A DNA stretch of 64,000 nucleotides from Myxococcales bacterium. GTDB taxonomy: Bacteria; Myxococcota_A; UBA9160; UBA4427. Shown here piece after piece: positions 1-64,000 of this stretch. The stretch is taken from the NCBI GenBank assembly GCA_022563535.1, contig JADFNE010000015.1:1305-65304 (forward strand). Direction: 5' to 3'. The notes beneath the pieces are model-generated. The model was not told the DNA's origin and ran no database searches. It saw only the letters and a program-made list of their open reading frames with translations. The first letter of the stretch is position 1. Each line of letters starts with the position of its first letter. A program made the position numbers and the translations under genes.

Positions 1-140
1 AGACCCGCCGCGTCAAACGACGCCCGGGGAATTCGACTGCCCGACGACAGTTTCTCGAGGCTCTTGGACAGGTTGCGCGAAATCGTATTCAGACTTCGCA
101 GACTGCCGTTGCTCGAACCGAGACTAATGCCGATCGCCAT
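1..140 (-). CDS. Flagellin, N-terminal fragment (gene runs off the left edge)
   Basis: Reverse-strand ATG at 138-140 preceded by AGGAG. Translation MAIGISLGSSNGSLRSLNTISRNLSKSLEKLSSGSRIPRASFDAAG matches the conserved flagellin N-terminal helix (LSSGxRIxxAxDAAG). Absent from the ORF track because it is truncated by the window edge. Confidence 0.7.
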   Translation of the reverse strand, partial: MAIGISLGSSNGSLRSLNTISRNLSKSLEKLSSGSRIPRASFDAAG

Positions 141-417
141 GGTGTTCTCCTGAGGCGCCGCTTGCGCGGAACGCTTCATTTTTATGCAGTCTTCACGCAG
201 ACGACGTGCAATTTAATTTCAAATCGAAAGCAAACGCCGCCGTGCGTTTCAAATTGCAATCTATTTGTACTCTTCGGACACAGCGGGAATTAATTGAGGC
301 GAAATTACACGGGAGCTTTCACTCCGGTCTATGCACGAGAAATGGGTGTGGGTTGCTGGGGGTTCGTGCGGCTTGATGCGGGTGGTCTACCCGGTGGGGT
401 GGATCTCGTCATGAGGT

Positions 418-1146
418 TCACGCAACGGGGCGGTGGCCGTGAACGATCTCTCCAAAGCGTCGCAACACCTGGGTTCCGTGTTCGCTGTCGCAGGCGCTGC
501 TGCTGATCGCGTCGGGATCCAGACCTTCTTCGAGCAATTCGGAGCGCCGCGCGCTGACATAGCCACGCACGATCTCGGCGTCGAATTCGGGATGAAATTG
601 AACCCCCCAGGCACACGGTCCGTAGGCGAACGCCTGGTTGGGGTCCCCCGCGCTGGCGGCTCGATGCAGCGCGCCGGCGGGCAGCTCAACGACTGATTCC
701 ACGTGACTGACCTGCACGCTGATCTGCTGAGGCAGCCCGCCCAGGAGCGAATCGTCGGCGAAACCAACGCCCATGCGAACCTCGACGGTTCCGATCTGTC
801 GACCCAACGGATTGCGTTCGACTCGCCCCCCGAGTGCTTGCGCGAGCAGTTGATGGCCATAGCAGATGCCCAGCAGCGGGATCTCGCGATCGACAGCGTC
901 CGGGAGCCAGGCGGCGCATCGCTCGCTCCAAGCTTCTCGCTCGGTCACCAGTGCGCTCGAACCCGTGATCACCACCCCCGAAATCGCACTGGGGTCGGGC
1001 AGCGCGTCTCCTTCGTAGACCGAAACAACTTCGATCTCATCCGCTGAAAAATCGAGCCCACTCGCAATCCAGTTCTCGAAGTCGCCGTGTGCTTCGACAA
1101 TGTCCGGCAGGGTTGTCCCGGTCTTCATGATCAATAGCGGCTTCAA
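418..1146 (-). CDS. Class I glutamine amidotransferase-like protein
   Basis: 242 aa. Nucleophile-elbow motif GICYGHQLL and the His/Glu region VQFHPEF are typical of triad GATases. The TTG start overlaps the stop of the upstream gene (TTGA). Confidence 0.8.
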   Translation of the reverse strand: MKPLLIMKTGTTLPDIVEAHGDFENWIASGLDFSADEIEVVSVYEGDALPDPSAISGVVITGSSALVTEREAWSERCAAWLPDAVDREIPLLGICYGHQLLAQALGGRVERNPLGRQIGTVEVRMGVGFADDSLLGGLPQQISVQVSHVESVVELPAGALHRAASAGDPNQAFAYGPCAWGVQFHPEFDAEIVRGYVSARRSELLEEGLDPDAISSSACDSEHGTQVLRRFGEIVHGHRPVA

Positions 1147-1997
1147 CGGGCGACTCCCGATCGGCCGCGCGGCTCGGTCAGTCTTGCATGAAGAAACTGC
1201 AGCACGATGCCCGAGGCGGTGGCGACATTGAGTGAGTCGACGCCCGGGGCCATCGGGATGCGCAGCGAGTGGTCGACATACTCGAGTGTCTCGCGGCTCA
1301 GTCCCTTGCCCTCGGTCCCGAGAATGAGTGCGATGCGCTCACCCAGATCGATCGACGACGACACGGCGGAGAGCGGGATCGCGTCCTCGGCGAGATCGAG
1401 TCCGATCAACTGATAGCCGGCGGAACGCAGGCTCGTCAGGGAATCCGGCCAGCCGTCAAAGCGCGCAAAGGGAAGTGTCAGGGTGCTCCCCATCGATACG
1501 CGAATCGCTTTGCGGTAAAGCGGGTCGCAGGAGCGGGGACACAGCAGGACGCCCGCGGCCTCGAACGCCAGGGCGTTGCGAAAGACATTTCCCATGTTTT
1601 CCGTGTTCGTCAGACCTTCCAGCACGACCAGCAGCGAAGCACCTTCTGGGGACGTGGCAATGAGTTCTTCGGGTCGCGTCTCGACGCCAATCCTGCCCGC
1701 GGCAAGGCAACCTCGATGCATGTCGAAACCCACGATTTCATTGAACACTTCTTGCTTCGCAAGATAGACCGGTGCCGTTTGGGGCAGTCGCTCCAGGACC
1801 GGGCGGATGGCTTCGCAGGCGCGCGGGGTCAAGAACAGCGAATCGGCGCGAAACCGCGAGTTGCCCACCAACCGCTCGACGACAAATCGGCCCTCGGCCA
1901 TGAACACGCCCCGGCTGCGCCGCAGGTCGGCGTCTCGCACGTTTCGATAGTCCGCCAGTCGCGGATCGTCGAGATTTTCGACCCAGATCGTCTGCAT
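1143..1997 (-). CDS. TrmH/SpoU (SPOUT) family RNA methyltransferase
   Basis: SPOUT motifs LEGLTNTENMGNVFR, LILGTEGKGLS and IPMAPGVDSLNVATA. ORF-track entry 1143..2405 is trimmed to the verified ATG at 1995-1997 (MQTIWVENLDDPRL). The 136 upstream codons are Arg/Ala-rich and look non-coding. Confidence 0.75.
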   Translation of the reverse strand: MQTIWVENLDDPRLADYRNVRDADLRRSRGVFMAEGRFVVERLVGNSRFRADSLFLTPRACEAIRPVLERLPQTAPVYLAKQEVFNEIVGFDMHRGCLAAGRIGVETRPEELIATSPEGASLLVVLEGLTNTENMGNVFRNALAFEAAGVLLCPRSCDPLYRKAIRVSMGSTLTLPFARFDGWPDSLTSLRSAGYQLIGLDLAEDAIPLSAVSSSIDLGERIALILGTEGKGLSRETLEYVDHSLRIPMAPGVDSLNVATASGIVLQFLHARLTEPRGRSGVAR

Positions 1998-2166
1998 CGG
2001 GAGATCCAAGCACAGGGCACGAAGACCTCGCCACTGTCCCCCGCGGATAAGGAACGGCGGTGAGAAAGTCGCTGCGAAGTCAGCACAATTGCGCCACCCT
2101 GCAGCCGCTGAACTGATCGCCCCCCGGGCGGGAGCAGGAGCGGGAGCGCCTAGATTGCCGGAACTC

Positions 2167-3075
2167 ATGACCAAGCGGGTGGCTGTAACCGGTGCCACAG
2201 GCCTGTTGGGTGGATATTTGATTCGCGCGTTATTGCAGCGCGGAGCGAATCCGATCGCGGTCGTGCGCAATCCGCAACTCGCCGCACCGCTGCGCTCCCT
2301 TGGGGTCGAGGTGCGGACAGCAGATCTCGGGGATGTCGCAGCCCTGACGCGCGCGTTCGAGAGCGCCGATACTGTGATCAGCAACGCCGCTCTGGTCAGC
2401 TTCAAGCCCCACCCGTTCAGTCGCTATCTAGACGTCAACGTCGAAGGGACAATCCATGTCTTCAATGCGATGAAAACCGCGGGGGTGGGACGGGGGATTC
2501 AGATTTCTTCCGTGGGAATCTATCGAGGGCACCGAACTCGGGTCGACGAAGATCACCCGCGCTACGGAGAGACTCACCGACACCACCGGTTCAACGGCTA
2601 CAAGGTCAGCAAGGCGCTCTCCGAAGAAACGGCCTGGCGCTACGCATCCAAATACGAAATTGACCTGACGAGCCTGCGCCCATCTGTGCTCTACGGCGCC
2701 TTCGATCGCAACTTCGGCATGTGGCACAAACGCGCCCTGCGCATGCGACCGCTCGCACCCTATCCCTACTTCGCGCGCTTCTGCCTGGTCTACGCCGGAG
2801 ATGTCGCCGAGGCCACCATGCTGGCATTGGAAAACCCGACCTCGTCCGGCAAGGCGTACAACGTCACCGGGGACAACTCCAGCCTATGGGAATTTGCCGA
2901 CGCTTGGATGGCAGAGGACCCGGAGTGTCAGAGCCGACGGCTCCCGTTGCCGATCCGGTATCGCCGCAGCTATTCGTGCGGGCGGATCCGGCGTGATCTC
3001 GGCTGGAAGACACGCAGCCATGTCGAGGGAATTCGAGAGACCTTGGCACTCGAAGACGAGTCGCGGCAATCCTAG
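2167..3075 (+). CDS. NAD-dependent epimerase/dehydratase (extended SDR family)
   Basis: N-terminal Rossmann motif VTGATGLLGGYL and catalytic YxxxK (YKVSK). Start trimmed from 2089 to the ATG at 2167 (MTKRVAVTGATG). Confidence 0.75.
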   Translation: MTKRVAVTGATGLLGGYLIRALLQRGANPIAVVRNPQLAAPLRSLGVEVRTADLGDVAALTRAFESADTVISNAALVSFKPHPFSRYLDVNVEGTIHVFNAMKTAGVGRGIQISSVGIYRGHRTRVDEDHPRYGETHRHHRFNGYKVSKALSEETAWRYASKYEIDLTSLRPSVLYGAFDRNFGMWHKRALRMRPLAPYPYFARFCLVYAGDVAEATMLALENPTSSGKAYNVTGDNSSLWEFADAWMAEDPECQSRRLPLPIRYRRSYSCGRIRRDLGWKTRSHVEGIRETLALEDESRQS

Positions 3076-3084
3076 AGGCGACGA

Positions 3085-4695
3085 TCAGGGGAGCGCGTAA
3101 AAGTCGTTTCCCTTGTCGTCGATGATGATGAAGGCCGGAAAATTCTCGACTTCGATTCGCCAGACCGCCTCCATCCCGAGTTCTTCGAACTCGAGGACTT
3201 CCACCTGCTTGATGCACTCCTGGGCGAGAATCGCTGCGCCGCCGCCGATCGAACCCAGGTAGAACCCTCCGTATTCCTTGCAGGCATTTGAAACTGCCTT
3301 GGACCGGTTTCCCTTGGCGAGGGTGATGAAGCTGCCGCCGTTCTGCATGAAAAGATCCACATAGGAATCCATGCGCCCTGCGGTCGTGGGTCCGAACGAT
3401 CCCGAAGCGTATCCCTCGGGCGTCTTGGCGGGTCCGGCGTAGTAGATGATGTGGTCCTTGAAGTAGTCCGGCAGCGGTTCTCCCGCGTCGAGGCGCTCCT
3501 TTAGCTTGGCGTGGGCGATATCTCGGGCGACCACGATCGTGCCCGACAGCGAGAGACGTGTCGTCACCGGGTATTGGCTCAGGGTCTCGCGCAACTCCGC
3601 CATGGGTCGATTGAGGTCGAGCTTGACCACGTCTTGATCATTGCTGTCTTCTATTGGTTGGGGCAGGAACCGCGCGGGCTCCGTTTCGAGTTGTTCGAGA
3701 AAGATTCCATCGCTGGTGATCTTGCCGAGAATCTGTCGGTCGGCGGAGCACGAAACTCCGATCCCGACGGGACACGAGGCACCGTGGCGCGGTAGCCGAA
3801 TGACCCGAACGTCGTGACAGAAGTACTTGCCGCCAAATTGTGCGCCGATCCCCATTTGCTGGGTGAAGCGATGAATTTTCTCTTCGAGGTCGGGGTCGCG
3901 AAACGCGCGGGCGGTCTCGTTGCCCTTCGTGGGCAGGGTGTCGAGATAATGAGCACTCGCCAGCTTCACCGTCTTGAGTGTCATCTCTGCCGACGTCCCG
4001 CCGATCACGATGGCGAGATGGTAGGGAGGACAAGCGGAGGTTCCGAGCAGCGGCAATTTCTTGGCCAGAAATGCCATCAGCGAGTCTTCGTTCAACAGCG
4101 CACGCGTTTCCTGGAACAAGAAAGTCTTGTTCGCGGAGCCGCCACCTTTCGTAATGAAGAGAAACTTGTACTCGGAGCCCTGGGTCGCGTGGAGATCCAC
4201 CTGGGCCGGCAGATTCGTTCCGGTGTTCTTCTCGTCATACATGGTGAGGGGCGCCATCTGGGAATAGCGAAGATTGGTCGTCGAGTAGGTTTCATAGATT
4301 CCGCGCGAAATTGCCTCTTCGTCATCGAAACCGGTGTAGACGTCCTCGCCCTTCTTGCCGAGAACGATTGCCGTGCCGGTGTCCTGGCAGGAGGGCAAAA
4401 TCATGTCGGCGGCGATGTTTGCATTCTTCAGCAGTTCGAGGGCCACGATGCGATCGTTGCCCGACGCGTCCGGGTCTTCGAGAATCTTTGCGAGCTGCGA
4501 GAGATGGCTGGGGCGGAACAGATGTGAAACATCGCGGATTGCATGGGCCGCGAGAAGCGAGAGCGCCTCGGGAGCGACCTTCAACACCGTGCGGCCGTCG
4601 AATTCGACCGTCTTTACGTGCTCGTCGCTGAGCAAGCGGTAGGGGGCGCTGTCTTCCCCGAGTTCGAATATTTTCTGAAATTGAAATTCGGCCAT
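3085..4695 (-). CDS. Class I (Fe-S dependent) fumarate hydratase
   Basis: 536 aa single-chain enzyme. Motifs [10 protein letters not shown] and [16 protein letters not shown] and the C-terminal beta-domain (GPTTAGRMD) are characteristic of FumA/FumB-type hydratases. Confidence 0.85.
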
Positions 4696-5197
4696 GCTGC
4701 GCCCCCAGTCCCCTCGTTCTTCGTTGATGCGATTCGCTTCGGCGCGGACTCATCGAGGGACACGCGATCCGGAGTTTTCGCAGGGCCAGAGTAGCGAATA
4801 ATGACCTCGTTCTCGTCGGCCCCCGTCAGTTCTAGGGGAGGAGCGCCGCACGCCCGCGCGGCGAAGACCGTCGATTCCAGTGGAGGGCCCACACGGCGGC
4901 TGGCTCCACTTGCCTTGCACCAAAACTGCGCACGGGTGGTTCATTTTTGGAAACTCAGGCTCGCGCCGCTGGTGTCCGACAAGAAATCTGAGAGCAGGCT
5001 GCCGCGGTTGCCCGACAAGCTACGGCACTGGGCGAGTTGGGCGTCATGTTGCCAGAGGGGTGTACACCTGTCGGGTCGAAAATTGTGAGGCTTGAAGCGG
5101 CGTGTCAGGGGGAATCCCGACTCGAACGCTGCGCCGGTCCCCGGGCGGGTGTAGGACACCTGCCCCGCGGCGTTCGGCCCTGTTACACTGAAAACCT

Positions 5198-7288
5198 ATG
5201 AAGAATCTGAGCCGCTTCAGCCATTTTGCCACCAAACACGAGCCCCCATTTCGACGGGGCGTCCGTTTTGCTGCCATGATCGCGCTGGTCCTCGCGAGCG
5301 TTTCCTGTTCGGGTACGGCCGAGAGCATGGAACTCACCTGCGAACGGATCCCTGGCCTGCTCAACACGTTTCTTCACAAGCACATCAGCTATCGCCATCT
5401 CAACGACAAGCTTCGCACTCGAGCGATCGACTCCTATATCAAGCGCCTCGATTCCGCAAAGACCCTTTACACCACTCGCGAAGCGGCGGCTCTCAAGTCA
5501 TCACTCCAGGGGATCTTCTTCGATGTCGGCAGCGGCGAATGCACGAGCCTCGAAGAGATCCAGAAGGACATCGTCGACCGTTACGAAAAGATGCAACAGT
5601 ACGTCGAGTCCTATGTTCGATCGGATGATTACGCGGCGGATCCCGAAATCGAACTGGTAATCGATCCCGACAGGCGAGCTCGCCCCAAGAATCTCGAGCA
5701 ACAGCACGCGCTTTACCGCAAGTTGGTCCAGTTCCAGATCTCCAACTACATGAGCAACGGGAACACCCTCGAAGAGGCAAAGGACAAGCTGGTCCACCGC
5801 TACGAGCTCACGGTCAAGCGGGCAGTGGAATTTGACAATGAGGACATCTACAGCCTGTTCCTCGATGCGTTCGCGAGCGCCCTGGATCCTCACTCCAATT
5901 ATTTCAGCGCGGAAAACAACGAAGACTTCAAGATCCAGATGGGACTCTCGCTGATCGGCATCGGTGTCGGGCTGTCGTCTCGGGACGGATATTCGATCGT
6001 AGAGAAAGTCATTCCGGGGGGCGCCGCCGACAAGGTCGGGAAACTCAAACCCAATGACAAAGTCATCGCCGTTGCCCAGGACGGTGAAGAACCCGTAGAC
6101 GTGATCGACATGGATCTGCGTAAAGTGGTCCGGTTGATCCGCGGCGAACGGCATACAGTCGTACATCTTACAATCCTGCGACAGGACGCGAAGACCGAAC
6201 GTTTTGTGGTCAGCATCACCCGGGACAAGATCAACCTCGAAGAACAGGCAGCGAAGCTCACCTTCGAAACCATCAAGATCGCAGGCAAGGACGAGAAAAT
6301 CGCCATCATCGACCTCCCGTCGTTCTACGGAGGCCGTGACCCCTCGGAACGCAAGAGTTCAACCGACCTGCGGAAACTCCTGCAGCAAGTGGCTGAAGCC
6401 AACGCAGTGGGGCTCCTGCTCGATCTTTCACGCAACGGTGGAGGGCTGCTGGACAGCGCTCGCGAAATCGCGGGATTCTTCATCCGCGAAGGCGGCGTGG
6501 TTGCAGTCAAGGACGAGTACGGGAACGTCCAGATCATGCGCGACGATGACCCGAATATCTTGTTCAAAGGACCCATGGTCGTGCTGACTTCCCGGATCAG
6601 CGCTTCAGCTTCAGAAATTGTCGCCGGCGCGATGAAGGACTACCACCGCGCGGTCCTGGTCGGCGACGATCACACCTTTGGCAAGGGCACAGTCCAGACC
6701 CTGGTCCCGCTGCCACCCGGACTCGGAGCGCTAAAGGTCACGACAGCACTCTTCTTCCGACCCGGCGGAAATTCGACCCAGCATTCGGGCGTCTTTTCGG
6801 ACATCGTGGTGCCCTCGCCGTTCAATACAGACGACTTCGGGGAGTCCAACCAGACTTACGCTCTCGAGGCCGCAACGATCCCACCCTTCCTCGACGCAAG
6901 CGCAAATCTCAACGAAAGCGGTTCCGGCCCGGCAGACTTCTACTCCCCCGTGACACCCGAAATTGTTTCCAAGCTAGCCGTGCTTTCTGCCAAGCGAGTC
7001 GCGGATAGCGAAGACTTTGCGGAAGTGGAACGCAAGCTCAAGGAAGTGCAGAATCGCGCCGGGGTCATTCGTCTTTCGGAAATTCTCAAAGCAGAGGAAG
7101 AGGCCGAGAAGAACGCCGCAGACAGGGATGAGAATGTAGAAGAAACGGACGAGGAAATAGACAAGCCCTCGATCCAGCGGACGGAAGCCCTCGAGATCTT
7201 GCGAGACTACGTGTTGCTTTCCCGCTCACTCCCCACTTCGACGACCATTGCAGCCGAAGTACGTAAAGCCACGGTAGACGAGCTCTAG
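5198..7288 (+). CDS. prc: Tail-specific (C-terminal processing) protease, S41 family
   Basis: 696 aa. Lipoprotein-like signal (LVLASVSC), PDZ segment (GIGVGLSSRDGYSIVEKVIPGGAADKVGKLKPNDKVIAV), and S41 catalytic region (DLSRNGGGLL, TSRISASASEIVAGA, GDDHTFGKGTVQ). Confidence 0.85.
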   Translation: MKNLSRFSHFATKHEPPFRRGVRFAAMIALVLASVSCSGTAESMELTCERIPGLLNTFLHKHISYRHLNDKLRTRAIDSYIKRLDSAKTLYTTREAAALKSSLQGIFFDVGSGECTSLEEIQKDIVDRYEKMQQYVESYVRSDDYAADPEIELVIDPDRRARPKNLEQQHALYRKLVQFQISNYMSNGNTLEEAKDKLVHRYELTVKRAVEFDNEDIYSLFLDAFASALDPHSNYFSAENNEDFKIQMGLSLIGIGVGLSSRDGYSIVEKVIPGGAADKVGKLKPNDKVIAVAQDGEEPVDVIDMDLRKVVRLIRGERHTVVHLTILRQDAKTERFVVSITRDKINLEEQAAKLTFETIKIAGKDEKIAIIDLPSFYGGRDPSERKSSTDLRKLLQQVAEANAVGLLLDLSRNGGGLLDSAREIAGFFIREGGVVAVKDEYGNVQIMRDDDPNILFKGPMVVLTSRISASASEIVAGAMKDYHRAVLVGDDHTFGKGTVQTLVPLPPGLGALKVTTALFFRPGGNSTQHSGVFSDIVVPSPFNTDDFGESNQTYALEAATIPPFLDASANLNESGSGPADFYSPVTPEIVSKLAVLSAKRVADSEDFAEVERKLKEVQNRAGVIRLSEILKAEEEAEKNAADRDENVEETDEEIDKPSIQRTEALEILRDYVLLSRSLPTSTTIAAEVRKATVDEL

Positions 7289-7299
7289 CCGTCGGCTGT

Positions 7300-7710
7300 C
7301 TAGTCCGGGCCACTTTTCTTGAAGTAGTCGGCCATCACATGCAGCAGCGCGGAAAAGGTGACCCGTTCCTCGATCACGAGAAGCGCGCCGAGATCCAGAC
7401 AGCGATGGAAGCGCTGCAGCATAAGCAGGTGTTCAACCTGCTTCTCGCTGAGGAACTTCAGGCTGATCCCGATCTCTCCAAACAACCTCGGGTCGGCCGC
7501 TTGACGCGTGATGATCTGGTCGATCTGGTCGAGAGAAATCAACCCCACCCGCAGCCCTATGGAACCGAGCGTGTTCCCGCTCCCGCACCACTCCCCCGGT
7601 TCGGGAATGTCGCTGTCCGTGAGACCGAGCGACTGCTTTAGAAAGCTGACGAATTTCGTGTTCTGAATTGGATCCACCACAATCCGTTCTTCGGTCGAAC
7701 CCGAATCCAA
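7300..7710 (-). CDS. Small hypothetical protein with two tandem MshEN-like 24-residue motifs (candidate c-di-GMP receptor)
   Basis: 136 aa with high GC3 in this frame. aa 47-70 are TLGSIGLRVGLISLDQIDQIITRQ, aa 71-75 are the spacer AADPR, and aa 76-99 are LFGEIGISLKFLSEKQVEHLLMLQ. There is no ATG before residue 97, so the start is TTG 7710 or a GTG at about 7677-7680 and remains uncertain. Confidence 0.55.
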   Translation of the reverse strand: MDSGSTEERIVVDPIQNTKFVSFLKQSLGLTDSDIPEPGEWCGSGNTLGSIGLRVGLISLDQIDQIITRQAADPRLFGEIGISLKFLSEKQVEHLLMLQRFHRCLDLGALLVIEERVTFSALLHVMADYFKKSGPD

Positions 7711-7892
7711 ATCGAGTCTCCCGAGTCATAGGTTTTGAGAATGCAATCTCGATTTGCCGGCGCGCATCGTCTTGCTCATGCGAATGCACCGGGGCGTCGA
7801 AACCCAGCGTTGAGTCGACGTCAACCAATTCGTCCCCAACTGGACGATCCGGTTGCGTTGCACAACCAGGTCACGGAGTAGCGCGCAGATTC

Positions 7893-8747
7893 ATGAGCGA
7901 GAAACTCGAGCAGTACCTCGAATCCACCGCGGATGATCTTCCCGCGATGCCCGCCATCGCACGTGAAATCATCCGTGCAGTCGACGACCCCAGTTCGTGC
8001 ATTGCCGACATCAAGGAATTGATCGAACAAGACTCTGCGATAGCGGCCAAGCTGCTCAAGATGTCCAATTCTGCGCTGTACGGATTTCCGAGCGAGATCA
8101 ACAGTATCTCTCACGCCATTTCACTGCTCGGCACTCGCACGGTTCGCAATCTCGTACTCGCGGTTTCGCTCAAGAAGACCTTCAGGCGCTTCGGGTTGAT
8201 GGAACAGCTCTTGTGGCAACACTCCACACTCTCGGGACCTGTTGCGGCAAAGCTCTCAGCTCTTCCGCAGATCGATGTAAGTTCTGACGAGGCGTTTACG
8301 GCCGGCTTGCTGCACCATATCGGCAAAACCGCACTCGCGAACAGCCATCACGACGAATACGAGCAGGTTATCCAGCGCGTCTACAATGAGAAAATCGGAT
8401 TCGTCCAGGCGGAAACCGAGCAATTCGGCTTCGACCACTCGATACTCGGCGGTGCGATCGCAAGTCGCTGGAACTTGCCCGATTCTCTCGTGTCCGTCAT
8501 CGAGAACCACCACAATTCTGGCGCACTGGCAAGTTTGCCCGAAGGCGTTGCGCGACTGACGGCGCTCATAAGCGTGACCAGCATCTGCTTGACCAAGCTC
8601 GGAGTCGGTCGCGCAGAATCGGTCGATGAAATCGAGCCGGCAAATCTCCCCGCCTGGAACTACCTCGATCTCACCGAGGACGACGTGGAACATATCCTCG
8701 AAATTTGCACAGATCAGATCAAGACTTCGCAAGAACTCATCAGCTGA
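7893..8747 (+). CDS. HDOD domain-containing signalling protein
   Basis: The typical HDOD N-terminus (LPAMPAIAREIIRAVDDPSSCIADIKELIEQDSAIAAKLLKMSNSALYGFPSEINSISHAISLLG) and the HHIGK and HH motifs are present. Trimmed from 7668 to the verified ATG at 7893. Confidence 0.8.
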   Translation: MSEKLEQYLESTADDLPAMPAIAREIIRAVDDPSSCIADIKELIEQDSAIAAKLLKMSNSALYGFPSEINSISHAISLLGTRTVRNLVLAVSLKKTFRRFGLMEQLLWQHSTLSGPVAAKLSALPQIDVSSDEAFTAGLLHHIGKTALANSHHDEYEQVIQRVYNEKIGFVQAETEQFGFDHSILGGAIASRWNLPDSLVSVIENHHNSGALASLPEGVARLTALISVTSICLTKLGVGRAESVDEIEPANLPAWNYLDLTEDDVEHILEICTDQIKTSQELIS

Positions 8748-8795
8748 GAGACGTCGATGGCCCGCCCGGGGAGTCTCGGCTAGTGTGGGCACCTC

Positions 8796-9059
8796 ATGTC
8801 CTTGGAAATTCTCGGCGACAACTCGACAAACACAATCGATCAGATGCGCAGCGCGATCGAAGCTGCGGTCGATTGCCATGAGATCTCAATCGACTCGGGA
8901 AGCCCGGGGCACTTTGCCATTCGAGTGGTCTCGGCCGCCTTTGTAGACCTTGGGCGCGTCAAGCAACAGCAGTTGATCTACGGCGCAATCGCGCACCTGA
9001 TGAAGGGCGACGGCGCACCTGTCCACGCCATCGACCGTCTCGAATGCGTGGCCCCCTGA
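8796..9059 (+). CDS. BolA family protein
   Basis: 87 aa. GHFAIRVVSAAFVDLGRVKQQQLIYGAIAHLMKGDGAPVHAI matches the BolA pattern (H-F-x-V-S-x-F-x-G-x-R-V-x-x-H-R-like helix-turn followed by HA). Confidence 0.7.
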   Translation: MSLEILGDNSTNTIDQMRSAIEAAVDCHEISIDSGSPGHFAIRVVSAAFVDLGRVKQQQLIYGAIAHLMKGDGAPVHAIDRLECVAP

Positions 9060-9070
9060 GTCCCGACGAC

Positions 9071-11110
9071 TCAGAATAGATCGCCCTGTGCAGATCCCTC
9101 GTCCACCGGCGACTTCTTTGCTGCAGTCTTTTTCTTCGTCTTGGATTTTAATGGGGTCTGCACAACCTTTGGTTTTGTCTTTGAACTTGTCTTTGACTTA
9201 GAACTTGGCGGCAAATACTTGACCTTGCTCACTGGTTTGGCCGCCAGGCGGGTCCCTCTCGTCGACGGACTCGTCAACTCGAGAGTCGAAAGATCGAACA
9301 CGGCATCTTTGACCCGCTGCCGCTTCGCCGGGGTGAAATCCAGCTTCAATGTCCCCAGGTTTCCCGGGGTCAGCAGGAAATCCATCTTCCCCTCGCGGTT
9401 CTTGATGAGTTGATACTCCTTGTTTCGAATGAACTTGTGGATCTTGATCCACTTGCCATACGCGATCTTCTTCTTGTCCCGGTAGACCACCACGAATTCT
9501 GCGCCGGCTTCGGGATCAAAGACTTCACAGTGGATCAGCTTGCCAGTAAAGAAGATTTTGTCGACGGGAGTCATGATGCGATACGTCCCGTCGTTGGCAA
9601 TTCCGAGCACGAAGTCAAATTCGCTCACGTTCATTCGATACATGTCGCCACGCACCGCCGACCCGAAAAACCCCGTATCTCGATCGTATGCGAGCTTGAT
9701 GTTCTGTCTTGCGACGGATTTTTTGTCCACCGCTTCGATGCGCGTGATGTGGGTTCGACGCGGATAGTCTGCACCGTACTTCTCGATCAATGCTTCGAGA
9801 TAGTCGATCACTGTGCGCTTGAGTCGCTTGAGCTTCCCATTGATCTTCTTGATGCTCTTCACGATGTCGTCGATCGACTTGCGGTTTTTGTCGATGTCGT
9901 ACGCGGAGATTCGACGAATCCGGATCTCCAGCAAACGCTTCACGTCGTCATCGATCATCGGGCGCACGAACAACTCTTTGAACTTCGCCATGCCCTTGTT
10001 CACTTCATCCGCGACGGCGTTTTCTGTCTTTGCCTTTTCAATGCGCTTGTAGACTCGATTCTCGACAAAGATCTGTTCGAGCGTCAGCCAATGTTGCCGG
10101 TCGGTGAGTTGACCTCGTTCGTACTCGAGTTCGGCTTTGATCTGATCACACAACCGATCGGTCAACGTGGTCAGAACCTCGGTCACGGTCATCTGGACCG
10201 GGCGTCGGTCCTTGATGATGATCATGTTCGAAGAGATCGAAACGCTGCAGTCGGTGTACGCGTAGAGTTGAGGAATCAGTTCCTTCGCCTGGGTTCCCCT
10301 TGCGACGGTGATATCGATCTCGACCCGATCGGTCGTGAAGTCGTCGATCGAAGCGATCTTGAGCCTTCCCTTCTGGGCCGCACCCTCGATCGAAGCGATG
10401 ATGCTCTCGGTGGTCGTGCCGTAGGGAATCTCTTCGATCACCACATGCTTCGGATCGCGAACCTTGATGCGCGCGCGCACTTCGACCTTGCCGGCTCCGT
10501 CGTCGTACGCGGCCACATCCATCAAACCGCCGTGTAGAAAATCAGGAAACAGCTCGATCCGCTTCCCGTTCAGCAGATCGATCTGGGCCTCCCACAACTC
10601 CGGCAGGTTGTGCGGAAGGATCTTGGTCGCCATGCCGACGGCTATGCCCTCGGTCCCCAGCATCAAAGCAACGGGCAGTTTTGCGGGCAGGAATACGGGC
10701 TCTTGCCAGCGACCGTCGTAACTCGGGACCATCTCGGTGAGTGGCCTGAAGAACATGGTTTCGAGGGCCAGCGGTGTCAGGCGGCACTCGATGTAGCGAG
10801 GCGCTGCCGAGGGATGACCCGTCAGGATGTTGCCGAAGTTCCCCTGCCGCTCGATGAAGTAACCCTTGTTGGCCAGCACGACCAGGGCATCGCCGATGGA
10901 AGCGTCGCCGTGTGGGTGCAGCTTCATCGTTTCGCCGATCGCGTTGGCGACCTTGTGATAGCGCCCGTCTTCCATTGAAAAGAGGGTGTGGAGCAGACGT
11001 CTCTGCACAGGCTTCAGGCCGTCGCGCAGGTCTGGAATTGCGCGGTCGAGAATGAAGTAGCTCGCGTACTCGACAAAGTGCTCGTGCATCAGGTCTTCGA
11101 GTTGCGCCAT
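9071..11110 (-). CDS. parC: Type IIA topoisomerase A subunit (topoisomerase IV ParC-like, Bacteroidetes-type)
   Basis: 679 aa. N-terminus FVEYASYFILDRAIPDLRDGLKPVQRRLLHTLF and the catalytic AAPRYIECRL (active-site Tyr). The C-terminal domain is short, with no GyrA-box seen. It ends in a lysine-rich tail (SKSKTSSKTKPKVVQTPLKSKTKKKTAAKK). Confidence 0.8.
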   Translation of the reverse strand: MAQLEDLMHEHFVEYASYFILDRAIPDLRDGLKPVQRRLLHTLFSMEDGRYHKVANAIGETMKLHPHGDASIGDALVVLANKGYFIERQGNFGNILTGHPSAAPRYIECRLTPLALETMFFRPLTEMVPSYDGRWQEPVFLPAKLPVALMLGTEGIAVGMATKILPHNLPELWEAQIDLLNGKRIELFPDFLHGGLMDVAAYDDGAGKVEVRARIKVRDPKHVVIEEIPYGTTTESIIASIEGAAQKGRLKIASIDDFTTDRVEIDITVARGTQAKELIPQLYAYTDCSVSISSNMIIIKDRRPVQMTVTEVLTTLTDRLCDQIKAELEYERGQLTDRQHWLTLEQIFVENRVYKRIEKAKTENAVADEVNKGMAKFKELFVRPMIDDDVKRLLEIRIRRISAYDIDKNRKSIDDIVKSIKKINGKLKRLKRTVIDYLEALIEKYGADYPRRTHITRIEAVDKKSVARQNIKLAYDRDTGFFGSAVRGDMYRMNVSEFDFVLGIANDGTYRIMTPVDKIFFTGKLIHCEVFDPEAGAEFVVVYRDKKKIAYGKWIKIHKFIRNKEYQLIKNREGKMDFLLTPGNLGTLKLDFTPAKRQRVKDAVFDLSTLELTSPSTRGTRLAAKPVSKVKYLPPSSKSKTSSKTKPKVVQTPLKSKTKKKTAAKKSPVDEGSAQGDLF

Positions 11111-11150
11111 GTCGTCCTTCCGAATTACCCAGTCGGTCCTGGCGGTGCGC

Positions 11151-13004
11151 TCAGAGCACCGTTTCGATCAAGTGTTCGATGATGAATTCTTTGCGCTCGG
11201 GCGTGTTCTTCCCCATGAAGAAATCGAGCACCACGGGGACCTCGCCCATGTTCTTCGCCGTGATCGGTACGAGTCGCATCCTCTCGCCGATGAACTGACC
11301 AAATTCTTTCGGGCTGATTTCTCCGAGTCCCTTGAAGCGGGTGATCTCCGGGTCGCGAATTTCTGCAAGCGCCTTGTCTCGCTCTTTCTCGCTATAGCAG
11401 TAACGAGTCTCTTTCTTGTTTCGCACCCGGAACAGCGGGGTTTCGAGAATGTATAGATGGTCCTTGATCACGAGTTCTTCGAAGTAGCGGCAAAAATACG
11501 TGATCAAGAGATTTCGAATGTGCATCCCGTCGACATCGGCATCGGTCGCCAGGATGATCTTGTTGTACCGCAGCCCCTCTATGCCGTCTTCGATCCCCAA
11601 GGCCCGCATGATGTTGTAAAGCTCTTCGTTCTTGTACACCGCGTCCCGCTTTAGACCCTGACAGTTCAGGGGCTTTCCCTTCAGCGAGAAGATCGCCTGG
11701 GTCTGGACATCGCGAGACGGAATCATCACGCCTCCGGCAGAATCACCCTCGGCCAGAAAAATCGACGTCTCGTCCCGCCGGCTTCCCTTCGCATCGTTGT
11801 AGTGAACCTTGCAGTCGATCAACTTGGGAATTCGAATCGTGACTTTCTTTGCGCGGTCCCGAGCCTCTTTCTTGATCGACGAAAGCTCCTTCCGGAGCCT
11901 TTCGTTCATCGAGATTTTTTCGAGTACCTGCGCGGCATCGGCCGGGTGTTTATGCAGCCACAAAACGACTTGCTTCTTGACTGCAGGAACAATCCAACTC
12001 CTCACGTCGGTCGAACCCAGTTTGTTTTTGGTTTGACTCTCGAACACCGGGTCCTGGAGCTTGATCGACACAGCGCCCAGGATGCCCTCACGGACGTCCT
12101 CCCCGGCAAAGTTTTTCTTCGCAAACTCGTTCACGCCCTTGAGCACCCCCTCGCGGAACGCACTCTGATGAGTTCCTCCGTCAGTCGTGTACTGACCGTT
12201 CACGAAGGCGAAGTAGTTCTCGCCATAGGTGTTGGTATGGGTAAAAGCGAATTCCAACAGTTTGTCCTTGCAGTGCGCAATATCGTAAAGGGACTCACTC
12301 TCCCCAATCTCATCGCGCAACAGATCCGCGAGACCGTTCGTGCTATGGAATTTTTTTCCGTTGTAGATGAGGCTGAGGCCCGAGTTCAAATAGGCGTAGA
12401 AGTTCAGCCGATGGGCGATGAACTCCTCATTCCAGCCATACTCACCAAATATTTTCGGATCGGGCGTGAAGGTGACGAGAGTCCCCGAACGCTCGTCCGC
12501 GGCCTTGCCCTTCTTTTCCTTGAGGAGCTTCCCCTCCGCGAAGGCAGCGCTGCGAAACTTCCCATCGCGGTAGCTCGTGACCTCGAAATCGCAGGAAAGA
12601 GCGTTTACGGCCTTGCTCCCGACTCCGTTGAGGCCGACCGAAAACTGAAAGACATCGTCATTGTACTTGCCCCCGGTGTTGATCTGGCTGACGCAGTCCA
12701 CGAGTTTTCCGAGTGGAATGCCGCGACCGAAGTCTCGCACCGTTACCGATTCGCCGTGGCGGGAAATCTCGATCCGCTTGCCTTCCCCCATGATGAATTC
12801 GTCGACGGAGTTGTCGATCACTTCTTTGAGCATCACATAGATGCCGTCGAGAGGATGATTGCCGTCTCCCAGTCGCCCGATGTACATGCCCGTGCGCAGG
12901 CGGATGTGTTCGAGGGCATCGAGGGTCCGAATCGCAGCCTCGTCGTACTTCACCGCCTGCTTGGCTTTTTTCTTGGCCGCCGTCTTTGCAGTCGTCTTTG
13001 CCAT
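11151..13004 (-). CDS. parE: Type IIA topoisomerase B subunit (topoisomerase IV ParE-like)
   Basis: 617 aa. GHKL ATPase motifs (LKEVIDNSVDE, DFGRGIP, GLNGVGSKAVNALS) and TOPRIM (LAEGDSAGG, ILATDADVDGMHI). Lysine-rich N-terminus MAKTTAKTAAKKKAKQ. Sits immediately upstream of the A subunit on the same strand. Confidence 0.85.
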   Translation of the reverse strand: MAKTTAKTAAKKKAKQAVKYDEAAIRTLDALEHIRLRTGMYIGRLGDGNHPLDGIYVMLKEVIDNSVDEFIMGEGKRIEISRHGESVTVRDFGRGIPLGKLVDCVSQINTGGKYNDDVFQFSVGLNGVGSKAVNALSCDFEVTSYRDGKFRSAAFAEGKLLKEKKGKAADERSGTLVTFTPDPKIFGEYGWNEEFIAHRLNFYAYLNSGLSLIYNGKKFHSTNGLADLLRDEIGESESLYDIAHCKDKLLEFAFTHTNTYGENYFAFVNGQYTTDGGTHQSAFREGVLKGVNEFAKKNFAGEDVREGILGAVSIKLQDPVFESQTKNKLGSTDVRSWIVPAVKKQVVLWLHKHPADAAQVLEKISMNERLRKELSSIKKEARDRAKKVTIRIPKLIDCKVHYNDAKGSRRDETSIFLAEGDSAGGVMIPSRDVQTQAIFSLKGKPLNCQGLKRDAVYKNEELYNIMRALGIEDGIEGLRYNKIILATDADVDGMHIRNLLITYFCRYFEELVIKDHLYILETPLFRVRNKKETRYCYSEKERDKALAEIRDPEITRFKGLGEISPKEFGQFIGERMRLVPITAKNMGEVPVVLDFFMGKNTPERKEFIIEHLIETVL

Positions 13005-13168
13005 CAGTTCTGCGGGTTCCCCAGATACAGCCCATGCGTGCGTCCGCCGTCATGGGACGGGGCACCGGGCAGATCAAATCTCGAGGGGTTTATTTGGGGG
13101 GACTCGGGGCCAAGAGTGGCGGATACCCGGAGCGGCATCAAGCAGCAGAACCAGAGAATTTGCTCAAC

Positions 13169-14077
13169 TCAACTCCGGCGTCGCCCCGCGGGTCGGCAGG
13201 AGATCTCCTCGGGCTGCAACAGACGGCCCGTCCCGCCCAGCTCCGTACAGCACACCGCTGCGGCGCGGGAGGCCAGGTGAAGCGCTTCGATGAACGAGAA
13301 TCCGAGGCACAAACCCGCCGCAAATGCGCCGTGGAACACATCGCCGGCCCCGGTGGTATCCCGCACCCGAACCCGACGAGGTGGAATCTCGACAGGGCGG
13401 TCTTGCCATAACGCAAGAGCACCGCGTTCGCCCAGGGTCAGCACCGGGGTTCCGCCAAATTCCTCTCGCAGCGCAAACAGGATCTCCCGCGGAGTTCCCC
13501 CGTGCCACGCCAGGCCAAATTCCAACGGCAGAATCGGGTAGTCCACAAAGGGAAGCAGTCGCAAGCACGCGGCGCGGGGACTGTGGAAGTCTGCGACCAC
13601 GGGCGCACCGCACTCCCGGGCGCGGCGCACCCCACGCAGCGCCTGTGCCGGGAAGTGGCCATCGATCATGAGCACGGAGTCCCGGTTCAGGCCTGTGAGA
13701 TCGAAGTCCGGTGCCGACGACTCGATCTTGCGTCGATCGGGCACAAGGAAGCGTCGCTCCCGAGTCTCGTGATCGACCAGCACGATCGCAACAGTCGTTG
13801 GGTGCTGCTTGCTGCGAGTGACACCGCGCGTCACCACACCGTGTTCCCGCAGCTGCGCGATGATCGCCCTGCCCTCGCGATCGTCTCCGAGCATGCTCAG
13901 CAGCTGGGTTTTGACGCCGAGCGCAGCCGACTGCGCCACGGCATTGCCCATCATTCCACCGGCCGCGACCCGGCGTTCCAGGTAGCGAGCGCGCGGGTTG
14001 TCCATGCGGAAATCGACGACCAGGTAGGTCTCGTCCAGCACACTGAGTCCGAGTCCCATTACCTTGCGTAAGGCCAC
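13169..14077 (-). CDS. PfkB-family carbohydrate/nucleoside kinase
   Basis: 302 aa with the C-terminal signature DTTGAGDVFHGAF and an N-terminal GxGxxxxD-type strand. The start is GTG 14077 or ATG 14059. Confidence 0.75.
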   Translation of the reverse strand: MALRKVMGLGLSVLDETYLVVDFRMDNPRARYLERRVAAGGMMGNAVAQSAALGVKTQLLSMLGDDREGRAIIAQLREHGVVTRGVTRSKQHPTTVAIVLVDHETRERRFLVPDRRKIESSAPDFDLTGLNRDSVLMIDGHFPAQALRGVRRARECGAPVVADFHSPRAACLRLLPFVDYPILPLEFGLAWHGGTPREILFALREEFGGTPVLTLGERGALALWQDRPVEIPPRRVRVRDTTGAGDVFHGAFAAGLCLGFSFIEALHLASRAAAVCCTELGGTGRLLQPEEISCRPAGRRRS

Positions 14078-14086
14078 GCCGCGAGG

Positions 14087-15037
14087 CTAACCCGCCCGGG
14101 GATCGGCCGGAAGTGGATTCGTGTCATTCAAAAGTCGGCGCAGTTCCTGTGCATCTTTCAGCGAGAGTTTTGCCGGCGCCTCTTCCCGGGTCGCAAGCTC
14201 GAGGGTGTGCAAACCCAACGCGCGATAGAGCGTTCCCAACTCGGGCGCCGATTCCTCGATCGCGCGCAGATGCAGCGCAACGGTCTCCCCATCGCCTCGC
14301 TGAATGGGGCCGGTGAGAGCCGCCGCAGGGCCCAGAAGCCCAATGTTCTCGAAGGTGGACTGGATCAGAGGTTGCAGTGCGGGCCACGCAGTGGTTCGCT
14401 CGACTCCGGCGGCTTCAGTGGCGCTGAGTGCGGCGTCCATCAATGCACACAAGTAGTTGCACGCGATTACGGCACCCGCGTGGTAGAGCACCTTGGCCCG
14501 AGTCTCGATGCGAACGCATTGGGTTCCGATTTCTGCGCCAAAAACTTCGAGAACCTCGAGCGCCCGGGCATCCCCTTCCAGAAAACATGAGCTGCCGGGC
14601 AAGTCGGCCTCGGCACGCGCCACCGTGGGGAAAGTCTGGAGCGGATGAAACGACGCCACGGCAACCTGACGGTCCTCCTGCACCGAGGCGAGAATCTCAC
14701 TCGTCAGGGCTCCCGAACAGTGCACCAGAATACTGCCGTCGCTGATGGCGGCGGCAGCAGCAAGATCCTCGGCGACGGCTCGGATCGCGGAATCCGACAC
14801 CGTCAAAAAAATCAGATCGGAAGTGCTGGCGGCTTCGACGGGAGTGAGGGCCTGGGTCTCCGGGCCAATTGCAGCGGCGGCCGCCTGGGCGCGACCCCGA
14901 TCGCGGCCCGCGACCGCGGTCACTCGGTACCCAGCGGACCGCGCAAGTTTGGCGAGGGCAACCCCGAGCTTGCCCGGACCGATGATGGAGATCGAGGGAC
15001 GTGCCGCGATCCCCGCTCTTTTCTTCTCGCTGGACAT
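14087..15037 (-). CDS. Rossmann-fold NAD(P) oxidoreductase-like protein with DUF2520-type C-terminus
   Basis: ISIIGPGKLGVALAKLARSAGY dinucleotide-binding motif; overall layout resembles the ProC/prephenate-dehydrogenase-like DUF2520 family. Trimmed from 15112 to the verified ATG at 15037. Confidence 0.55.
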   Translation of the reverse strand: MSSEKKRAGIAARPSISIIGPGKLGVALAKLARSAGYRVTAVAGRDRGRAQAAAAAIGPETQALTPVEAASTSDLIFLTVSDSAIRAVAEDLAAAAAISDGSILVHCSGALTSEILASVQEDRQVAVASFHPLQTFPTVARAEADLPGSSCFLEGDARALEVLEVFGAEIGTQCVRIETRAKVLYHAGAVIACNYLCALMDAALSATEAAGVERTTAWPALQPLIQSTFENIGLLGPAAALTGPIQRGDGETVALHLRAIEESAPELGTLYRALGLHTLELATREEAPAKLSLKDAQELRRLLNDTNPLPADPRAG

Positions 15038-15211
15038 GGTTGTTTCCGTCGCCGGCTCAGACGCAATGGACAGGCAAAATGCCTGTTCAGACGCTGCTGA
15101 AAGCCTGCGCAAAATTCAAGTCGCTGGAAAATCACTGGACGCACGGGATCTGGAGGCGCCGCACCAGAGCGATGGCGCAGCCGCCCGACAGATTTGGTAT
15201 TTAAACCCGCC

Positions 15212-16390
15212 ATGGCAATGGTACCGATCGGCGAAATCAATCAGGGCGTGGCTCCCGCACAACCGGGGGAGTTTCCGGGGGTTTCCCTCGGCGCGATCGA
15301 TCTGCCCGTCCCGGTGATCCTCGCGCCCATGGCTGGCATCACCAACACGCCCTTCCGCACCCTGTGTCGGGAGTTCGGCGCCGGCCTCTACGTCAGCGAA
15401 ATGATTACCGCTCGAGCCCTGGTCGAGCGCAATCCCCGAACCCTGCAACTCGCCAGCTTTGCCCCGGAAGAGAAGCCCCGGAGCCTCCAACTCTACGGGG
15501 TCGACCCGCACTACGTCGGTGAAGCGGTCGCATTCCTCGTCGGCGAAGGACGAGTTGACCATCTGGACATGAACTTTGGCTGCCCGGTCAGAAAAGTGAC
15601 GCGCAAGGGAGGTGGCGCCGCGATTCCGGCGAAGCCCAGGTTGCTCGCCAACATCGTGCGCGCGGCGGTCAAGCATGCGGAGAAGATCCCGATCACGATC
15701 AAGTTTCGCGTGGGCATCGACGACGACATTCACACGTATCTCGACTCCGGGCGCATCGCCGAGCAAGAGGGATGCGCCGCCGTGTCTCTGCATGCTCGAA
15801 CTGCCGCACAGCTCTACGACGGCGAGGCCGATTGGGACACCATCGCCGAACTCAAGCGTGCCGTTTCAATCCCGGTGTTCGGCAATGGCGACATCTGGGA
15901 AGCCTGGGACGCATTGCGCATGATGCGACACACGGGTTGCGATGGTGTCGTCGTGGGTCGCGGTTGTCTCGGACGCCCATGGTTGTTCCGCGACCTGGCG
16001 GATGTCTTTGCAGGGCGCTTCCCCAAAGCACCGCCTGCCTTTGGCGAAGTCATGCAGATCATGTTGCGCCACGCCAGACTGCTTGCAGCCTGGCAGGGCG
16101 AACGCTGGGGGATCCGCGCGTTTCGCAAGCAGGCGACCTGGTACACCAAGGGCTTTGCCAAGAGCGCTCAATTGCGCGGCGAACTGATTCGCATCAACAC
16201 GATCGCAGAACTGGAAGAAGTTCTCTCTCACGCCGATCCGACTCTCGAGTTTCCGGCCTCTGCCCTGCGCGTGCCCAGGGGCAAAAAGAGCGGGCGCCAG
16301 CGCGTTGCGCTGCCCGAGGGCTACCTCGACGACCGCATGGACGACACCCCTCCGGTCCCGGCGGCGGAAGCGGATTTTTCTGGCGGTTAA
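15212..16390 (+). CDS. tRNA-dihydrouridine synthase
   Basis: Dus motifs ILAPMAGITNTPFR, LDMNFGCP and GNGDI. The ORF-track start at 15194 is a TTG; the first ATG is 15212 (MAMVPIG). Confidence 0.85.
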   Translation: MAMVPIGEINQGVAPAQPGEFPGVSLGAIDLPVPVILAPMAGITNTPFRTLCREFGAGLYVSEMITARALVERNPRTLQLASFAPEEKPRSLQLYGVDPHYVGEAVAFLVGEGRVDHLDMNFGCPVRKVTRKGGGAAIPAKPRLLANIVRAAVKHAEKIPITIKFRVGIDDDIHTYLDSGRIAEQEGCAAVSLHARTAAQLYDGEADWDTIAELKRAVSIPVFGNGDIWEAWDALRMMRHTGCDGVVVGRGCLGRPWLFRDLADVFAGRFPKAPPAFGEVMQIMLRHARLLAAWQGERWGIRAFRKQATWYTKGFAKSAQLRGELIRINTIAELEEVLSHADPTLEFPASALRVPRGKKSGRQRVALPEGYLDDRMDDTPPVPAAEADFSGG

Positions 16391-16403
16391 CAGCCAGTTG
16401 AAG

Positions 16404-16437
16404 AACCCTGACCGAGCCAGGTGCGGTCAGGGTTTTT
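16404..16437. terminator. Bidirectional rho-independent terminator between convergent dus and AEC transporter genes
   Basis: Perfect 10-bp stem AACCCTGACC / GGTCAGGGTT (16404-16413 / 16425-16434) with an 11-nt loop, followed by TTT on the plus strand. Lies in the 57-nt gap between two convergent stops. Confidence 0.7.
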
Positions 16438-16447
16438 CAACGGGCTG

Positions 16448-17329
16448 TCAAGCGGGAAGCAGCCAGGCGAGAATCAACGGCAGCGCGACCAGCGAGATCG
16501 TTGTGGAGGCGACAACGACTCCCGCAACTTCGTCCGGGTCCCGGTTGAACTTTTCAGCGAACAAATAATTGATCACGGCCGCCGGCATGGCGCAGTCCAG
16601 GATCACGACGCCGCGGATCACGCCGGTCAGCTCAAAGGCGCTCGCGAGGCCGACTCCCACACCAAAACCCATCGAGAGCCGCATCATGCCGAGCGCGAAA
16701 GATCGGGGCAGACGCTTTACGCGCAGAGTGGCCAACGAGACGCCAAGGGTGAATTGCATCAAGGGAATCGTGATACCGCCGAAACTCTGGGTGGTGCGCA
16801 AAAGCCAGGTCGGGACTTCACTGTCGGTCGCGATGACCAGCAACGCCGCCAAAACCGCGTAGACGAGCGGCGTTCTGAACAACTGCCGAAATGAAATTTT
16901 GCCGCTCCAAATCCACTGTCCCAGGGTGAACTGGATGGCCGAGGTCAGCGCAAACACCACTACGGCGTAGAGCAGTCCCTCAGCTCCAAACGCGAAGAGG
17001 CAGATGGGAAGCCCGAGGTTTCCGGTATTCGGAAATATCATCGGGGCGAGAAACGAACGAATCGGGAGGCCTGCCATGCGCAGGCCGGCGTAACCCACCA
17101 CAGCGAAGATTACGAAGGCCGTGGGAATGATTACGGCGAGGCGCACGAGCGCCGTCAGCTCGACATCCAGCGCAACCAGACTCGAGAAAACGAGACAAGG
17201 TGCGCCGAGGTTCATGCACAGATCAGCGATCAGCTGGTTGTCGATCGGCCGCCCGATGCGCCGCCATACATATCCGACGGCGATGCAGAGGTAGACCGGC
17301 GCAAGGATGGAGAACAGCTGCTCGAACAT
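16448..17329 (-). CDS. AEC (auxin efflux carrier) family transporter
   Basis: 293 aa polytopic membrane protein. The N-terminus MFEQLFSILAPVYLCIAVGYVWRR and the overall roughly 10-helix pattern are typical of the AEC/membrane-transport family. Confidence 0.7.
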   Translation of the reverse strand: MFEQLFSILAPVYLCIAVGYVWRRIGRPIDNQLIADLCMNLGAPCLVFSSLVALDVELTALVRLAVIIPTAFVIFAVVGYAGLRMAGLPIRSFLAPMIFPNTGNLGLPICLFAFGAEGLLYAVVVFALTSAIQFTLGQWIWSGKISFRQLFRTPLVYAVLAALLVIATDSEVPTWLLRTTQSFGGITIPLMQFTLGVSLATLRVKRLPRSFALGMMRLSMGFGVGVGLASAFELTGVIRGVVILDCAMPAAVINYLFAEKFNRDPDEVAGVVVASTTISLVALPLILAWLLPA

Positions 17330-17386
17330 GGGCGACGAATATCCCTCGCAAGCATGCGGCCCCGGCAGCGGCCGACCTGCGGGAGA

Positions 17387-19312
17387 TTAGAGCGCTTCGA
17401 GCATCAGATCCGCCAGTTTTCGGCTGAAAGCGGCCGGATCGCCGAGTTGAGCCCCCTCGGCGAGCTGCGCCTGTCCAAACAGCAGCTGGGCGTAGTTTCC
17501 AATGCGCGCGTCCTTTGCATCGGCTGCAAAAATTTCCTGGAGTCGTTTGACGAGTGGGTGTTCCGGATTGATCTCCAGGATCGGCAGCGTCGCCGGGGTT
17601 TCTTGACCGGCCTGGCGCAGCATGGCTTCGAGTTGCGGGGTGAGCTGGCCCTCTTCCAACACCAGACATGCGGGTGAAGATGTCAGGCGTTTCGAGATCC
17701 GCACCTCTTTGGCGGTGTCTTCGAGGCCCGCACCCAGCGCCGCGAGAAGGTCCTTGAATTTTTTCTGTTTTTCCTTGCTCTTCTCGTCCTTCTTCTCGTC
17801 TTCATCTGACGCTTCAGGTTCGGCGTCACTGCGACCTGCAGACTTGAAGCTCTTTCCCTTGTACTGCGGCGGCATCTGTTGGAGCCAAACCTCGTCTACG
17901 GGGTCGGCAAAGAGCAACACCTCGATCCCCTTTTCCTTGAGGGCTTCCAGGTGGGGCGATTTCGTGAGTACGTCGAGGGAGGTTCCCACCAGATAATAGA
18001 TATCTTCCTGATCCTCCTGCATTCGTTCAACATAATCTTCGAGGGAGGTGAGTTTGCTCTCGTGGTGGGTCGAGCTAGCGAGCACGAGATCTAAAATGCG
18101 ATCCTTTTTTTCGTCCCACATCAACAGGCCTTCCTTGAGTACCGGCCCAAACTCTCCCCAGAAATTCAGATACTTCTCTTCATCGTCCTTGCGCAGCGAC
18201 TTCAGCGCATCGAGAACCTTCTTCACCAGATACTTTCGAATCGCCTGAATCTGTCGATCCTGCTGGAGTAGCTCGCGGGAAACGTTGAGCGTGACGTCTT
18301 CGGCGTCCACCACCCCGCGCACGAAGCGCAGGTATTCCGGCACGAGATCTCGACATTCGTCCATGATGAAGACCCGGCGCACAAAGAGCTGAATGCCGCG
18401 CCGTGACATTTCGCGGTGGTAGAGATCGTGGGGAGCCTTCGAGGGAATGAAGAGGAGAGACTTCGCCTCGAACGTGCCCTCCATCTTGCTCGAGATCCGG
18501 AGCAGGGGTTCCTGGAAGTCGTGGGTGATGTGTTTGTAGAACTCCTTGAACTCGTCCTCGCTGACATCGCTCTCGGGACGGGTCCAGATCGCCTTCATCG
18601 AGTTCAGCGGCTCGCTCGGCTCGTCAGTTTCCTCTTCTGCCTCAGCCTCATCGGCGGCGGGTTTGACGACTTCGAGACGAATCGGGTAGGCGACAAAATC
18701 GGAGTACTTCTTGATCGTCTGACGCAGCACCCATTCATCCGTGAAATCCGACAAGCCGTCGTCCGTGTCGCTCGGCTTGAGAGTGAGGGTGACGGTGGTC
18801 CCGGCTTCTGATCGCTCAGCGTCCTCTACGCTGTAGCCGCCGGCGCCGTCGCTGGTCCACAGGACTGCCTGGGTCTCTCCTGCAGCCCGGGTCAATACTC
18901 TGATCTGGTCGGCCACCATGAAGCTCGCGTAGAAGCCAACACCAAACTGGCCGATCAACTCGGGCGCATCACCCTTACCTCCGGCTTGTTTGAGCTTCTC
19001 GATGAACTCGACGGAACCCGACCGCGCCAAGGTTCCGAGATTTTCGATCACGGAGTCGTGATTCATCCCGATCCCGTTGTCGCTAATGCTGAGGGTCTTG
19101 TTCTCGGGGTCGGCGATCAATTGGATGGCAAACTCGCCACTCGGAAGTAACGCGGGATTGGTCACCCCCTCGAAGCGAGCCTTGTCGATGGCATCCGATG
19201 CGTTGGAGATCAATTCGCGGAGAAAGACCTCCTTGTTGGAGTAAAGCGAGTGGATCATCAGATCGAGGAGTTGCTTGACCTCGGCCTGGAAATCGTGCTG
19301 TTCGACGCTCAT
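17387..19312 (-). CDS. htpG: Molecular chaperone HtpG (Hsp90)
   Basis: FQAEVKQLLDLMIHSLYSNKEVFLRELISNASDAIDK, GQFGVGFYASF and a charged linker. Trimmed from 19579 to the verified ATG at 19310-19312 (MSVEQHDFQAE). Confidence 0.9.
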   Translation of the reverse strand: MSVEQHDFQAEVKQLLDLMIHSLYSNKEVFLRELISNASDAIDKARFEGVTNPALLPSGEFAIQLIADPENKTLSISDNGIGMNHDSVIENLGTLARSGSVEFIEKLKQAGGKGDAPELIGQFGVGFYASFMVADQIRVLTRAAGETQAVLWTSDGAGGYSVEDAERSEAGTTVTLTLKPSDTDDGLSDFTDEWVLRQTIKKYSDFVAYPIRLEVVKPAADEAEAEEETDEPSEPLNSMKAIWTRPESDVSEDEFKEFYKHITHDFQEPLLRISSKMEGTFEAKSLLFIPSKAPHDLYHREMSRRGIQLFVRRVFIMDECRDLVPEYLRFVRGVVDAEDVTLNVSRELLQQDRQIQAIRKYLVKKVLDALKSLRKDDEEKYLNFWGEFGPVLKEGLLMWDEKKDRILDLVLASSTHHESKLTSLEDYVERMQEDQEDIYYLVGTSLDVLTKSPHLEALKEKGIEVLLFADPVDEVWLQQMPPQYKGKSFKSAGRSDAEPEASDEDEKKDEKSKEKQKKFKDLLAALGAGLEDTAKEVRISKRLTSSPACLVLEEGQLTPQLEAMLRQAGQETPATLPILEINPEHPLVKRLQEIFAADAKDARIGNYAQLLFGQAQLAEGAQLGDPAAFSRKLADLMLEAL

Positions 19313-19673
19313 CGGGTTCGATCTCCAATGGTAAATTCGCTTGAGAAGTGTGCGCTGTGCTGGTGTTGGTGTCTGGTGGTGTTTCTCAGCCTGAAAGCCA
19401 AACCCAGCGACCGGGCGCGGCCAAGCATAAGCACAATCGGGTCGCGTCAACGGCCTCGGGCTCGAACCGGGCAACGAACTTGGGGGCTCAAGAATCTCAA
19501 GCATCCATCCGAATATTGAGATATACTGATGCAATGAAGGACCGCTCGCCGAAATGCTCGGATTTCGAGCGGAATGCAAGCGGCAAGTAGTTACGTAAAC
19601 TTACGATTTAATTTGACTATTTATCTATTTCGAATGCGACACAAAGAGTTCACCACCGGGCGGGAGAGATAGC

Positions 19674-22600
19674 ATGAGCGCAGACGACCGCACGGGTCTC
19701 CTCGAGTCGCAGCTTCGCAGCCGGATTCTCGTGATCGACGGGGCCATGGGGACCATGGTCCAGGGGTTCGGCCTCGGAGAAGCTGATTTCCGGGGCGAAC
19801 GCTTCAAGGATCACCACAAGGACGTCCAGGGGAACAACGAACTCCTGGTGTTTTCGCGACCGGACGTGATCGAGAAGATCCACAACGATTTTTTGGAGGC
19901 CGGAGCGGACATCATCGAGACCAACACGTTTGGCGCCAATTCGATCTCCCAGTCGGACTATGAATTCGACGACCTCGACACCCTGACCCGCGACCTCAAC
20001 CTCGCCGCAGCCCAGATCGCGCGCCGCGTTGCGGACGAATGGACTGCCAGAACGCCCGACAAGCCGCGCTTTGTTGCCGGAGCGATAGGGCCCACCAGCA
20101 ACACCCTTTCGCTCTCTCCGAAAGTCGAAGACGCGGCGTTCCGCAACCTCAGTTTCGACGAGCTCGAAGAGACTTACGTGACCCAGACTCGCGCATTGAT
20201 CGAAGGCGGCGTCGACATCATCCTGATCGAGACCATCTTCGACACCTTGAACGCCAAAGCGGCACTGGTCGCAGTGCAGAATGTTTTCGAAGAGGTCGAC
20301 GTTCGCCTTCCCATCATGATCTCGGTGGCGATCACCGACGCAAGTGGTCGCACGCTTTCGGGTCAGACCGTCGAGGCGTTCTGGCGCTCGGTGGCTCACG
20401 CTGAACCTCTCTCGATCGGCGTCAACTGCTCCCTCGGCGCCACTGACATGCGGCCACACGTCGCTGAGCTCGCCCAAATCGCAAATACCCGGGTATCCTC
20501 GTATCCGAACGCCGGACTTCCCAACGCGTTCGGCGAGTACGACGAAGCACCGGAGCTGACCGGCGAATTATTGGGAGAGTTTGCGACTTCGGGGCTGGTC
20601 AATATCGTTGGGGGGTGCTGCGGGACCACCCCCGACCATATCCGCGAAATTGCAAACGCCGTCGAAGGCGTCGCGCCCCGAGAGGTTCCCGATTTTTCCG
20701 GCGAGCTGGTGAGCCATTACAGCGGTCTCGAACCCCTGTCGATTCGTTCCGACGCAAACTTCCAGATGATCGGAGAGCGCACCAACGTCTCTGGATCGGC
20801 GAAATTCCGCAATCTCATCAAATCGGGCGACATGATCAGTGCCGTCGATGTCGCGATGGAGCAGGTGCGCGGAGGCGCGAACCTGCTCGACGTCAACATG
20901 GACGAAGCACTTCTCGATTCAGAAGCGTGCATCACCGAGTTCTTGAATTTGATCGCCACCGAGCCAGAAATCACGCGCATTCCGGTGGTGATCGACAGCT
21001 CGAAGTGGTCGGTCTTGCTCGCGGGCATGAAGTGCGTCCAGGGCAAGGGCATCGTCAACTCCATCTCGCTCAAGGAAGGCGAAGAGGTCTTCCTCGAGCA
21101 CGCACGCACGATCCGACGCTACGGGTTCGGCGTGGTCGTGATGGCCTTCGACGAGGTCGGGCAAGCGGATACGACCGAGCGAAAGGTCGATATCTGCACC
21201 CGGGCCTACAAGCTCTTGACCGAGACGGCCAACTTCCCGGCAGAAGACATCATCTTCGATCCCAACATTCTCCCGGTGGCGACCGGCATCGAAGAACACA
21301 ATCGCTACGCACTCAACTTCATCGAAGCTGCGAAGCAGATACGCGAAGCCTGCCCGGGCGTGCATGTAAGCGGCGGCGTTTCAAATCTATCCTTCTCATT
21401 CCGCGGCAACAACGGGGTGCGGGAAGCCATGCACTCGGTCTTTCTCTACCACGCGATCGCGGCGGGGATGGACATGGGCATCGTCAACGCGGGGCAACTC
21501 GAGGTCTACGAAGACATCCCGAAGGACCTGCTCGAGAAAGTCGAGAACGTGATTCTCAACCGCTGCGAGACGGCCACCGATGATCTTCTCGAATTCGCAG
21601 AATCGGTAAAGAGAGGCGGCAAGAAGCGTGTCGTCGATCACAGCTGGCGCGAAGCCAGCGTTGGGGAGCGGCTCTCTCACGCTCTCGTGCACGGCATCGT
21701 CGATTTCATCGAAGAGGATACCGAAGAGGCGCGAGTTGCCGCAGAGCGCCCGCTTCACGTGATCGAGGGCCCCTTGATGGACGGCATGAGTATCGTGGGC
21801 GAACTCTTCGGTGCGGGAAAGATGTTCCTGCCCCAGGTGGTAAAGAGTGCCCGGGCGATGAAGCGTGCCGTCGCGCACCTCGAACCCTTCATGGAGGCAG
21901 AGAAGGTCGGCACCAGCAGTCAGGGCAAGATCGTCATGGCCACAGTCAAGGGCGACGTGCACGATATTGGCAAGAACATTGTCGGTGTCGTGCTCGGTTG
22001 CAACAACTACGAGATCGTGGATCTCGGGGTGATGGTGCCCGCGGACAAAATTCTCCAGACCGCGATCGATGTCGAAGCGGACATGATCGGACTGTCGGGC
22101 TTGATCACACCCTCGCTGGATGAAATGGTTTCGGTCGCAAAGGAAATGTCCCGGCGCAATTTTGAAATCCCGCTGTTGATCGGCGGCGCCACTACGAGTC
22201 GTGTGCATACGGCGGTCAAGATCGCTCCGACCTTTGATCAGCCGACGATACACGTGCGCGACGCATCGAAAGCCGTAGGAATAGTCGCGAGCCTGCTCGA
22301 TCCGAAGAAACGGGTTGAGTGCGACCGCGCCAATCGCGAGGTGCAGCAGAAGCTGCGCGATCTCCATGAGGCGCGGCAGGAAAAACCACTCCGCTCGTAT
22401 CGCGCTGCGCGCGAGAACCGCCCCACGGTGGAGTTTGGCGACGGCGAGGTTGCGCGACCGGAATTCCTCGGCCGCAGGGTGCTTATGGACTTCGATCTCG
22501 AAGAAATCGTCCCCTATATCGACTGGACGTTCTTCTTCAGTGCGTGGGAGCTCAAGGGGCGATACCCGAAGATCCTCGAGCACCCGGAGATGGGCGAGGC

Positions 22601-23375
22601 GGCTCGAGATCTGTTCGCCAACGGACAATCGCTGCTCGCGCAAATCGTCGAACAAAAGCAACTCACCGCCCAGGCGGTCTACGGCTTCTGGCCCGCAAAC
22701 AGTGATGGTGACGACATCGTCCTCTACCGAGACGACAGTCGCAGTGACGAATTGCTTCGCTTCCCGATGCTTCGCCAGCAAGAAGAACTTGCCAAGGGCA
22801 TGTTCAATCGATCACTCGCGGACTACATCGCACCCAAAGAATCGGGAGTCGAAGACTACATCGGCGCGTTTGCCGTCACCACGGGTCTGGGTGCCACCAA
22901 GCTCACAGACGACTTCAAGAGCGAGCACGACGACTACAACGCCATCATGGTGCAGTCCCTGGCGGACCGGCTCGCCGAAGCCTTCGCCGAGTACCTCCAC
23001 GCCCGTGCGCGAAAAGAATGGGGGATCGCCCCGGCGGCGGGGGAAAGCATGGACGACCTGATCGAGGAGCGATATCGGGGGATTCGCCCGGCGTTCGGCT
23101 ATCCCGCGTGCCCGGATCACAGCTTGAAGAACAGTCTCTTCGAACTTCTTTCAGCCGAAGAAGTCGGCATGGAGTTGACCGAGAGCTGCGCGGTCAGCCC
23201 AGCAGCCAGCGTAAGTGGACTCTATTTCGGTAATCCGGCCGCGAAGTACTTTACGGTTGGCAGACTGGATCGCGACCAGGTCAGAAATTACGCGAGCCGA
23301 CAGAAGACGAACTTGAAAGAAGTCGAAAAGTGGCTCGCCCCATACCTGACCTACGACTCCGAAGAATCCGCGTAA
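19674..23375 (+). CDS. metH: Cobalamin-dependent methionine synthase
   Basis: 1233 aa with all four modules: Hcy-binding N-terminus, pterin-binding, B12-binding DxHxxG ([11 protein letters not shown]) and a C-terminal AdoMet reactivation domain. Confidence 0.95.
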
Positions 23376-23393
23376 TCACGGCTTTGGAACCGC

Positions 23394-25322
23394 TCAGAGC
23401 GTAATTTCGACGCCCGGCTCATCCAAGAACGACTGCATCCAGAGCTCGAGATTGATCAACGCGTAGATGAGATACGCATGGTCCCTGGATCCGGTCGCGT
23501 TCTCTTTGAGAATGCGCTGCACCTGGTCCGACTTGAAGATGCCACGGCTCTTGACCTGTGCGGGGCCCAGGTAAAACTGAATGACTTCGTTCAGATCGTC
23601 CTGAATCCAGGTGCGGAGTGGCGCGCCAAAGCCAGCCTTCTTGCGGTGAATCAACTCCCGAGGCAAGTATCGCCCCATGGCGTTCTTGAGCACGCTCTTG
23701 GTCACGTTGCCCTTCAGCTTGTAGCGCTCGGGGATTCGCGCGCTCAATCGCATCAACTCGACATCCATGAATGGAACCCGCGTCTCGAGCCCTACTGCCA
23801 TGCTCGACTTGTCGGTGTAAAGAAAGTTGTGTGCCGCGAGGAAGGTTTGAATCAAGAGGTGCGAATGCAAATTCAATTCGCCCGAGCCACGAAAATCGTC
23901 GTAGTACCGACGCATGCAGTCCGAGCTGTCCCAGGAATGCATGGAATAGTAGATCGCATCATCGAAGAGCCCCTCGCGAACCGCATGGCTCGACCAGTCC
24001 GAAACTTCGAGGTGGCGCTCGAGCCCCCGCCGCATCAGACCTCGGCGAAACTTCGCAATGCGCCGGGCATAGCGGTTCTGCGCGCCCAACAAAGCGCCGC
24101 TCAACCGAACACCGGCCGAGATCATCGAAGACATGGGGAACCGTGACATCCAGGCAAAGCGTTCATAGAGTCGGTAGGCCTGGTGGCTCCGATAGCCAAA
24201 GAAAACTTCGTCTCCGCCGGTACCGGACAGCAACACGGTCGTACCGTCCTCACGAGCGAGCTTCGCGATCAGGTAGGAAGGAAACACCGCCGGATCTGCA
24301 TCCGGTTCGTCCAGGTGGTACACCAACTTGGGTAACAAGGTGATGACATCCGGACGCAACATGACGCTCTTGAGCCGCACACCCAGCTCCTTGGCGACCC
24401 GACGCGCATAGGGGTAGTCGTCTACACCCTGCTCCTTGGCCATGGCGCCCCGTTCGAAGCGAACCGTGTAGGCGTTGATCTCTCGATCGGGAAATACATT
24501 GCGCATGCACGCCACAATGCTCGACGAATCGAGCCCATCCGAAAGAAACGCGCCGAGAGGGACGTCTGACACCATTTGGCGCTTGGTCGTCCGCATGAAG
24601 GTTTCGTGTACCGCCTCGGTCCACTCCGATTCACTCAGACTTTCGTCCGGTTCATACTCGATCTCGAACCAGCGTCGCGTTTCGAAGCGTCCGTCCTGCC
24701 AGATCGCGTAATGGCCCGGCTCGAGCTTCTTGACTCCAGCGAGCAGCGTGTTTTCGCCCGGCACCCATAAGAAAGTCAGATAGTCGGGAATACTCGGGGT
24801 ATGGAGTTCACGGGGAGCACCCGGCACCTTGAGCAGTGCTTTGATCTCGGAGGCGAAGTAAAGCTTGCGACCATCCTGCCTGTAGTAGAGAGGTTTGACC
24901 CCCGCGTGGTCCCGAACCAGAAGCAGACGTCGCTTCGTGCTGTCCCATAACGCAAAGGCGAAGATGCCGTTGAGCTCATTGAGAAAATCGAGCCCCATGG
25001 TTTCGTACAGAGCGATGACGACTTCTGTATCGGTCTGGTTGCGAAACTCATACCCCTTCGACAGCAACCGCTCGCGATGTTCGGGGTAGTTGTAGAGTTC
25101 GCCGTTGTAAGTAATCCAGATCGTACCCTGGGCGTTGGACATGGGCTGCCGCCCCGCAGCTGTCAGATCGATGATCGATAGACGCCGGTGCCCCAGACCT
25201 ATCTCACCCTCGGCATCGCACCATGTGCCAGAATCGTCTGGTCCTCGGTGAATCATCGCGTCGGTCATCGGGCCGAGTAGCTCTGGCCGGTGTAGACCCG
25301 CATATCCCGCAATTCCGCACAT
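23394..25322 (-). CDS. asnB: Asparagine synthase (glutamine-hydrolysing)
   Basis: 642 aa. Ntn nucleophile MCGIAG, and a PP-loop-like LSDGLDSS in the synthetase domain. Confidence 0.85.
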   Translation of the reverse strand: MCGIAGYAGLHRPELLGPMTDAMIHRGPDDSGTWCDAEGEIGLGHRRLSIIDLTAAGRQPMSNAQGTIWITYNGELYNYPEHRERLLSKGYEFRNQTDTEVVIALYETMGLDFLNELNGIFAFALWDSTKRRLLLVRDHAGVKPLYYRQDGRKLYFASEIKALLKVPGAPRELHTPSIPDYLTFLWVPGENTLLAGVKKLEPGHYAIWQDGRFETRRWFEIEYEPDESLSESEWTEAVHETFMRTTKRQMVSDVPLGAFLSDGLDSSSIVACMRNVFPDREINAYTVRFERGAMAKEQGVDDYPYARRVAKELGVRLKSVMLRPDVITLLPKLVYHLDEPDADPAVFPSYLIAKLAREDGTTVLLSGTGGDEVFFGYRSHQAYRLYERFAWMSRFPMSSMISAGVRLSGALLGAQNRYARRIAKFRRGLMRRGLERHLEVSDWSSHAVREGLFDDAIYYSMHSWDSSDCMRRYYDDFRGSGELNLHSHLLIQTFLAAHNFLYTDKSSMAVGLETRVPFMDVELMRLSARIPERYKLKGNVTKSVLKNAMGRYLPRELIHRKKAGFGAPLRTWIQDDLNEVIQFYLGPAQVKSRGIFKSDQVQRILKENATGSRDHAYLIYALINLELWMQSFLDEPGVEITL

Positions 25323-25439
25323 CCTGGCTCAGGCTCCCAACGGATTCAGACATCGATCCCGGATTCGACGAAAGCCAAGCATAGCCCTTCGTGGGATCTA
25401 GAGAATCCCTGGACCATTCTCCAAGCTAGCTCCGGGGTG

Positions 25440-28013
25440 TTATCGTTGGAATCGACCCATTCCGTCGCGCAATCGGAGCGCCTGTTCGGTGAGTTTTTCG
25501 GTCGCTTTGCTCAGCAAACCGGCAGCGCGTTCATTCGCAACGCTGCGGCTCGACACTTCCTCCAGGAATCCCACGACCTGATTGCACGATTTCGACTGCT
25601 CCTTGAGCGACTCGTTGATCGATTCCATCTGGTCCTGCACCCCGCTTACGCTCACCCGAATCCGAGCCAGATCGCTGGCCTGTTCGGTCGTCGTGAGATG
25701 CAGTTGCTGGGAGACTTCGCGCATCGACTGGGTTGCCTCGAAGACCAGTTCATGGCCCTGTTCCTGTTCACTCGCGGCATGACCGATCGCCTGAACACCG
25801 CTGCGCACCCGTTCCATCAAACCGACCACATGCCCGGCCGCCTTGGTCTGCTCTCTGACCGACTCGACAATTTCACGGATTCGCAGACCGCTATCCCGAC
25901 TGAGGCGGGTGATCTCTTCGAGGGATTCTCCTGCTTCATTCGAGCGCGCTACGCCTTCGGCCACACTGCGGCTGCCGTCTTCCATGGCGTTGATCGCACT
26001 CTTGCTCTCCTCCTGCACCGAGTTGATCAACCCGCTGATCTCCTTGGTGCTGGTGAGCACGCGGTCTGCGACTTCCTTGATCTGGTCGGCAACAACGGAG
26101 AATGCGCGGCCGTGCTCCCCCGCCTGAGACGCGATGATGGCCGCATTCAAGGCCAGCAAATTTGTCTCGTCCGCCACACTGTCGATCACGTCGAGAATCC
26201 CGCCAATTTCCTGCGCCCTGGAGCCGAGGCTGAGGATCACACCCTGGGCAGTTTCGGTGGCAGTGCGAATCGACTCGATGCCCGCGATCGTGTCCCGCAC
26301 CTTCTCGAGGCCCATTTCGCTAGCCGCCACCACCTGCTCCGAGAGATCGGCAGTTGTGGCGGCGGTCGTATCTACGTGTCGCATGGCGCTGGCCATCTGC
26401 TCCATGCTCGATGATGTGTCGTCAGCCGCCTGTTCCAAGGTGGCGGTTTCCAGTCTCACTTTGCGCACGCTGCCAACAATCTGCTCTGCGCTTGTGGAGA
26501 CATCCTCGATGCGAGCCGACAGAGAACCCGCGGTCGCGTTGAGTTCATCTCCCGACGCGCCCAATTCGAGAATCGAATGCGTGGACGCTTCCACCAGAAG
26601 ACGCAGCCCGTCGGACGCGGTCGCAATTCCAGACACACGGGATTCGATGGCCTCCATGGCTGCAACTACGAGTTTGACATCTCGTCCCTGTCCCGTCGCA
26701 ACTTCTCGGAGTTCCTCCGAGATCTCCGAGATTGTGCCGGTCGCCTCGTCGACACCATCCGCCGTCTCCGCGACCTCGCCGACTGACATCCGCAGCGAGT
26801 TCGCCATGGTGTCGAAGGCCCGGGCGAGTGTTCCGAGTTCATCCTCGGACTCGAGAACGTCCATGCGCCGCAGATCACCCGAAGCCATGCGATCGGCCGC
26901 GCGCCTGAGTTGCTGGGTGGCACCCCCTAGATCCTGTGCAACGAGCCAGCCGACCCCGACAGCCAGGCCCAGACACGCCATCAGCAGAACCGCGAACACC
27001 GCCCCGAGATCATGCTCATCTCCCACCAGTTGCGCGCGCGGACTCGCGACCACGATGACGTGCCGTGGCTCGAAACTCTCTTGCCAGACAAACAGATTCT
27101 CTGCCCGGAGCTGGTTTCCGGCGCCCCTCGACTGATCCGATTCACGAATGAGTCTGCGCTGTTTATCGGTCAGCCGATTCGAATTTCCGAACAGCGTCGA
27201 ACCCGTCTCACGATCGATGAGCAGGATCGAAGCGCTGATGGCGCGGGCAACCTCATGCTCATCCAACCCGCCAAGTCCCTCGTCGCCGAATTCGCGATGC
27301 ACAATGATGGCGCTCGCCAGGACTTGTCGCTGCAGTGAATGAACAAATTCTTCCAGGGGAATTGTCGAACGGGTGTGGCTCACCAGGGCGACCAGAATGA
27401 CGGGAACCAGGGTGCATGCCGAGATCAGCACCTGAAGCTTGGTCACCAGCGATACTGGACGGGTTAACTCCGAGCGTTCGCGGGGATCTTCAACCGCAAG
27501 CGTCAACGCGGCCCGCAGCGGTCCAAGCCAGCGCTTGAGCACGAAACCTTCGATGATCGACGAGAGGCCCGCGCAGGACAGGATCGCCGCGAGCATCAGC
27601 AGCGCGTAATAGAGCTCGAAATCGTCGACGAACGCGAGAATACTGAGCACCGAAAGAACCGCGGGAGTGACGAGAGAAAAGAATCCGAGGGACAAGATCC
27701 GACCCGGCAGATTGACGACCGTCTGGAAAGCGTCGCGTTGTACATCGAGGGTCGCGACGTCCCTGCTTTCTTTGTCCAGCCAGAACATGATGGGTGCGAC
27801 GGTTCGCCGATAAATCCACGCGGCAATCGGCACCGAGGGCACAAAAACCATCGCCACGATCAACCCGAGACTCTTCATTTGCTCTGCCGGCATGCGCAAC
27901 AGCAAGACCAGGTAGATTGCCACGAATAGCGCTGAGATGATTCCACAAGCGCTCACGATCGTGATGAAGCGGGACCAAAATTCGCCGCCGGACGGTAGCC
28001 GCTGATTCTCCAA
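25440..28013 (-). CDS. Methyl-accepting chemotaxis protein with multi-TM N-terminal sensor module and HAMP domain
   Basis: 857 aa: about five N-terminal TM helices, a roughly 150-aa loop domain, a sixth TM, HAMP (DELGTLARAFDTMANSL) and the MCP signalling hairpin core NLLALNAAIIASQAGEHGRAFSVVADQIKEVA. The ORF-track start is a TTG, so the true start is uncertain. Confidence 0.8.
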   Translation of the reverse strand: MENQRLPSGGEFWSRFITIVSACGIISALFVAIYLVLLLRMPAEQMKSLGLIVAMVFVPSVPIAAWIYRRTVAPIMFWLDKESRDVATLDVQRDAFQTVVNLPGRILSLGFFSLVTPAVLSVLSILAFVDDFELYYALLMLAAILSCAGLSSIIEGFVLKRWLGPLRAALTLAVEDPRERSELTRPVSLVTKLQVLISACTLVPVILVALVSHTRSTIPLEEFVHSLQRQVLASAIIVHREFGDEGLGGLDEHEVARAISASILLIDRETGSTLFGNSNRLTDKQRRLIRESDQSRGAGNQLRAENLFVWQESFEPRHVIVVASPRAQLVGDEHDLGAVFAVLLMACLGLAVGVGWLVAQDLGGATQQLRRAADRMASGDLRRMDVLESEDELGTLARAFDTMANSLRMSVGEVAETADGVDEATGTISEISEELREVATGQGRDVKLVVAAMEAIESRVSGIATASDGLRLLVEASTHSILELGASGDELNATAGSLSARIEDVSTSAEQIVGSVRKVRLETATLEQAADDTSSSMEQMASAMRHVDTTAATTADLSEQVVAASEMGLEKVRDTIAGIESIRTATETAQGVILSLGSRAQEIGGILDVIDSVADETNLLALNAAIIASQAGEHGRAFSVVADQIKEVADRVLTSTKEISGLINSVQEESKSAINAMEDGSRSVAEGVARSNEAGESLEEITRLSRDSGLRIREIVESVREQTKAAGHVVGLMERVRSGVQAIGHAASEQEQGHELVFEATQSMREVSQQLHLTTTEQASDLARIRVSVSGVQDQMESINESLKEQSKSCNQVVGFLEEVSSRSVANERAAGLLSKATEKLTEQALRLRDGMGRFQR

Positions 28014-28372
28014 AGCTCTCTCCCCCTACCACCAACGGTGCTGGGCCGGTAAACCGATCGAACTGCGGAGCCCGTCAGCATGAAATCGGGCTCGCACTAC
28101 AGGGTTTGCGCGAGGCAATCCTCGCAATTCCCTATCGGCAAAATGGGTGCAACCCTTCAATCTCTATTGGGCATTTCAGCGGATCGCGATCGAAGCCCAA
28201 GCGGCGTCAGAACGGCTTTTGAGTTGCAATTGTGATTGAAAGAATCACGAATCACGCAATGGCGCGGGCATAAGTGGGCGAGATTGCGATAGATTCTAGC
28301 TGCTGCAGCCCGGGGCTCCGCTATGTCTGCAGTATCCGGAGATATGCTGCGATCGTAGGGGGGAAGGTGTAC

Positions 28373-29590
28373 ATGGGAGCCGAGAACAGCGCAGGCGCCA
28401 TTTTGGGTGCAGTCGATGAATCGGGGAAAGCAAGGGAAGACAACGTCGTGACCCGGGTCGCGCGCACGATGAACAGCCTGCGCGCACGACTCGCGGCGAT
28501 CGAATCCGGCAAGGACGCCAAACCGGACTGGATCCACCTGCAAGCCGATTGTCGCCTGGACCGGCTCCGCAGCGACGAACTCGAAGAAATTCTGAGCCGT
28601 CTGCATCGCTGCGTGCTGCGGGGTTTCCGGGCCAACAACGTAGAAATCAGCAAGCGCAAGGATCGGAGAAAGTACTGGACCACGGTGGCCCAACACGGCT
28701 TTCACGACTTCTCCGAACTCAGCTGGAAGAAGTGCTACGACTCGCCCTTCGTCGAGAACTACGACTACATCACGCCCTACCTCAAGGGCGGCATCGATGC
28801 ACTCGACCCCTATCGGGTCTATTCGGCAGTTCTGGGCACCCACGACTACGGTGTCGAAGACTTTATCACCTCGAATCTCTGTCGGGGGGTCGATACGATC
28901 ATCGAACCGATGTCGGGCACGGCCGAATTCTGTTACCAGGGCCACTTTCGCTACCCGGACTTTCGCTACCTCATGATCGATCTCGACGAAGAGGCAAAAC
29001 AGCACGTCGAAGCAATGCCCTGGCTCGAGGGGACCGAACGGCAATACGTGATCGCGGACGTCCTCAACGAGGAGATCTGGCAGCACGCCAAGAGCTTCAC
29101 GGCAAACCGTTCGCTGAGCTACATCGGCAAGCAGAGCCATCACCTGTTCAGCGCCAAGCAGCTGTACCGGATACTCGACATCGCCACTCGCTACGTCGAC
29201 TACTTCATGCTCGAAACACCACAGGTGGCCCTGCCCTCAGACATGGATGAGGTCGACGAAATGACCCGGCCCGAAATGGAAGACGCGGGCTTCGAGGTCG
29301 ATCTGATCGACGAACACAGAGGTGCACCCAACCCGTTCACCAACTTGATGTCATTTCGTCTCGAGGCCTCGAACGCTCGCCGCAGGCGCACGCTTTTCGA
29401 GTATCACGACTGGACGGTGTGGTCCCAGCCCACGCTGGTGGCGATGGCCAGGATGCTCGACATCAACGTCGTCTACTTCCACCCGGATTACGAGCAGTTC
29501 ATGGACGTGGATAATGCAGAGGAAGTCGAAGGCAGCGACTGCTTGGACAACGTCACCTTCATGCTGTTTACGCGGCATCCGGTGAACTGA
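28373..29590 (+). CDS. Hypothetical protein, possible class I SAM-dependent methyltransferase fold
   Basis: Strong GC3 bias in this frame. ATG 28373 is preceded by GGGGGGAAGG. Has a motif-I-like DTIIEPMSGTAEF followed by an acidic beta-2 end (YLMIDLDEE) and VIADVL. I recognise no family-specific signature. Aromatic-rich. Confidence 0.5.
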   Translation: MGAENSAGAILGAVDESGKAREDNVVTRVARTMNSLRARLAAIESGKDAKPDWIHLQADCRLDRLRSDELEEILSRLHRCVLRGFRANNVEISKRKDRRKYWTTVAQHGFHDFSELSWKKCYDSPFVENYDYITPYLKGGIDALDPYRVYSAVLGTHDYGVEDFITSNLCRGVDTIIEPMSGTAEFCYQGHFRYPDFRYLMIDLDEEAKQHVEAMPWLEGTERQYVIADVLNEEIWQHAKSFTANRSLSYIGKQSHHLFSAKQLYRILDIATRYVDYFMLETPQVALPSDMDEVDEMTRPEMEDAGFEVDLIDEHRGAPNPFTNLMSFRLEASNARRRRTLFEYHDWTVWSQPTLVAMARMLDINVVYFHPDYEQFMDVDNAEEVEGSDCLDNVTFMLFTRHPVN

Positions 29591-29626
29591 CAAGCTCGCT
29601 GGAGAGCCCCCCGCAGCCCGCCTGTT

Positions 29627-30181
29627 TCAGGCTGCGAGAGCGGTGCAGAGAAGCTTCGATTCGATCATCAGGTAGATCTGCATTGGAAGAACGTCGTCCC
29701 CCGCTGCAACCAGAATGCTGACGGTGACGACTGCGGTATCCGAGGGAGCGTGGGTGCCGAAGAGAATCAACGGGACCGAGTTCTCACAGAGTTCTGCGGA
29801 CCCGGGCTTCACTTCTTGACCCAGTCCAGCCCCAATTTCACGTACCAGGTTGGACTGCACGACCTTGCTCAAGCGCACGAAGGACGCGAGCAAATCTTCA
29901 TGTCCCGGATTCGAACGCACCCAGGTGAGCGCATCCTCGGGATCCATTGCGAGCAGCGCCGTACCACAAAAGCCGCCATCGAAGCGACCCATCACCCCCG
30001 CGACACATTCGCCGTCGAAGCACGCAACCCGGTCCGGCAACTCGGCCAACGTCGTGCAATGGATGCTGCGAACTTCGAGACCCGAATCGGCCGTGTGAAT
30101 TTCGCGCAGAGATTCTTGACCCGCTTCGGCACCGGAGCGCGCCCAGCGAGCAATCGAGTTCAGCTGATCTTCTGTGAGCAT
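29627..30181 (-). CDS. CheC/CheX-like domain protein (degenerate active-site motifs)
   Basis: The N-terminus MLTEDQLNSIARWARSGAEAGQESL parallels the CheC LTxxQLDALxExGNIGAGxAATAL helix, and a second copy is SNLVREIGAGLGQEV. The catalytic ExxN residues are not conserved. Start taken at ATG 30181 (TTG 30199 is possible). Confidence 0.45.
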   Translation of the reverse strand: MLTEDQLNSIARWARSGAEAGQESLREIHTADSGLEVRSIHCTTLAELPDRVACFDGECVAGVMGRFDGGFCGTALLAMDPEDALTWVRSNPGHEDLLASFVRLSKVVQSNLVREIGAGLGQEVKPGSAELCENSVPLILFGTHAPSDTAVVTVSILVAAGDDVLPMQIYLMIESKLLCTALAA

Positions 30182-30297
30182 GGAGGGGGGGGACTCCAAA
30201 GAGATTCGATGTGAGGTGTTGTTCAGGCCTTGAGGATGGCCAATCAGAGTGTTCTCCGACCGGCACGATTGAGCAATAAGTGTATCGACGGATACTC

Positions 30298-30322
30298 GAA
30301 AAATCGAAGGGAATTGCCCTCG
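30298..30322 (-). terminator. Putative rho-independent terminator downstream of the acyl-CoA dehydrogenase gene
   Basis: On the minus strand, CGAGGGCAATTCCCTTCG (6 bp with one bulge) is followed by TTTTT (A-run 30299-30303 on the plus strand). It sits about 100 nt after the ACAD stop in an AT-rich spacer. Confidence 0.4.
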
Positions 30323-30421
30323 AAATTTACCTGTTTTTTGTCATTTTCTTCATTTTTGGAACAACCCAGGGGCAGATTGCACGTATTTGATGCCCTTTTG
30401 CACACCGCTGAAGCGTGCCGC

Positions 30422-31570
30422 TCAACCCAGGCCCAAGCGCTTGGCAATGATCACCTTCATGATCTCGTTGCTGCCCGCGTAGATCGACTGCACGGCAGCA
30501 TCGCGATAGTCGCCGGCGATCGGATACTCCTCCATGAATCCATAGCCTCCGAAAAACTGCAGGCACTCACTCGATACCTTCTTCTGCAGATCCGTCAGCC
30601 AGTACTTGGCCATGCTGACTTCCGACACGAGATCATCTCCGCGCACGTGGGCGACCAGCAGCTTGTCGACAAAGGCCTGGCCCATTTCGATCTCGGCCGC
30701 CATCTCGGCCATCTTGAACTGGGTGTTCTGGAACGATCCAATGGGTTGTCCAAAGGCCCGACGCTCCTTCACATACGCCAGGGTGTCGTCAAAACTGCGC
30801 CGGCACGAAGCGACGGCGCCGACCGCAATGCAGAGCCGCTCTTGTTGCAGCTTCTCCATCAACATCTTGAAGCCTTGTCCCGGCTGTCCGAGCAGGTTTT
30901 CTACTGGTACTCGGCAGTCTTTGAAGAAGAGTTCGCTGGTGTCCTGCCCCTTCAGGCCGAGCTTCTCCAGGTTGCGTCCGCGCTCGAAGCCAGGCGTCGA
31001 TGACTCGACCAGCAGCAGGCTGATTCCCCGGTGCGGTGGATCCGCGTCCGGCTCGGTCTTGACCACGACAATCACCAGATCTGCGAGTTGGCCATTGGAG
31101 ATGAAGGTCTTGGCACCGTTGACCACGTAGTGATCGCCATCGAGGATGGCCCGGGTCTGGATGTTGGCGAGGTCGGATCCGGCCCCCGGCTCGGTCATCG
31201 CAATGGCGAGAATGATGTCGCCCGCGATTGCCCCGGTGAGAAATTTCTCCTTCTGCTCCTGGCTGCCAAAGGTCGTGAGATACGGCATGCAGATATCGGT
31301 GTGGAGCATCAGCATCAAGCCGTGCGCCCGGGCGTAGGCCATCTCTTCCATGATGATCGCGTTGAACAAGAAGTCGCCGCCCGAACCTCCGAACTCTTCC
31401 GGAGCATTGGCGCCGAGGTAACCCTCAGCACCGCAACGTTTCCAACTCTCGCGGTCGCTGATCCCCGCGCGGTTCCAGCCTTTGATCTTCGGTTCGATCT
31501 CGTTTGCGACAAAACGGCGGAACTGCTCCCGAAGCATTTCGTGTTCGTCGCTGAAGATGTCTCTCTGCAT
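30422..31570 (-). CDS. Acyl-CoA dehydrogenase
   Basis: 382 aa after trimming 32107 to the verified ATG at 31568-31570 (MQRDIFSDEHEMLREQFRRF). ACAD motifs AMTEPGAGSDL, GAKTFISNG and YAGSNEIM with the C-terminal catalytic Glu region. Confidence 0.9.
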   Translation of the reverse strand: MQRDIFSDEHEMLREQFRRFVANEIEPKIKGWNRAGISDRESWKRCGAEGYLGANAPEEFGGSGGDFLFNAIIMEEMAYARAHGLMLMLHTDICMPYLTTFGSQEQKEKFLTGAIAGDIILAIAMTEPGAGSDLANIQTRAILDGDHYVVNGAKTFISNGQLADLVIVVVKTEPDADPPHRGISLLLVESSTPGFERGRNLEKLGLKGQDTSELFFKDCRVPVENLLGQPGQGFKMLMEKLQQERLCIAVGAVASCRRSFDDTLAYVKERRAFGQPIGSFQNTQFKMAEMAAEIEMGQAFVDKLLVAHVRGDDLVSEVSMAKYWLTDLQKKVSSECLQFFGGYGFMEEYPIAGDYRDAAVQSIYAGSNEIMKVIIAKRLGLG

Positions 31571-31610
31571 GTTCACTACCTGCCTTTCGTACAGATCGCG
31601 CAGTCCGATT

Positions 31611-33272
31611 TCAGGCGGGGGTTTGCAGCAGCGCCTGGGCGGCTCGTGCGCCGTCGATCGCCGCACTGAGAATTCCGCCCGCGTAGCCCGCACCCTCTCC
31701 AACAGGATAGAGGTTCGCGACGCCCCGGGCGCGAAAGGTGTCCGGATCGCGCGGAATCCGCAGAGGGGCAGAGCAGCGGGTTTCCACACCGACCATGATT
31801 CCCTCGTCGCCGGCAAAACCGGGAATCTGGCGATCGAACGCGTTGAGCGCCCGGCGCAGGGAGTCGCGCAGCGCTGCTGGGAGCAATTGGTCGATGCGGC
31901 CGGGTACCACGCCAAACTTGTAACTCGTCGGCCCGAGCGATCTGGTCTCTCGACCCGCCAGAAAATCGCTTGCCCGCTGAGCCGGTGCGCGGTAGTCGCC
32001 GCCGCCGTGATCAAAAAACTTTGCTTCGAGTTCGCGCTGATAATCGACGCCGGCGAAGACCCCGTCGCCAAATTCCGCGGGGCCCACAGCCGTGACGATC
32101 GCCGCATTTGCCCAGGGCGAGGAATGGCGCGAATTGCTCATACCATTGGTACAGAGCAGTCCCGGAGTATTGACACTCGCGACAATCTGCCCGCCGGGAC
32201 ACATGCAGAAGGAATAACCCCCGGCAGTCGCAGCGTTTCCACGGCACACGAGCCCGTAGTAGGACGCGCCGAGCGCCGCGGCCTCGGGTCCCTCCCCGTA
32301 GCGCCCCGAATCGATCAACGACTGGGGGTGTTCGATGCGAACCCCCAGTTGTGTGGCCCGCGCCTCGATCTCGATGTTCTGCTCGAGCAGCCGACTCCAG
32401 GTGTCTCGAGCACTGTGTCCCACCGCCAGCACGACCGCTTCACACGGAATCTCACCGCTGCTGGTCTTCAGGCTGCAGACCCGGCGTCTGCCGTTCCCTT
32501 CTCGTTCCTCGCTGCGAAAGCCGAATCCTTCGAACCGGGTGTGCCAATGAAACTCCACTCCGGCGTCGATCAATCGTTCGCGCAGAGCCGGCAAGACCGT
32601 GTGCAGCCGATCAGTTCCGATGTGCGCCCGGGAGTCGTAGACAATCTCCGGGGGTGCACCACAGCGGACCAGGGTTTCGAGAATGGGAAGCGAGAGCGGA
32701 TGATCCACCCGAGTGTAGAGCTTGCCATCGGAGTAGGTTCCCGCGCCCCCCTCCCCGAACAGAAGGTTGTTCTCCGGGTCTGGAATTCGCCGATTGAGAA
32801 AGGCCGCGAGCGCTCGACCTCGATTGAGTAGCGGCCCGCCCCGCTCGACCAGATCGACGCGACAACCGCTCTCGGCCAGTACCAGGGCGGCAAACAAACC
32901 CGCGGGCCCCGAACCCACGACCGATACGCGTCCCGGGCTCACTGCTTGAACACTGCGGGGGAGGACCAGTTCTTGTGGCGGCGGCAGGGGCTTGATGCGA
33001 CCCGAGCGCAATGCCCGTTCAAAAATTTCACCAGCGGGAGCGGGGTCGAGCACGAGGTCTGCGTGAATCACGAAGCGAAATCGCCGACCTCCCCCCGCAG
33101 TTCTCCGCGCGTCGAGGGATTTGCGCGCAATGCGAAATGAACGCAGTTGCTCGGGCTCGATTCCCGCTGCCTCGCAGGCACGCTCGCGCAATCGTTCCTC
33201 AGATTCATCCAGGTCGAGGGTGAGATTCGTCACGCGAAACGCCGTGCCGGTTGCCGATGCAAAATTGTCCAC
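31611..33272 (-). CDS. FAD-dependent oxidoreductase, COG2509-like
   Basis: 553 aa. VSVVGSGPAGLFAALVLAESG FAD motif, GEGGAGTYSDGKLYTR, CMCPGG. The ORF-track start is GTG; the real start may be a few codons downstream (near VTNLTLDLDE). Confidence 0.7.
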   Translation of the reverse strand: MDNFASATGTAFRVTNLTLDLDESEERLRERACEAAGIEPEQLRSFRIARKSLDARRTAGGGRRFRFVIHADLVLDPAPAGEIFERALRSGRIKPLPPPQELVLPRSVQAVSPGRVSVVGSGPAGLFAALVLAESGCRVDLVERGGPLLNRGRALAAFLNRRIPDPENNLLFGEGGAGTYSDGKLYTRVDHPLSLPILETLVRCGAPPEIVYDSRAHIGTDRLHTVLPALRERLIDAGVEFHWHTRFEGFGFRSEEREGNGRRRVCSLKTSSGEIPCEAVVLAVGHSARDTWSRLLEQNIEIEARATQLGVRIEHPQSLIDSGRYGEGPEAAALGASYYGLVCRGNAATAGGYSFCMCPGGQIVASVNTPGLLCTNGMSNSRHSSPWANAAIVTAVGPAEFGDGVFAGVDYQRELEAKFFDHGGGDYRAPAQRASDFLAGRETRSLGPTSYKFGVVPGRIDQLLPAALRDSLRRALNAFDRQIPGFAGDEGIMVGVETRCSAPLRIPRDPDTFRARGVANLYPVGEGAGYAGGILSAAIDGARAAQALLQTPA

Positions 33273-33374
33273 CGGGGGAGGCTATCACCCGTTCGGTCCG
33301 TGAAAAGCTCCCGGGCCCGACCTCAAGGCCGGCTACCGGTGTACCGAAAATGAGAATACTGCGGAGGCGAGCGC

Positions 33375-34103
33375 ATGCGGCGTGAAAGGTCGATCCTGGT
33401 TCTCGGTGCCCACAGCGCCCATATGGGGGCACTTACCGATCGAATTCGGGCGCTCGGATACGAGAGTATCCGCGTCAAGACCCCGAATGAGGCGATCGAG
33501 ATCGCGATCGAGCGCAACCTCGAGTACGGCGTGGGGCTGTTCGAACCCCAAGGGCTCGCGTTCAACTTGATCGAAGCCCTCGAGTCGATCCGCTGCCGCT
33601 CGAACTCTTTGGACATGCGCTACATCGCCACCGGAGAAGAACCCGACGACGAAGAGTGCACCAAGCTGCGGGACGCGGGCATAAGCGTCGCCCTCTGGGC
33701 TCCGGTGGAAGACCACGCGCTGCGCTTTCAGCTCAATGCTTCGATGTCTCGAAACCACGAAGAGTTTCTGCGCAGCGAAGCCCGCGCTCCGATCGATGTG
33801 AGCGCTACCGTGAAAGCCGGGGGTCGACGCAAGCAGGTATCGGTCTATTCCCTGTCCGCAGGCGGAGCGTTCCTGGAAACTGCCCGCCCCTCGATGGCGG
33901 GGGTCGATCTCGAAGTAACGCTGCTATCTCCCGATGGCGAACTCTCGCTTGACGCACACGTGCTGTACACGAATGTCCCTGGCAATCTCTCCCAGCCGAC
34001 CCTGCCCCTGGGCATGGGAGTGCGGTTCGAGAATCTGGGGCGCTCGGCCCTGGACGCGATTCGGCAAATAGTGGAATTCAATAGCGTGGCGCTCTCGATC
34101 TGA
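33375..34103 (+). CDS. PilZ domain protein with N-terminal pseudo-receiver
   Basis: ATG 33375 has GGAGG 7 nt upstream. The C-terminal PilZ signatures are RxxxR (RSEAR) and [DNS]xSxxG (SLSAGG). The N-terminal half is CheY-like in pattern (ILVLGAHS..) but lacks the acidic phospho-acceptor residues. Confidence 0.7.
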   Translation: MRRERSILVLGAHSAHMGALTDRIRALGYESIRVKTPNEAIEIAIERNLEYGVGLFEPQGLAFNLIEALESIRCRSNSLDMRYIATGEEPDDEECTKLRDAGISVALWAPVEDHALRFQLNASMSRNHEEFLRSEARAPIDVSATVKAGGRRKQVSVYSLSAGGAFLETARPSMAGVDLEVTLLSPDGELSLDAHVLYTNVPGNLSQPTLPLGMGVRFENLGRSALDAIRQIVEFNSVALSI

Positions 34104-34271
34104 CGAGCGGCCTTCCGGGGGCACCCCGGTGCCATTTCGGCTACACGCAAGAGCGTCGAACTGCAAATACACTGCAACCCTTCCCTTGCGTGCTCGAGCC
34201 TTCAGTCGCCTCGCAAATTGGCCGATGCACTAGCCGAAGGGTCCATTGCGACCCCAACACGAGGTTCTTCC

Positions 34272-35276
34272 TTGTCTCTACGCATCATTCTCGTTCTGGG
34301 AACTCTGGTTTTGGCGGGTCCGGCCGGTTCTGCCGCAGCCGAAAGCGATGGCGCCGGCACAGCCGATGTGACCCTCGCGAGTCCGGCTTCCGCTGAAGAT
34401 TCCGAAGCAGTGGTCGAGGCGGAGGTCGAAGTCGCAGCAGAGGTCGAGGCCAAAGTCGAGGTCGTAGAAGCGGATCGCGTGCCGGATACAACCCCCGAAG
34501 TACCGGGGTCCATGACCGAAAGCGAAGCAGCCAAACCCGAAGCAAAGCCCACGGTCTGGGTGCCGACGGAGGTCGGGAAGCGCTGGACCTACGTCTACGT
34601 CCGCGAACGAACTCGCGACAATGGCGACGGTGAGCCGGTCGTCGAAACGCTGCGCGGCACCCGTATTGACGAAATCACCGCACTGGCACCCGAGTTCGGC
34701 AAGAACGTGGTGCGCGTGCAGTCCAATCTCGAGGGGCGACAGGCTGCGGGTGCAGCCCCATCGACTGAAGAACGGGTGGGCTTCCTCCGCTATACGGGGA
34801 CGAGCTACCAACTGGTCGCCGAGCAGACCACCGATCCTGCCTCGGGGATTGTGTCACTCGTGCAATACGACGTGCCACTCTCGCTACTCGAATCGGGGGC
34901 CCAGCCCGGCCAGCGCTGGAAGGTCGGCGTCCGCAGCCAGGGCGGTCTCCACACCGATCTCGAGGGAGAGGTGCTCGGCGCGCAAGACGTGCAAACTCCT
35001 CTTGGTCTTTTCGAGCATTGCCTTGTGATTCGTTTGACCGGTCAGATTTCGGGCATTGTCGAAGCCTATGGCAGCCGCATGGAAGTTCCCTCCGGTGACT
35101 TCACCCTCACCGAGTGGTACGCGCCGGGTGTGGGGCTGGTTCTCGCCAAGGAACAGCGCACTCAGACCCTCGTGTTCGAAGACGGAACCCGTGTCGAGTA
35201 CAGCGAGCGCACTCAATTCGCATTACGCTCTACCGACTCGGCGCTGGCCGCAGTTCCGGCCGCCGACGACAACTAG
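34272..35276 (+). CDS. Secreted hypothetical protein with acidic Glu/Val/Ala repeat
   Basis: Signal peptide SLRIILVLGTLVLAGPAGSAAA, then an acidic low-complexity stretch (AEVEVAAEVEAKVEVVEAD), then a roughly 240-aa beta-rich domain of unknown family. There is no ATG near the 5' end. TTG 34272 (ACGAGG upstream) is preferred over the ORF-track TTG 34218. Confidence 0.5.
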   Translation: MSLRIILVLGTLVLAGPAGSAAAESDGAGTADVTLASPASAEDSEAVVEAEVEVAAEVEAKVEVVEADRVPDTTPEVPGSMTESEAAKPEAKPTVWVPTEVGKRWTYVYVRERTRDNGDGEPVVETLRGTRIDEITALAPEFGKNVVRVQSNLEGRQAAGAAPSTEERVGFLRYTGTSYQLVAEQTTDPASGIVSLVQYDVPLSLLESGAQPGQRWKVGVRSQGGLHTDLEGEVLGAQDVQTPLGLFEHCLVIRLTGQISGIVEAYGSRMEVPSGDFTLTEWYAPGVGLVLAKEQRTQTLVFEDGTRVEYSERTQFALRSTDSALAAVPAADDN

Positions 35277-35347
35277 AGCCGTCCCGATTCCCTGACCCGA
35301 ACGGGGCCGATGGGTTGCTCCAGGGAAGATTCGCCGTGGAACCATCC

Positions 35348-37090
35348 ATGATCAACTCCCAACTCGGGCCCATTGCCCGGGCCCGTGCCCTCGACCGAAT
35401 GGAACGCGAGACCTTCGACATCGCGATCATCGGCGGGGGCGTGACCGGAGCGGGTACCGCACTCGACGCCGCCAGCCGCGGACTCACGGTGGCCCTGGTC
35501 GAGCAACGAGACTGGGCGGCGGGGACGTCGAGTCGATCGAGCAAACTCATTCACGGCGGAATCCGCTACCTCGAACAATTGGAATTTGGTCTGGTGCGCG
35601 AAGCACTGCGCGAACAGAGCCTGTTGATCAATACGATCTGTCCTCACCTCGTACACCCCGTTCGCTTTCTGATGCCATTCAAAAGACGTTTCATCGATCG
35701 AGCTTATATAGGTGCAGGGGTCCTGCTCTACGATTCCTTGCCCGGTAGCCGCAGCCTCCAACGCCATCGACACTGGACCCGGCGCGGCGCCCTCGCACGC
35801 TTTCCCGGACTCAAACGCAGCGCGCTGGTCGGCGCGATCGAATTCTCGGATGCCCAGGTCGACGACGCTCGACACACCCTCGCCCTGGTGAGAACCGCGG
35901 CAGGGCACGGGGCCGCGGTCGCGAGCAGTGCAAGCGTGACCGATCTGCTCGAAACCGGCAGTCGAGTCACCAGTGCTGTGGTCAAATGTCTCGAGAGTGG
36001 CCGAAGCATCGAACTGCGCGCCCGACAGTTCATCAATGCCACGGGCGTCTGGACGGACGAGGTCCAGTCCATGACGGGCAGGGGTCGCATCAAGGTTCGC
36101 GCATCGAAAGGCATTCACATCGTGGTTCCCCGGGATCGAATCCACGGCGACTGTGGCCTGGTGTTGCGCACCAAGTCGAGTGTGCTGTTCGTCATTCCGT
36201 GGAAGCACCACTGGATCATTGGAACGACAGACAGCGACTGGAACCTCGACCTCGCTCACCCGGCCGCGAGTCGTAGTGACATCGACTACCTGCTCGACAC
36301 CCTGAACGAGGTGCTCGCCGTCCCCCTGCGCCACGAAGACATCGAGGGTGTGTATGCCGGCCTGCGTCCCTTGCTCCACGGAGAGAGCGATGCCACGAGC
36401 CAGCTGAGCCGGACCCACGCGGTCTCGCAGTCGGTATCGGGGCTGATCACCGTCGCTGGGGGCAAGTATACGACTTACCGCGTGATGGCCGAAGATGCGG
36501 TCGATCTCGCGGCGTTCAGTTTCGAGAGAAAGATTCCGGCGAGTTGTACCGCGTCGATTCCGCTGGTGGGGAGCGACGAGGGATATCCGGCGGTCTGGAA
36601 TCGCCGAGAAACCATCGCGCGCGAAAGCGGCCTGCACTTGCAGCAAATCGAACACTTGCTGAGCCGCTACGGCACCCGCATCTTCGACCTGCTCGCCATG
36701 ATTTCCGAAACGCCGGAGCTTGCGGACTCGATTCCCGGGACCAAGACCTATCTCTGCGTCGAAGCCGCCTATGCTGCTTCCCACGAAGGAGCCCTGCACC
36801 TCGACGATGTTCTCACCCGGCGCACGCGCATCTCGATCGAAACCTTTGATCGGGGGACACAGGCGGCCGAACGGGTGGCCGAGGTCATGGGGAAGATTCT
36901 GGGTTGGGACCGCGACAGGTGCAGTCGAGAAGTTCGACACTATCTGCTGCGGGTTCAGGCCGAGCGCGATTCCCAGGAACAACCGGACGATCTCAGTGCC
37001 GACGCGGCGCGACTCGGAGCCCCGGACCTCCGCGTCTCCGGATCAGAGACTCCCGTCAGCACAATTCGTCTCGTTGAAGATGCCAAGTGA
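35348..37090 (+). CDS. glpD: FAD-dependent glycerol-3-phosphate dehydrogenase
   Basis: DIAIIGGGVTGAGTALDAASRG and GTSSRSSKLIHGGIRYLEQ are diagnostic. Trimmed from 35114 to the verified ATG at 35348 (MINSQLGPIARA). Confidence 0.85.
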   Translation: MINSQLGPIARARALDRMERETFDIAIIGGGVTGAGTALDAASRGLTVALVEQRDWAAGTSSRSSKLIHGGIRYLEQLEFGLVREALREQSLLINTICPHLVHPVRFLMPFKRRFIDRAYIGAGVLLYDSLPGSRSLQRHRHWTRRGALARFPGLKRSALVGAIEFSDAQVDDARHTLALVRTAAGHGAAVASSASVTDLLETGSRVTSAVVKCLESGRSIELRARQFINATGVWTDEVQSMTGRGRIKVRASKGIHIVVPRDRIHGDCGLVLRTKSSVLFVIPWKHHWIIGTTDSDWNLDLAHPAASRSDIDYLLDTLNEVLAVPLRHEDIEGVYAGLRPLLHGESDATSQLSRTHAVSQSVSGLITVAGGKYTTYRVMAEDAVDLAAFSFERKIPASCTASIPLVGSDEGYPAVWNRRETIARESGLHLQQIEHLLSRYGTRIFDLLAMISETPELADSIPGTKTYLCVEAAYAASHEGALHLDDVLTRRTRISIETFDRGTQAAERVAEVMGKILGWDRDRCSREVRHYLLRVQAERDSQEQPDDLSADAARLGAPDLRVSGSETPVSTIRLVEDAK

Positions 37091-37152
37091 CCAGGGTGCG
37101 GGAAGCGCGGGGACCCTGTCTTCCACGTCGTCAGTAGCTCGCGAATTCAAGC

Positions 37153-38355
37153 TCAAAGCGTGTAGAGCGCAAAGGTGGCCAGCAATACGCAGAAGGCCAG
37201 AAGCTTGGGGCTTGTTCCCTTGCGATGAGAATGGAGACGGAACGGGACATACTCTGTCATTGGGACGGGCGCCCGATTCGCCACGCAGCGCATCGATTCC
37301 ATCGGAGCAAATATCTGATTCGCTCCACTTGCCCCATGCGTGGACTCCGCAAGTTCGAGGCTCGGGACTGCGGCGATGTTCTCCGCCTTCAGGGGGTGTG
37401 TCTCACCCACGGCTCTCTGCACCGATCTCCGCTCGGCTTTCCGGAGCTTCGGACGGGTTTCGGGGATCAATCCGCCCGCCAATCCATCGCTCGATCCATC
37501 ACCCAGGCCATCGCGCAGTACCGCCCCGGCCGACGACGTCGAGAGAGGTTCGGCAGCTTCACTCTCCTCGGTCGTTCCCACGAACTCGAGCACGAACGCG
37601 GCGTCGATCAGGGTTAGACCGCGATCTGCAGCGTGTTCGAGAATGCCCATACAAGCCGCGCTGAGTCGACGCGGATTGCCCAGACTGAGCCGGTGCAGAG
37701 CCTGGGCACCGCTCTCGGAAAATAGTGGTTCACTGGTCCAGCCGACCTGTCGCAAGCGCTTGTCGATGTAGCGATGAATATCGGTTGCCGGAAGCGGCTC
37801 CATGACTTGATGAGCATCGATATCGAACCAGGCGCGCAGAGGCCGAATTTCGTCGAGGGGTACGCCGCCGAAGTCCGCAAACAAAATGACTTGTACAACT
37901 GGCAGAGCGTCATCAGTGCGCAGCTGGGGCAGAATGCAGATTCGCTCGAGGAATTCCGGCGTAAGGAATTGGGCGTCGTCCACGATGATGAGCAATTTGC
38001 CGAACTTCGCACGTGCGTCTGCGAGTCCGTCCCGGGTAATACGGCCCTCGGCAATGCCAAATTCCCGGACCAGTACCCCGCGCAAGTCGTTCCAGCACTT
38101 TGCGTGCCCAGACATGGTCGCAATACGAAAGCGACTGCCGGTCAACTTTGACAACGCGCGCGCCACACTGGACTTGCCGATGCCGGGAGGCCCGCTCACA
38201 CACAAGATTTCGCTGCCTTGATCCAGTCTGCGGCACAGAAAATTGGCAGTCGTTCGCAGGGGCCCCGTCATCAGTACCGGGCCGCTGCTCTTGTTCACAG
38301 TAAATGCGGGCTTTCGCAGCCCGAAAAACGCTTCGACGAGGCTCGTCATCTTCAT
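37153..38355 (-). CDS. ExeA/MshM-like AAA ATPase, orphan copy with C-terminal membrane anchor
   Basis: The ExeA-type opening FFGLRKPAF, Walker A GPPGIGKSS and Walker B LLIIVDDAQ. The C-terminal third is acidic/Gly-rich low complexity ending in a hydrophobic tail, LLAFCVLLATFALYTL. Start taken at ATG 38355. Confidence 0.65.
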   Translation of the reverse strand: MKMTSLVEAFFGLRKPAFTVNKSSGPVLMTGPLRTTANFLCRRLDQGSEILCVSGPPGIGKSSVARALSKLTGSRFRIATMSGHAKCWNDLRGVLVREFGIAEGRITRDGLADARAKFGKLLIIVDDAQFLTPEFLERICILPQLRTDDALPVVQVILFADFGGVPLDEIRPLRAWFDIDAHQVMEPLPATDIHRYIDKRLRQVGWTSEPLFSESGAQALHRLSLGNPRRLSAACMGILEHAADRGLTLIDAAFVLEFVGTTEESEAAEPLSTSSAGAVLRDGLGDGSSDGLAGGLIPETRPKLRKAERRSVQRAVGETHPLKAENIAAVPSLELAESTHGASGANQIFAPMESMRCVANRAPVPMTEYVPFRLHSHRKGTSPKLLAFCVLLATFALYTL

Positions 38356-38705
38356 CTCCAGCCCCGGATCGGATCTCTCTCCGGGGAACCGCCAAATCAG
38401 CTTCCAAATGGTTCTAGTGCGCTGTTTTGTCTTCAATCTGTGCAATATGGGTGCCAAACACTACATATCTCGTAAGTCGCTGATAACACAGGGGGTAATA
38501 GGATCGTCGGGGAAATTTGCGGAATTCCTCAGATGCCGCGAATCGGAGATCGTGGGAAACCCACTTCATGCTGTGAAGTTTTCATCACAGACGAATCGCT
38601 CGATAGATCGATCCCCTGCGCGCAGATTGCACGTTACTTGTGAAGCTGCTGCTTATACAATGAATTGCCGGTAACGATGACTCCCTAACGACTGAGGAAA
38701 AATCC

Positions 38706-40380
<1,675 letters not shown>

Positions 40381-40416
40381 CGCCTTCCCTTCCTCTATTC
40401 TCAGCTCGGGGCCCTC

Positions 40417-41286
40417 TCAGCCCAGCATCTTCATCACGCTGTTGGCGTAGCCCTCGAGATACGCGCGCTTCTCGTCCAGCGTTGAAGTCGGGCCGACCGT
40501 GTAGGTGAAGGGATAGCTGACGGTGCCGTCTGCTCCCGCATCCTCGATTCGCTTCAGGTCGTCGGGGTTGGGTGGTGTCACGAGCGGCACGATCGTTTCG
40601 AAGGGTTCGTTTTCGCGCCCGTACTCTCTGCGATACGCCCGAAGTTTGCCGAGTATCTCCACCGCTTCGTCCGCGGTTTGCCCAGAGCCGAGCCAGCCGT
40701 CGCCAAGTCGCGCGGCACGGCGCAGGGCAATACCACTGATCCCCCCCACCCACACGGGTACGCGCTTTTGGGGAACGGGACAGATCAACAGCGGATCAAA
40801 ATTGAAGTGGTCACCGTGATGCTCCACCAGTTCACCGCTCCACAACTTGTGCAGAACCTCGATCGATTCGTCGAGCCGTTTGCCTCGGGTCTTGAACTCG
40901 ACTCCCATGGCTTCGAATTCTTCCCGCATCCAACCGGCGCCGACCCCGAGAGCAAAGCGGTTGTCGGTCATCAAACCGAGGGTGGAAGTCGACTTCGCCA
41001 CCTCGATCGGGTTTCGCAGACCGAGAAGGTAGATGAAGGTCGTAAAACGCAGCTTGGTCGTCACGGCCGCCATCGAGGCGATGCTGACCCAGCTATCGGG
41101 CCAGGGGGTCTCCGCGGTAAACCCGGGGTCGCCGTCCTCGGAGTATGGGTACTTCTTCTCGAAGTCTTTCGGATAGAACATATGATCCGATACGAAGGCG
41201 CCGTCAAAACCGAGTTCGTCGCAGATCCTGGCGATCCCTATCAACTGATCGGGTTCTGAATACGCAAGGGATTGCCAGAACTTCAT
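40417..41286 (-). CDS. LLM-class (luciferase-like) flavin/F420-dependent oxidoreductase
   Basis: 289 aa. The luciferase-like TIM-barrel pattern (LGFDGAFVSDH, GLRNPIEVAKSTSTL, GVGAGWMREEFEAMG, RLGDGW) resembles the families annotated as F420-dependent LLM oxidoreductases. Confidence 0.65.
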   Translation of the reverse strand: MKFWQSLAYSEPDQLIGIARICDELGFDGAFVSDHMFYPKDFEKKYPYSEDGDPGFTAETPWPDSWVSIASMAAVTTKLRFTTFIYLLGLRNPIEVAKSTSTLGLMTDNRFALGVGAGWMREEFEAMGVEFKTRGKRLDESIEVLHKLWSGELVEHHGDHFNFDPLLICPVPQKRVPVWVGGISGIALRRAARLGDGWLGSGQTADEAVEILGKLRAYRREYGRENEPFETIVPLVTPPNPDDLKRIEDAGADGTVSYPFTYTVGPTSTLDEKRAYLEGYANSVMKMLG

Positions 41287-41443
41287 CGACTTGTCCTCTT
41301 GTAGGCCCTATCTGAACCGTTCGCTACCGTTGGACGGTAGACCACGAGAAAGTGGGGCGGCAACGGTTCCGTGATATTGTAGGAGGGTTCCAAACCTTTC
41401 CGATCACACGGAGCCGAGACTGACCGCCCAATCGACAACCCTC

Positions 41444-42544
41444 ATGTCCATCCCCACGCGGGAATGTGCCCGGCTGCTGTTTCTCTTGCTCCTGCTGGTA
41501 GACCTTGCAGCCTGTGGCGAGCCGAGACCCAGCACGGCTGCACCGGCTGCACCGGTCGCTACACCGCCGGGGCCGAGCGCTTTGCTCGAAAACGAACGCA
41601 ATACCATCGATGTATTCAGCGCGACCTCGAATTCGGTGGTCTTCATCACCAGCAGCCAATGGGAGAGAGGTCGATTCGATCGCTCGGCAAGGCAGGTCAG
41701 CCAGGGCACAGGATCCGGGTTCATCTGGGATCGCGACGGACACATCGTCACCAATTTTCACGTCGTGCAGGGCAGCAACGTGTTCTCGGTGAGTTTTGCG
41801 GATGGCAGTACCTACTCGGCCGAGCTCATCGGGGTTGATCCTCACAAAGATCTGGCGGTGCTGGAACTCGAAGCTTCGGCCCCGCGGCCCGCGCCCCTGA
41901 ATCACGGAAGCTCCAAGCGGCTGCAGGTCGGCCAAAAGGTGCTCGCGATCGGCAATCCCTTTGGACTGGATCACACCCTCACCACTGGGGTCATCAGCGC
42001 GCTGGGACGGGAAATGCAGTCGCTGGCCGGCACCACGATCGAAGATGTGATCCAGACCGATGCGTCGATCAATCCAGGCAATTCCGGTGGTCCGCTACTC
42101 GATTCGTCCGGCCGACTGATCGGAGTCAACACTTCCATCATCAGTACCTCGGGGCAGAGTGCGGGCATTGGGTTCGCAGTTCCGGTCGACACCGTAAAAC
42201 GCATCATTCCGCAGTTGATCAAGGACGGTCGGGTGCGCCGGGTCGGGCTCGGCGTGCGGATCTTTACAGATCATCAGGCCGCCCAGTGGGGAATCGAGGG
42301 AGTCATTGTTCGCGAACCCATGCCGGGCGGTCCGGCGGCGCGAGCGGGGATTCGCCCACCGCAAGTTGACCGGCGCGGAACCATACATGTCGACGTAATC
42401 GTGGCACTCGACGATGTCCGGATCACGTCGTTCGACGATCTTTATCGCGTGCTCGACACGAGAAAACCGGGAGACCGCGTGACGCTGGTGATTGAACGCG
42501 ACGGTCGTAGAGAGCAAGTCGAACTGGTTCTCCAGGAACTCTAA
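41444..42544 (+). CDS. HtrA/DegP-family serine protease with one PDZ domain
   Basis: Lipoprotein-type signal (LVDLAAC), catalytic triad contexts TNFHVV / DLAVLEL / GNSGGPL, and a C-terminal PDZ (GVIVREPMPGGPAARAGI). Confidence 0.85.
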   Translation: MSIPTRECARLLFLLLLLVDLAACGEPRPSTAAPAAPVATPPGPSALLENERNTIDVFSATSNSVVFITSSQWERGRFDRSARQVSQGTGSGFIWDRDGHIVTNFHVVQGSNVFSVSFADGSTYSAELIGVDPHKDLAVLELEASAPRPAPLNHGSSKRLQVGQKVLAIGNPFGLDHTLTTGVISALGREMQSLAGTTIEDVIQTDASINPGNSGGPLLDSSGRLIGVNTSIISTSGQSAGIGFAVPVDTVKRIIPQLIKDGRVRRVGLGVRIFTDHQAAQWGIEGVIVREPMPGGPAARAGIRPPQVDRRGTIHVDVIVALDDVRITSFDDLYRVLDTRKPGDRVTLVIERDGRREQVELVLQEL

Positions 42545-42603
42545 TAGCCTCTTTTTATGTGAATTCGATCTCCCCGTTCGTTCACCAAGACAGCGGATAA
42601 ACA

Positions 42604-43131
42604 ATGAGCGAGATCGGTTGCGATCAATGTGGGGGGCACTTCGAGGCGCAGCGTCTGCCCTTGTGTCCGACGTGCCTGGTCGCGACATGGCTCGCCACCG
42701 AAAACTTTGTCCGACCCAAGCACGACCCACGTCTGCTGCCACGCGCCTGGGAGGGTTATCGCTCGGTCTTGAGCCCGAATCTCGTCGCGACGCCGCGCCC
42801 ACATCTCGAGTTTGCCGCGCAGTCCGGAGCCTGGTACCGCGACCTTCACTACGAGCTATTCGTGCACATGACCCATTCTCCGATGGGCCTCGATCCGGGC
42901 TCGGGCATACCCGAGGGCAAGACCACACCGGAGCACAGCCTGGATTCACTCTTGATCGCCGAAGCCGATTCACAGACCGAAGCCCACGCCTTTGCAGTGT
43001 CTCGCGTCCAGTTCGAAGCACAAATTCGCGCCGGGGAATTCGAACGCCTCGCGACTTGTCGTATTGCCGACTGCGAAAATCTGAGTGTCCCTGCCCGGGA
43101 TCGATGCGCTGCGCACCGAGGGTCGCAGTGA
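42604..43131 (+). CDS. Hypothetical protein with N-terminal CxxC..CxxC zinc-ribbon-like motif
   Basis: 175 aa. GC3 is clearly elevated in this frame compared with the overlapping ORFs 42492..43220 and 42095..43021. N-terminal CDQCGGHFEAQRLPLCPTC and C-terminal CRIADCENLSVPARDRCAAH. I recognise no family. Confidence 0.45.
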   Translation: MSEIGCDQCGGHFEAQRLPLCPTCLVATWLATENFVRPKHDPRLLPRAWEGYRSVLSPNLVATPRPHLEFAAQSGAWYRDLHYELFVHMTHSPMGLDPGSGIPEGKTTPEHSLDSLLIAEADSQTEAHAFAVSRVQFEAQIRAGEFERLATCRIADCENLSVPARDRCAAHRGSQ

Positions 43132-43146
43132 GAATGTATTGGCGCC

Positions 43147-44166
43147 TCAGTCCCGAAGCGCTGCAATCACTTCGGCCACCCGGGAATCATCCGCGGGATC
43201 GTCGGGCATGGGAAACGTGATGTGCGTTACCAGACCCCGGTAGCGTTCGCGTAGCGGCTCGACAATTTCGTCGTAGGTGCCGCTCGGAATCATGGTTTCG
43301 AGCAACTCATCGTCGATCAAAGCCGTCATCTCACTCCACTGATTCTCTCGCGCCATGCGGTGGAGGCCCTCGCCAATCGGCTTCCAGCCGTAGAGTTCCA
43401 GCGCTGGCCAATAGGCCGGTGTCGAGAACAAAAAACCCAACAGTTCTCTGTTCTTTTCGCGCTGACGCGCGACCTCTTCCTGATCTCCGCCCGTCGAAAC
43501 CATGCCGGCTGCCATACGCTGAACGTCGAGAGCCTTGCGGCCGACGCGCTGGGTGCCGCGATCGAGGGCGGGGAGCGCCAATTCCTTCAACACGCGTGGG
43601 GACGAATGAGTCGGATGACTCATATGCCCATCTGCGACTTCGCCCGCCAGCGCGGTCATCACCGGCCCCACCCCAGCGAGATAGATCGGAATGGCCGGAT
43701 CATCGATCGGCCCCGGATTGAAGAAGGGTTGCATCTTGGTGAACTGATAGTGCTCGCCCTCAAAACACAGCGGCACTCCTCGTTGAAAGCTCTCGAAGAT
43801 CGCGCGCAGCGACTGCACGTATTCCCGCATGCGAGGAACCGGAGACGTCCAGGGCGTGCTGTAGCGACCCACGATGTTTCCGCGAACCTGGGTCCCCATC
43901 CCGAGTTCGAAGCGACCCTTGGATACCGATTGCAAATCCCAGGCGGCGACCGCAACCACCATGGGGCTGCGCGGGAATACCACCAGCACACTGGTCGCGA
44001 CTCGCAGACACTTTGTGGCGCGCAGAGCTTCGTGAGCGATCAGCAGCCCGTCGTGTACCGCGTCGGGAACGTTCAAACCGTCGTATCCCAGGGCCTCTGC
44101 TCGTTTCGCGTGTTCGGCGACGCGAGACAATGGCATGCGATGTTCCATGGACGCGTAGACCTGCAT
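43147..44166 (-). CDS. LLM-class (luciferase-like) flavin/F420-dependent oxidoreductase
   Basis: About 339 aa. LGYDGLNVPDAVHD, GRFELGMGTQV and GPVMTALAGEVADG are typical of the LLM family. ATG 44164-44166 overlaps the TGA of the upstream Sel1 gene (TGATG). Confidence 0.65.
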   Translation of the reverse strand: MQVYASMEHRMPLSRVAEHAKRAEALGYDGLNVPDAVHDGLLIAHEALRATKCLRVATSVLVVFPRSPMVVAVAAWDLQSVSKGRFELGMGTQVRGNIVGRYSTPWTSPVPRMREYVQSLRAIFESFQRGVPLCFEGEHYQFTKMQPFFNPGPIDDPAIPIYLAGVGPVMTALAGEVADGHMSHPTHSSPRVLKELALPALDRGTQRVGRKALDVQRMAAGMVSTGGDQEEVARQREKNRELLGFLFSTPAYWPALELYGWKPIGEGLHRMARENQWSEMTALIDDELLETMIPSGTYDEIVEPLRERYRGLVTHITFPMPDDPADDSRVAEVIAALRD

Positions 44167-46301
44167 CAATTCGCTCCACGTCCTTCAGCGTTCTTCTTCT
44201 CGCGCTTCCGGTGGCGTGCCTCCCAGATCTTGTTGTAATGCTCGAGCGCTTTCATGGATTGGGCATCCAAATGCTCGATGGTTTTCTTGTTCAACTTTTT
44301 GCGCAGCGCGATCAACTCGCGAATTGCCGGAGGATCATCGAACAAGGCACCCATGGCAAAAAAGACATAGGACTCCGCCACGCTATTTTCCTCTTCTGTC
44401 ATTCCGAACACCGACGCAGCGCCCATATAGAAGAAGGCCTCTCCATTTCTCCGGTCGATGGCACGACGCATGTACGGCAGCGCTTTGCGGCGTTTCTGTT
44501 TCACTCCGACTCCATCCCACAAGCATCGGCCAACGTAGAATTCTGCGGTTTCGTTCCCCGCCTTGGCGGCCGCGCTCAGAAATCGAAAGGCTTGATCGGG
44601 CTGCTTCGGGATTCCGTAGTCCCCCTCGAAATAGCGGATGCCCACAAAGAGTTCCGATGCGGTCCGGCCCTGTTCTGCGGCGCGAAGATGCCATTGCAGT
44701 CCCCGTTTCCGGTTCAGGGGTATGGCGCCTCTTCCTTTCCAGTAAATCTTTGCGAGTTTGGCCATCGCAGCGACGTTGCCAGCCTCGGCTTCTTCCTCGT
44801 ACATCGCCATGGCCTTTGCGAGGTCACGGCGAACGTAACGTCCCTCGTCCAGCATCTTCGCGAGATGCCAGCGCGCCTCCCGGTGGCCGGCCTGAGCCGC
44901 CTTGCCATACCAATCCGCCGCGGCGGATCTGCTTTTGTCTACTCCGCTGCCCGTTTCCAGCATGCGACCGTACCTCCACTGGGCTTCGGAATCGCCGGCT
45001 TCGGCTGCGAGCAGAAAGAGCGACGCCGCCATGGAGAGATCGGATTCAACGTCCGCCCCGGACGCGAGCAGTTCAGCCCCGCGTCGCCGGGCTTCGGCGT
45101 TTCCCTGTTCGGCCGCCGCCAGATACCAGCGAACTGCCTCGGAACGATCGCGGGCAAATCCATCGGCTTCATCATAGGCCCGGGCCACCATCAGTTGAGC
45201 TTCGGCGATCCCAGCCTCGGCGGCCTTTCGATACCAGTGCAGGCTTTGGTTCCGATTTTTTCGCACGATCTTGCCTTCGGCGTAGTCCTTGGCGAGGGCC
45301 AGTTGTACTTGGGGGTCTTCGCGAGCCGCCTCCTGGTACCAGCGCTCGGCTTCGGCCGGGTCCTTGTCCACACCCGTGCCCTCGGCGTACATCACCGCCA
45401 AATTCACATGGGCTTCTGAGTTCCCCTGTGCTGCGGATAAGCGCAACCACTTCAGCGATTCCCCGTAGTCCTTGAGAACACCCTCGCCAAACCTGTACAT
45501 GACGCCAAGAAATTTCTGCGCTTCGTCGTTGCCCTGCTCGGCAGACGCCCTGAACCAGCGGGCCGCGGTCTCGACATTTCGAAAAACCCCCTTTCCGTTC
45601 GTCAAATAGAGGCGGCCGAGATGGAGCTGCGCCGGGGCGTACCCCTGATCGCCGGCCTGTGTCAGCCACTTCGCGCCGCGACCGGGATTCCTGGGGACTC
45701 CGTCCCCCGCAAAATACAGGAAGGCCAAATCGAACTGGGCCTGGGGGTCGCCCCCCTCGGCGAAATGAATCAGCCACTTTGCCGCAGCTCCGGGATCCTT
45801 TTCTGTGCTCCGATCTGCTTTATGAATTGCGATCAGTGAGCGCATGGCGCGCTCATTGCCCTGCTCCGCGGCGGCCTCGTACCAACGGATCGCCTCAGCC
45901 AGATTCTCGTCCGTGCTCTCCCAACCGGCGAGCATCTCTGCCAGGCGCAGCTGGGCCTCTTCAAGTCCCTGTTCCGACGCTTTCTCGTACCAGCTTCGAG
46001 CCGCAGCCGGATCCCGCCCTTCGCCTTCCGCTGCAAATTGATCGCCGAGCTCGAGCTGGGCCTGACTGTCTCCTCGCTCGGCGCGGTCGAGAAGCTCGTC
46101 AGCCAAGCCGCATCCCCAGTGCGGTAGCCCCAATGCGATTGCCAGGGCGGCTGCCGGAAGCGAACGGCGAAATTCACACAACCACGTGCGCCGACAGTGT
46201 TTTCGCGAGGTTTTTACGGTCAAGAAGGAGGCTCGAGAGGTGGGGACATCAATGGGAAGCATAGCGATCTTCCCCACCACCCTCCGGTGCAACCCCAACA
46301 T
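44166..46301 (-). CDS. Sel1-repeat (SLR/TPR-like) protein, about 16 repeats, probably exported
   Basis: Repeated xAxxWYxKAAEQGxxxAQxxLGxxY units run throughout. A hydrophobic LPAAALAIALGL segment lies near the N-terminus. Start uncertain: ATG 46301, ATG 46262 or further downstream. Confidence 0.75.
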   Translation of the reverse strand: MLGLHRRVVGKIAMLPIDVPTSRASFLTVKTSRKHCRRTWLCEFRRSLPAAALAIALGLPHWGCGLADELLDRAERGDSQAQLELGDQFAAEGEGRDPAAARSWYEKASEQGLEEAQLRLAEMLAGWESTDENLAEAIRWYEAAAEQGNERAMRSLIAIHKADRSTEKDPGAAAKWLIHFAEGGDPQAQFDLAFLYFAGDGVPRNPGRGAKWLTQAGDQGYAPAQLHLGRLYLTNGKGVFRNVETAARWFRASAEQGNDEAQKFLGVMYRFGEGVLKDYGESLKWLRLSAAQGNSEAHVNLAVMYAEGTGVDKDPAEAERWYQEAAREDPQVQLALAKDYAEGKIVRKNRNQSLHWYRKAAEAGIAEAQLMVARAYDEADGFARDRSEAVRWYLAAAEQGNAEARRRGAELLASGADVESDLSMAASLFLLAAEAGDSEAQWRYGRMLETGSGVDKSRSAAADWYGKAAQAGHREARWHLAKMLDEGRYVRRDLAKAMAMYEEEAEAGNVAAMAKLAKIYWKGRGAIPLNRKRGLQWHLRAAEQGRTASELFVGIRYFEGDYGIPKQPDQAFRFLSAAAKAGNETAEFYVGRCLWDGVGVKQKRRKALPYMRRAIDRRNGEAFFYMGAASVFGMTEEENSVAESYVFFAMGALFDDPPAIRELIALRKKLNKKTIEHLDAQSMKALEHYNKIWEARHRKREKKNAEGRGAN

Positions 46302-46714
46302 CCACAACCGACCCCAAGAAACTGCATCTCACCGCCTATTCCCGCGCCTTATCCGCCGAATCTGCTTCGGGTCGACTTCTAAAGGTGAGCTTCAATTTAT
46401 CCGAAGCAGAGGCGGGAACCGACTTAGGGTGCAAGCGATTGACAGCGAGACCAAGGGAAAAGCGCTGGCAGACTGTGATGCGAATTCAAACTCGAAAGAC
46501 GCTGGTCATTTTGTTGCGCCATTGACGATCGAAACAACAATTATCGAGCTGAAATCCGTTGTAAGCGCCAAGGGTTGTCCTAATCTCTGCGGCGCTTACC
46601 CCGGTCCCAGGCTCTTCGAACCCAAGCGGACCTCGCCGCCGTCATGGCCGGAAGTGCGGCTAGAACAGCGACGAAAACTGCGGCCACCGAGAGACGGAAT
46701 CACAGCGATCATCA

Positions 46715-48094
46715 ATGTCACTTCACAAGATCACCAAGGGGCTTGACCTCCCGATCACGGGAGAGCCAATCCAAATCATCCGAGAGAGCCGCCTGCCCAC
46801 CCGCGTGGCCGTCGTAGCCGACGATTTCCCCAGCATGCGTCCGGGAATGTTCGTAGAAGAAGGCGACACGGTGAAACGGGGCCAGCCCCTGTTCGAGGAC
46901 CGAACTCGCAGCGGGGTGATCCACACCTCCCCCGGTGCCGGGCGTGTCATTGGCGTCTACCGCGGGGCTCGCCGCGTGCTGCAATCGGTCGTAATCGATC
47001 TCAGTGACAACGAACGCGCGGGATCGCCCAGCGATTCGGAACTGGCTTCGTTCGAGCACTACTCGGGGAGGGCCATCGATCAGCTGGATCGCGACAAAAT
47101 CGTTGCGCTGCTCGCCGAATCCGGAGACTGGACCGCCTTTCGCACCCGGCCGTTCAACCGAACCCCGCCCACGGACACGACGCCCGCGGCCATCTTCGTC
47201 AACGCCATGGACACCAACCCCCACGCCCCCCTGCCCGAGGTCGTGTTGGCCGATCGGACGGAAGACTTCGATCGCGGGCTGTCCATTGTCGCCAAACTAA
47301 CCGCCGGAAAGACCTACCTCTGCGTAGATCCGAGTTCGGAAATCGAGCAAGGCTTGAGTGCACCGGTCACCGTCGAGCAATTTTCCGGCCCCCATCCGTC
47401 GGGGACCGCTGGCCTGCACATCCACACCCTCGATCCCGTCAGCCGCAACAAGACGGTCTGGACGATCGGATATCAAGATGTCGCCGCGATCGGGTCGCTG
47501 TTTGCCACCGGCAAACTCGATGTCAATCGAGTGATCTCCTACGCCGGACCACCGGTTGCGGACCCACAATTGCTGAGGACGCGCAGCGGTGCTTCCGTCG
47601 ACGATCTCGTCACCGAAACATTCGACGGCGCCGAGGTGCGCCTGATCGCGGGCTCCGTGCTCTCGGGCAAGAAGGCGATGGGGAACGTCTTTGGCTTCCT
47701 GGGCCGCTTCGATTATCAGATCAGCGTCTTGAAGGAAGGTCGAGAACGGATCTTCATGGGCTGGCTGACCCCGGGCCTGAACTCATTCTCTACTCTGGGC
47801 ATCTATCTTTCGAGGCTCTTCCCCAGCAAGCGCTTCGACTTCACGACGACGACCAACGGATCACCCCGGGCGATGGTGCCGATCGGCATGTACGAACGCG
47901 TGATGCCGATGGACATCATGCCGACCTTCCTGCTGCGCTCGATGCTGGTCGGTGACCTCGAGCGCGCCGAAGAATTGGGCGCCCTCGAACTGGCCGAAGA
48001 AGACCTCGCCCTGTGCACCTTCGTGTGCCCGGGCAAGACGGACTACGGGCCGATCTTGCGCAGGAATCTCGAACTGATTGAAAAGGAAGGGTAA
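46715..48094 (+). CDS. nqrA: Na+-translocating NADH:quinone oxidoreductase subunit A
   Basis: 459 aa; the N-terminus [13 protein letters not shown] is typical of NqrA. First gene of the nqrABCDEF order. Confidence 0.9.
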
Positions 48095-48104
48095 GCAGAC
48101 TCCG

Positions 48105-49322
48105 ATGAAATTTCTTCGGGACATCAGCGATCAGATCGCACCCATTTTCGAGAAGGGTGGGCGCCTCGAAAAATTCTATCCCGCCTGGGAAATGATCGAC
48201 TCCGGAAACTTCACTCCCGGTGAAGTGACCAAGACCAGTTCCCACGTCCGGGATGGCATAGATCTCAAGCGGTTGATGATCACCGTCGTGATCGCGCTCG
48301 TACCCTGCGCCGGCATGGCGATGTACAACACCGGGTACCAGACATTGCTCGCAACCGCCCACGGTGGACTCCCGCTCGACGACTGGCGGATGGTGGTATG
48401 GGCCGCCACCGGGCTCGCATCGGACTTCAACAGTCCGCTCTCCTGCATCGTTCTGGGTTCCCTCTTCTATCTGCCTGTCTACGCCACGGTCATGGCAACC
48501 GGGGGAGCCGTTGAAATCACCGGTGCGATCGTTCGCGGACACGAGGTCAACGAAGGTTTTCTCGTGACCGGCATGTTGCTCCCCCTGACGCTCCCCGCCA
48601 CGATTCCGTTGTGGATGGTCGCATTGGGGATGGCCTTCGGCCTGATCTTCGGCAAAGAAGTCTTTGGCGGCACGGGGATGAACTTCTTGAACCCCGCGCT
48701 GGTCGCGCGAGCGTTTCTGTTCTTTGCGTATCCGGCGGACATGAGCGGTGAATCTCCTTGGATCGCCGCAAACCTCTCTGGCGTCGATTCCTACACCGGC
48801 GCGACCTTGCTCGCCCAGGCCGCAGAGACCAGCAGCGCCCTGGCGAATTACGACTGGTGGGACGCCTTTTACGGTTACATACCCGGCTCGATGGGCGAGA
48901 CCTCTACGGTCGCATGCCTGATGGGCTGCGCATTGCTGCTCTGGACCAAGGTCGGATCTGGCAAGACGATGGCCGGAGTGGTGATCGGCACCATCGCCAT
49001 GTCGCTGACCCTCAACCTCGTCGGTTCCGATTCCAACCCGTTGTTCGCCGTCCCCTGGTACTGGCACATGGTGCTGGGCGGCTGGGCGCTGGGGGCGGTC
49101 TTCATGGCGACGGACCCGGTCTCGTCCGCCTTCACCGATTCGGGCAAGTTCTACTACGGGCTGATGATCGGCATCCTCTGTATCCTGATTCGCGTGATCA
49201 ATCCCGCCTATCCGGAGGGGATGATGCTCGCAATCCTGTTCATGAACATGTTTGCGCCGCTGATTGATCACTTCGTAGTGCAGGGAAACATCAAGCGGAG
49301 GCAGGCCCGAAGTGCAGCATAG
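48105..49322 (+). CDS. nqrB: Na+-NQR subunit B
   Basis: Polytopic membrane protein with the FMN-attachment context VDSYTGATLL. The ORF-track start 48078 is a TTG inside nqrA; ATG 48105 (MKFLRD) is preferred. Confidence 0.9.
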   Translation: MKFLRDISDQIAPIFEKGGRLEKFYPAWEMIDSGNFTPGEVTKTSSHVRDGIDLKRLMITVVIALVPCAGMAMYNTGYQTLLATAHGGLPLDDWRMVVWAATGLASDFNSPLSCIVLGSLFYLPVYATVMATGGAVEITGAIVRGHEVNEGFLVTGMLLPLTLPATIPLWMVALGMAFGLIFGKEVFGGTGMNFLNPALVARAFLFFAYPADMSGESPWIAANLSGVDSYTGATLLAQAAETSSALANYDWWDAFYGYIPGSMGETSTVACLMGCALLLWTKVGSGKTMAGVVIGTIAMSLTLNLVGSDSNPLFAVPWYWHMVLGGWALGAVFMATDPVSSAFTDSGKFYYGLMIGILCILIRVINPAYPEGMMLAILFMNMFAPLIDHFVVQGNIKRRQARSAA

Positions 49323-50091
49323 TCCGGGATATATCATCGGCTTTACCGCGGTCGTGTGTCTGGTCTGCGCCGTATTCGTGGCGGGTTCTGCGGTGTCGCT
49401 CAAGGAGCGCCAGGATGCGAACATCGTCCTCGACCGGCAGAAGAAGGTACTGATTGTCAGTGGACTGATGGGCGAGAAGGACAAGCTCTCCGCAATCGAG
49501 ATTGGCGAGCTTTTCAACGAGAGAGTGACACCCCGGGCCGTAACCCTCGCCAGTGGCAGCTACAACGAAAAAATAGATGCCGCAAGCTACGACCAGCGCA
49601 AGGCCGCAAAAAACCCGGCGTTGAGTGAAGCTGTGCCGCCCAACGCCGCCAAGGTCCGGCGCGTTCCCAATGTGGGCCTGGTGTATCAGGTGCGATCCGC
49701 CGCGGGAGAAATCGAAGCCATCATAATCCCGATCGAGGGCATGGGGCTTTGGTCCACCCTCTATGGCTACCTCGCTCTCGCCCCGGATACCCGCACGATC
49801 AAAGGCATTACCTTCTACGAGCACGGCGAAACTCCCGGGCTCGGTGGCGAGGTCGACAACGCGCGTTGGAAGTCTCTCTGGAAGGGACGCCTCGCCTTCG
49901 ACGAGCGCTGGGTTCCGCGCATCGGGGTCGTAAAGGGAATGGCGGGCTCGGTAGCAGATGATCCCTACAACGTGGACGGTCTCTCGGGGGCAACGATTAC
50001 GAGTCGCGGAGTGGGCAGTCTGGTCAAGTATTGGCTCGGGGATTCGGGCTTTGGTCCCTACCTCGCCAAGCTGCGGGCCGAACAGAGTTAG
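49312..50091 (+). CDS. nqrC: Na+-NQR subunit C
   Basis: 259 aa, GTG start, a single N-terminal TM, and the FMN-attachment motif DGLSGATITSRGV. Confidence 0.9.
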   Translation: MQHSPGYIIGFTAVVCLVCAVFVAGSAVSLKERQDANIVLDRQKKVLIVSGLMGEKDKLSAIEIGELFNERVTPRAVTLASGSYNEKIDAASYDQRKAAKNPALSEAVPPNAAKVRRVPNVGLVYQVRSAAGEIEAIIIPIEGMGLWSTLYGYLALAPDTRTIKGITFYEHGETPGLGGEVDNARWKSLWKGRLAFDERWVPRIGVVKGMAGSVADDPYNVDGLSGATITSRGVGSLVKYWLGDSGFGPYLAKLRAEQS

Positions 50092-50154
50092 ATCCGGCAA
50101 ACTGTTCCAGCGGACAGCGGGCCAACATATTAGAGTTAGAGCGGAGGCAATTTC

Positions 50155-50832
50155 ATGGCAGCGAATTCGGCGGAGCGGGAAGCACTTCTCGATCCGTTGT
50201 TCAACAACAATCCCATCGGGCTTCAGGTGCTGGGGATCTGCTCTGCGCTCGCGGTCACGACCAAGATGGAAACCGCGCTTGTCATGAGTGCAGCGTTAGT
50301 TGCGGTCTGCGCCTTCTCGAACCTGGCGGTCAGCTTGATCCGCGAACACATCCCGCCCAGCGTGCGCATCATCGTTCAGCTCACGATCATCGCGTCTCTC
50401 GTCATCGTGACGGATCAGATCCTCAAGGCCTTCGTCTTCGACGTCAGCAAGCAGCTTTCGGTGTTCGTCGGTTTGATCATCACCAATTGCATCGTCATGG
50501 GCCGCGCCGAGGCCTTCGCAATGCAGAACCCGCCGAAGTTGGCCTTGATGGATGGGATCGGGAACGGTCTCGGCTACGGCGTAGTTTTGATGGTGGTCGC
50601 GTTCATGCGCGAACTGTTTGGCAGCGGCAAGTTGTTCGGCTACACAATTCTGAAGACGGTCAACGAAGGTGGCTGGTACGAACCCAACGGTTTGATGCTG
50701 TTGGCACCCGCCGCGTTCTTCTTGATTGGCTGCTTTATCTGGGCCGTGCGCGCCTGGAAACCCGAGCAAGTGGAGGAAGAGTTCCGTGTTGGAACACTAT
50801 TTGAGCCTGGCTACGAAGGCAATATTCGTTGA
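50155..50832 (+). CDS. nqrD: Na+-NQR subunit D
   Basis: [20 protein letters not shown] and [19 protein letters not shown] lies upstream of the ATG. Carries about 17 extra C-terminal residues after KPEQVEEE that overlap nqrE. Confidence 0.9.
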
Positions 50833-51397
50833 GAACATGGCGCTTGCCTTCTTTTTGGGCATGTGTTCATTCCTGGCGATTTCAAAGAAGGTCGAGACTG
50901 CGATCCAGTTGGGCTTCGCGGTCATCTTTGTGCTCGCGGTTACCTGCCCACTAAATCAGTTGCTCAACGAGGTGCTGCTGAAAGATGGTGCGCTCTCCTG
51001 GCTGGGCCTGGGAGACATCAACCTCGGCTTTTTGACCTTCTTGACTTTGATCGGCACGATCGCGGCCACGGTGCAGATCGTAGAGATGGTCATGGATCGT
51101 TTTTCACCGGCGCTCTACAACGCACTCGGGGTGTTCTTGCCCTTGATCGCGGTCAATTGCGCGATTCTAGGCGCGTCGCTCTTCATGGTCGAGCGCGACT
51201 ACAACCTCGCCGAGAGCACGGTCTTTGGCATCGGTTCGGGAATTGGCTGGGCGATCGCGATCGCTGCGCTGGCCGCCATTCGCGAGAAACTCCGTTACAG
51301 CAACGTACCTCCACCCCTTCGCGGTCTCGGTATCACGTTTCTTCTGGTCGGTTTGATGTCCATTGGCTTCATGGCCTTTTCAGGAATTCAGCTCTAA
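50786..51397 (+). CDS. nqrE: Na+-NQR subunit E
   Basis: The conserved N-terminus (M)[26 protein letters not shown] requires a GTG (50786) or TTG (50789) start, with GGAGG at 50772-50776. The ORF-track start at 50726 is over-extended. The first ATG (50837) would delete conserved residues. Confidence 0.85.
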
Positions 51398-51463
51398 CTC
51401 ATTTCTATTTCCGTCTAGCTGTCCGAGCTTCCATTCGGACACCGGACACAGGGTTACGCAGTC

Positions 51464-52687
51464 ATGGAAACAGTCATCTACGGTGTCGTCGCATTTACAC
51501 TCTTGATCGTCATGTTGGTCGGTGTGCTGATATTTGCCAAGGCAAAGCTGATCCCGAGCGGCGACGTCACGATCATGATCAATGGCGATCCTGAAAACTC
51601 ACTCGTCACCGCAAGTGGCGGTACGCTGCTCAATACCCTGAGTGCGAACAAGATCTTCATACCCTCTGCCTGTGGCGGAAAGGGAAGCTGCGGGGTCTGC
51701 ACCGTGAAGGTCCTCGAAGGCGGGGGCGCGATACTTCCCACCGAGGGGGCGTTCATTACCCGCGGTGAAGCCCGGGAGGGGTGTCGACTTTCCTGCCAGG
51801 TCAAAGTCAAGCAGGACATGAAGATCGAAATTCCCGCCGAAATCTTCAGCGTCCGCAAGTGGGAGTGCACGGTTCGCTCGAACAAGAATGTCGCGACGTT
51901 CATCAAGGAACTGATTCTCGAGCTGCCCGAGGGTGAGAGCGTCCCCTTCCAGGCGGGGGGCTACATCCAGATCGAAGCACCGCCCCACACTGTGCACTAC
52001 AAGGATTTTGAGGTCGAAGAGGAGTACCGGGACGACTGGGATCAATTCGACCAGTGGCGCTATGTCTCCGTGGTCGACGAGGAAGTCATCCGCGCCTTCT
52101 CGATGGCGAACTATCCCGAGGAAGAGGGCATCATCATGCTGAACGTCCGCATTGCCTCGCCTCCGCCTCGCACCCCGGACGTCCCGCCGGGCATGATGTC
52201 TTCATGGCTCTTCAGTCTCAAGCCCGGAGACAAGGCCACCATCTCGGGCCCCTTCGGCGAGTTCTATGCCAAGCCTACCGACAACGAGATGATCTTCATC
52301 GGCGGCGGAGCGGGAATGGCGCCGATGCGCTCGCATATCTTCGACCAGTTCCGAAGACTGAACAGCGATCGCAAGATCTCGTTCTGGTACGGCGCGCGCA
52401 GTCTTCGAGAGTCGTTCTACAATGATCACTTCGACAAGATCGCCGAGGACTTCGATAACTTCGAATGGCATTTGGCACTCTCGGAACCGCAGGAAGAAGA
52501 CCATTGGACCGGGCTCACGGGGTTCATCCATCAGGTGCTGTACGACAACTACCTGAAGGACCACAAATCGCCCGAGGATTGCGAGTACTACATCTGCGGC
52601 CCGCCGATGATGAACGACGCCGTGATCGCGATGCTCATCGATCTCGGAGTCGAGAACGAGAACATCATGTTCGATGACTTCGGCTAG
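51464..52687 (+). CDS. nqrF: Na+-NQR subunit F
   Basis: N-terminal TM, 2Fe-2S ferredoxin motif [14 protein letters not shown], and an FNR-like FAD/NADH domain ([17 protein letters not shown]). Confidence 0.95.
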
Positions 52688-53777
52688 GCCGACACCCCCT
52701 TCGACCGGCCTCCCTCGCCGTACTCTCGACAAGCGGGCGCGCATCGCCCTGCCGCTGTGTGGAGCATTGCTGCTCGGGCTTGCGATTCACCGCCTGATCA
52801 TCGCCGACCCAGCCGAACGCCCATATTTCGAGTTCACCGGCAGAACCATGGGCACGACCTACTCAGTGAAGGTCGCAACCCAAGACCTCTCAGAGGCTGC
52901 GAAGTCGGTGCTCGCTCGCGACGTCGAAGCTCAGCTCGACCGGGTGAATGCGCTGATGTCCAGTTACCTTCCCGATTCCGAGCTATCCCGCTTCAATCGA
53001 CACAGAGCGACTGATCCATTCGAATTTTCTGAAGAGACGATCGAGATATTTCGCATTGCCCGTCGGGTGAGTGAAATGACGGGCGGGGCGTTTGACATTA
53101 CCGTTGGGCCGCTGGTAGCCGCCTGGGGTTTTGGGGCGACCGATCGCCCCCCCGAGCCCCCGAGCGAAGAGGCTCGCCGAGAACTCCAACAAAGGGTCGG
53201 ATACACCAAGCTCATTTACGATCCGGCGCGGCCCACCGTCGCAAAAAGCGATCCTCGCATCGAGTGCGATCTGTCTGCGATCGCAAAGGGCTACGGAGTC
53301 GACCTCGTCGCTCGGACAATAGAGAAACTCGGTCACTCCAACTACCTGGTCGAGATCGGGGGCGAGTTGCGCGCTCACGGCCACAAGCTCGACGGGCGGA
53401 TCTGGCGGGTGGGGATCGAGCGACCCGATGCCGCCGCGCCCACGAGCCACGAAGTCGTGGTTCTCTCCGATATTTCCCTGGCGACTTCGGGAGACTATCG
53501 GGACTACTACGAAGTCGAGGGTCAGCGGATTTCTCATACCATCGATCCCCGAGCCGGCCGGCCAATCGCACACCATCTCGCATCGGTGAGTGTGCTCCAT
53601 GCAGAAGCCGTCTGGGCCGATGCATTGGCGACCGCACTCAACGTCATGGGGCCAGAAGATGGATTGGCCTGGGCCGAGGCCCACAAAACTCCAGCGCTGT
53701 TCCTGGTGCGCGAAGACGGGGGCAAATTTCGAACGATTGCGAGCACGGCATTCGCCCGCCTGCGCGAGCCGCAGTGA
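52674..53777 (+). CDS. apbE: FAD:protein FMN transferase (ApbE)
   Basis: [28 protein letters not shown] and ATSGDY are ApbE family motifs. Sits directly after nqrF, as in other nqr operons. Confidence 0.9.
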
Positions 53778-53922
53778 GCCCGGGCCCGGATCAACGATTC
53801 ATCGTTGGCCCCGGGCGACCTGCTATCATGGGGCCGCCCTTGAGCTTTCGACTCCTCTGACCGAAACAGATCAAAACAGATCGAAAACGACAGGAAACCC
53901 CGGAACGGGCGGAAAAAGCATC

Positions 53923-54114
53923 ATGCAGACCTTCATCGCAACTCTGATTCTATTTTGTCTGGCCGCCGCCGGCATGGCGGTAGGTTTGATCTTTTCGAAT
54001 CGAAGCCTGCGCGGTTCCTGTGGCGGAACGGGCAAGGACTGCAGTTGTAGTGAGAAAGAGCAGAAGGAATGCGCGCTGAAAAAGGAACATCAGGCGCACG
54101 CCGGAGCGCACTGA
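53923..54114 (+). CDS. nqrM: Na+-NQR maturation protein NqrM (DUF539)
   Basis: 63 aa: one TM (FIATLILFCLAAAGMAVGLIF) followed by the Cys cluster RGSCGGTGKDCSCS. It is hidden in the 3' third of the spurious 174-aa ORF 53590..54114. ATG at 53923 verified. Confidence 0.75.
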   Translation: MQTFIATLILFCLAAAGMAVGLIFSNRSLRGSCGGTGKDCSCSEKEQKECALKKEHQAHAGAH

Positions 54115-54118
54115 GGAT

Positions 54119-54661
54119 TCAGGAGCGCTGCTTGATCGGGTAGCCGTTGCGGAAGAGTTGCTCCCCGAGTTGGTTGCCGGCGTTGTCCCAGGAAATCAGT
54201 TTGCCGTGTTGGAGTCCTCGCTGGAACTCGGCTTGAACTCGCTTTTTTCCGTTCGGGTACCAGCGTGTCCACACTCCGACACGGAGCCCATCTTCGTACG
54301 CGCCCGATCTCGCAGGACGCCCGTCGGGGTACCACTCGGAATACCAGCCGTGCTTGAGTCCCTGGTCGAGACCGACCCGCACACACCATTCTTTGAATCC
54401 CGCCGGAGGTTCGTCACCTTGGCGTTCGGTTCCGGGAGGGCAGTCAGGGCGGTACGGGACTACGAAACCGACGCCACCGTCATACGCGTTATTCGCCCGA
54501 CTGGCGGAGGCCCTGGCAAGAGATTCTGAATCTTGGGCCTGTTCTTGGCGTGAGGCAGCCAAGTCATCGGATTGACGGTTCGCAACGACACCTCCAGCCA
54601 GAACCACAAGCGCAATACAAACCAGCACCGCTGGACTGCGAAGGTGATCGATTTGCGACAT
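54119..54661 (-). CDS. Membrane-anchored MORN-repeat (YwqK-like) protein
   Basis: N-terminal TM (AVLVCIALVVLAGGVV), then repeats of the G-x-W-x-x-WY-P-[ND]-G type (HGWYSEWYPDGRP, GVWTRWYPNGKK, HGKLISWDNAGN). Start trimmed to ATG 54661. Confidence 0.6.
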   Translation of the reverse strand: MSQIDHLRSPAVLVCIALVVLAGGVVANRQSDDLAASRQEQAQDSESLARASASRANNAYDGGVGFVVPYRPDCPPGTERQGDEPPAGFKEWCVRVGLDQGLKHGWYSEWYPDGRPARSGAYEDGLRVGVWTRWYPNGKKRVQAEFQRGLQHGKLISWDNAGNQLGEQLFRNGYPIKQRS

Positions 54662-54730
54662 GAGATCCACAGCCCAAGACTCCCCATCTGACCAAGTCTC
54701 GAGTCGTATCGTCCCCCCGCCCAAACCAAT

Positions 54731-55777
54731 TTAGCCCGCCAACACCTCAATATGCCCGGCTTGCCCATCCACCACTTCACCGATCACCGCCCGAGTCTCG
54801 ACCCCATTCTCCTCGAGTTGCTCGAGCAACTGACGCTCATTCTCCGGACGTACTGCAATCACCAATCCCCCTGATGTCTGGGCATCCGCGAGAATCAGGC
54901 GGTCGTCCTGGGAGACTGATTCGGCAAACTTCGTGGTGGCTTCGATGTAGCGAAGGTTGTTCTTGCTCCCCCCCGGCACCAGCCCCTCGGAGGCGAGCCG
55001 CCGGGTCGCCGCGAACATGGGGACCGATGCGGCCTGGATCCGAGCCGACAAACCAGAACCCATCACGAGGTTGTAGACGTGTCCCAACAACCCAAAACCC
55101 GTGACGTCAGTTGCCGCGCGAGAACCGGCTGCCAAGGCAGCGTCCTTGGCACCCTTGTTCAGGGTTTGCATCGCCGAGATCACCTCATGCATCTCGGCTT
55201 CCGTGAGTTTCTGGTGCTTGATCGCCTGGGCGGCGATCCCCGATCCGATCGGTTTCGTGAGCACCAGCCGGTCTCCAACCCGGGCACCGGTTTGTGAGAG
55301 AGTTCGCTCTGGGTCGACGTCTCCGATCACACACAACCCGTACTTGAGCTCCGGGTCGAGCACCGTATGTCCCCCGACAATCGCGCAACCCGCTTCTGCG
55401 GCTTTGTCGGTACCTCCCTGGAGAATGCGCGTCAAAATTTCGGGCGGAACTTCGTCCTCGGGAAAACCGCAAATCGCCAACGCGACCCGGGGCTCGCCCC
55501 CCATCGCGTAGACGTCGGAGAGTGAATTCGCCGCAGCAATCGCTCCAAACTGCACCGGATCGTCGACAATCGGAGTGATGAAATCCACCGTGAAAGCGAG
55601 CTTCGACACATCGCCTGTATTCACGAGGGCGGCATCATCCATCGGGCCGACATTTGTATCGACCCACGAATTTGAAAACGTATTCAGTTTCGACAGGACC
55701 TGACCCAGGCCCTCAGCACTTAGCTTGCGCGCTCAACCACCGGCGGGAACAAGCTGGGTCAATCGAATATCACCCAT
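54731..55777 (-). CDS. selD: Selenide, water dikinase (selenophosphate synthetase), Sec-containing form with in-frame UGA at 55733-55735
   Basis: ORF-track entry 54731..55642 lacks the conserved SelD N-terminus. Reading through the in-frame TGA gives MGDIRLTQLVPAGG-U-ARKLSAEGLGQVLSKL, which aligns with E. coli [21 protein letters not shown] (Sec at the Cys17 position, Lys20 conserved). ATG 55775-55777 has AGGAGG 5 nt upstream and is in frame with 55642. Confidence 0.85.
55695..55713 (-). promoter_or_regulatory. Putative bacterial SECIS hairpin for the selD UGA
   Basis: In the mRNA sense, AGGGCCUG-GGU-CAGGUCCU forms 8 bp including one G-U pair, with a GGU apical loop. The stem starts 20 nt after the UGA, which is compatible with bacterial SECIS geometry (G/U in the apical loop). 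Confidence 0.55.
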
Positions 55778-55851
55778 GATGCCTCCTATTGATGCCGACT
55801 CTTGATACCCCACCCCCTTGATCGATCGCAACTTCCTGGAATCATTAGCGC

Positions 55852-56823
55852 ATGAGACTGCGGATCCAGATGCTCTGCCCAGCCCCTCCCGGTTCCCGAA
55901 ACGGCAACCGAATCACGGCGCTGCGTTGGTCGCGCTTCCTCCGCTCACTCGGACACCAGGTCGAGATTCTCCACGACCTCGATGATCGCGATATCGGTGC
56001 GCGAGCCGACGTGCTCGTACTTCTTCACGCCGCAAAATGCGCGAACGCAGCGCGGCGATTCCGCGAGAACTACCCCGAGCGCTCGTTGGTGGTGGCCCTC
56101 ACCGGAACCGATCTGTATCGGGATCTCGCAAGGCAACCCCGAGTGCATCGCTCCCTCGAACTTGCAGACCGGATCATCTTGTTGCAACGCGCAGGTCTCG
56201 CAAATCTCGCCCCTCACCTTCGGCGCAAGTCCCACGTGATTCATCAGAGCAGCGTTCCGGTAGCTGCACCGCGGTTTTCGTTCGATCGCCACTTTTACGT
56301 CTGTGTCGTTGGCCACATGCGTGCGGTCAAGGATCCGCTGCGCTGCGCAATGGCCGTGCGCGCACTACCGAAGAGTTCGAGAATCCGGGTGACACATATT
56401 GGTCGCGCAATGACGGAACGCTTTGCCGCACTTGCCTCGCGCGAAGATGAAGAGAATCCCCGCTACTCGTGGCTCGGGGAGTTCACCCACGCGCGCACCC
56501 GAAGGCGTATCGCACAGAGCCACGTGCTCGTTCTGACGTCGCGCATGGAGGGTGGCGCCAACGTGATCAGCGAGGCGTGCGCGGCCGGGGTTCCCATTCT
56601 CGCTTCGAGAATCGAAGGCAGCGTCGGTTTACTCGGAGCGAAACATCCCGGAATGTTCGAAGTGGGAAATACTCGCGAGTTGAGAGGCCTGCTTTTGGCT
56701 GCTGAGAACGACAGTACGTTTTATGAGAAGCTTCGCCGCGCGTCACTTCAGAAGGCGCCGCAGTTCAAACCCAGTCTCGAAAGAACCGCGTGGCGGAAAC
56801 TGCTCGCGAAGCTCCCCAACTGA
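55852..56823 (+). CDS. senB: GT-B glycosyltransferase resembling the SelD-associated selenosugar synthase SenB (TIGR04348-like)
   Basis: 323 aa. The distinctive N-terminus CPAPPGSRNGNRITALRWSRFLRSLGHQV and the GT1/GT4-type C-terminal EGGANVISEACAAGVPILASRIEG. Divergently adjacent to selD with a 74-bp spacer. Assignment is from remembered family features and context, not from a search. Confidence 0.55.
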   Translation: MRLRIQMLCPAPPGSRNGNRITALRWSRFLRSLGHQVEILHDLDDRDIGARADVLVLLHAAKCANAARRFRENYPERSLVVALTGTDLYRDLARQPRVHRSLELADRIILLQRAGLANLAPHLRRKSHVIHQSSVPVAAPRFSFDRHFYVCVVGHMRAVKDPLRCAMAVRALPKSSRIRVTHIGRAMTERFAALASREDEENPRYSWLGEFTHARTRRRIAQSHVLVLTSRMEGGANVISEACAAGVPILASRIEGSVGLLGAKHPGMFEVGNTRELRGLLLAAENDSTFYEKLRRASLQKAPQFKPSLERTAWRKLLAKLPN

Positions 56824-57057
56824 AAGTTTAGGTTCGCTGCGAATTGAGACTTGCGCGCTCGGCGCACGTTCTCACAAACGAAACTAGAACGCGTTTGTTC
56901 GTACAACCCACTTGGAAATCTAAACTTTTTCTCCATCTGAGCCGTTAATAATTTCGCGGGCCGGCGCACACCCAGTGTGTGCGCGCACCGCGAAGCACCG
57001 GCAGTGCGCAGTTCCAAAATTGCATGCTGTCTGAACTATTTGTGCCGGGAGTTGGCG

Positions 57058-58650
57058 TTGTTCAAGTTCGCCTGGAACAGAAACAAGGCTACGGCTCGTA
57101 CAGGCCGTGTCGGGCTCGCCCTGGAGAGCGACGGATTCACCCTTTGTCACGTGGTTGAGGAAGAGGGTGTACCACCGCGCGTGACACTGTGTAAAGCCGT
57201 CTCAGCCCTTACACCGGAAGAGCGGAACACAGCGCTCGCTGAGCTTGTCGCGGAGTCGAAACTTTCGGGGACTCCGTGTGTCGTCGTGCTTCCGCCAGAA
57301 TCCTATAGCCTGCGGCTCTTGGATCGTCCCAAAGTGGAAGACGACGAGATCGCCAGTTCCCTGCCCTGGCTGATCAAGGACTTGATTGACTTTGATCCGA
57401 GCGATGCGAGGGTGGACTACTTCGATTTCCCCGCTGACGCAAACCGAGGCCGAGACCCGCAACTGTTCGTCGTCGCCGCTCGCAACGACGTCATCGAGGA
57501 AGTTACGAATTTGCTGGACGGGTCGGGGCTGGAACTCGACGCCGTTGATATCGGTGAGCTTGCGCTGCGCAATCTGACATTGGTGATGCCAGAGCAGGTG
57601 GCCGGCACGTTGCTCCTCGAACTGCGGCCCAAGGGCGGCATTCTCGCCATCTGCCACGAATCCAAACTCTATTTTGCGCGCTCGATCAGCACGGGGACGA
57701 GTCATATCGATGATGCGATGAGCCAGGAGATCGCGCTGGATGATTCTGATGACCAGCTCAGCGATCACGTACGCAGCCTTCTCGACGAGTTACTGCTCGA
57801 GATTCAGCGGTCCCTCGATTACTACGAGAGCGAAATTGGAAAAGCACCTGCCTCACGTCTTGTCATTGCTCCGTCTACCGCGGAGATCTCGCTCTACATT
57901 CCGTATCTCACCGAACAGCTTCGTCCGGTCGCCGTAAGCCAGCTCGACCTCCACGAACTGGTCGAATCCGACGAGATCTTGCCCAACAAGCTTCAGGCCA
58001 AGGCACTGCTCGCACTGGGCGGTGCGCTGCGCGAAGACCTCGAACAGCAGCTCGACCTGAACCGGGACAGGAAGATCGTTTCCGGCTACACCACGTTGCC
58101 CATCCAATGGGTGGCCAAAGTTTGTGCCATGTTGTTTTGCGGGCTAATGCTGACCTACGGGTATGGCACGTACCAGATGCAACAGCTGAAAGCGGAGGTG
58201 GAAGCCAGCCTCCAGCAGCACAACCTGATCGACAGGGAGATTACGAAACTCGAGTATGAATATTCCCTGAGACATCCTGCGGGAGAGGTCAGCGGTCCCC
58301 TTGCCCGACTGCGTGCAGAACGTGACCGAACCGCCCGCACACTGCGCAGGCTGGAGATTCTTGGGGGCGGCCGACGCGAAGGCTTTTCGAAATATTTCGT
58401 CGGGTTTGCACGTCACCTGGTTCCCCAGCTCTGGCTGACGCAGATTGACGTGATCGACGGCGGAGATTCACTTTCGATTCGCGGCAGTACGTTGGCTGCA
58501 AAGCGGGTACCCCAACTCCTCCGACAACTCCGAAGCGAACCGTCGTTCAGCGGAAAGACCTTCGCTCTGTTCCAGCTAACCCAGGGCCAGGGCCCGGGCA
58601 TTCTCGACTTTGCGTTGGAGAGTTTTCCCGCCGCAGGAGTCGCGCCATGA
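57058..58650 (+). CDS. mshI: MSHA pilus biogenesis protein MshI (PilM/PilN-like fusion)
   Basis: Actin-like ATPase-fold N-terminal half, a central TM (VCAMLFCGLMLTYGY), and a PilN-like C-terminus. First gene of the I-J-K-L-M-N-E order. Start uncertain: TTG 57058 with GGGAG 6 nt upstream is preferred over the ORF-track 56977. Confidence 0.65.
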   Translation: MFKFAWNRNKATARTGRVGLALESDGFTLCHVVEEEGVPPRVTLCKAVSALTPEERNTALAELVAESKLSGTPCVVVLPPESYSLRLLDRPKVEDDEIASSLPWLIKDLIDFDPSDARVDYFDFPADANRGRDPQLFVVAARNDVIEEVTNLLDGSGLELDAVDIGELALRNLTLVMPEQVAGTLLLELRPKGGILAICHESKLYFARSISTGTSHIDDAMSQEIALDDSDDQLSDHVRSLLDELLLEIQRSLDYYESEIGKAPASRLVIAPSTAEISLYIPYLTEQLRPVAVSQLDLHELVESDEILPNKLQAKALLALGGALREDLEQQLDLNRDRKIVSGYTTLPIQWVAKVCAMLFCGLMLTYGYGTYQMQQLKAEVEASLQQHNLIDREITKLEYEYSLRHPAGEVSGPLARLRAERDRTARTLRRLEILGGGRREGFSKYFVGFARHLVPQLWLTQIDVIDGGDSLSIRGSTLAAKRVPQLLRQLRSEPSFSGKTFALFQLTQGQGPGILDFALESFPAAGVAP

Positions 58651-59336
58651 GGGAGCGCTGGGAGCGACTGCAGGAACGATATCTCGAACTCACGCTTCGT
58701 GAACGCATCATGGTCTTGTGCGCCCTTCTCGCGAGCCTGTTTGGAGTCGTGGACGCGGTCTTTCTGCTTCCGATGGATCGAGAACGGGAGCAGCTTCAGA
58801 GTCAATTGAGCCAGCACGTGGCATCGATCAAGCGCCTGGACGAGCGCGCGGAGCAATTGGCCCAGCGAATCGCAGGCAGAACCCCTACTCCCATGGACCG
58901 GGAAGAGACGGCGCTGAAGCGGCAGATCGAGATCATGAACGCGGACATCGAAGAGCACATGTCTTCGATGATCGCGCCGAACGATGTCACACGAATGCTC
59001 GAGGAACTCCTGAGCGAGGAAAGCGACCTCACCCTCGTCAAGCTCATGAGCACGAATCCGGCAACGTTCCCCCCCGCAACCGAAGCTGGAGTTCCGGGGG
59101 CAGCTGTCGACCCTCAAGGGCAAACCGCTGAGAAGGCGGAGTTCTATCGCCATGGCTTCGTGATCGAACTGGAAGGGTCCTACCTCGCGACTCTGCACTA
59201 CCTCGAGTCGATCGAGAGTCTTCCATGGGATCTTTCGTGGGACACCATCACCTACACGGTCATCGACTACCCGCGTGCGCGGATTTCGATCCACCTCCAT
59301 ACATTGAGCCGCGAGGAGAATTGGATCGGTGTCTAA
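58647..59336 (+). CDS. mshJ: MSHA biogenesis protein MshJ (PilO-like)
   Basis: 229 aa with an N-terminal TM plus coiled coil. ATGA overlap with the mshI stop; position in the cluster. Confidence 0.65.
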   Translation: MRERWERLQERYLELTLRERIMVLCALLASLFGVVDAVFLLPMDREREQLQSQLSQHVASIKRLDERAEQLAQRIAGRTPTPMDREETALKRQIEIMNADIEEHMSSMIAPNDVTRMLEELLSEESDLTLVKLMSTNPATFPPATEAGVPGAAVDPQGQTAEKAEFYRHGFVIELEGSYLATLHYLESIESLPWDLSWDTITYTVIDYPRARISIHLHTLSREENWIGV

Positions 59337-59712
59337 CCCTTTCACAAACCGCCAGTTCCCCGCCTGGATCATCATCGCGCTGGTCTGTTGCGCAGGCTTG
59401 TTGCATCCCTCGCTCGGACTTGCACGCGGGGAGCTGAAAGATCCGACCCGGCCACCAGACTCGTCGAAACTCGAAGAGGCCGGCGTGGATGTCTCCGCCT
59501 CCTCTCCCTACGCGTTGACCGCAATACTGGTCGCCAAAGGGCGGCGAATCGCCGTGATCAACGGCCAACCGGTTCAAGCTGGCGATCAGGTCGCGAATGC
59601 GACAGTTGTCAGCATCTTTCGGGACAAGGTTGTTCTCCGGGCGCGCACAGGAGATCTCACGCTTCGATTGCTCCCCCGTTCGATCAAGATCAGCGAGGCA
59701 TCGGGCAAATGA
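59329..59712 (+). CDS. mshK: MSHA biogenesis protein MshK (PilP-like)
   Basis: 127 aa, GTG start, signal peptide, and the LKDPTRPP motif followed by a small beta domain (ILVAKGRRIAVINGQPVQAGD). Confidence 0.6.
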   Translation: MSNPFTNRQFPAWIIIALVCCAGLLHPSLGLARGELKDPTRPPDSSKLEEAGVDVSASSPYALTAILVAKGRRIAVINGQPVQAGDQVANATVVSIFRDKVVLRARTGDLTLRLLPRSIKISEASGK

Positions 59713-61523
59713 ATTTTGGATCCGGTAGCGCGCGTTGGACGTCAGGCATCGCCGGGGTTGCACTCGGCCGTCTCGGGACGGCATTGCTCGCAACCCTAAT
59801 GCTTTCATGCCAGACCATGAGTGCCTCCGATGCGCCGTCGGTGGATGCAGGCGAGCAGACCGAGGCACCCCCCGCTCCCCCAGCGACTGTGGCAGCGGCG
59901 ATCCTGCCTCCGGTCAATCACAACACCCATTCGCTCGTCGATGTTCTCACGACCGATACGGAGTCTCGCTTCGACATCCACGTCAACGGCGCTCCGGGCG
60001 CCTCGTTCTTTCTCAGCCTGGTCGAGAACACGTCCTATAGCGTTGTGCTTCATCCTGACATCACGGGTGAGATCACCCTTTCGCTCAGCGACGCCACCTT
60101 GACCGAAGTGCTGGCGGCCGTCAGGAATGTCTACGGCTATGACATCCAGCGCGATGGCCAGCGCATTTACGTGATGCCCGCCGGCTTGCGAACCGAGATC
60201 TTCGAACTCAACTACCTGAATCTCGAGCGGCGGGGGCAATCTCAGACTTGGGTGAGTTCTGGTCAGATCTCGGACAAGATCGAAGGAGGCAACTCCGATT
60301 TTGGGTCGGGTGGCGGGACGAGCGGTTCGAATGCTTCACCGAGGTTCAACTCGGGCAGCAGTATCTCGACCAGCAATGGCTCGAATATCTGGCGTGAACT
60401 CATACAGAGTGTTTCTTCGATCATCGGGAACGGCGAGGGTCGTTCCGTGGTGACGAACCCCAATGCGGGGTTGATCGTCGTGCGGGCAATGCCGCGGGAA
60501 TTGCGGGATGTCGGGAACTATTTGAGCAGGGTTGAGGAGTCTCTGAACCGACAGGTGATCATCGAGGCGAGAATTCTCGAAGTGACGCTCAGCGACGCAT
60601 ACCAGGCGGGTATCAATTGGTCACAGTTGGTCGACAAGGACGGCTTCGAGACCACCATCAGCCAAACCGGTGGTGGAACGACCTTCGATACCGGGGTGTC
60701 GGACAACGCCGGGAACACGGGCAACCTTCACCCGAGCGCAGCGACTTTGGCAGCTGCGGGAATTCTGGACACCGTTGCGGCGTCTTCGTTCGGCGGAATC
60801 TTTAGCGTCGCAATCCAGGCCAGCCACTTCACCGCCCTGATCGAATTGTTGGAAAATCAAGGCGAGGTTCGAACCCTCTCGAATCCGCGCATTTCTACGA
60901 TGAACAATCAAAAGGCCATCATCAAGGTGGGCCAGGACGAATTTTTTGTAACGGATGTCTCCACTACGACGGTAACCGGGGGGGCTGGCAGCACGTCTAG
61001 TCCCAACATCACATTGACACCGTTCTTTTCTGGAATCGCGCTCGACGTCACCCCACAAATCAGTCGCGACAACACAGTTGTTCTGCACATCCACCCATCG
61101 GTCAGCCAGGTCACGGATCAAACCAAGACGATAACCCTCAACGACGAGGTGCAGGTACTGCCTCTCGCACTGAGTACGATCCGGGAGTCGGACAGCATCG
61201 TCCGAGCGCACAGCGGTCAGGTCGTTGTGATTGGTGGATTGATGCAGGACCTCAGGAGCGAGCGCGATTCAAAGGTCCCATTCCTCGGCAACATTCCAAT
61301 TCTCGGCAGGTTGTTCAAACAAGAGAAGAACATAAGCCGCAAGAGTGAGTTGGTGATCCTCCTGCGACCGATCGTCGTCGGCGCGGAGACCTGGGGGGAC
61401 TACGCGGGTTCAATCACAAGATCAATCGACTCTCTGTCCCGTGACCCGTCCAATCGATCGGGCACGGTGGGCTTTGATCCGCGTCCGCCCTATTCGTCGC
61501 CAGCCGAATTCAAGGAGTACTAG
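59709..61523 (+). CDS. mshL: MSHA secretin MshL (lipoprotein secretin, GspD/PilQ superfamily)
   Basis: Trimmed from 59388 to ATG 59709 (ATGA overlap with mshK). Lipobox LLATLMLSC. Secretin C-domain VVIGGLMQD..VPFLGNIPILGRLFK..SELVILLRP. Confidence 0.85.
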   Translation: MNFGSGSARWTSGIAGVALGRLGTALLATLMLSCQTMSASDAPSVDAGEQTEAPPAPPATVAAAILPPVNHNTHSLVDVLTTDTESRFDIHVNGAPGASFFLSLVENTSYSVVLHPDITGEITLSLSDATLTEVLAAVRNVYGYDIQRDGQRIYVMPAGLRTEIFELNYLNLERRGQSQTWVSSGQISDKIEGGNSDFGSGGGTSGSNASPRFNSGSSISTSNGSNIWRELIQSVSSIIGNGEGRSVVTNPNAGLIVVRAMPRELRDVGNYLSRVEESLNRQVIIEARILEVTLSDAYQAGINWSQLVDKDGFETTISQTGGGTTFDTGVSDNAGNTGNLHPSAATLAAAGILDTVAASSFGGIFSVAIQASHFTALIELLENQGEVRTLSNPRISTMNNQKAIIKVGQDEFFVTDVSTTTVTGGAGSTSSPNITLTPFFSGIALDVTPQISRDNTVVLHIHPSVSQVTDQTKTITLNDEVQVLPLALSTIRESDSIVRAHSGQVVVIGGLMQDLRSERDSKVPFLGNIPILGRLFKQEKNISRKSELVILLRPIVVGAETWGDYAGSITRSIDSLSRDPSNRSGTVGFDPRPPYSSPAEFKEY

Positions 61524-61527
61524 CCGC

Positions 61528-62418
61528 ATGTACGAGCAGCACTTCGGCCTCAGCGCCATGCCCTTCAATGCAACGCCCGACCCTTCTTTCTACGTAAATC
61601 TTTCGGTTCACCACGCGGCGCTCAATACCTTGGTCGTCGCTCTGCGGAGCGGCGAGGGGATCGTGAAGATCGTAGGCGAGGTCGGGACCGGAAAGAGCAT
61701 GCTGTGCCGAAGACTCTTGAAGGATCTCGGTCCCAAGTTCGTTGCGGCCTACCTGCCCTATCCGGCCTTGAGTCCGATGCACATTCAGCTCGATCTCGCA
61801 GAGGAACTCGGAGTCGTACTGCCCCCCAATGTAACTCCCCATGAACTGCTCAAGTACCTGAAGGAGGTGCTGGTGGACATCCATCAGCAGGGTCGCAGAT
61901 GTGTGATGATCGTCGACGAAGCCCAGACACTGCCCGACGCGACCCTCGAATGCATTCGGCTAATGAGCAATCTCGAAACCCGCACATCCAAATTGCTGCA
62001 GATCGTCCTGGTGGGTCAGCCCGAGCTGGATCTGAGGATCGAACAACCTCGCATGCGGCAACTGCAGCAACGGATCGCCTTTGCCCACAGATTAAACTCG
62101 ATCGACAAGAGAACGACGGACGCCTATACCCGCCGCCGCCTTTCGATCGCTGGCTATGAGGGCGGTCGGCTGTTTTCGCCGTGGGCGCTTGGCGCAATTC
62201 ATCGATCGAGTGGGGGAATCCCTCGAATCATCAATACCCTTTGCCACAAATCCATGATTTGCGCGTTCGGAAGAGGGGATGACACGATTCGTCATCTGCA
62301 TGCGCGCAAGGCCGCCGCCGACAGTGAGGGCGTGCAAAGGTGGCGACGTCTCACAAGACGAAAGTGGCGCCGCAGGTCGATCGCGCTCGAGGATGCCGCG
62401 CCGCGGATCACTCCATAA
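61528..62418 (+). CDS. mshM: MSHA biogenesis ATPase MshM (ExeA-like AAA)
   Basis: MYEQHFGLSAMPFNATPDPSFY opening, Walker A GEVGTGKSM and Walker B CVMIVDEAQ. Trimmed from 61441 to the verified ATG at 61528. Confidence 0.8.
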   Translation: MYEQHFGLSAMPFNATPDPSFYVNLSVHHAALNTLVVALRSGEGIVKIVGEVGTGKSMLCRRLLKDLGPKFVAAYLPYPALSPMHIQLDLAEELGVVLPPNVTPHELLKYLKEVLVDIHQQGRRCVMIVDEAQTLPDATLECIRLMSNLETRTSKLLQIVLVGQPELDLRIEQPRMRQLQQRIAFAHRLNSIDKRTTDAYTRRRLSIAGYEGGRLFSPWALGAIHRSSGGIPRIINTLCHKSMICAFGRGDDTIRHLHARKAAADSEGVQRWRRLTRRKWRRRSIALEDAAPRITP

Positions 62419-62486
62419 ACGAGTAGATCAATTCAAGCGATCGGACCCAAAGGGCCGTCGCACGGTCAGAGAAAGGACGCAATTCG

Positions 62487-63920
62487 ATGAGTTTGGTCAA
62501 CGACTTGCTCGAAGATTTCTACCAACGACGGGTTTCGCCGGACAAAAACCCGGAGAGTCCCCTGGCAAACATCGAAGTTCCCCGGCGCGAGCTGGCTTTC
62601 AAGAAGGGAGCAAGGGTTCAGCCCAAGTTCAATTCGACTTCCCGAATTGTGATCGGTCTGGTCGCACTGACTTGCCTGGCGGTGATCGCTCTCGAAGTGG
62701 TGCTCCGCCTCAGCCCAGACATCGAGACGAACGCGACGCCCGATGTGAGCGCACGGCCTCCTGATCACTTTGGTGCAATGGGATCTCCCCTCGGTTCGGG
62801 CGCGAACGAGCCCTTCGCCGATTCTCGAGCCCTCGCTTTCGACGCCGGAGTCGATTCACTCGCCGCGCCCAAGATCGCCGCCCAGGATTGGGCCGAACTG
62901 ACAGGCACCAGCATCGAGTCGAGCGGGGACTACACCCGGCTGCGAATATTTTTGAGTCGAGAACGCGAATACTGGATTCAGGGCGATCCCACCGTCGGTG
63001 AGATCGAAATCGTGATCACGAAGACGCGACTCGCGGAAGCTTTCCTGCCGAACGCATTCGAAACGTCTGGCCTGAGCTTGAAAGAAGCACACAACTCGAG
63101 CATTGGCCTGCACCTGCTGTTCAAGCTGGAATCGTCCTCGCTTGTACAGAGCCAGTTCGTGAACGATGGATCCAACCCGCAGCTGATTCTGGACATCCTG
63201 TCCGACGCGGCGAACTCCAGCGTCGGCATCAGGGTCGAGGATCTGCCCCATGCGCCCATCGTCGCCGAAGCACCCCGTGAGCCAATCGTTCGCGAAACCG
63301 GCTGGGGAACCATCACGCGGTCACGGCCCCATATCGCCTTGACGACGTCTGAAGCTCATCGATCACTTGATCGCGCGCGGCACCTGGTTGCCCAGAATCG
63401 CGCGGAAGAGGCGATCGTCGAATATATCCGGGCACTCTCGTTGGAACCGGGTTTGCATCGCGCACGAGAATCCCTGGTCGGTTTGTTGATCGAGTCGGGT
63501 CAGTTGAGCGCCGCAGAGCGGCACCTGGCCATGGGGCTTGAAAACAAGCCCACACATTCCGAATACACACTGCTCCGTGCTCAGTTGCTGGCAGCGATGA
63601 AGCAACCCGACCGGGCGATCGTCATCCTCGAAAGCCTGCCGTTGCCGCCAGAGCGTCGATCCGATGCTTTGAATCTTTTGGCCGCGCTCTATCAACAGAA
63701 AGGAGATCACGGCCGGGCGGAAGCCCTCTTCCGAGGCGCTGTCAGCATCAGCCCGCACGAGGCTCGCCTTTGGATGGGGTTGGGTATCTCGCTCGAAGGA
63801 CAACAGCGCGGGACCGAAGCACTCGCGGTCTACAAGCAAGCCGAGAGTCTTGCGGAGTTTGAGATCGGGCCAAGGCGTTGGTTGCGCAACCGCATCCGCG
63901 ATCTCGCAAAGGTGGAATAG
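62487..63920 (+). CDS. mshN: MSHA biogenesis protein MshN (TPR protein)
   Basis: 477 aa with an N-terminal TM (IVIGLVALTCLAVIALEVV) and C-terminal TPR repeats (AEEAIVEYIRALSLEPGLHRA..). Position is between mshM and mshE. Confidence 0.65.
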   Translation: MSLVNDLLEDFYQRRVSPDKNPESPLANIEVPRRELAFKKGARVQPKFNSTSRIVIGLVALTCLAVIALEVVLRLSPDIETNATPDVSARPPDHFGAMGSPLGSGANEPFADSRALAFDAGVDSLAAPKIAAQDWAELTGTSIESSGDYTRLRIFLSREREYWIQGDPTVGEIEIVITKTRLAEAFLPNAFETSGLSLKEAHNSSIGLHLLFKLESSSLVQSQFVNDGSNPQLILDILSDAANSSVGIRVEDLPHAPIVAEAPREPIVRETGWGTITRSRPHIALTTSEAHRSLDRARHLVAQNRAEEAIVEYIRALSLEPGLHRARESLVGLLIESGQLSAAERHLAMGLENKPTHSEYTLLRAQLLAAMKQPDRAIVILESLPLPPERRSDALNLLAALYQQKGDHGRAEALFRGAVSISPHEARLWMGLGISLEGQQRGTEALAVYKQAESLAEFEIGPRRWLRNRIRDLAKVE

Positions 63921-63929
63921 AAGCGAATC

Positions 63930-64000
63930 ATGCCCCGAAAGAAGGTTCGCATCGGAGAACTACTGGTTCAGAACGCCGTAATCACTGAAGAACAGTTGAT
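63930..64000 (+). CDS. mshE: MSHA pilus extension ATPase MshE, first 23 codons (runs off the right edge)
   Basis: ATG 63930. MPRKKVRIGELLVQNAVITEEQL begins with the MshEN c-di-GMP-binding motif pattern (R-[LI]-G-x-x-L-[LV]-x-x-[GA]-[LV]-I-x-x-x-x-L). Not in the ORF track because it is truncated. Confidence 0.65.
   Translation, partial: MPRKKVRIGELLVQNAVITEEQL

What the first reader, a model, noticed from the sequence alone, without database searches (positions are those of the whole stretch)
54731..56823. Head-to-head selD / SenB-like glycosyltransferase pair without a SenA- or OvsA-type partner: candidate selenosugar cassette feeding an unknown product
A GT-B glycosyltransferase is divergently transcribed from selD across a 74-bp spacer. 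Its N-terminus (PAPPGSRNGNRITALRW..LGHQV) matches what I recall of the SelD-linked TIGR04348/SenB family.
- Known pathways: in the described selenoneine (senABC) and ovoselenol pathways, a SelD homologue and SenB make a selenosugar. This is then handed to a C-Se bond-forming enzyme encoded alongside.
- What differs here: no EgtB/OvoA-like (DinB plus FGE-sulfatase) gene is in the window. The flanks are a MORN protein and the MSHA pilus cluster.
- Dual role: the SelD is the Sec-containing housekeeping-type enzyme, so one selD may serve both Sec/selenouridine synthesis and small-molecule selenium metabolism.
- Possible outcomes: the selenosugar is an end product, the acceptor enzyme is encoded elsewhere, or a different and undescribed selenometabolite is made.
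Basis: partly seen in the sequence, partly recalled or inferred. Interest (0 to 1): 0.7.

Follow-up and report, generated by a model that had tools for sequence, protein, structure and literature searches.

The report
Selenosugar gene pair, partner enzyme unlinked
A selenophosphate synthetase gene and a SenB-type selenosugar synthase gene sit back to back in an uncultured Myxococcota-like bacterium; the pair is real and probably active, but this kind of cassette is already known, and related genomes suggest the missing selenoneine enzyme is simply encoded elsewhere.

Summary
selD (54731-55777, minus strand, in-frame UGA/Sec at codon 15) and a glycosyltransferase (55852-56823, plus strand) are divergent across 74 bp.

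- **Family:** the glycosyltransferase scores 372.6 bits on NCBIfam TIGR04348 SenB (cut-off 300). It matches the solved SenB structures at E 2e-57 and keeps every residue shown by mutagenesis to matter.
- **No partner nearby:** no SenA/EgtB/OvsA-type enzyme lies in the 64 kb, and none in the up to 10 kb of flank held around any relative in its clade.
- **Why 'unknown product' is weak:** published counts show only 827 of 2353 TIGR04348 genes have egtB and selD within 5 kb, and ovoselenol genes can be chromosomally separated.
- **Link to hercynine:** in this SelD/SenB clade one relative has selD<->senB-MFS-egtD. Another has the same Sec-type selD head-to-head with egtD instead of senB. That points to hercynine, and so to selenoneine made from dispersed genes.
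- **Untested:** whether the genome holds a SenA could not be checked.
- **Side observation:** SenA-linked clusters almost always use a fused oxidoreductase-SelD, whereas this clade uses the short Sec-type SelD.

Verdict: new member of a known kind, modest interest.

The parts
54731..55777 (-). selD, selenide water dikinase (selenophosphate synthetase). 348 codons, with Sec at codon 15.
   Evidence: TIGR00476 342 bits against a cut-off of 125; PRK00943 301.5 against 299. Pfam AIRS plus AIRS_C. Read-through translation.
55733..55735 (-). In-frame TGA read as selenocysteine (motif GG-U-ARK).
   Evidence: The same TGA, in the same motif, is present in all 13 clade loci where this part of selD is held (7 distinct sequences) and in the other short SelDs next to SenB.
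55695..55713 (-). SECIS-like hairpin (AGGGCCUG/GGU/CAGGUCCU) starting 22 nt after the UGA.
   Evidence: RNAalifold on 7 relatives gives 8 pairs, with G-U/A-U alternation at one pair and no double-sided compensatory change. No Rfam family reached threshold. Suggestive only, because the stretch is also coding.
55778..55851 (.). 74-bp divergent intergenic region. It holds the AGGAGG Shine-Dalgarno of selD (55782-55787, minus strand). It also holds a conserved TTGATC (55818-55823), a 16-nt gap, then TGg-AATCAT (55837-55845), ending 6 nt before the senB ATG.
   Evidence: The motif block is conserved in window, L001, L004 and L005 although spacers range from 74 to 203 bp. The consensus promoter scan reported nothing (the motif matches 8 of 12 positions and the scan needs 9). 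Promoter function and a leaderless senB transcript are inference.
55852..56823 (+). senB-family Se-glycosyltransferase (selenosugar synthase), 323 aa.
   Evidence: TIGR04348 372.6 bits against a cut-off of 300. V. paradoxus SenB structures 8jjq/8fbx match at E 2e-57 over residues 7-321. N20, T23, H58, T83, T85, D86, R155, V157, K158, E231 and E239 are all kept.
54119..54724 (-). Flanking MORN-like protein; not a conserved part of the module.
   Evidence: MORN_2 at 23.9 bits, below the Pfam cut-off. The gene in this slot differs or is absent in relatives.
46715..54114 (+). Upstream context: nqrA-F, apbE and a 63-aa nqrM-like ORF (53923-54114). This is the conserved left neighbour of the pair in the closest relatives.
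   Evidence: Pfam NQRA and ApbE. Same order in L001, L004, L005 and L094. The nqrM identity rests on position and size only; it has no Pfam hit.
56977..63920 (+). Downstream context: MSHA-type type IV pilus genes (PilM_2/PilN, T2SSM-like, secretin, AAA_22, TPR). Not conserved with the pair.
   Evidence: Present in L005 but replaced by other genes in L001, L002 and L094.

Best explanation
**Proposed mechanism**
This is a two-gene selenosugar module in an uncultured Myxococcota-like bacterium.
1. The short, selenocysteine-containing SelD phosphorylates selenide to selenophosphate.
2. The divergently transcribed SenB homologue attacks a UDP-sugar (UDP-GlcNAc or UDP-Glc in the characterised enzymes) with selenophosphate. 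It then cleaves the Se-P bond through the conserved lysine, giving a 1-seleno-sugar.
3. The selenosugar is most likely handed to a SenA-type non-haem-iron selenoxide synthase encoded elsewhere in the genome. That enzyme would act on hercynine to make selenoneine.

**Status of each step**
- Shown: family membership, conserved catalytic residues, and conserved pairing of the two genes.
- Inferred: enzyme activity, the identity of the sugar, and above all the existence of a distal SenA and EgtD in this genome.

**Confidence**
- That the pair makes a selenosugar: about 0.85.
- That the end product is selenoneine through an unlinked SenA: about 0.5.
For: **SenB is a full family member**
- It passes the NCBIfam equivalog cut-off and aligns end to end with solved SenB structures.
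- It keeps all residues shown by mutagenesis to be needed. Residue roles come from PMC10891094; the mapping is. These residues are invariant or nearly so (at least 164 of 173) in my alignment, except V157, which is E in 101 and V in 69.

**The pairing is conserved**
- selD<->senB is kept in a single clade of an NJ tree with SenB identity of 51-97%, although the flanks change completely.

**Link to hercynine within that clade**
- L092/L093 (a Myxococcota MAG) has selD<->senB, an MFS_2 transporter, then egtD. The partial egtD scores 283 bits on TIGR03438 over 217 of 301 model positions.
- L176 has a Sec-type selD, 62% identical to the window's, head-to-head with egtD itself.

**Genes of this route are scattered in these organisms**
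- egtD has no NHISS next to it in L092/L175, L176 or L178.
- So absence of SenA near senB carries little weight.

**Published precedent**
- Unlinked selenosugar cassettes are described in PMC11030361.
- The 827 of 2353 statistic is.
Against: - No SenA, EgtB, OvsA or EgtD homologue is in the 64 kb window. None lies in the up to 10 kb held on either side of any clade member.
- The genome outside the window was not available. A distal SenA is therefore assumed, not seen.
- The egtD links come from relatives with only 57% SenB identity and 62-67% SelD identity, not from the window's own lineage.
- egtD also serves ergothioneine synthesis, so its adjacency to selD/senB is suggestive rather than specific.
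- Among loci with at least 5 kb on both flanks, 35 of the 37 SenA-linked ones that also hold a SelD use a fused oxidoreductase-SelD. Five of the seven with a short SelD lack SenA. This could mean the short-SelD arrangement is functionally different.
Confidence: 0.55

Rival explanations
1. The selenosugar is itself the end product (storage, detoxification or export form of selenium), or it feeds an acceptor enzyme outside the NHISS family, giving an undescribed selenometabolite.
For: - The whole clade lacks an NHISS within reach.
- 12 of 64 well-flanked SenB loci have neither selD nor NHISS nearby, so SenB clearly persists outside sen clusters.
- A GPH/MFS_2-type sugar transporter sits next to senB in L092.
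- Short Sec-type SelD correlates with absence of SenA.
- Kayrouz & Seyedsayamdost note that selenosugars 'could play yet unknown roles'.
Against: - No recurrent alternative neighbour was found in SenA-less loci.
- The SenB sequence shows no change at substrate or catalytic positions relative to SenA-linked homologues.
- The egtD linkage in L092 and L176 points to the known hercynine route.
- Dispersed genes are documented for ovs.
Confidence: 0.22
2. The cassette feeds an unlinked OvsA/OvsM pair, giving ovoselenol, as in Marinobacter vinifirmus.
For: - Published precedent for chromosomally separated senBC and ovsAM (PMC11030361).
- The window's context has a marine or aquatic flavour (Na+-NQR, MSHA pilus).
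Against: [quoted passage not shown]
- This window's best named ParC relatives are Myxococcota/'Deltaproteobacteria' MAGs.
- Relatives link selD/senB to egtD, which is not used for ovoselenol.
Confidence: 0.06
3. An ordinary GT4 glycosyltransferase that happens to lie beside the housekeeping selD, with no selenium chemistry.
For: Pfam alone sees only generic Glycos_transf_1 domains. The neighbours are unrelated housekeeping genes.
Against: - TIGR04348 scores 372.6 bits, against 110 bits for the next glycosyltransferase family.
- All SenB-specific residues are kept.
- The pairing with selD is kept across five contexts.
Confidence: 0.03

Closest known systems
senABC selenoneine cluster (Variovorax paradoxus, Amycolatopsis palatopharyngis; Kayrouz & Seyedsayamdost 2022)
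   Same: - SelD homologue plus TIGR04348/SenB selenosugar synthase side by side.
- SenB is 39% identical to the crystallised V. paradoxus enzyme, with identical catalytic and substrate-pocket residues.
   Different: - No SenA in 64 kb.
- The SelD is the short Sec-type (348 aa), not the about 760-aa oxidoreductase-SelD fusion (TIGR03169 N-terminus). That fusion accompanies SenA in 35 of the 37 SenA-linked loci with a SelD sampled here.
- The genes are divergent rather than overlapping or co-directional.
- No egtD or selenate transporter nearby.
ovs ovoselenol system with chromosomally separated senBC (Marinobacter vinifirmus; PMC11030361)
   Same: A stand-alone selenosugar cassette (senB plus selD homologue) whose C-Se bond-forming partner is encoded elsewhere.
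   Different: - Different phylum (the best named ParC relatives are Myxococcota MAGs).
- Relatives associate the cassette with egtD, which ovs organisms mostly lack.
Housekeeping Sec-containing SelD of selenocysteine/selenouridine-using bacteria
   Same: - TIGR00476 equivalog.
- UGA-encoded Sec at the catalytic position followed by a hairpin.
   Different: Stably paired with senB (or, in L176, with egtD) rather than with selA/selB/selU or yedF.

Membership tests
SenB / TIGR04348 selenosugar synthase | Score above the curated NCBIfam equivalog cut-off over the full model | tested here: met
   372.6 bits against 300, model positions 1-309 of 310. Clade relatives score 373-382.
SenB / TIGR04348 selenosugar synthase | Homology to the solved GT-B SenB structures | tested here: met
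   8jjq, 8jjn, 8fbx and 8k5u match at E about 2e-57 to 7e-56 over residues 5-321. This is by sequence; no model was built.
SenB / TIGR04348 selenosugar synthase | Lys158 (Se-P cleavage), N20/T23/E231 (sugar), H58/T83/T85/R155 (selenophosphate pocket), E239, EGGA(H/N)V motif | tested here: met
   All are kept. R61 is K. The motif reads EGGANV, as in 172 of 173 homologues (residue roles from PMC10891094).
SenB / TIGR04348 selenosugar synthase | Selenosugar formation from selenophosphate and a UDP-sugar | not testable with these tools
   Needs an enzyme assay.
senABC selenoneine gene cluster | SenA (NF041186; DinB_2 plus FGE-sulfatase) adjacent to senB | tested here: not met
   hmmsearch --max with a 66-sequence SenA profile on the six-frame window gave a best E of 2.1. 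The profile's representative scores 517 bits on NF041186. No such domains appear in the Pfam scans.
senABC selenoneine gene cluster | SenA and EgtD present somewhere in the genome | not testable with these tools
   Only 64 kb is available. The exact protein is not on record. The genome and metagenome scans were truncated at 600 rows.
senABC selenoneine gene cluster | Association with hercynine synthesis (egtD) | tested here: inconclusive
   Absent from the window. Present 1.3 kb from senB in L092, and as the divergent partner of selD in L176.
ovs ovoselenol system | OvsA (NHISS) and OvsM methyltransferase co-occurring with senBC | tested here: not met
   There is no NHISS in the window. OvsM was not searched for specifically. 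Genome-wide presence is not testable.
SelD (selenide, water dikinase) | TIGR00476 above cut-off, with catalytic Sec/Cys and Lys in the N-terminal glycine-rich loop | tested here: met
   342 bits against 125. Motif GG-U-ARK, with TGA conserved in the relatives.
SelD (selenide, water dikinase) | Bacterial SECIS downstream of the UGA | tested here: inconclusive
   A conserved 8-bp hairpin sits 22 nt after the UGA, but without double compensatory changes. No Rfam hit.

The most novel reading that the evidence does not exclude
A Myxococcota-related clade has coupled its single, selenocysteine-containing housekeeping SelD to SenB and has no SenA/OvsA-type enzyme anywhere in the genome. The selenosugar would then be an end product, or the substrate of an undescribed, non-NHISS selenium-transfer enzyme: a third selenosugar-dependent pathway.
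Probability: 0.2. Interest if true: 0.65.

Novelty: new member of a known kind. Interest (0 to 1): 0.3.

Why it matters
- **As it stands:** it extends the known SelD/SenB selenosugar cassette to an uncultured Myxococcota-like lineage. It also shows a stable arrangement in which the Sec-type SelD, not the dedicated fused SenC, is the partner.
- **Comparative pattern:** fused SelD goes with SenA, while short Sec-SelD goes with dispersed or absent SenA. Together with the selD<->egtD pairing, this gives a concrete handle for asking how selenium is divided between selenoprotein synthesis and small-molecule synthesis.
- **If complete genomes of this clade lacked any NHISS:** it would be a good place to look for a new use of selenosugars.

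Tried and rejected
1. **Locating the window's own genome.** Exact look-up of the SenB protein found nothing on record.
2. **Genome and metagenome scans with SenB.** They returned nothing closer than 52% and 56% identity. Close relatives came only from the protein search plus contig look-ups.
3. **Hoping SenA follows egtD in the L092 lineage.** The next gene is an isocitrate/isopropylmalate dehydrogenase homologue, not an NHISS.
4. **Searching SenA-less loci for a recurrent alternative partner.** None was found beyond selD.
5. **Rfam and tRNA scans of the window.** Nothing.
6. **Consensus promoter/terminator scan of the spacer.** Nothing.
7. **The final Nature and Nat Chem versions of the two key papers.** Neither is held; the preprints were used instead.
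8. **My initial guess of a marine gammaproteobacterium (NQR, MSHA, topo IV).** Rejected, because the best named ParC relatives are Myxococcota/'Deltaproteobacteria' MAGs.
Full report
**1. What is in the sequence**

ORF listing shows a 303-aa AIR-synthase-like ORF at 54731-55642 on the minus strand and a 323-aa ORF at 55852-56823 on the plus strand. Translating upstream of the first ORF shows that it continues through an in-frame TGA. It reaches an ATG at 55777 and reads MGDIRLTQLVPAGG-U-ARKLS. selD has an AGGAGG Shine-Dalgarno 4 nt before its ATG.

**2. Family assignment**

- Against NCBIfam the glycosyltransferase scores 372.6 bits on TIGR04348 'selenoneine biosynthesis selenosugar synthase SenB'. 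The curated cut-off is 300 and model positions 1-309 of 310 are matched. The next glycosyltransferase family reaches only 110 bits.
- Pfam sees only the generic Glycos_transf_1 and Glyco_trans_1_4 domains.
- Against PDB sequences the only hits are the four SenB entries (8jjq, 8jjn, 8fbx, 8k5u), at E about 2e-57 over residues 7-321.
- I mapped the residues that Nat Commun 2024 (PMC10891094) and Biochemistry 2023 (PMC10702425) identified by structure and mutagenesis. N20, T23, H58, T83, T85, D86, R155, V157, K158, E231 and E239 are all kept.
- R61 is K. The 'EGGAHV' motif reads EGGANV, which is in fact the form in 172 of 173 homologues I aligned.
- SelD scores 342 bits on TIGR00476, cut-off 125.
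- The TGA is conserved in every relative and is followed 22 nt later by a conserved 8-bp hairpin. This is consistent with a bacterial SECIS, although no double compensatory change supports it and the stretch is coding.

**3. Is a SenA/EgtB/OvsA-type enzyme nearby?**

- I fetched 80 SenB loci from GTDB species genomes and clustered their ORFs. A 446-aa family occurs in 66 of the 91 loci then held, all of them among the 80 GTDB loci.
- Its representative scores 517 bits on NF041186 SenA (cut-off 420) and carries DinB_2 plus FGE-sulfatase.
- A profile of these 66 sequences, run with all filters off against every stop-to-stop frame of at least 30 aa in the window, gives a best E of 2.1.
- Pfam scans of about 50 window genes found only ordinary chromosomal functions:
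  - fumarase, Tsp protease, ParC/ParE, HtpG, MetH, AsnB, an MCP and GlpD;
  - AmtB/P-II, luciferase-like monooxygenases and a Sel1-repeat protein;
  - nqrA-F/apbE and an MSHA-type pilus cluster.
- There is no FGE-sulfatase, DinB_2 or Methyltransf_33 (EgtD) domain, and no domain suggesting selA, selB or selU.

**4. Relatives and organism**

- The exact protein is not on record. The protein search found a series of relatives at 97-56% identity, all from metagenomes.
- Their contigs show nqrA-F/apbE/a 63-aa ORF/(variable small gene)/selD<->senB in L001, L002, L004, L005-7 and L094. The downstream genes differ: MSHA pilus, DUF525, or HupE.
- L008 (56%) has selD<->senB between moaA and a dienelactone hydrolase.
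- L092/L093, from a Myxococcota MAG (57%), has HSP20 x2, selD<->senB, an MFS_2 transporter and then egtD.
- ParC from the window has its best named relatives in Myxococcota/'Deltaproteobacteria' MAGs at 66-72%. Unnamed metagenomic relatives reach 90%.
- The organism is therefore an uncultured Myxococcota-like bacterium, not a gammaproteobacterium as the NQR and MSHA genes first suggested.
- In an NJ tree of 173 SenB sequences, the window, L001-9, L092-94 and L116 form one clade. Every member with enough flank has a short Sec-type selD head-to-head, and none has an NHISS within reach.

**5. How unusual is 'SenB without SenA'?**

Contexts of the 64 loci with at least 5 kb on both flanks:

| Context | Loci |
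|---|---|
| Fused oxidoreductase-SelD plus SenA (16 of these also with egtD) | 35 |
| SenB alone (mostly Planctomycetota) | 12 |
| SenA but no selD | 10 |
| Short selD without SenA | 5 |
| Short selD with SenA | 2 |

- This agrees with the published figure that only 827 of 2353 TIGR04348 genes have both egtB and selD within 5 kb.
- An unlinked selenosugar cassette is therefore a described situation.
- What I did not find described is the pattern in my sample: SenA-linked clusters almost always use the fused SelD (TIGR03169 N-terminus), whereas the short Sec-type SelD goes mostly with SenA-less loci. The sample is small and lineage-biased.

**6. What does the selenosugar feed?**

- No alternative partner recurs in SenA-less loci. 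Nothing except selD is conserved next to senB in this clade.
- Two relatives give a lead:
  - In L092 the gene 1.3 kb beyond senB is egtD. The partial gene scores 283 bits on TIGR03438.
  - In L176 a Sec-type selD, 62% identical to the window's, lies head-to-head with egtD itself, with no senB in 20 kb.
- The same SelD clade is thus found paired with senB, with senB plus egtD, or with egtD. Hercynine, the EgtD product, is the SenA substrate.
- None of these egtD genes has an NHISS next to it. In the L092 lineage the gene after egtD is an Iso_dh homologue. L178, which shares L092's upstream gene set, has a lone egtD. Elsewhere, egtD is canonically fused to an FGE-sulfatase gene (L179).
- These organisms therefore scatter the genes of this route. 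This makes the absence of SenA in the window weak evidence for its absence from the genome.

**7. Best explanation and rivals**

I put about 0.85 on the pair being an active selenophosphate-to-selenosugar module.

| Reading | Probability |
|---|---|
| Product goes to an unlinked SenA (selenoneine) | about 0.5 |
| End product or unknown non-NHISS acceptor | about 0.2 |
| Unlinked OvsA (ovoselenol) | about 0.06 |
| Chance adjacency of an ordinary GT4 | about 0.03 |

The genome-wide presence of SenA and EgtD is the decisive unknown.

**8. Regulation (inference only)**

- A block TTGATC-16 nt-TGgAATCAT, ending 6 nt before the senB ATG, is conserved in window, L001, L004 and L005 although spacer lengths range from 74 to 203 bp.
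- senB has no Shine-Dalgarno. This would fit an extended -10 promoter giving a leaderless senB mRNA.
- The consensus scan did not call it.

**9. Verdict**

The interpretation overreaches: this is a new member of the known SelD/SenB selenosugar cassette in an unlinked arrangement that the literature already allows for, with comparative hints towards selenoneine. The residual novel possibility, a SenA-free use of selenosugars, is not excluded and is cheaply testable on a complete genome.

Noticed in passing
L012-L174 (SenB loci), summary: Among loci with at least 5 kb on both flanks, SenA-linked SenB loci use the about 760-aa oxidoreductase-SelD fusion (TIGR03169 N-terminus) in 35 of the 37 that hold a SelD; the other two have a short SelD. 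Five of the seven with a short Sec-type SelD next to SenB lack SenA. I found no mention of this split in the papers read.
   Followed up: partly
L176:8845-10981: A Sec-type selD (62% identical to the window's) is divergently paired with egtD (hercynine synthase). No senB or NHISS lies within 10 kb on either side.
   Followed up: partly
L092:10983-12374: A GPH/MFS_2-type sugar transporter lies between senB and egtD in a Myxococcota MAG. It could be a selenosugar, hercynine or selenoneine transporter.
   Followed up: no
L023, L030, L049 (Planctomycetota SenB-alone loci; e.g. L030:7785-8951): A roughly 420-aa ORF that looks by eye like a class-V aminotransferase or kynureninase recurs within about 2 kb of lone senB genes in three Planctomycetota MAGs. 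Its family was not checked with any profile library.
   Followed up: no
window 55818-55851: A conserved TTGATC-16-TGgAATCAT block ends 6 nt before the senB ATG, and senB has no Shine-Dalgarno. This is a possible leaderless transcript.
   Followed up: partly
window 46715-54114: A complete Na+-NQR operon (nqrA-F, apbE, a 63-aa nqrM-like ORF) sits in a genome whose ParC groups with Myxococcota MAGs. The operon is the conserved left neighbour of selD-senB in the closest relatives.
   Followed up: partly
window 28274-29590 (+), 29627-30199 (-), 34278-34811 (-), 42604-43131 (+): Four ORFs with gene-like third-codon-position GC content (438, 190, 177 and 175 aa) have no Pfam match at E<=1e-4.
   Followed up: no
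window 40417-44169: Two luciferase-like monooxygenase genes flank a DegS/HtrA-type protease and a 175-aa unknown, next to a 713-aa Sel1-repeat protein (44166-46307).
   Followed up: no
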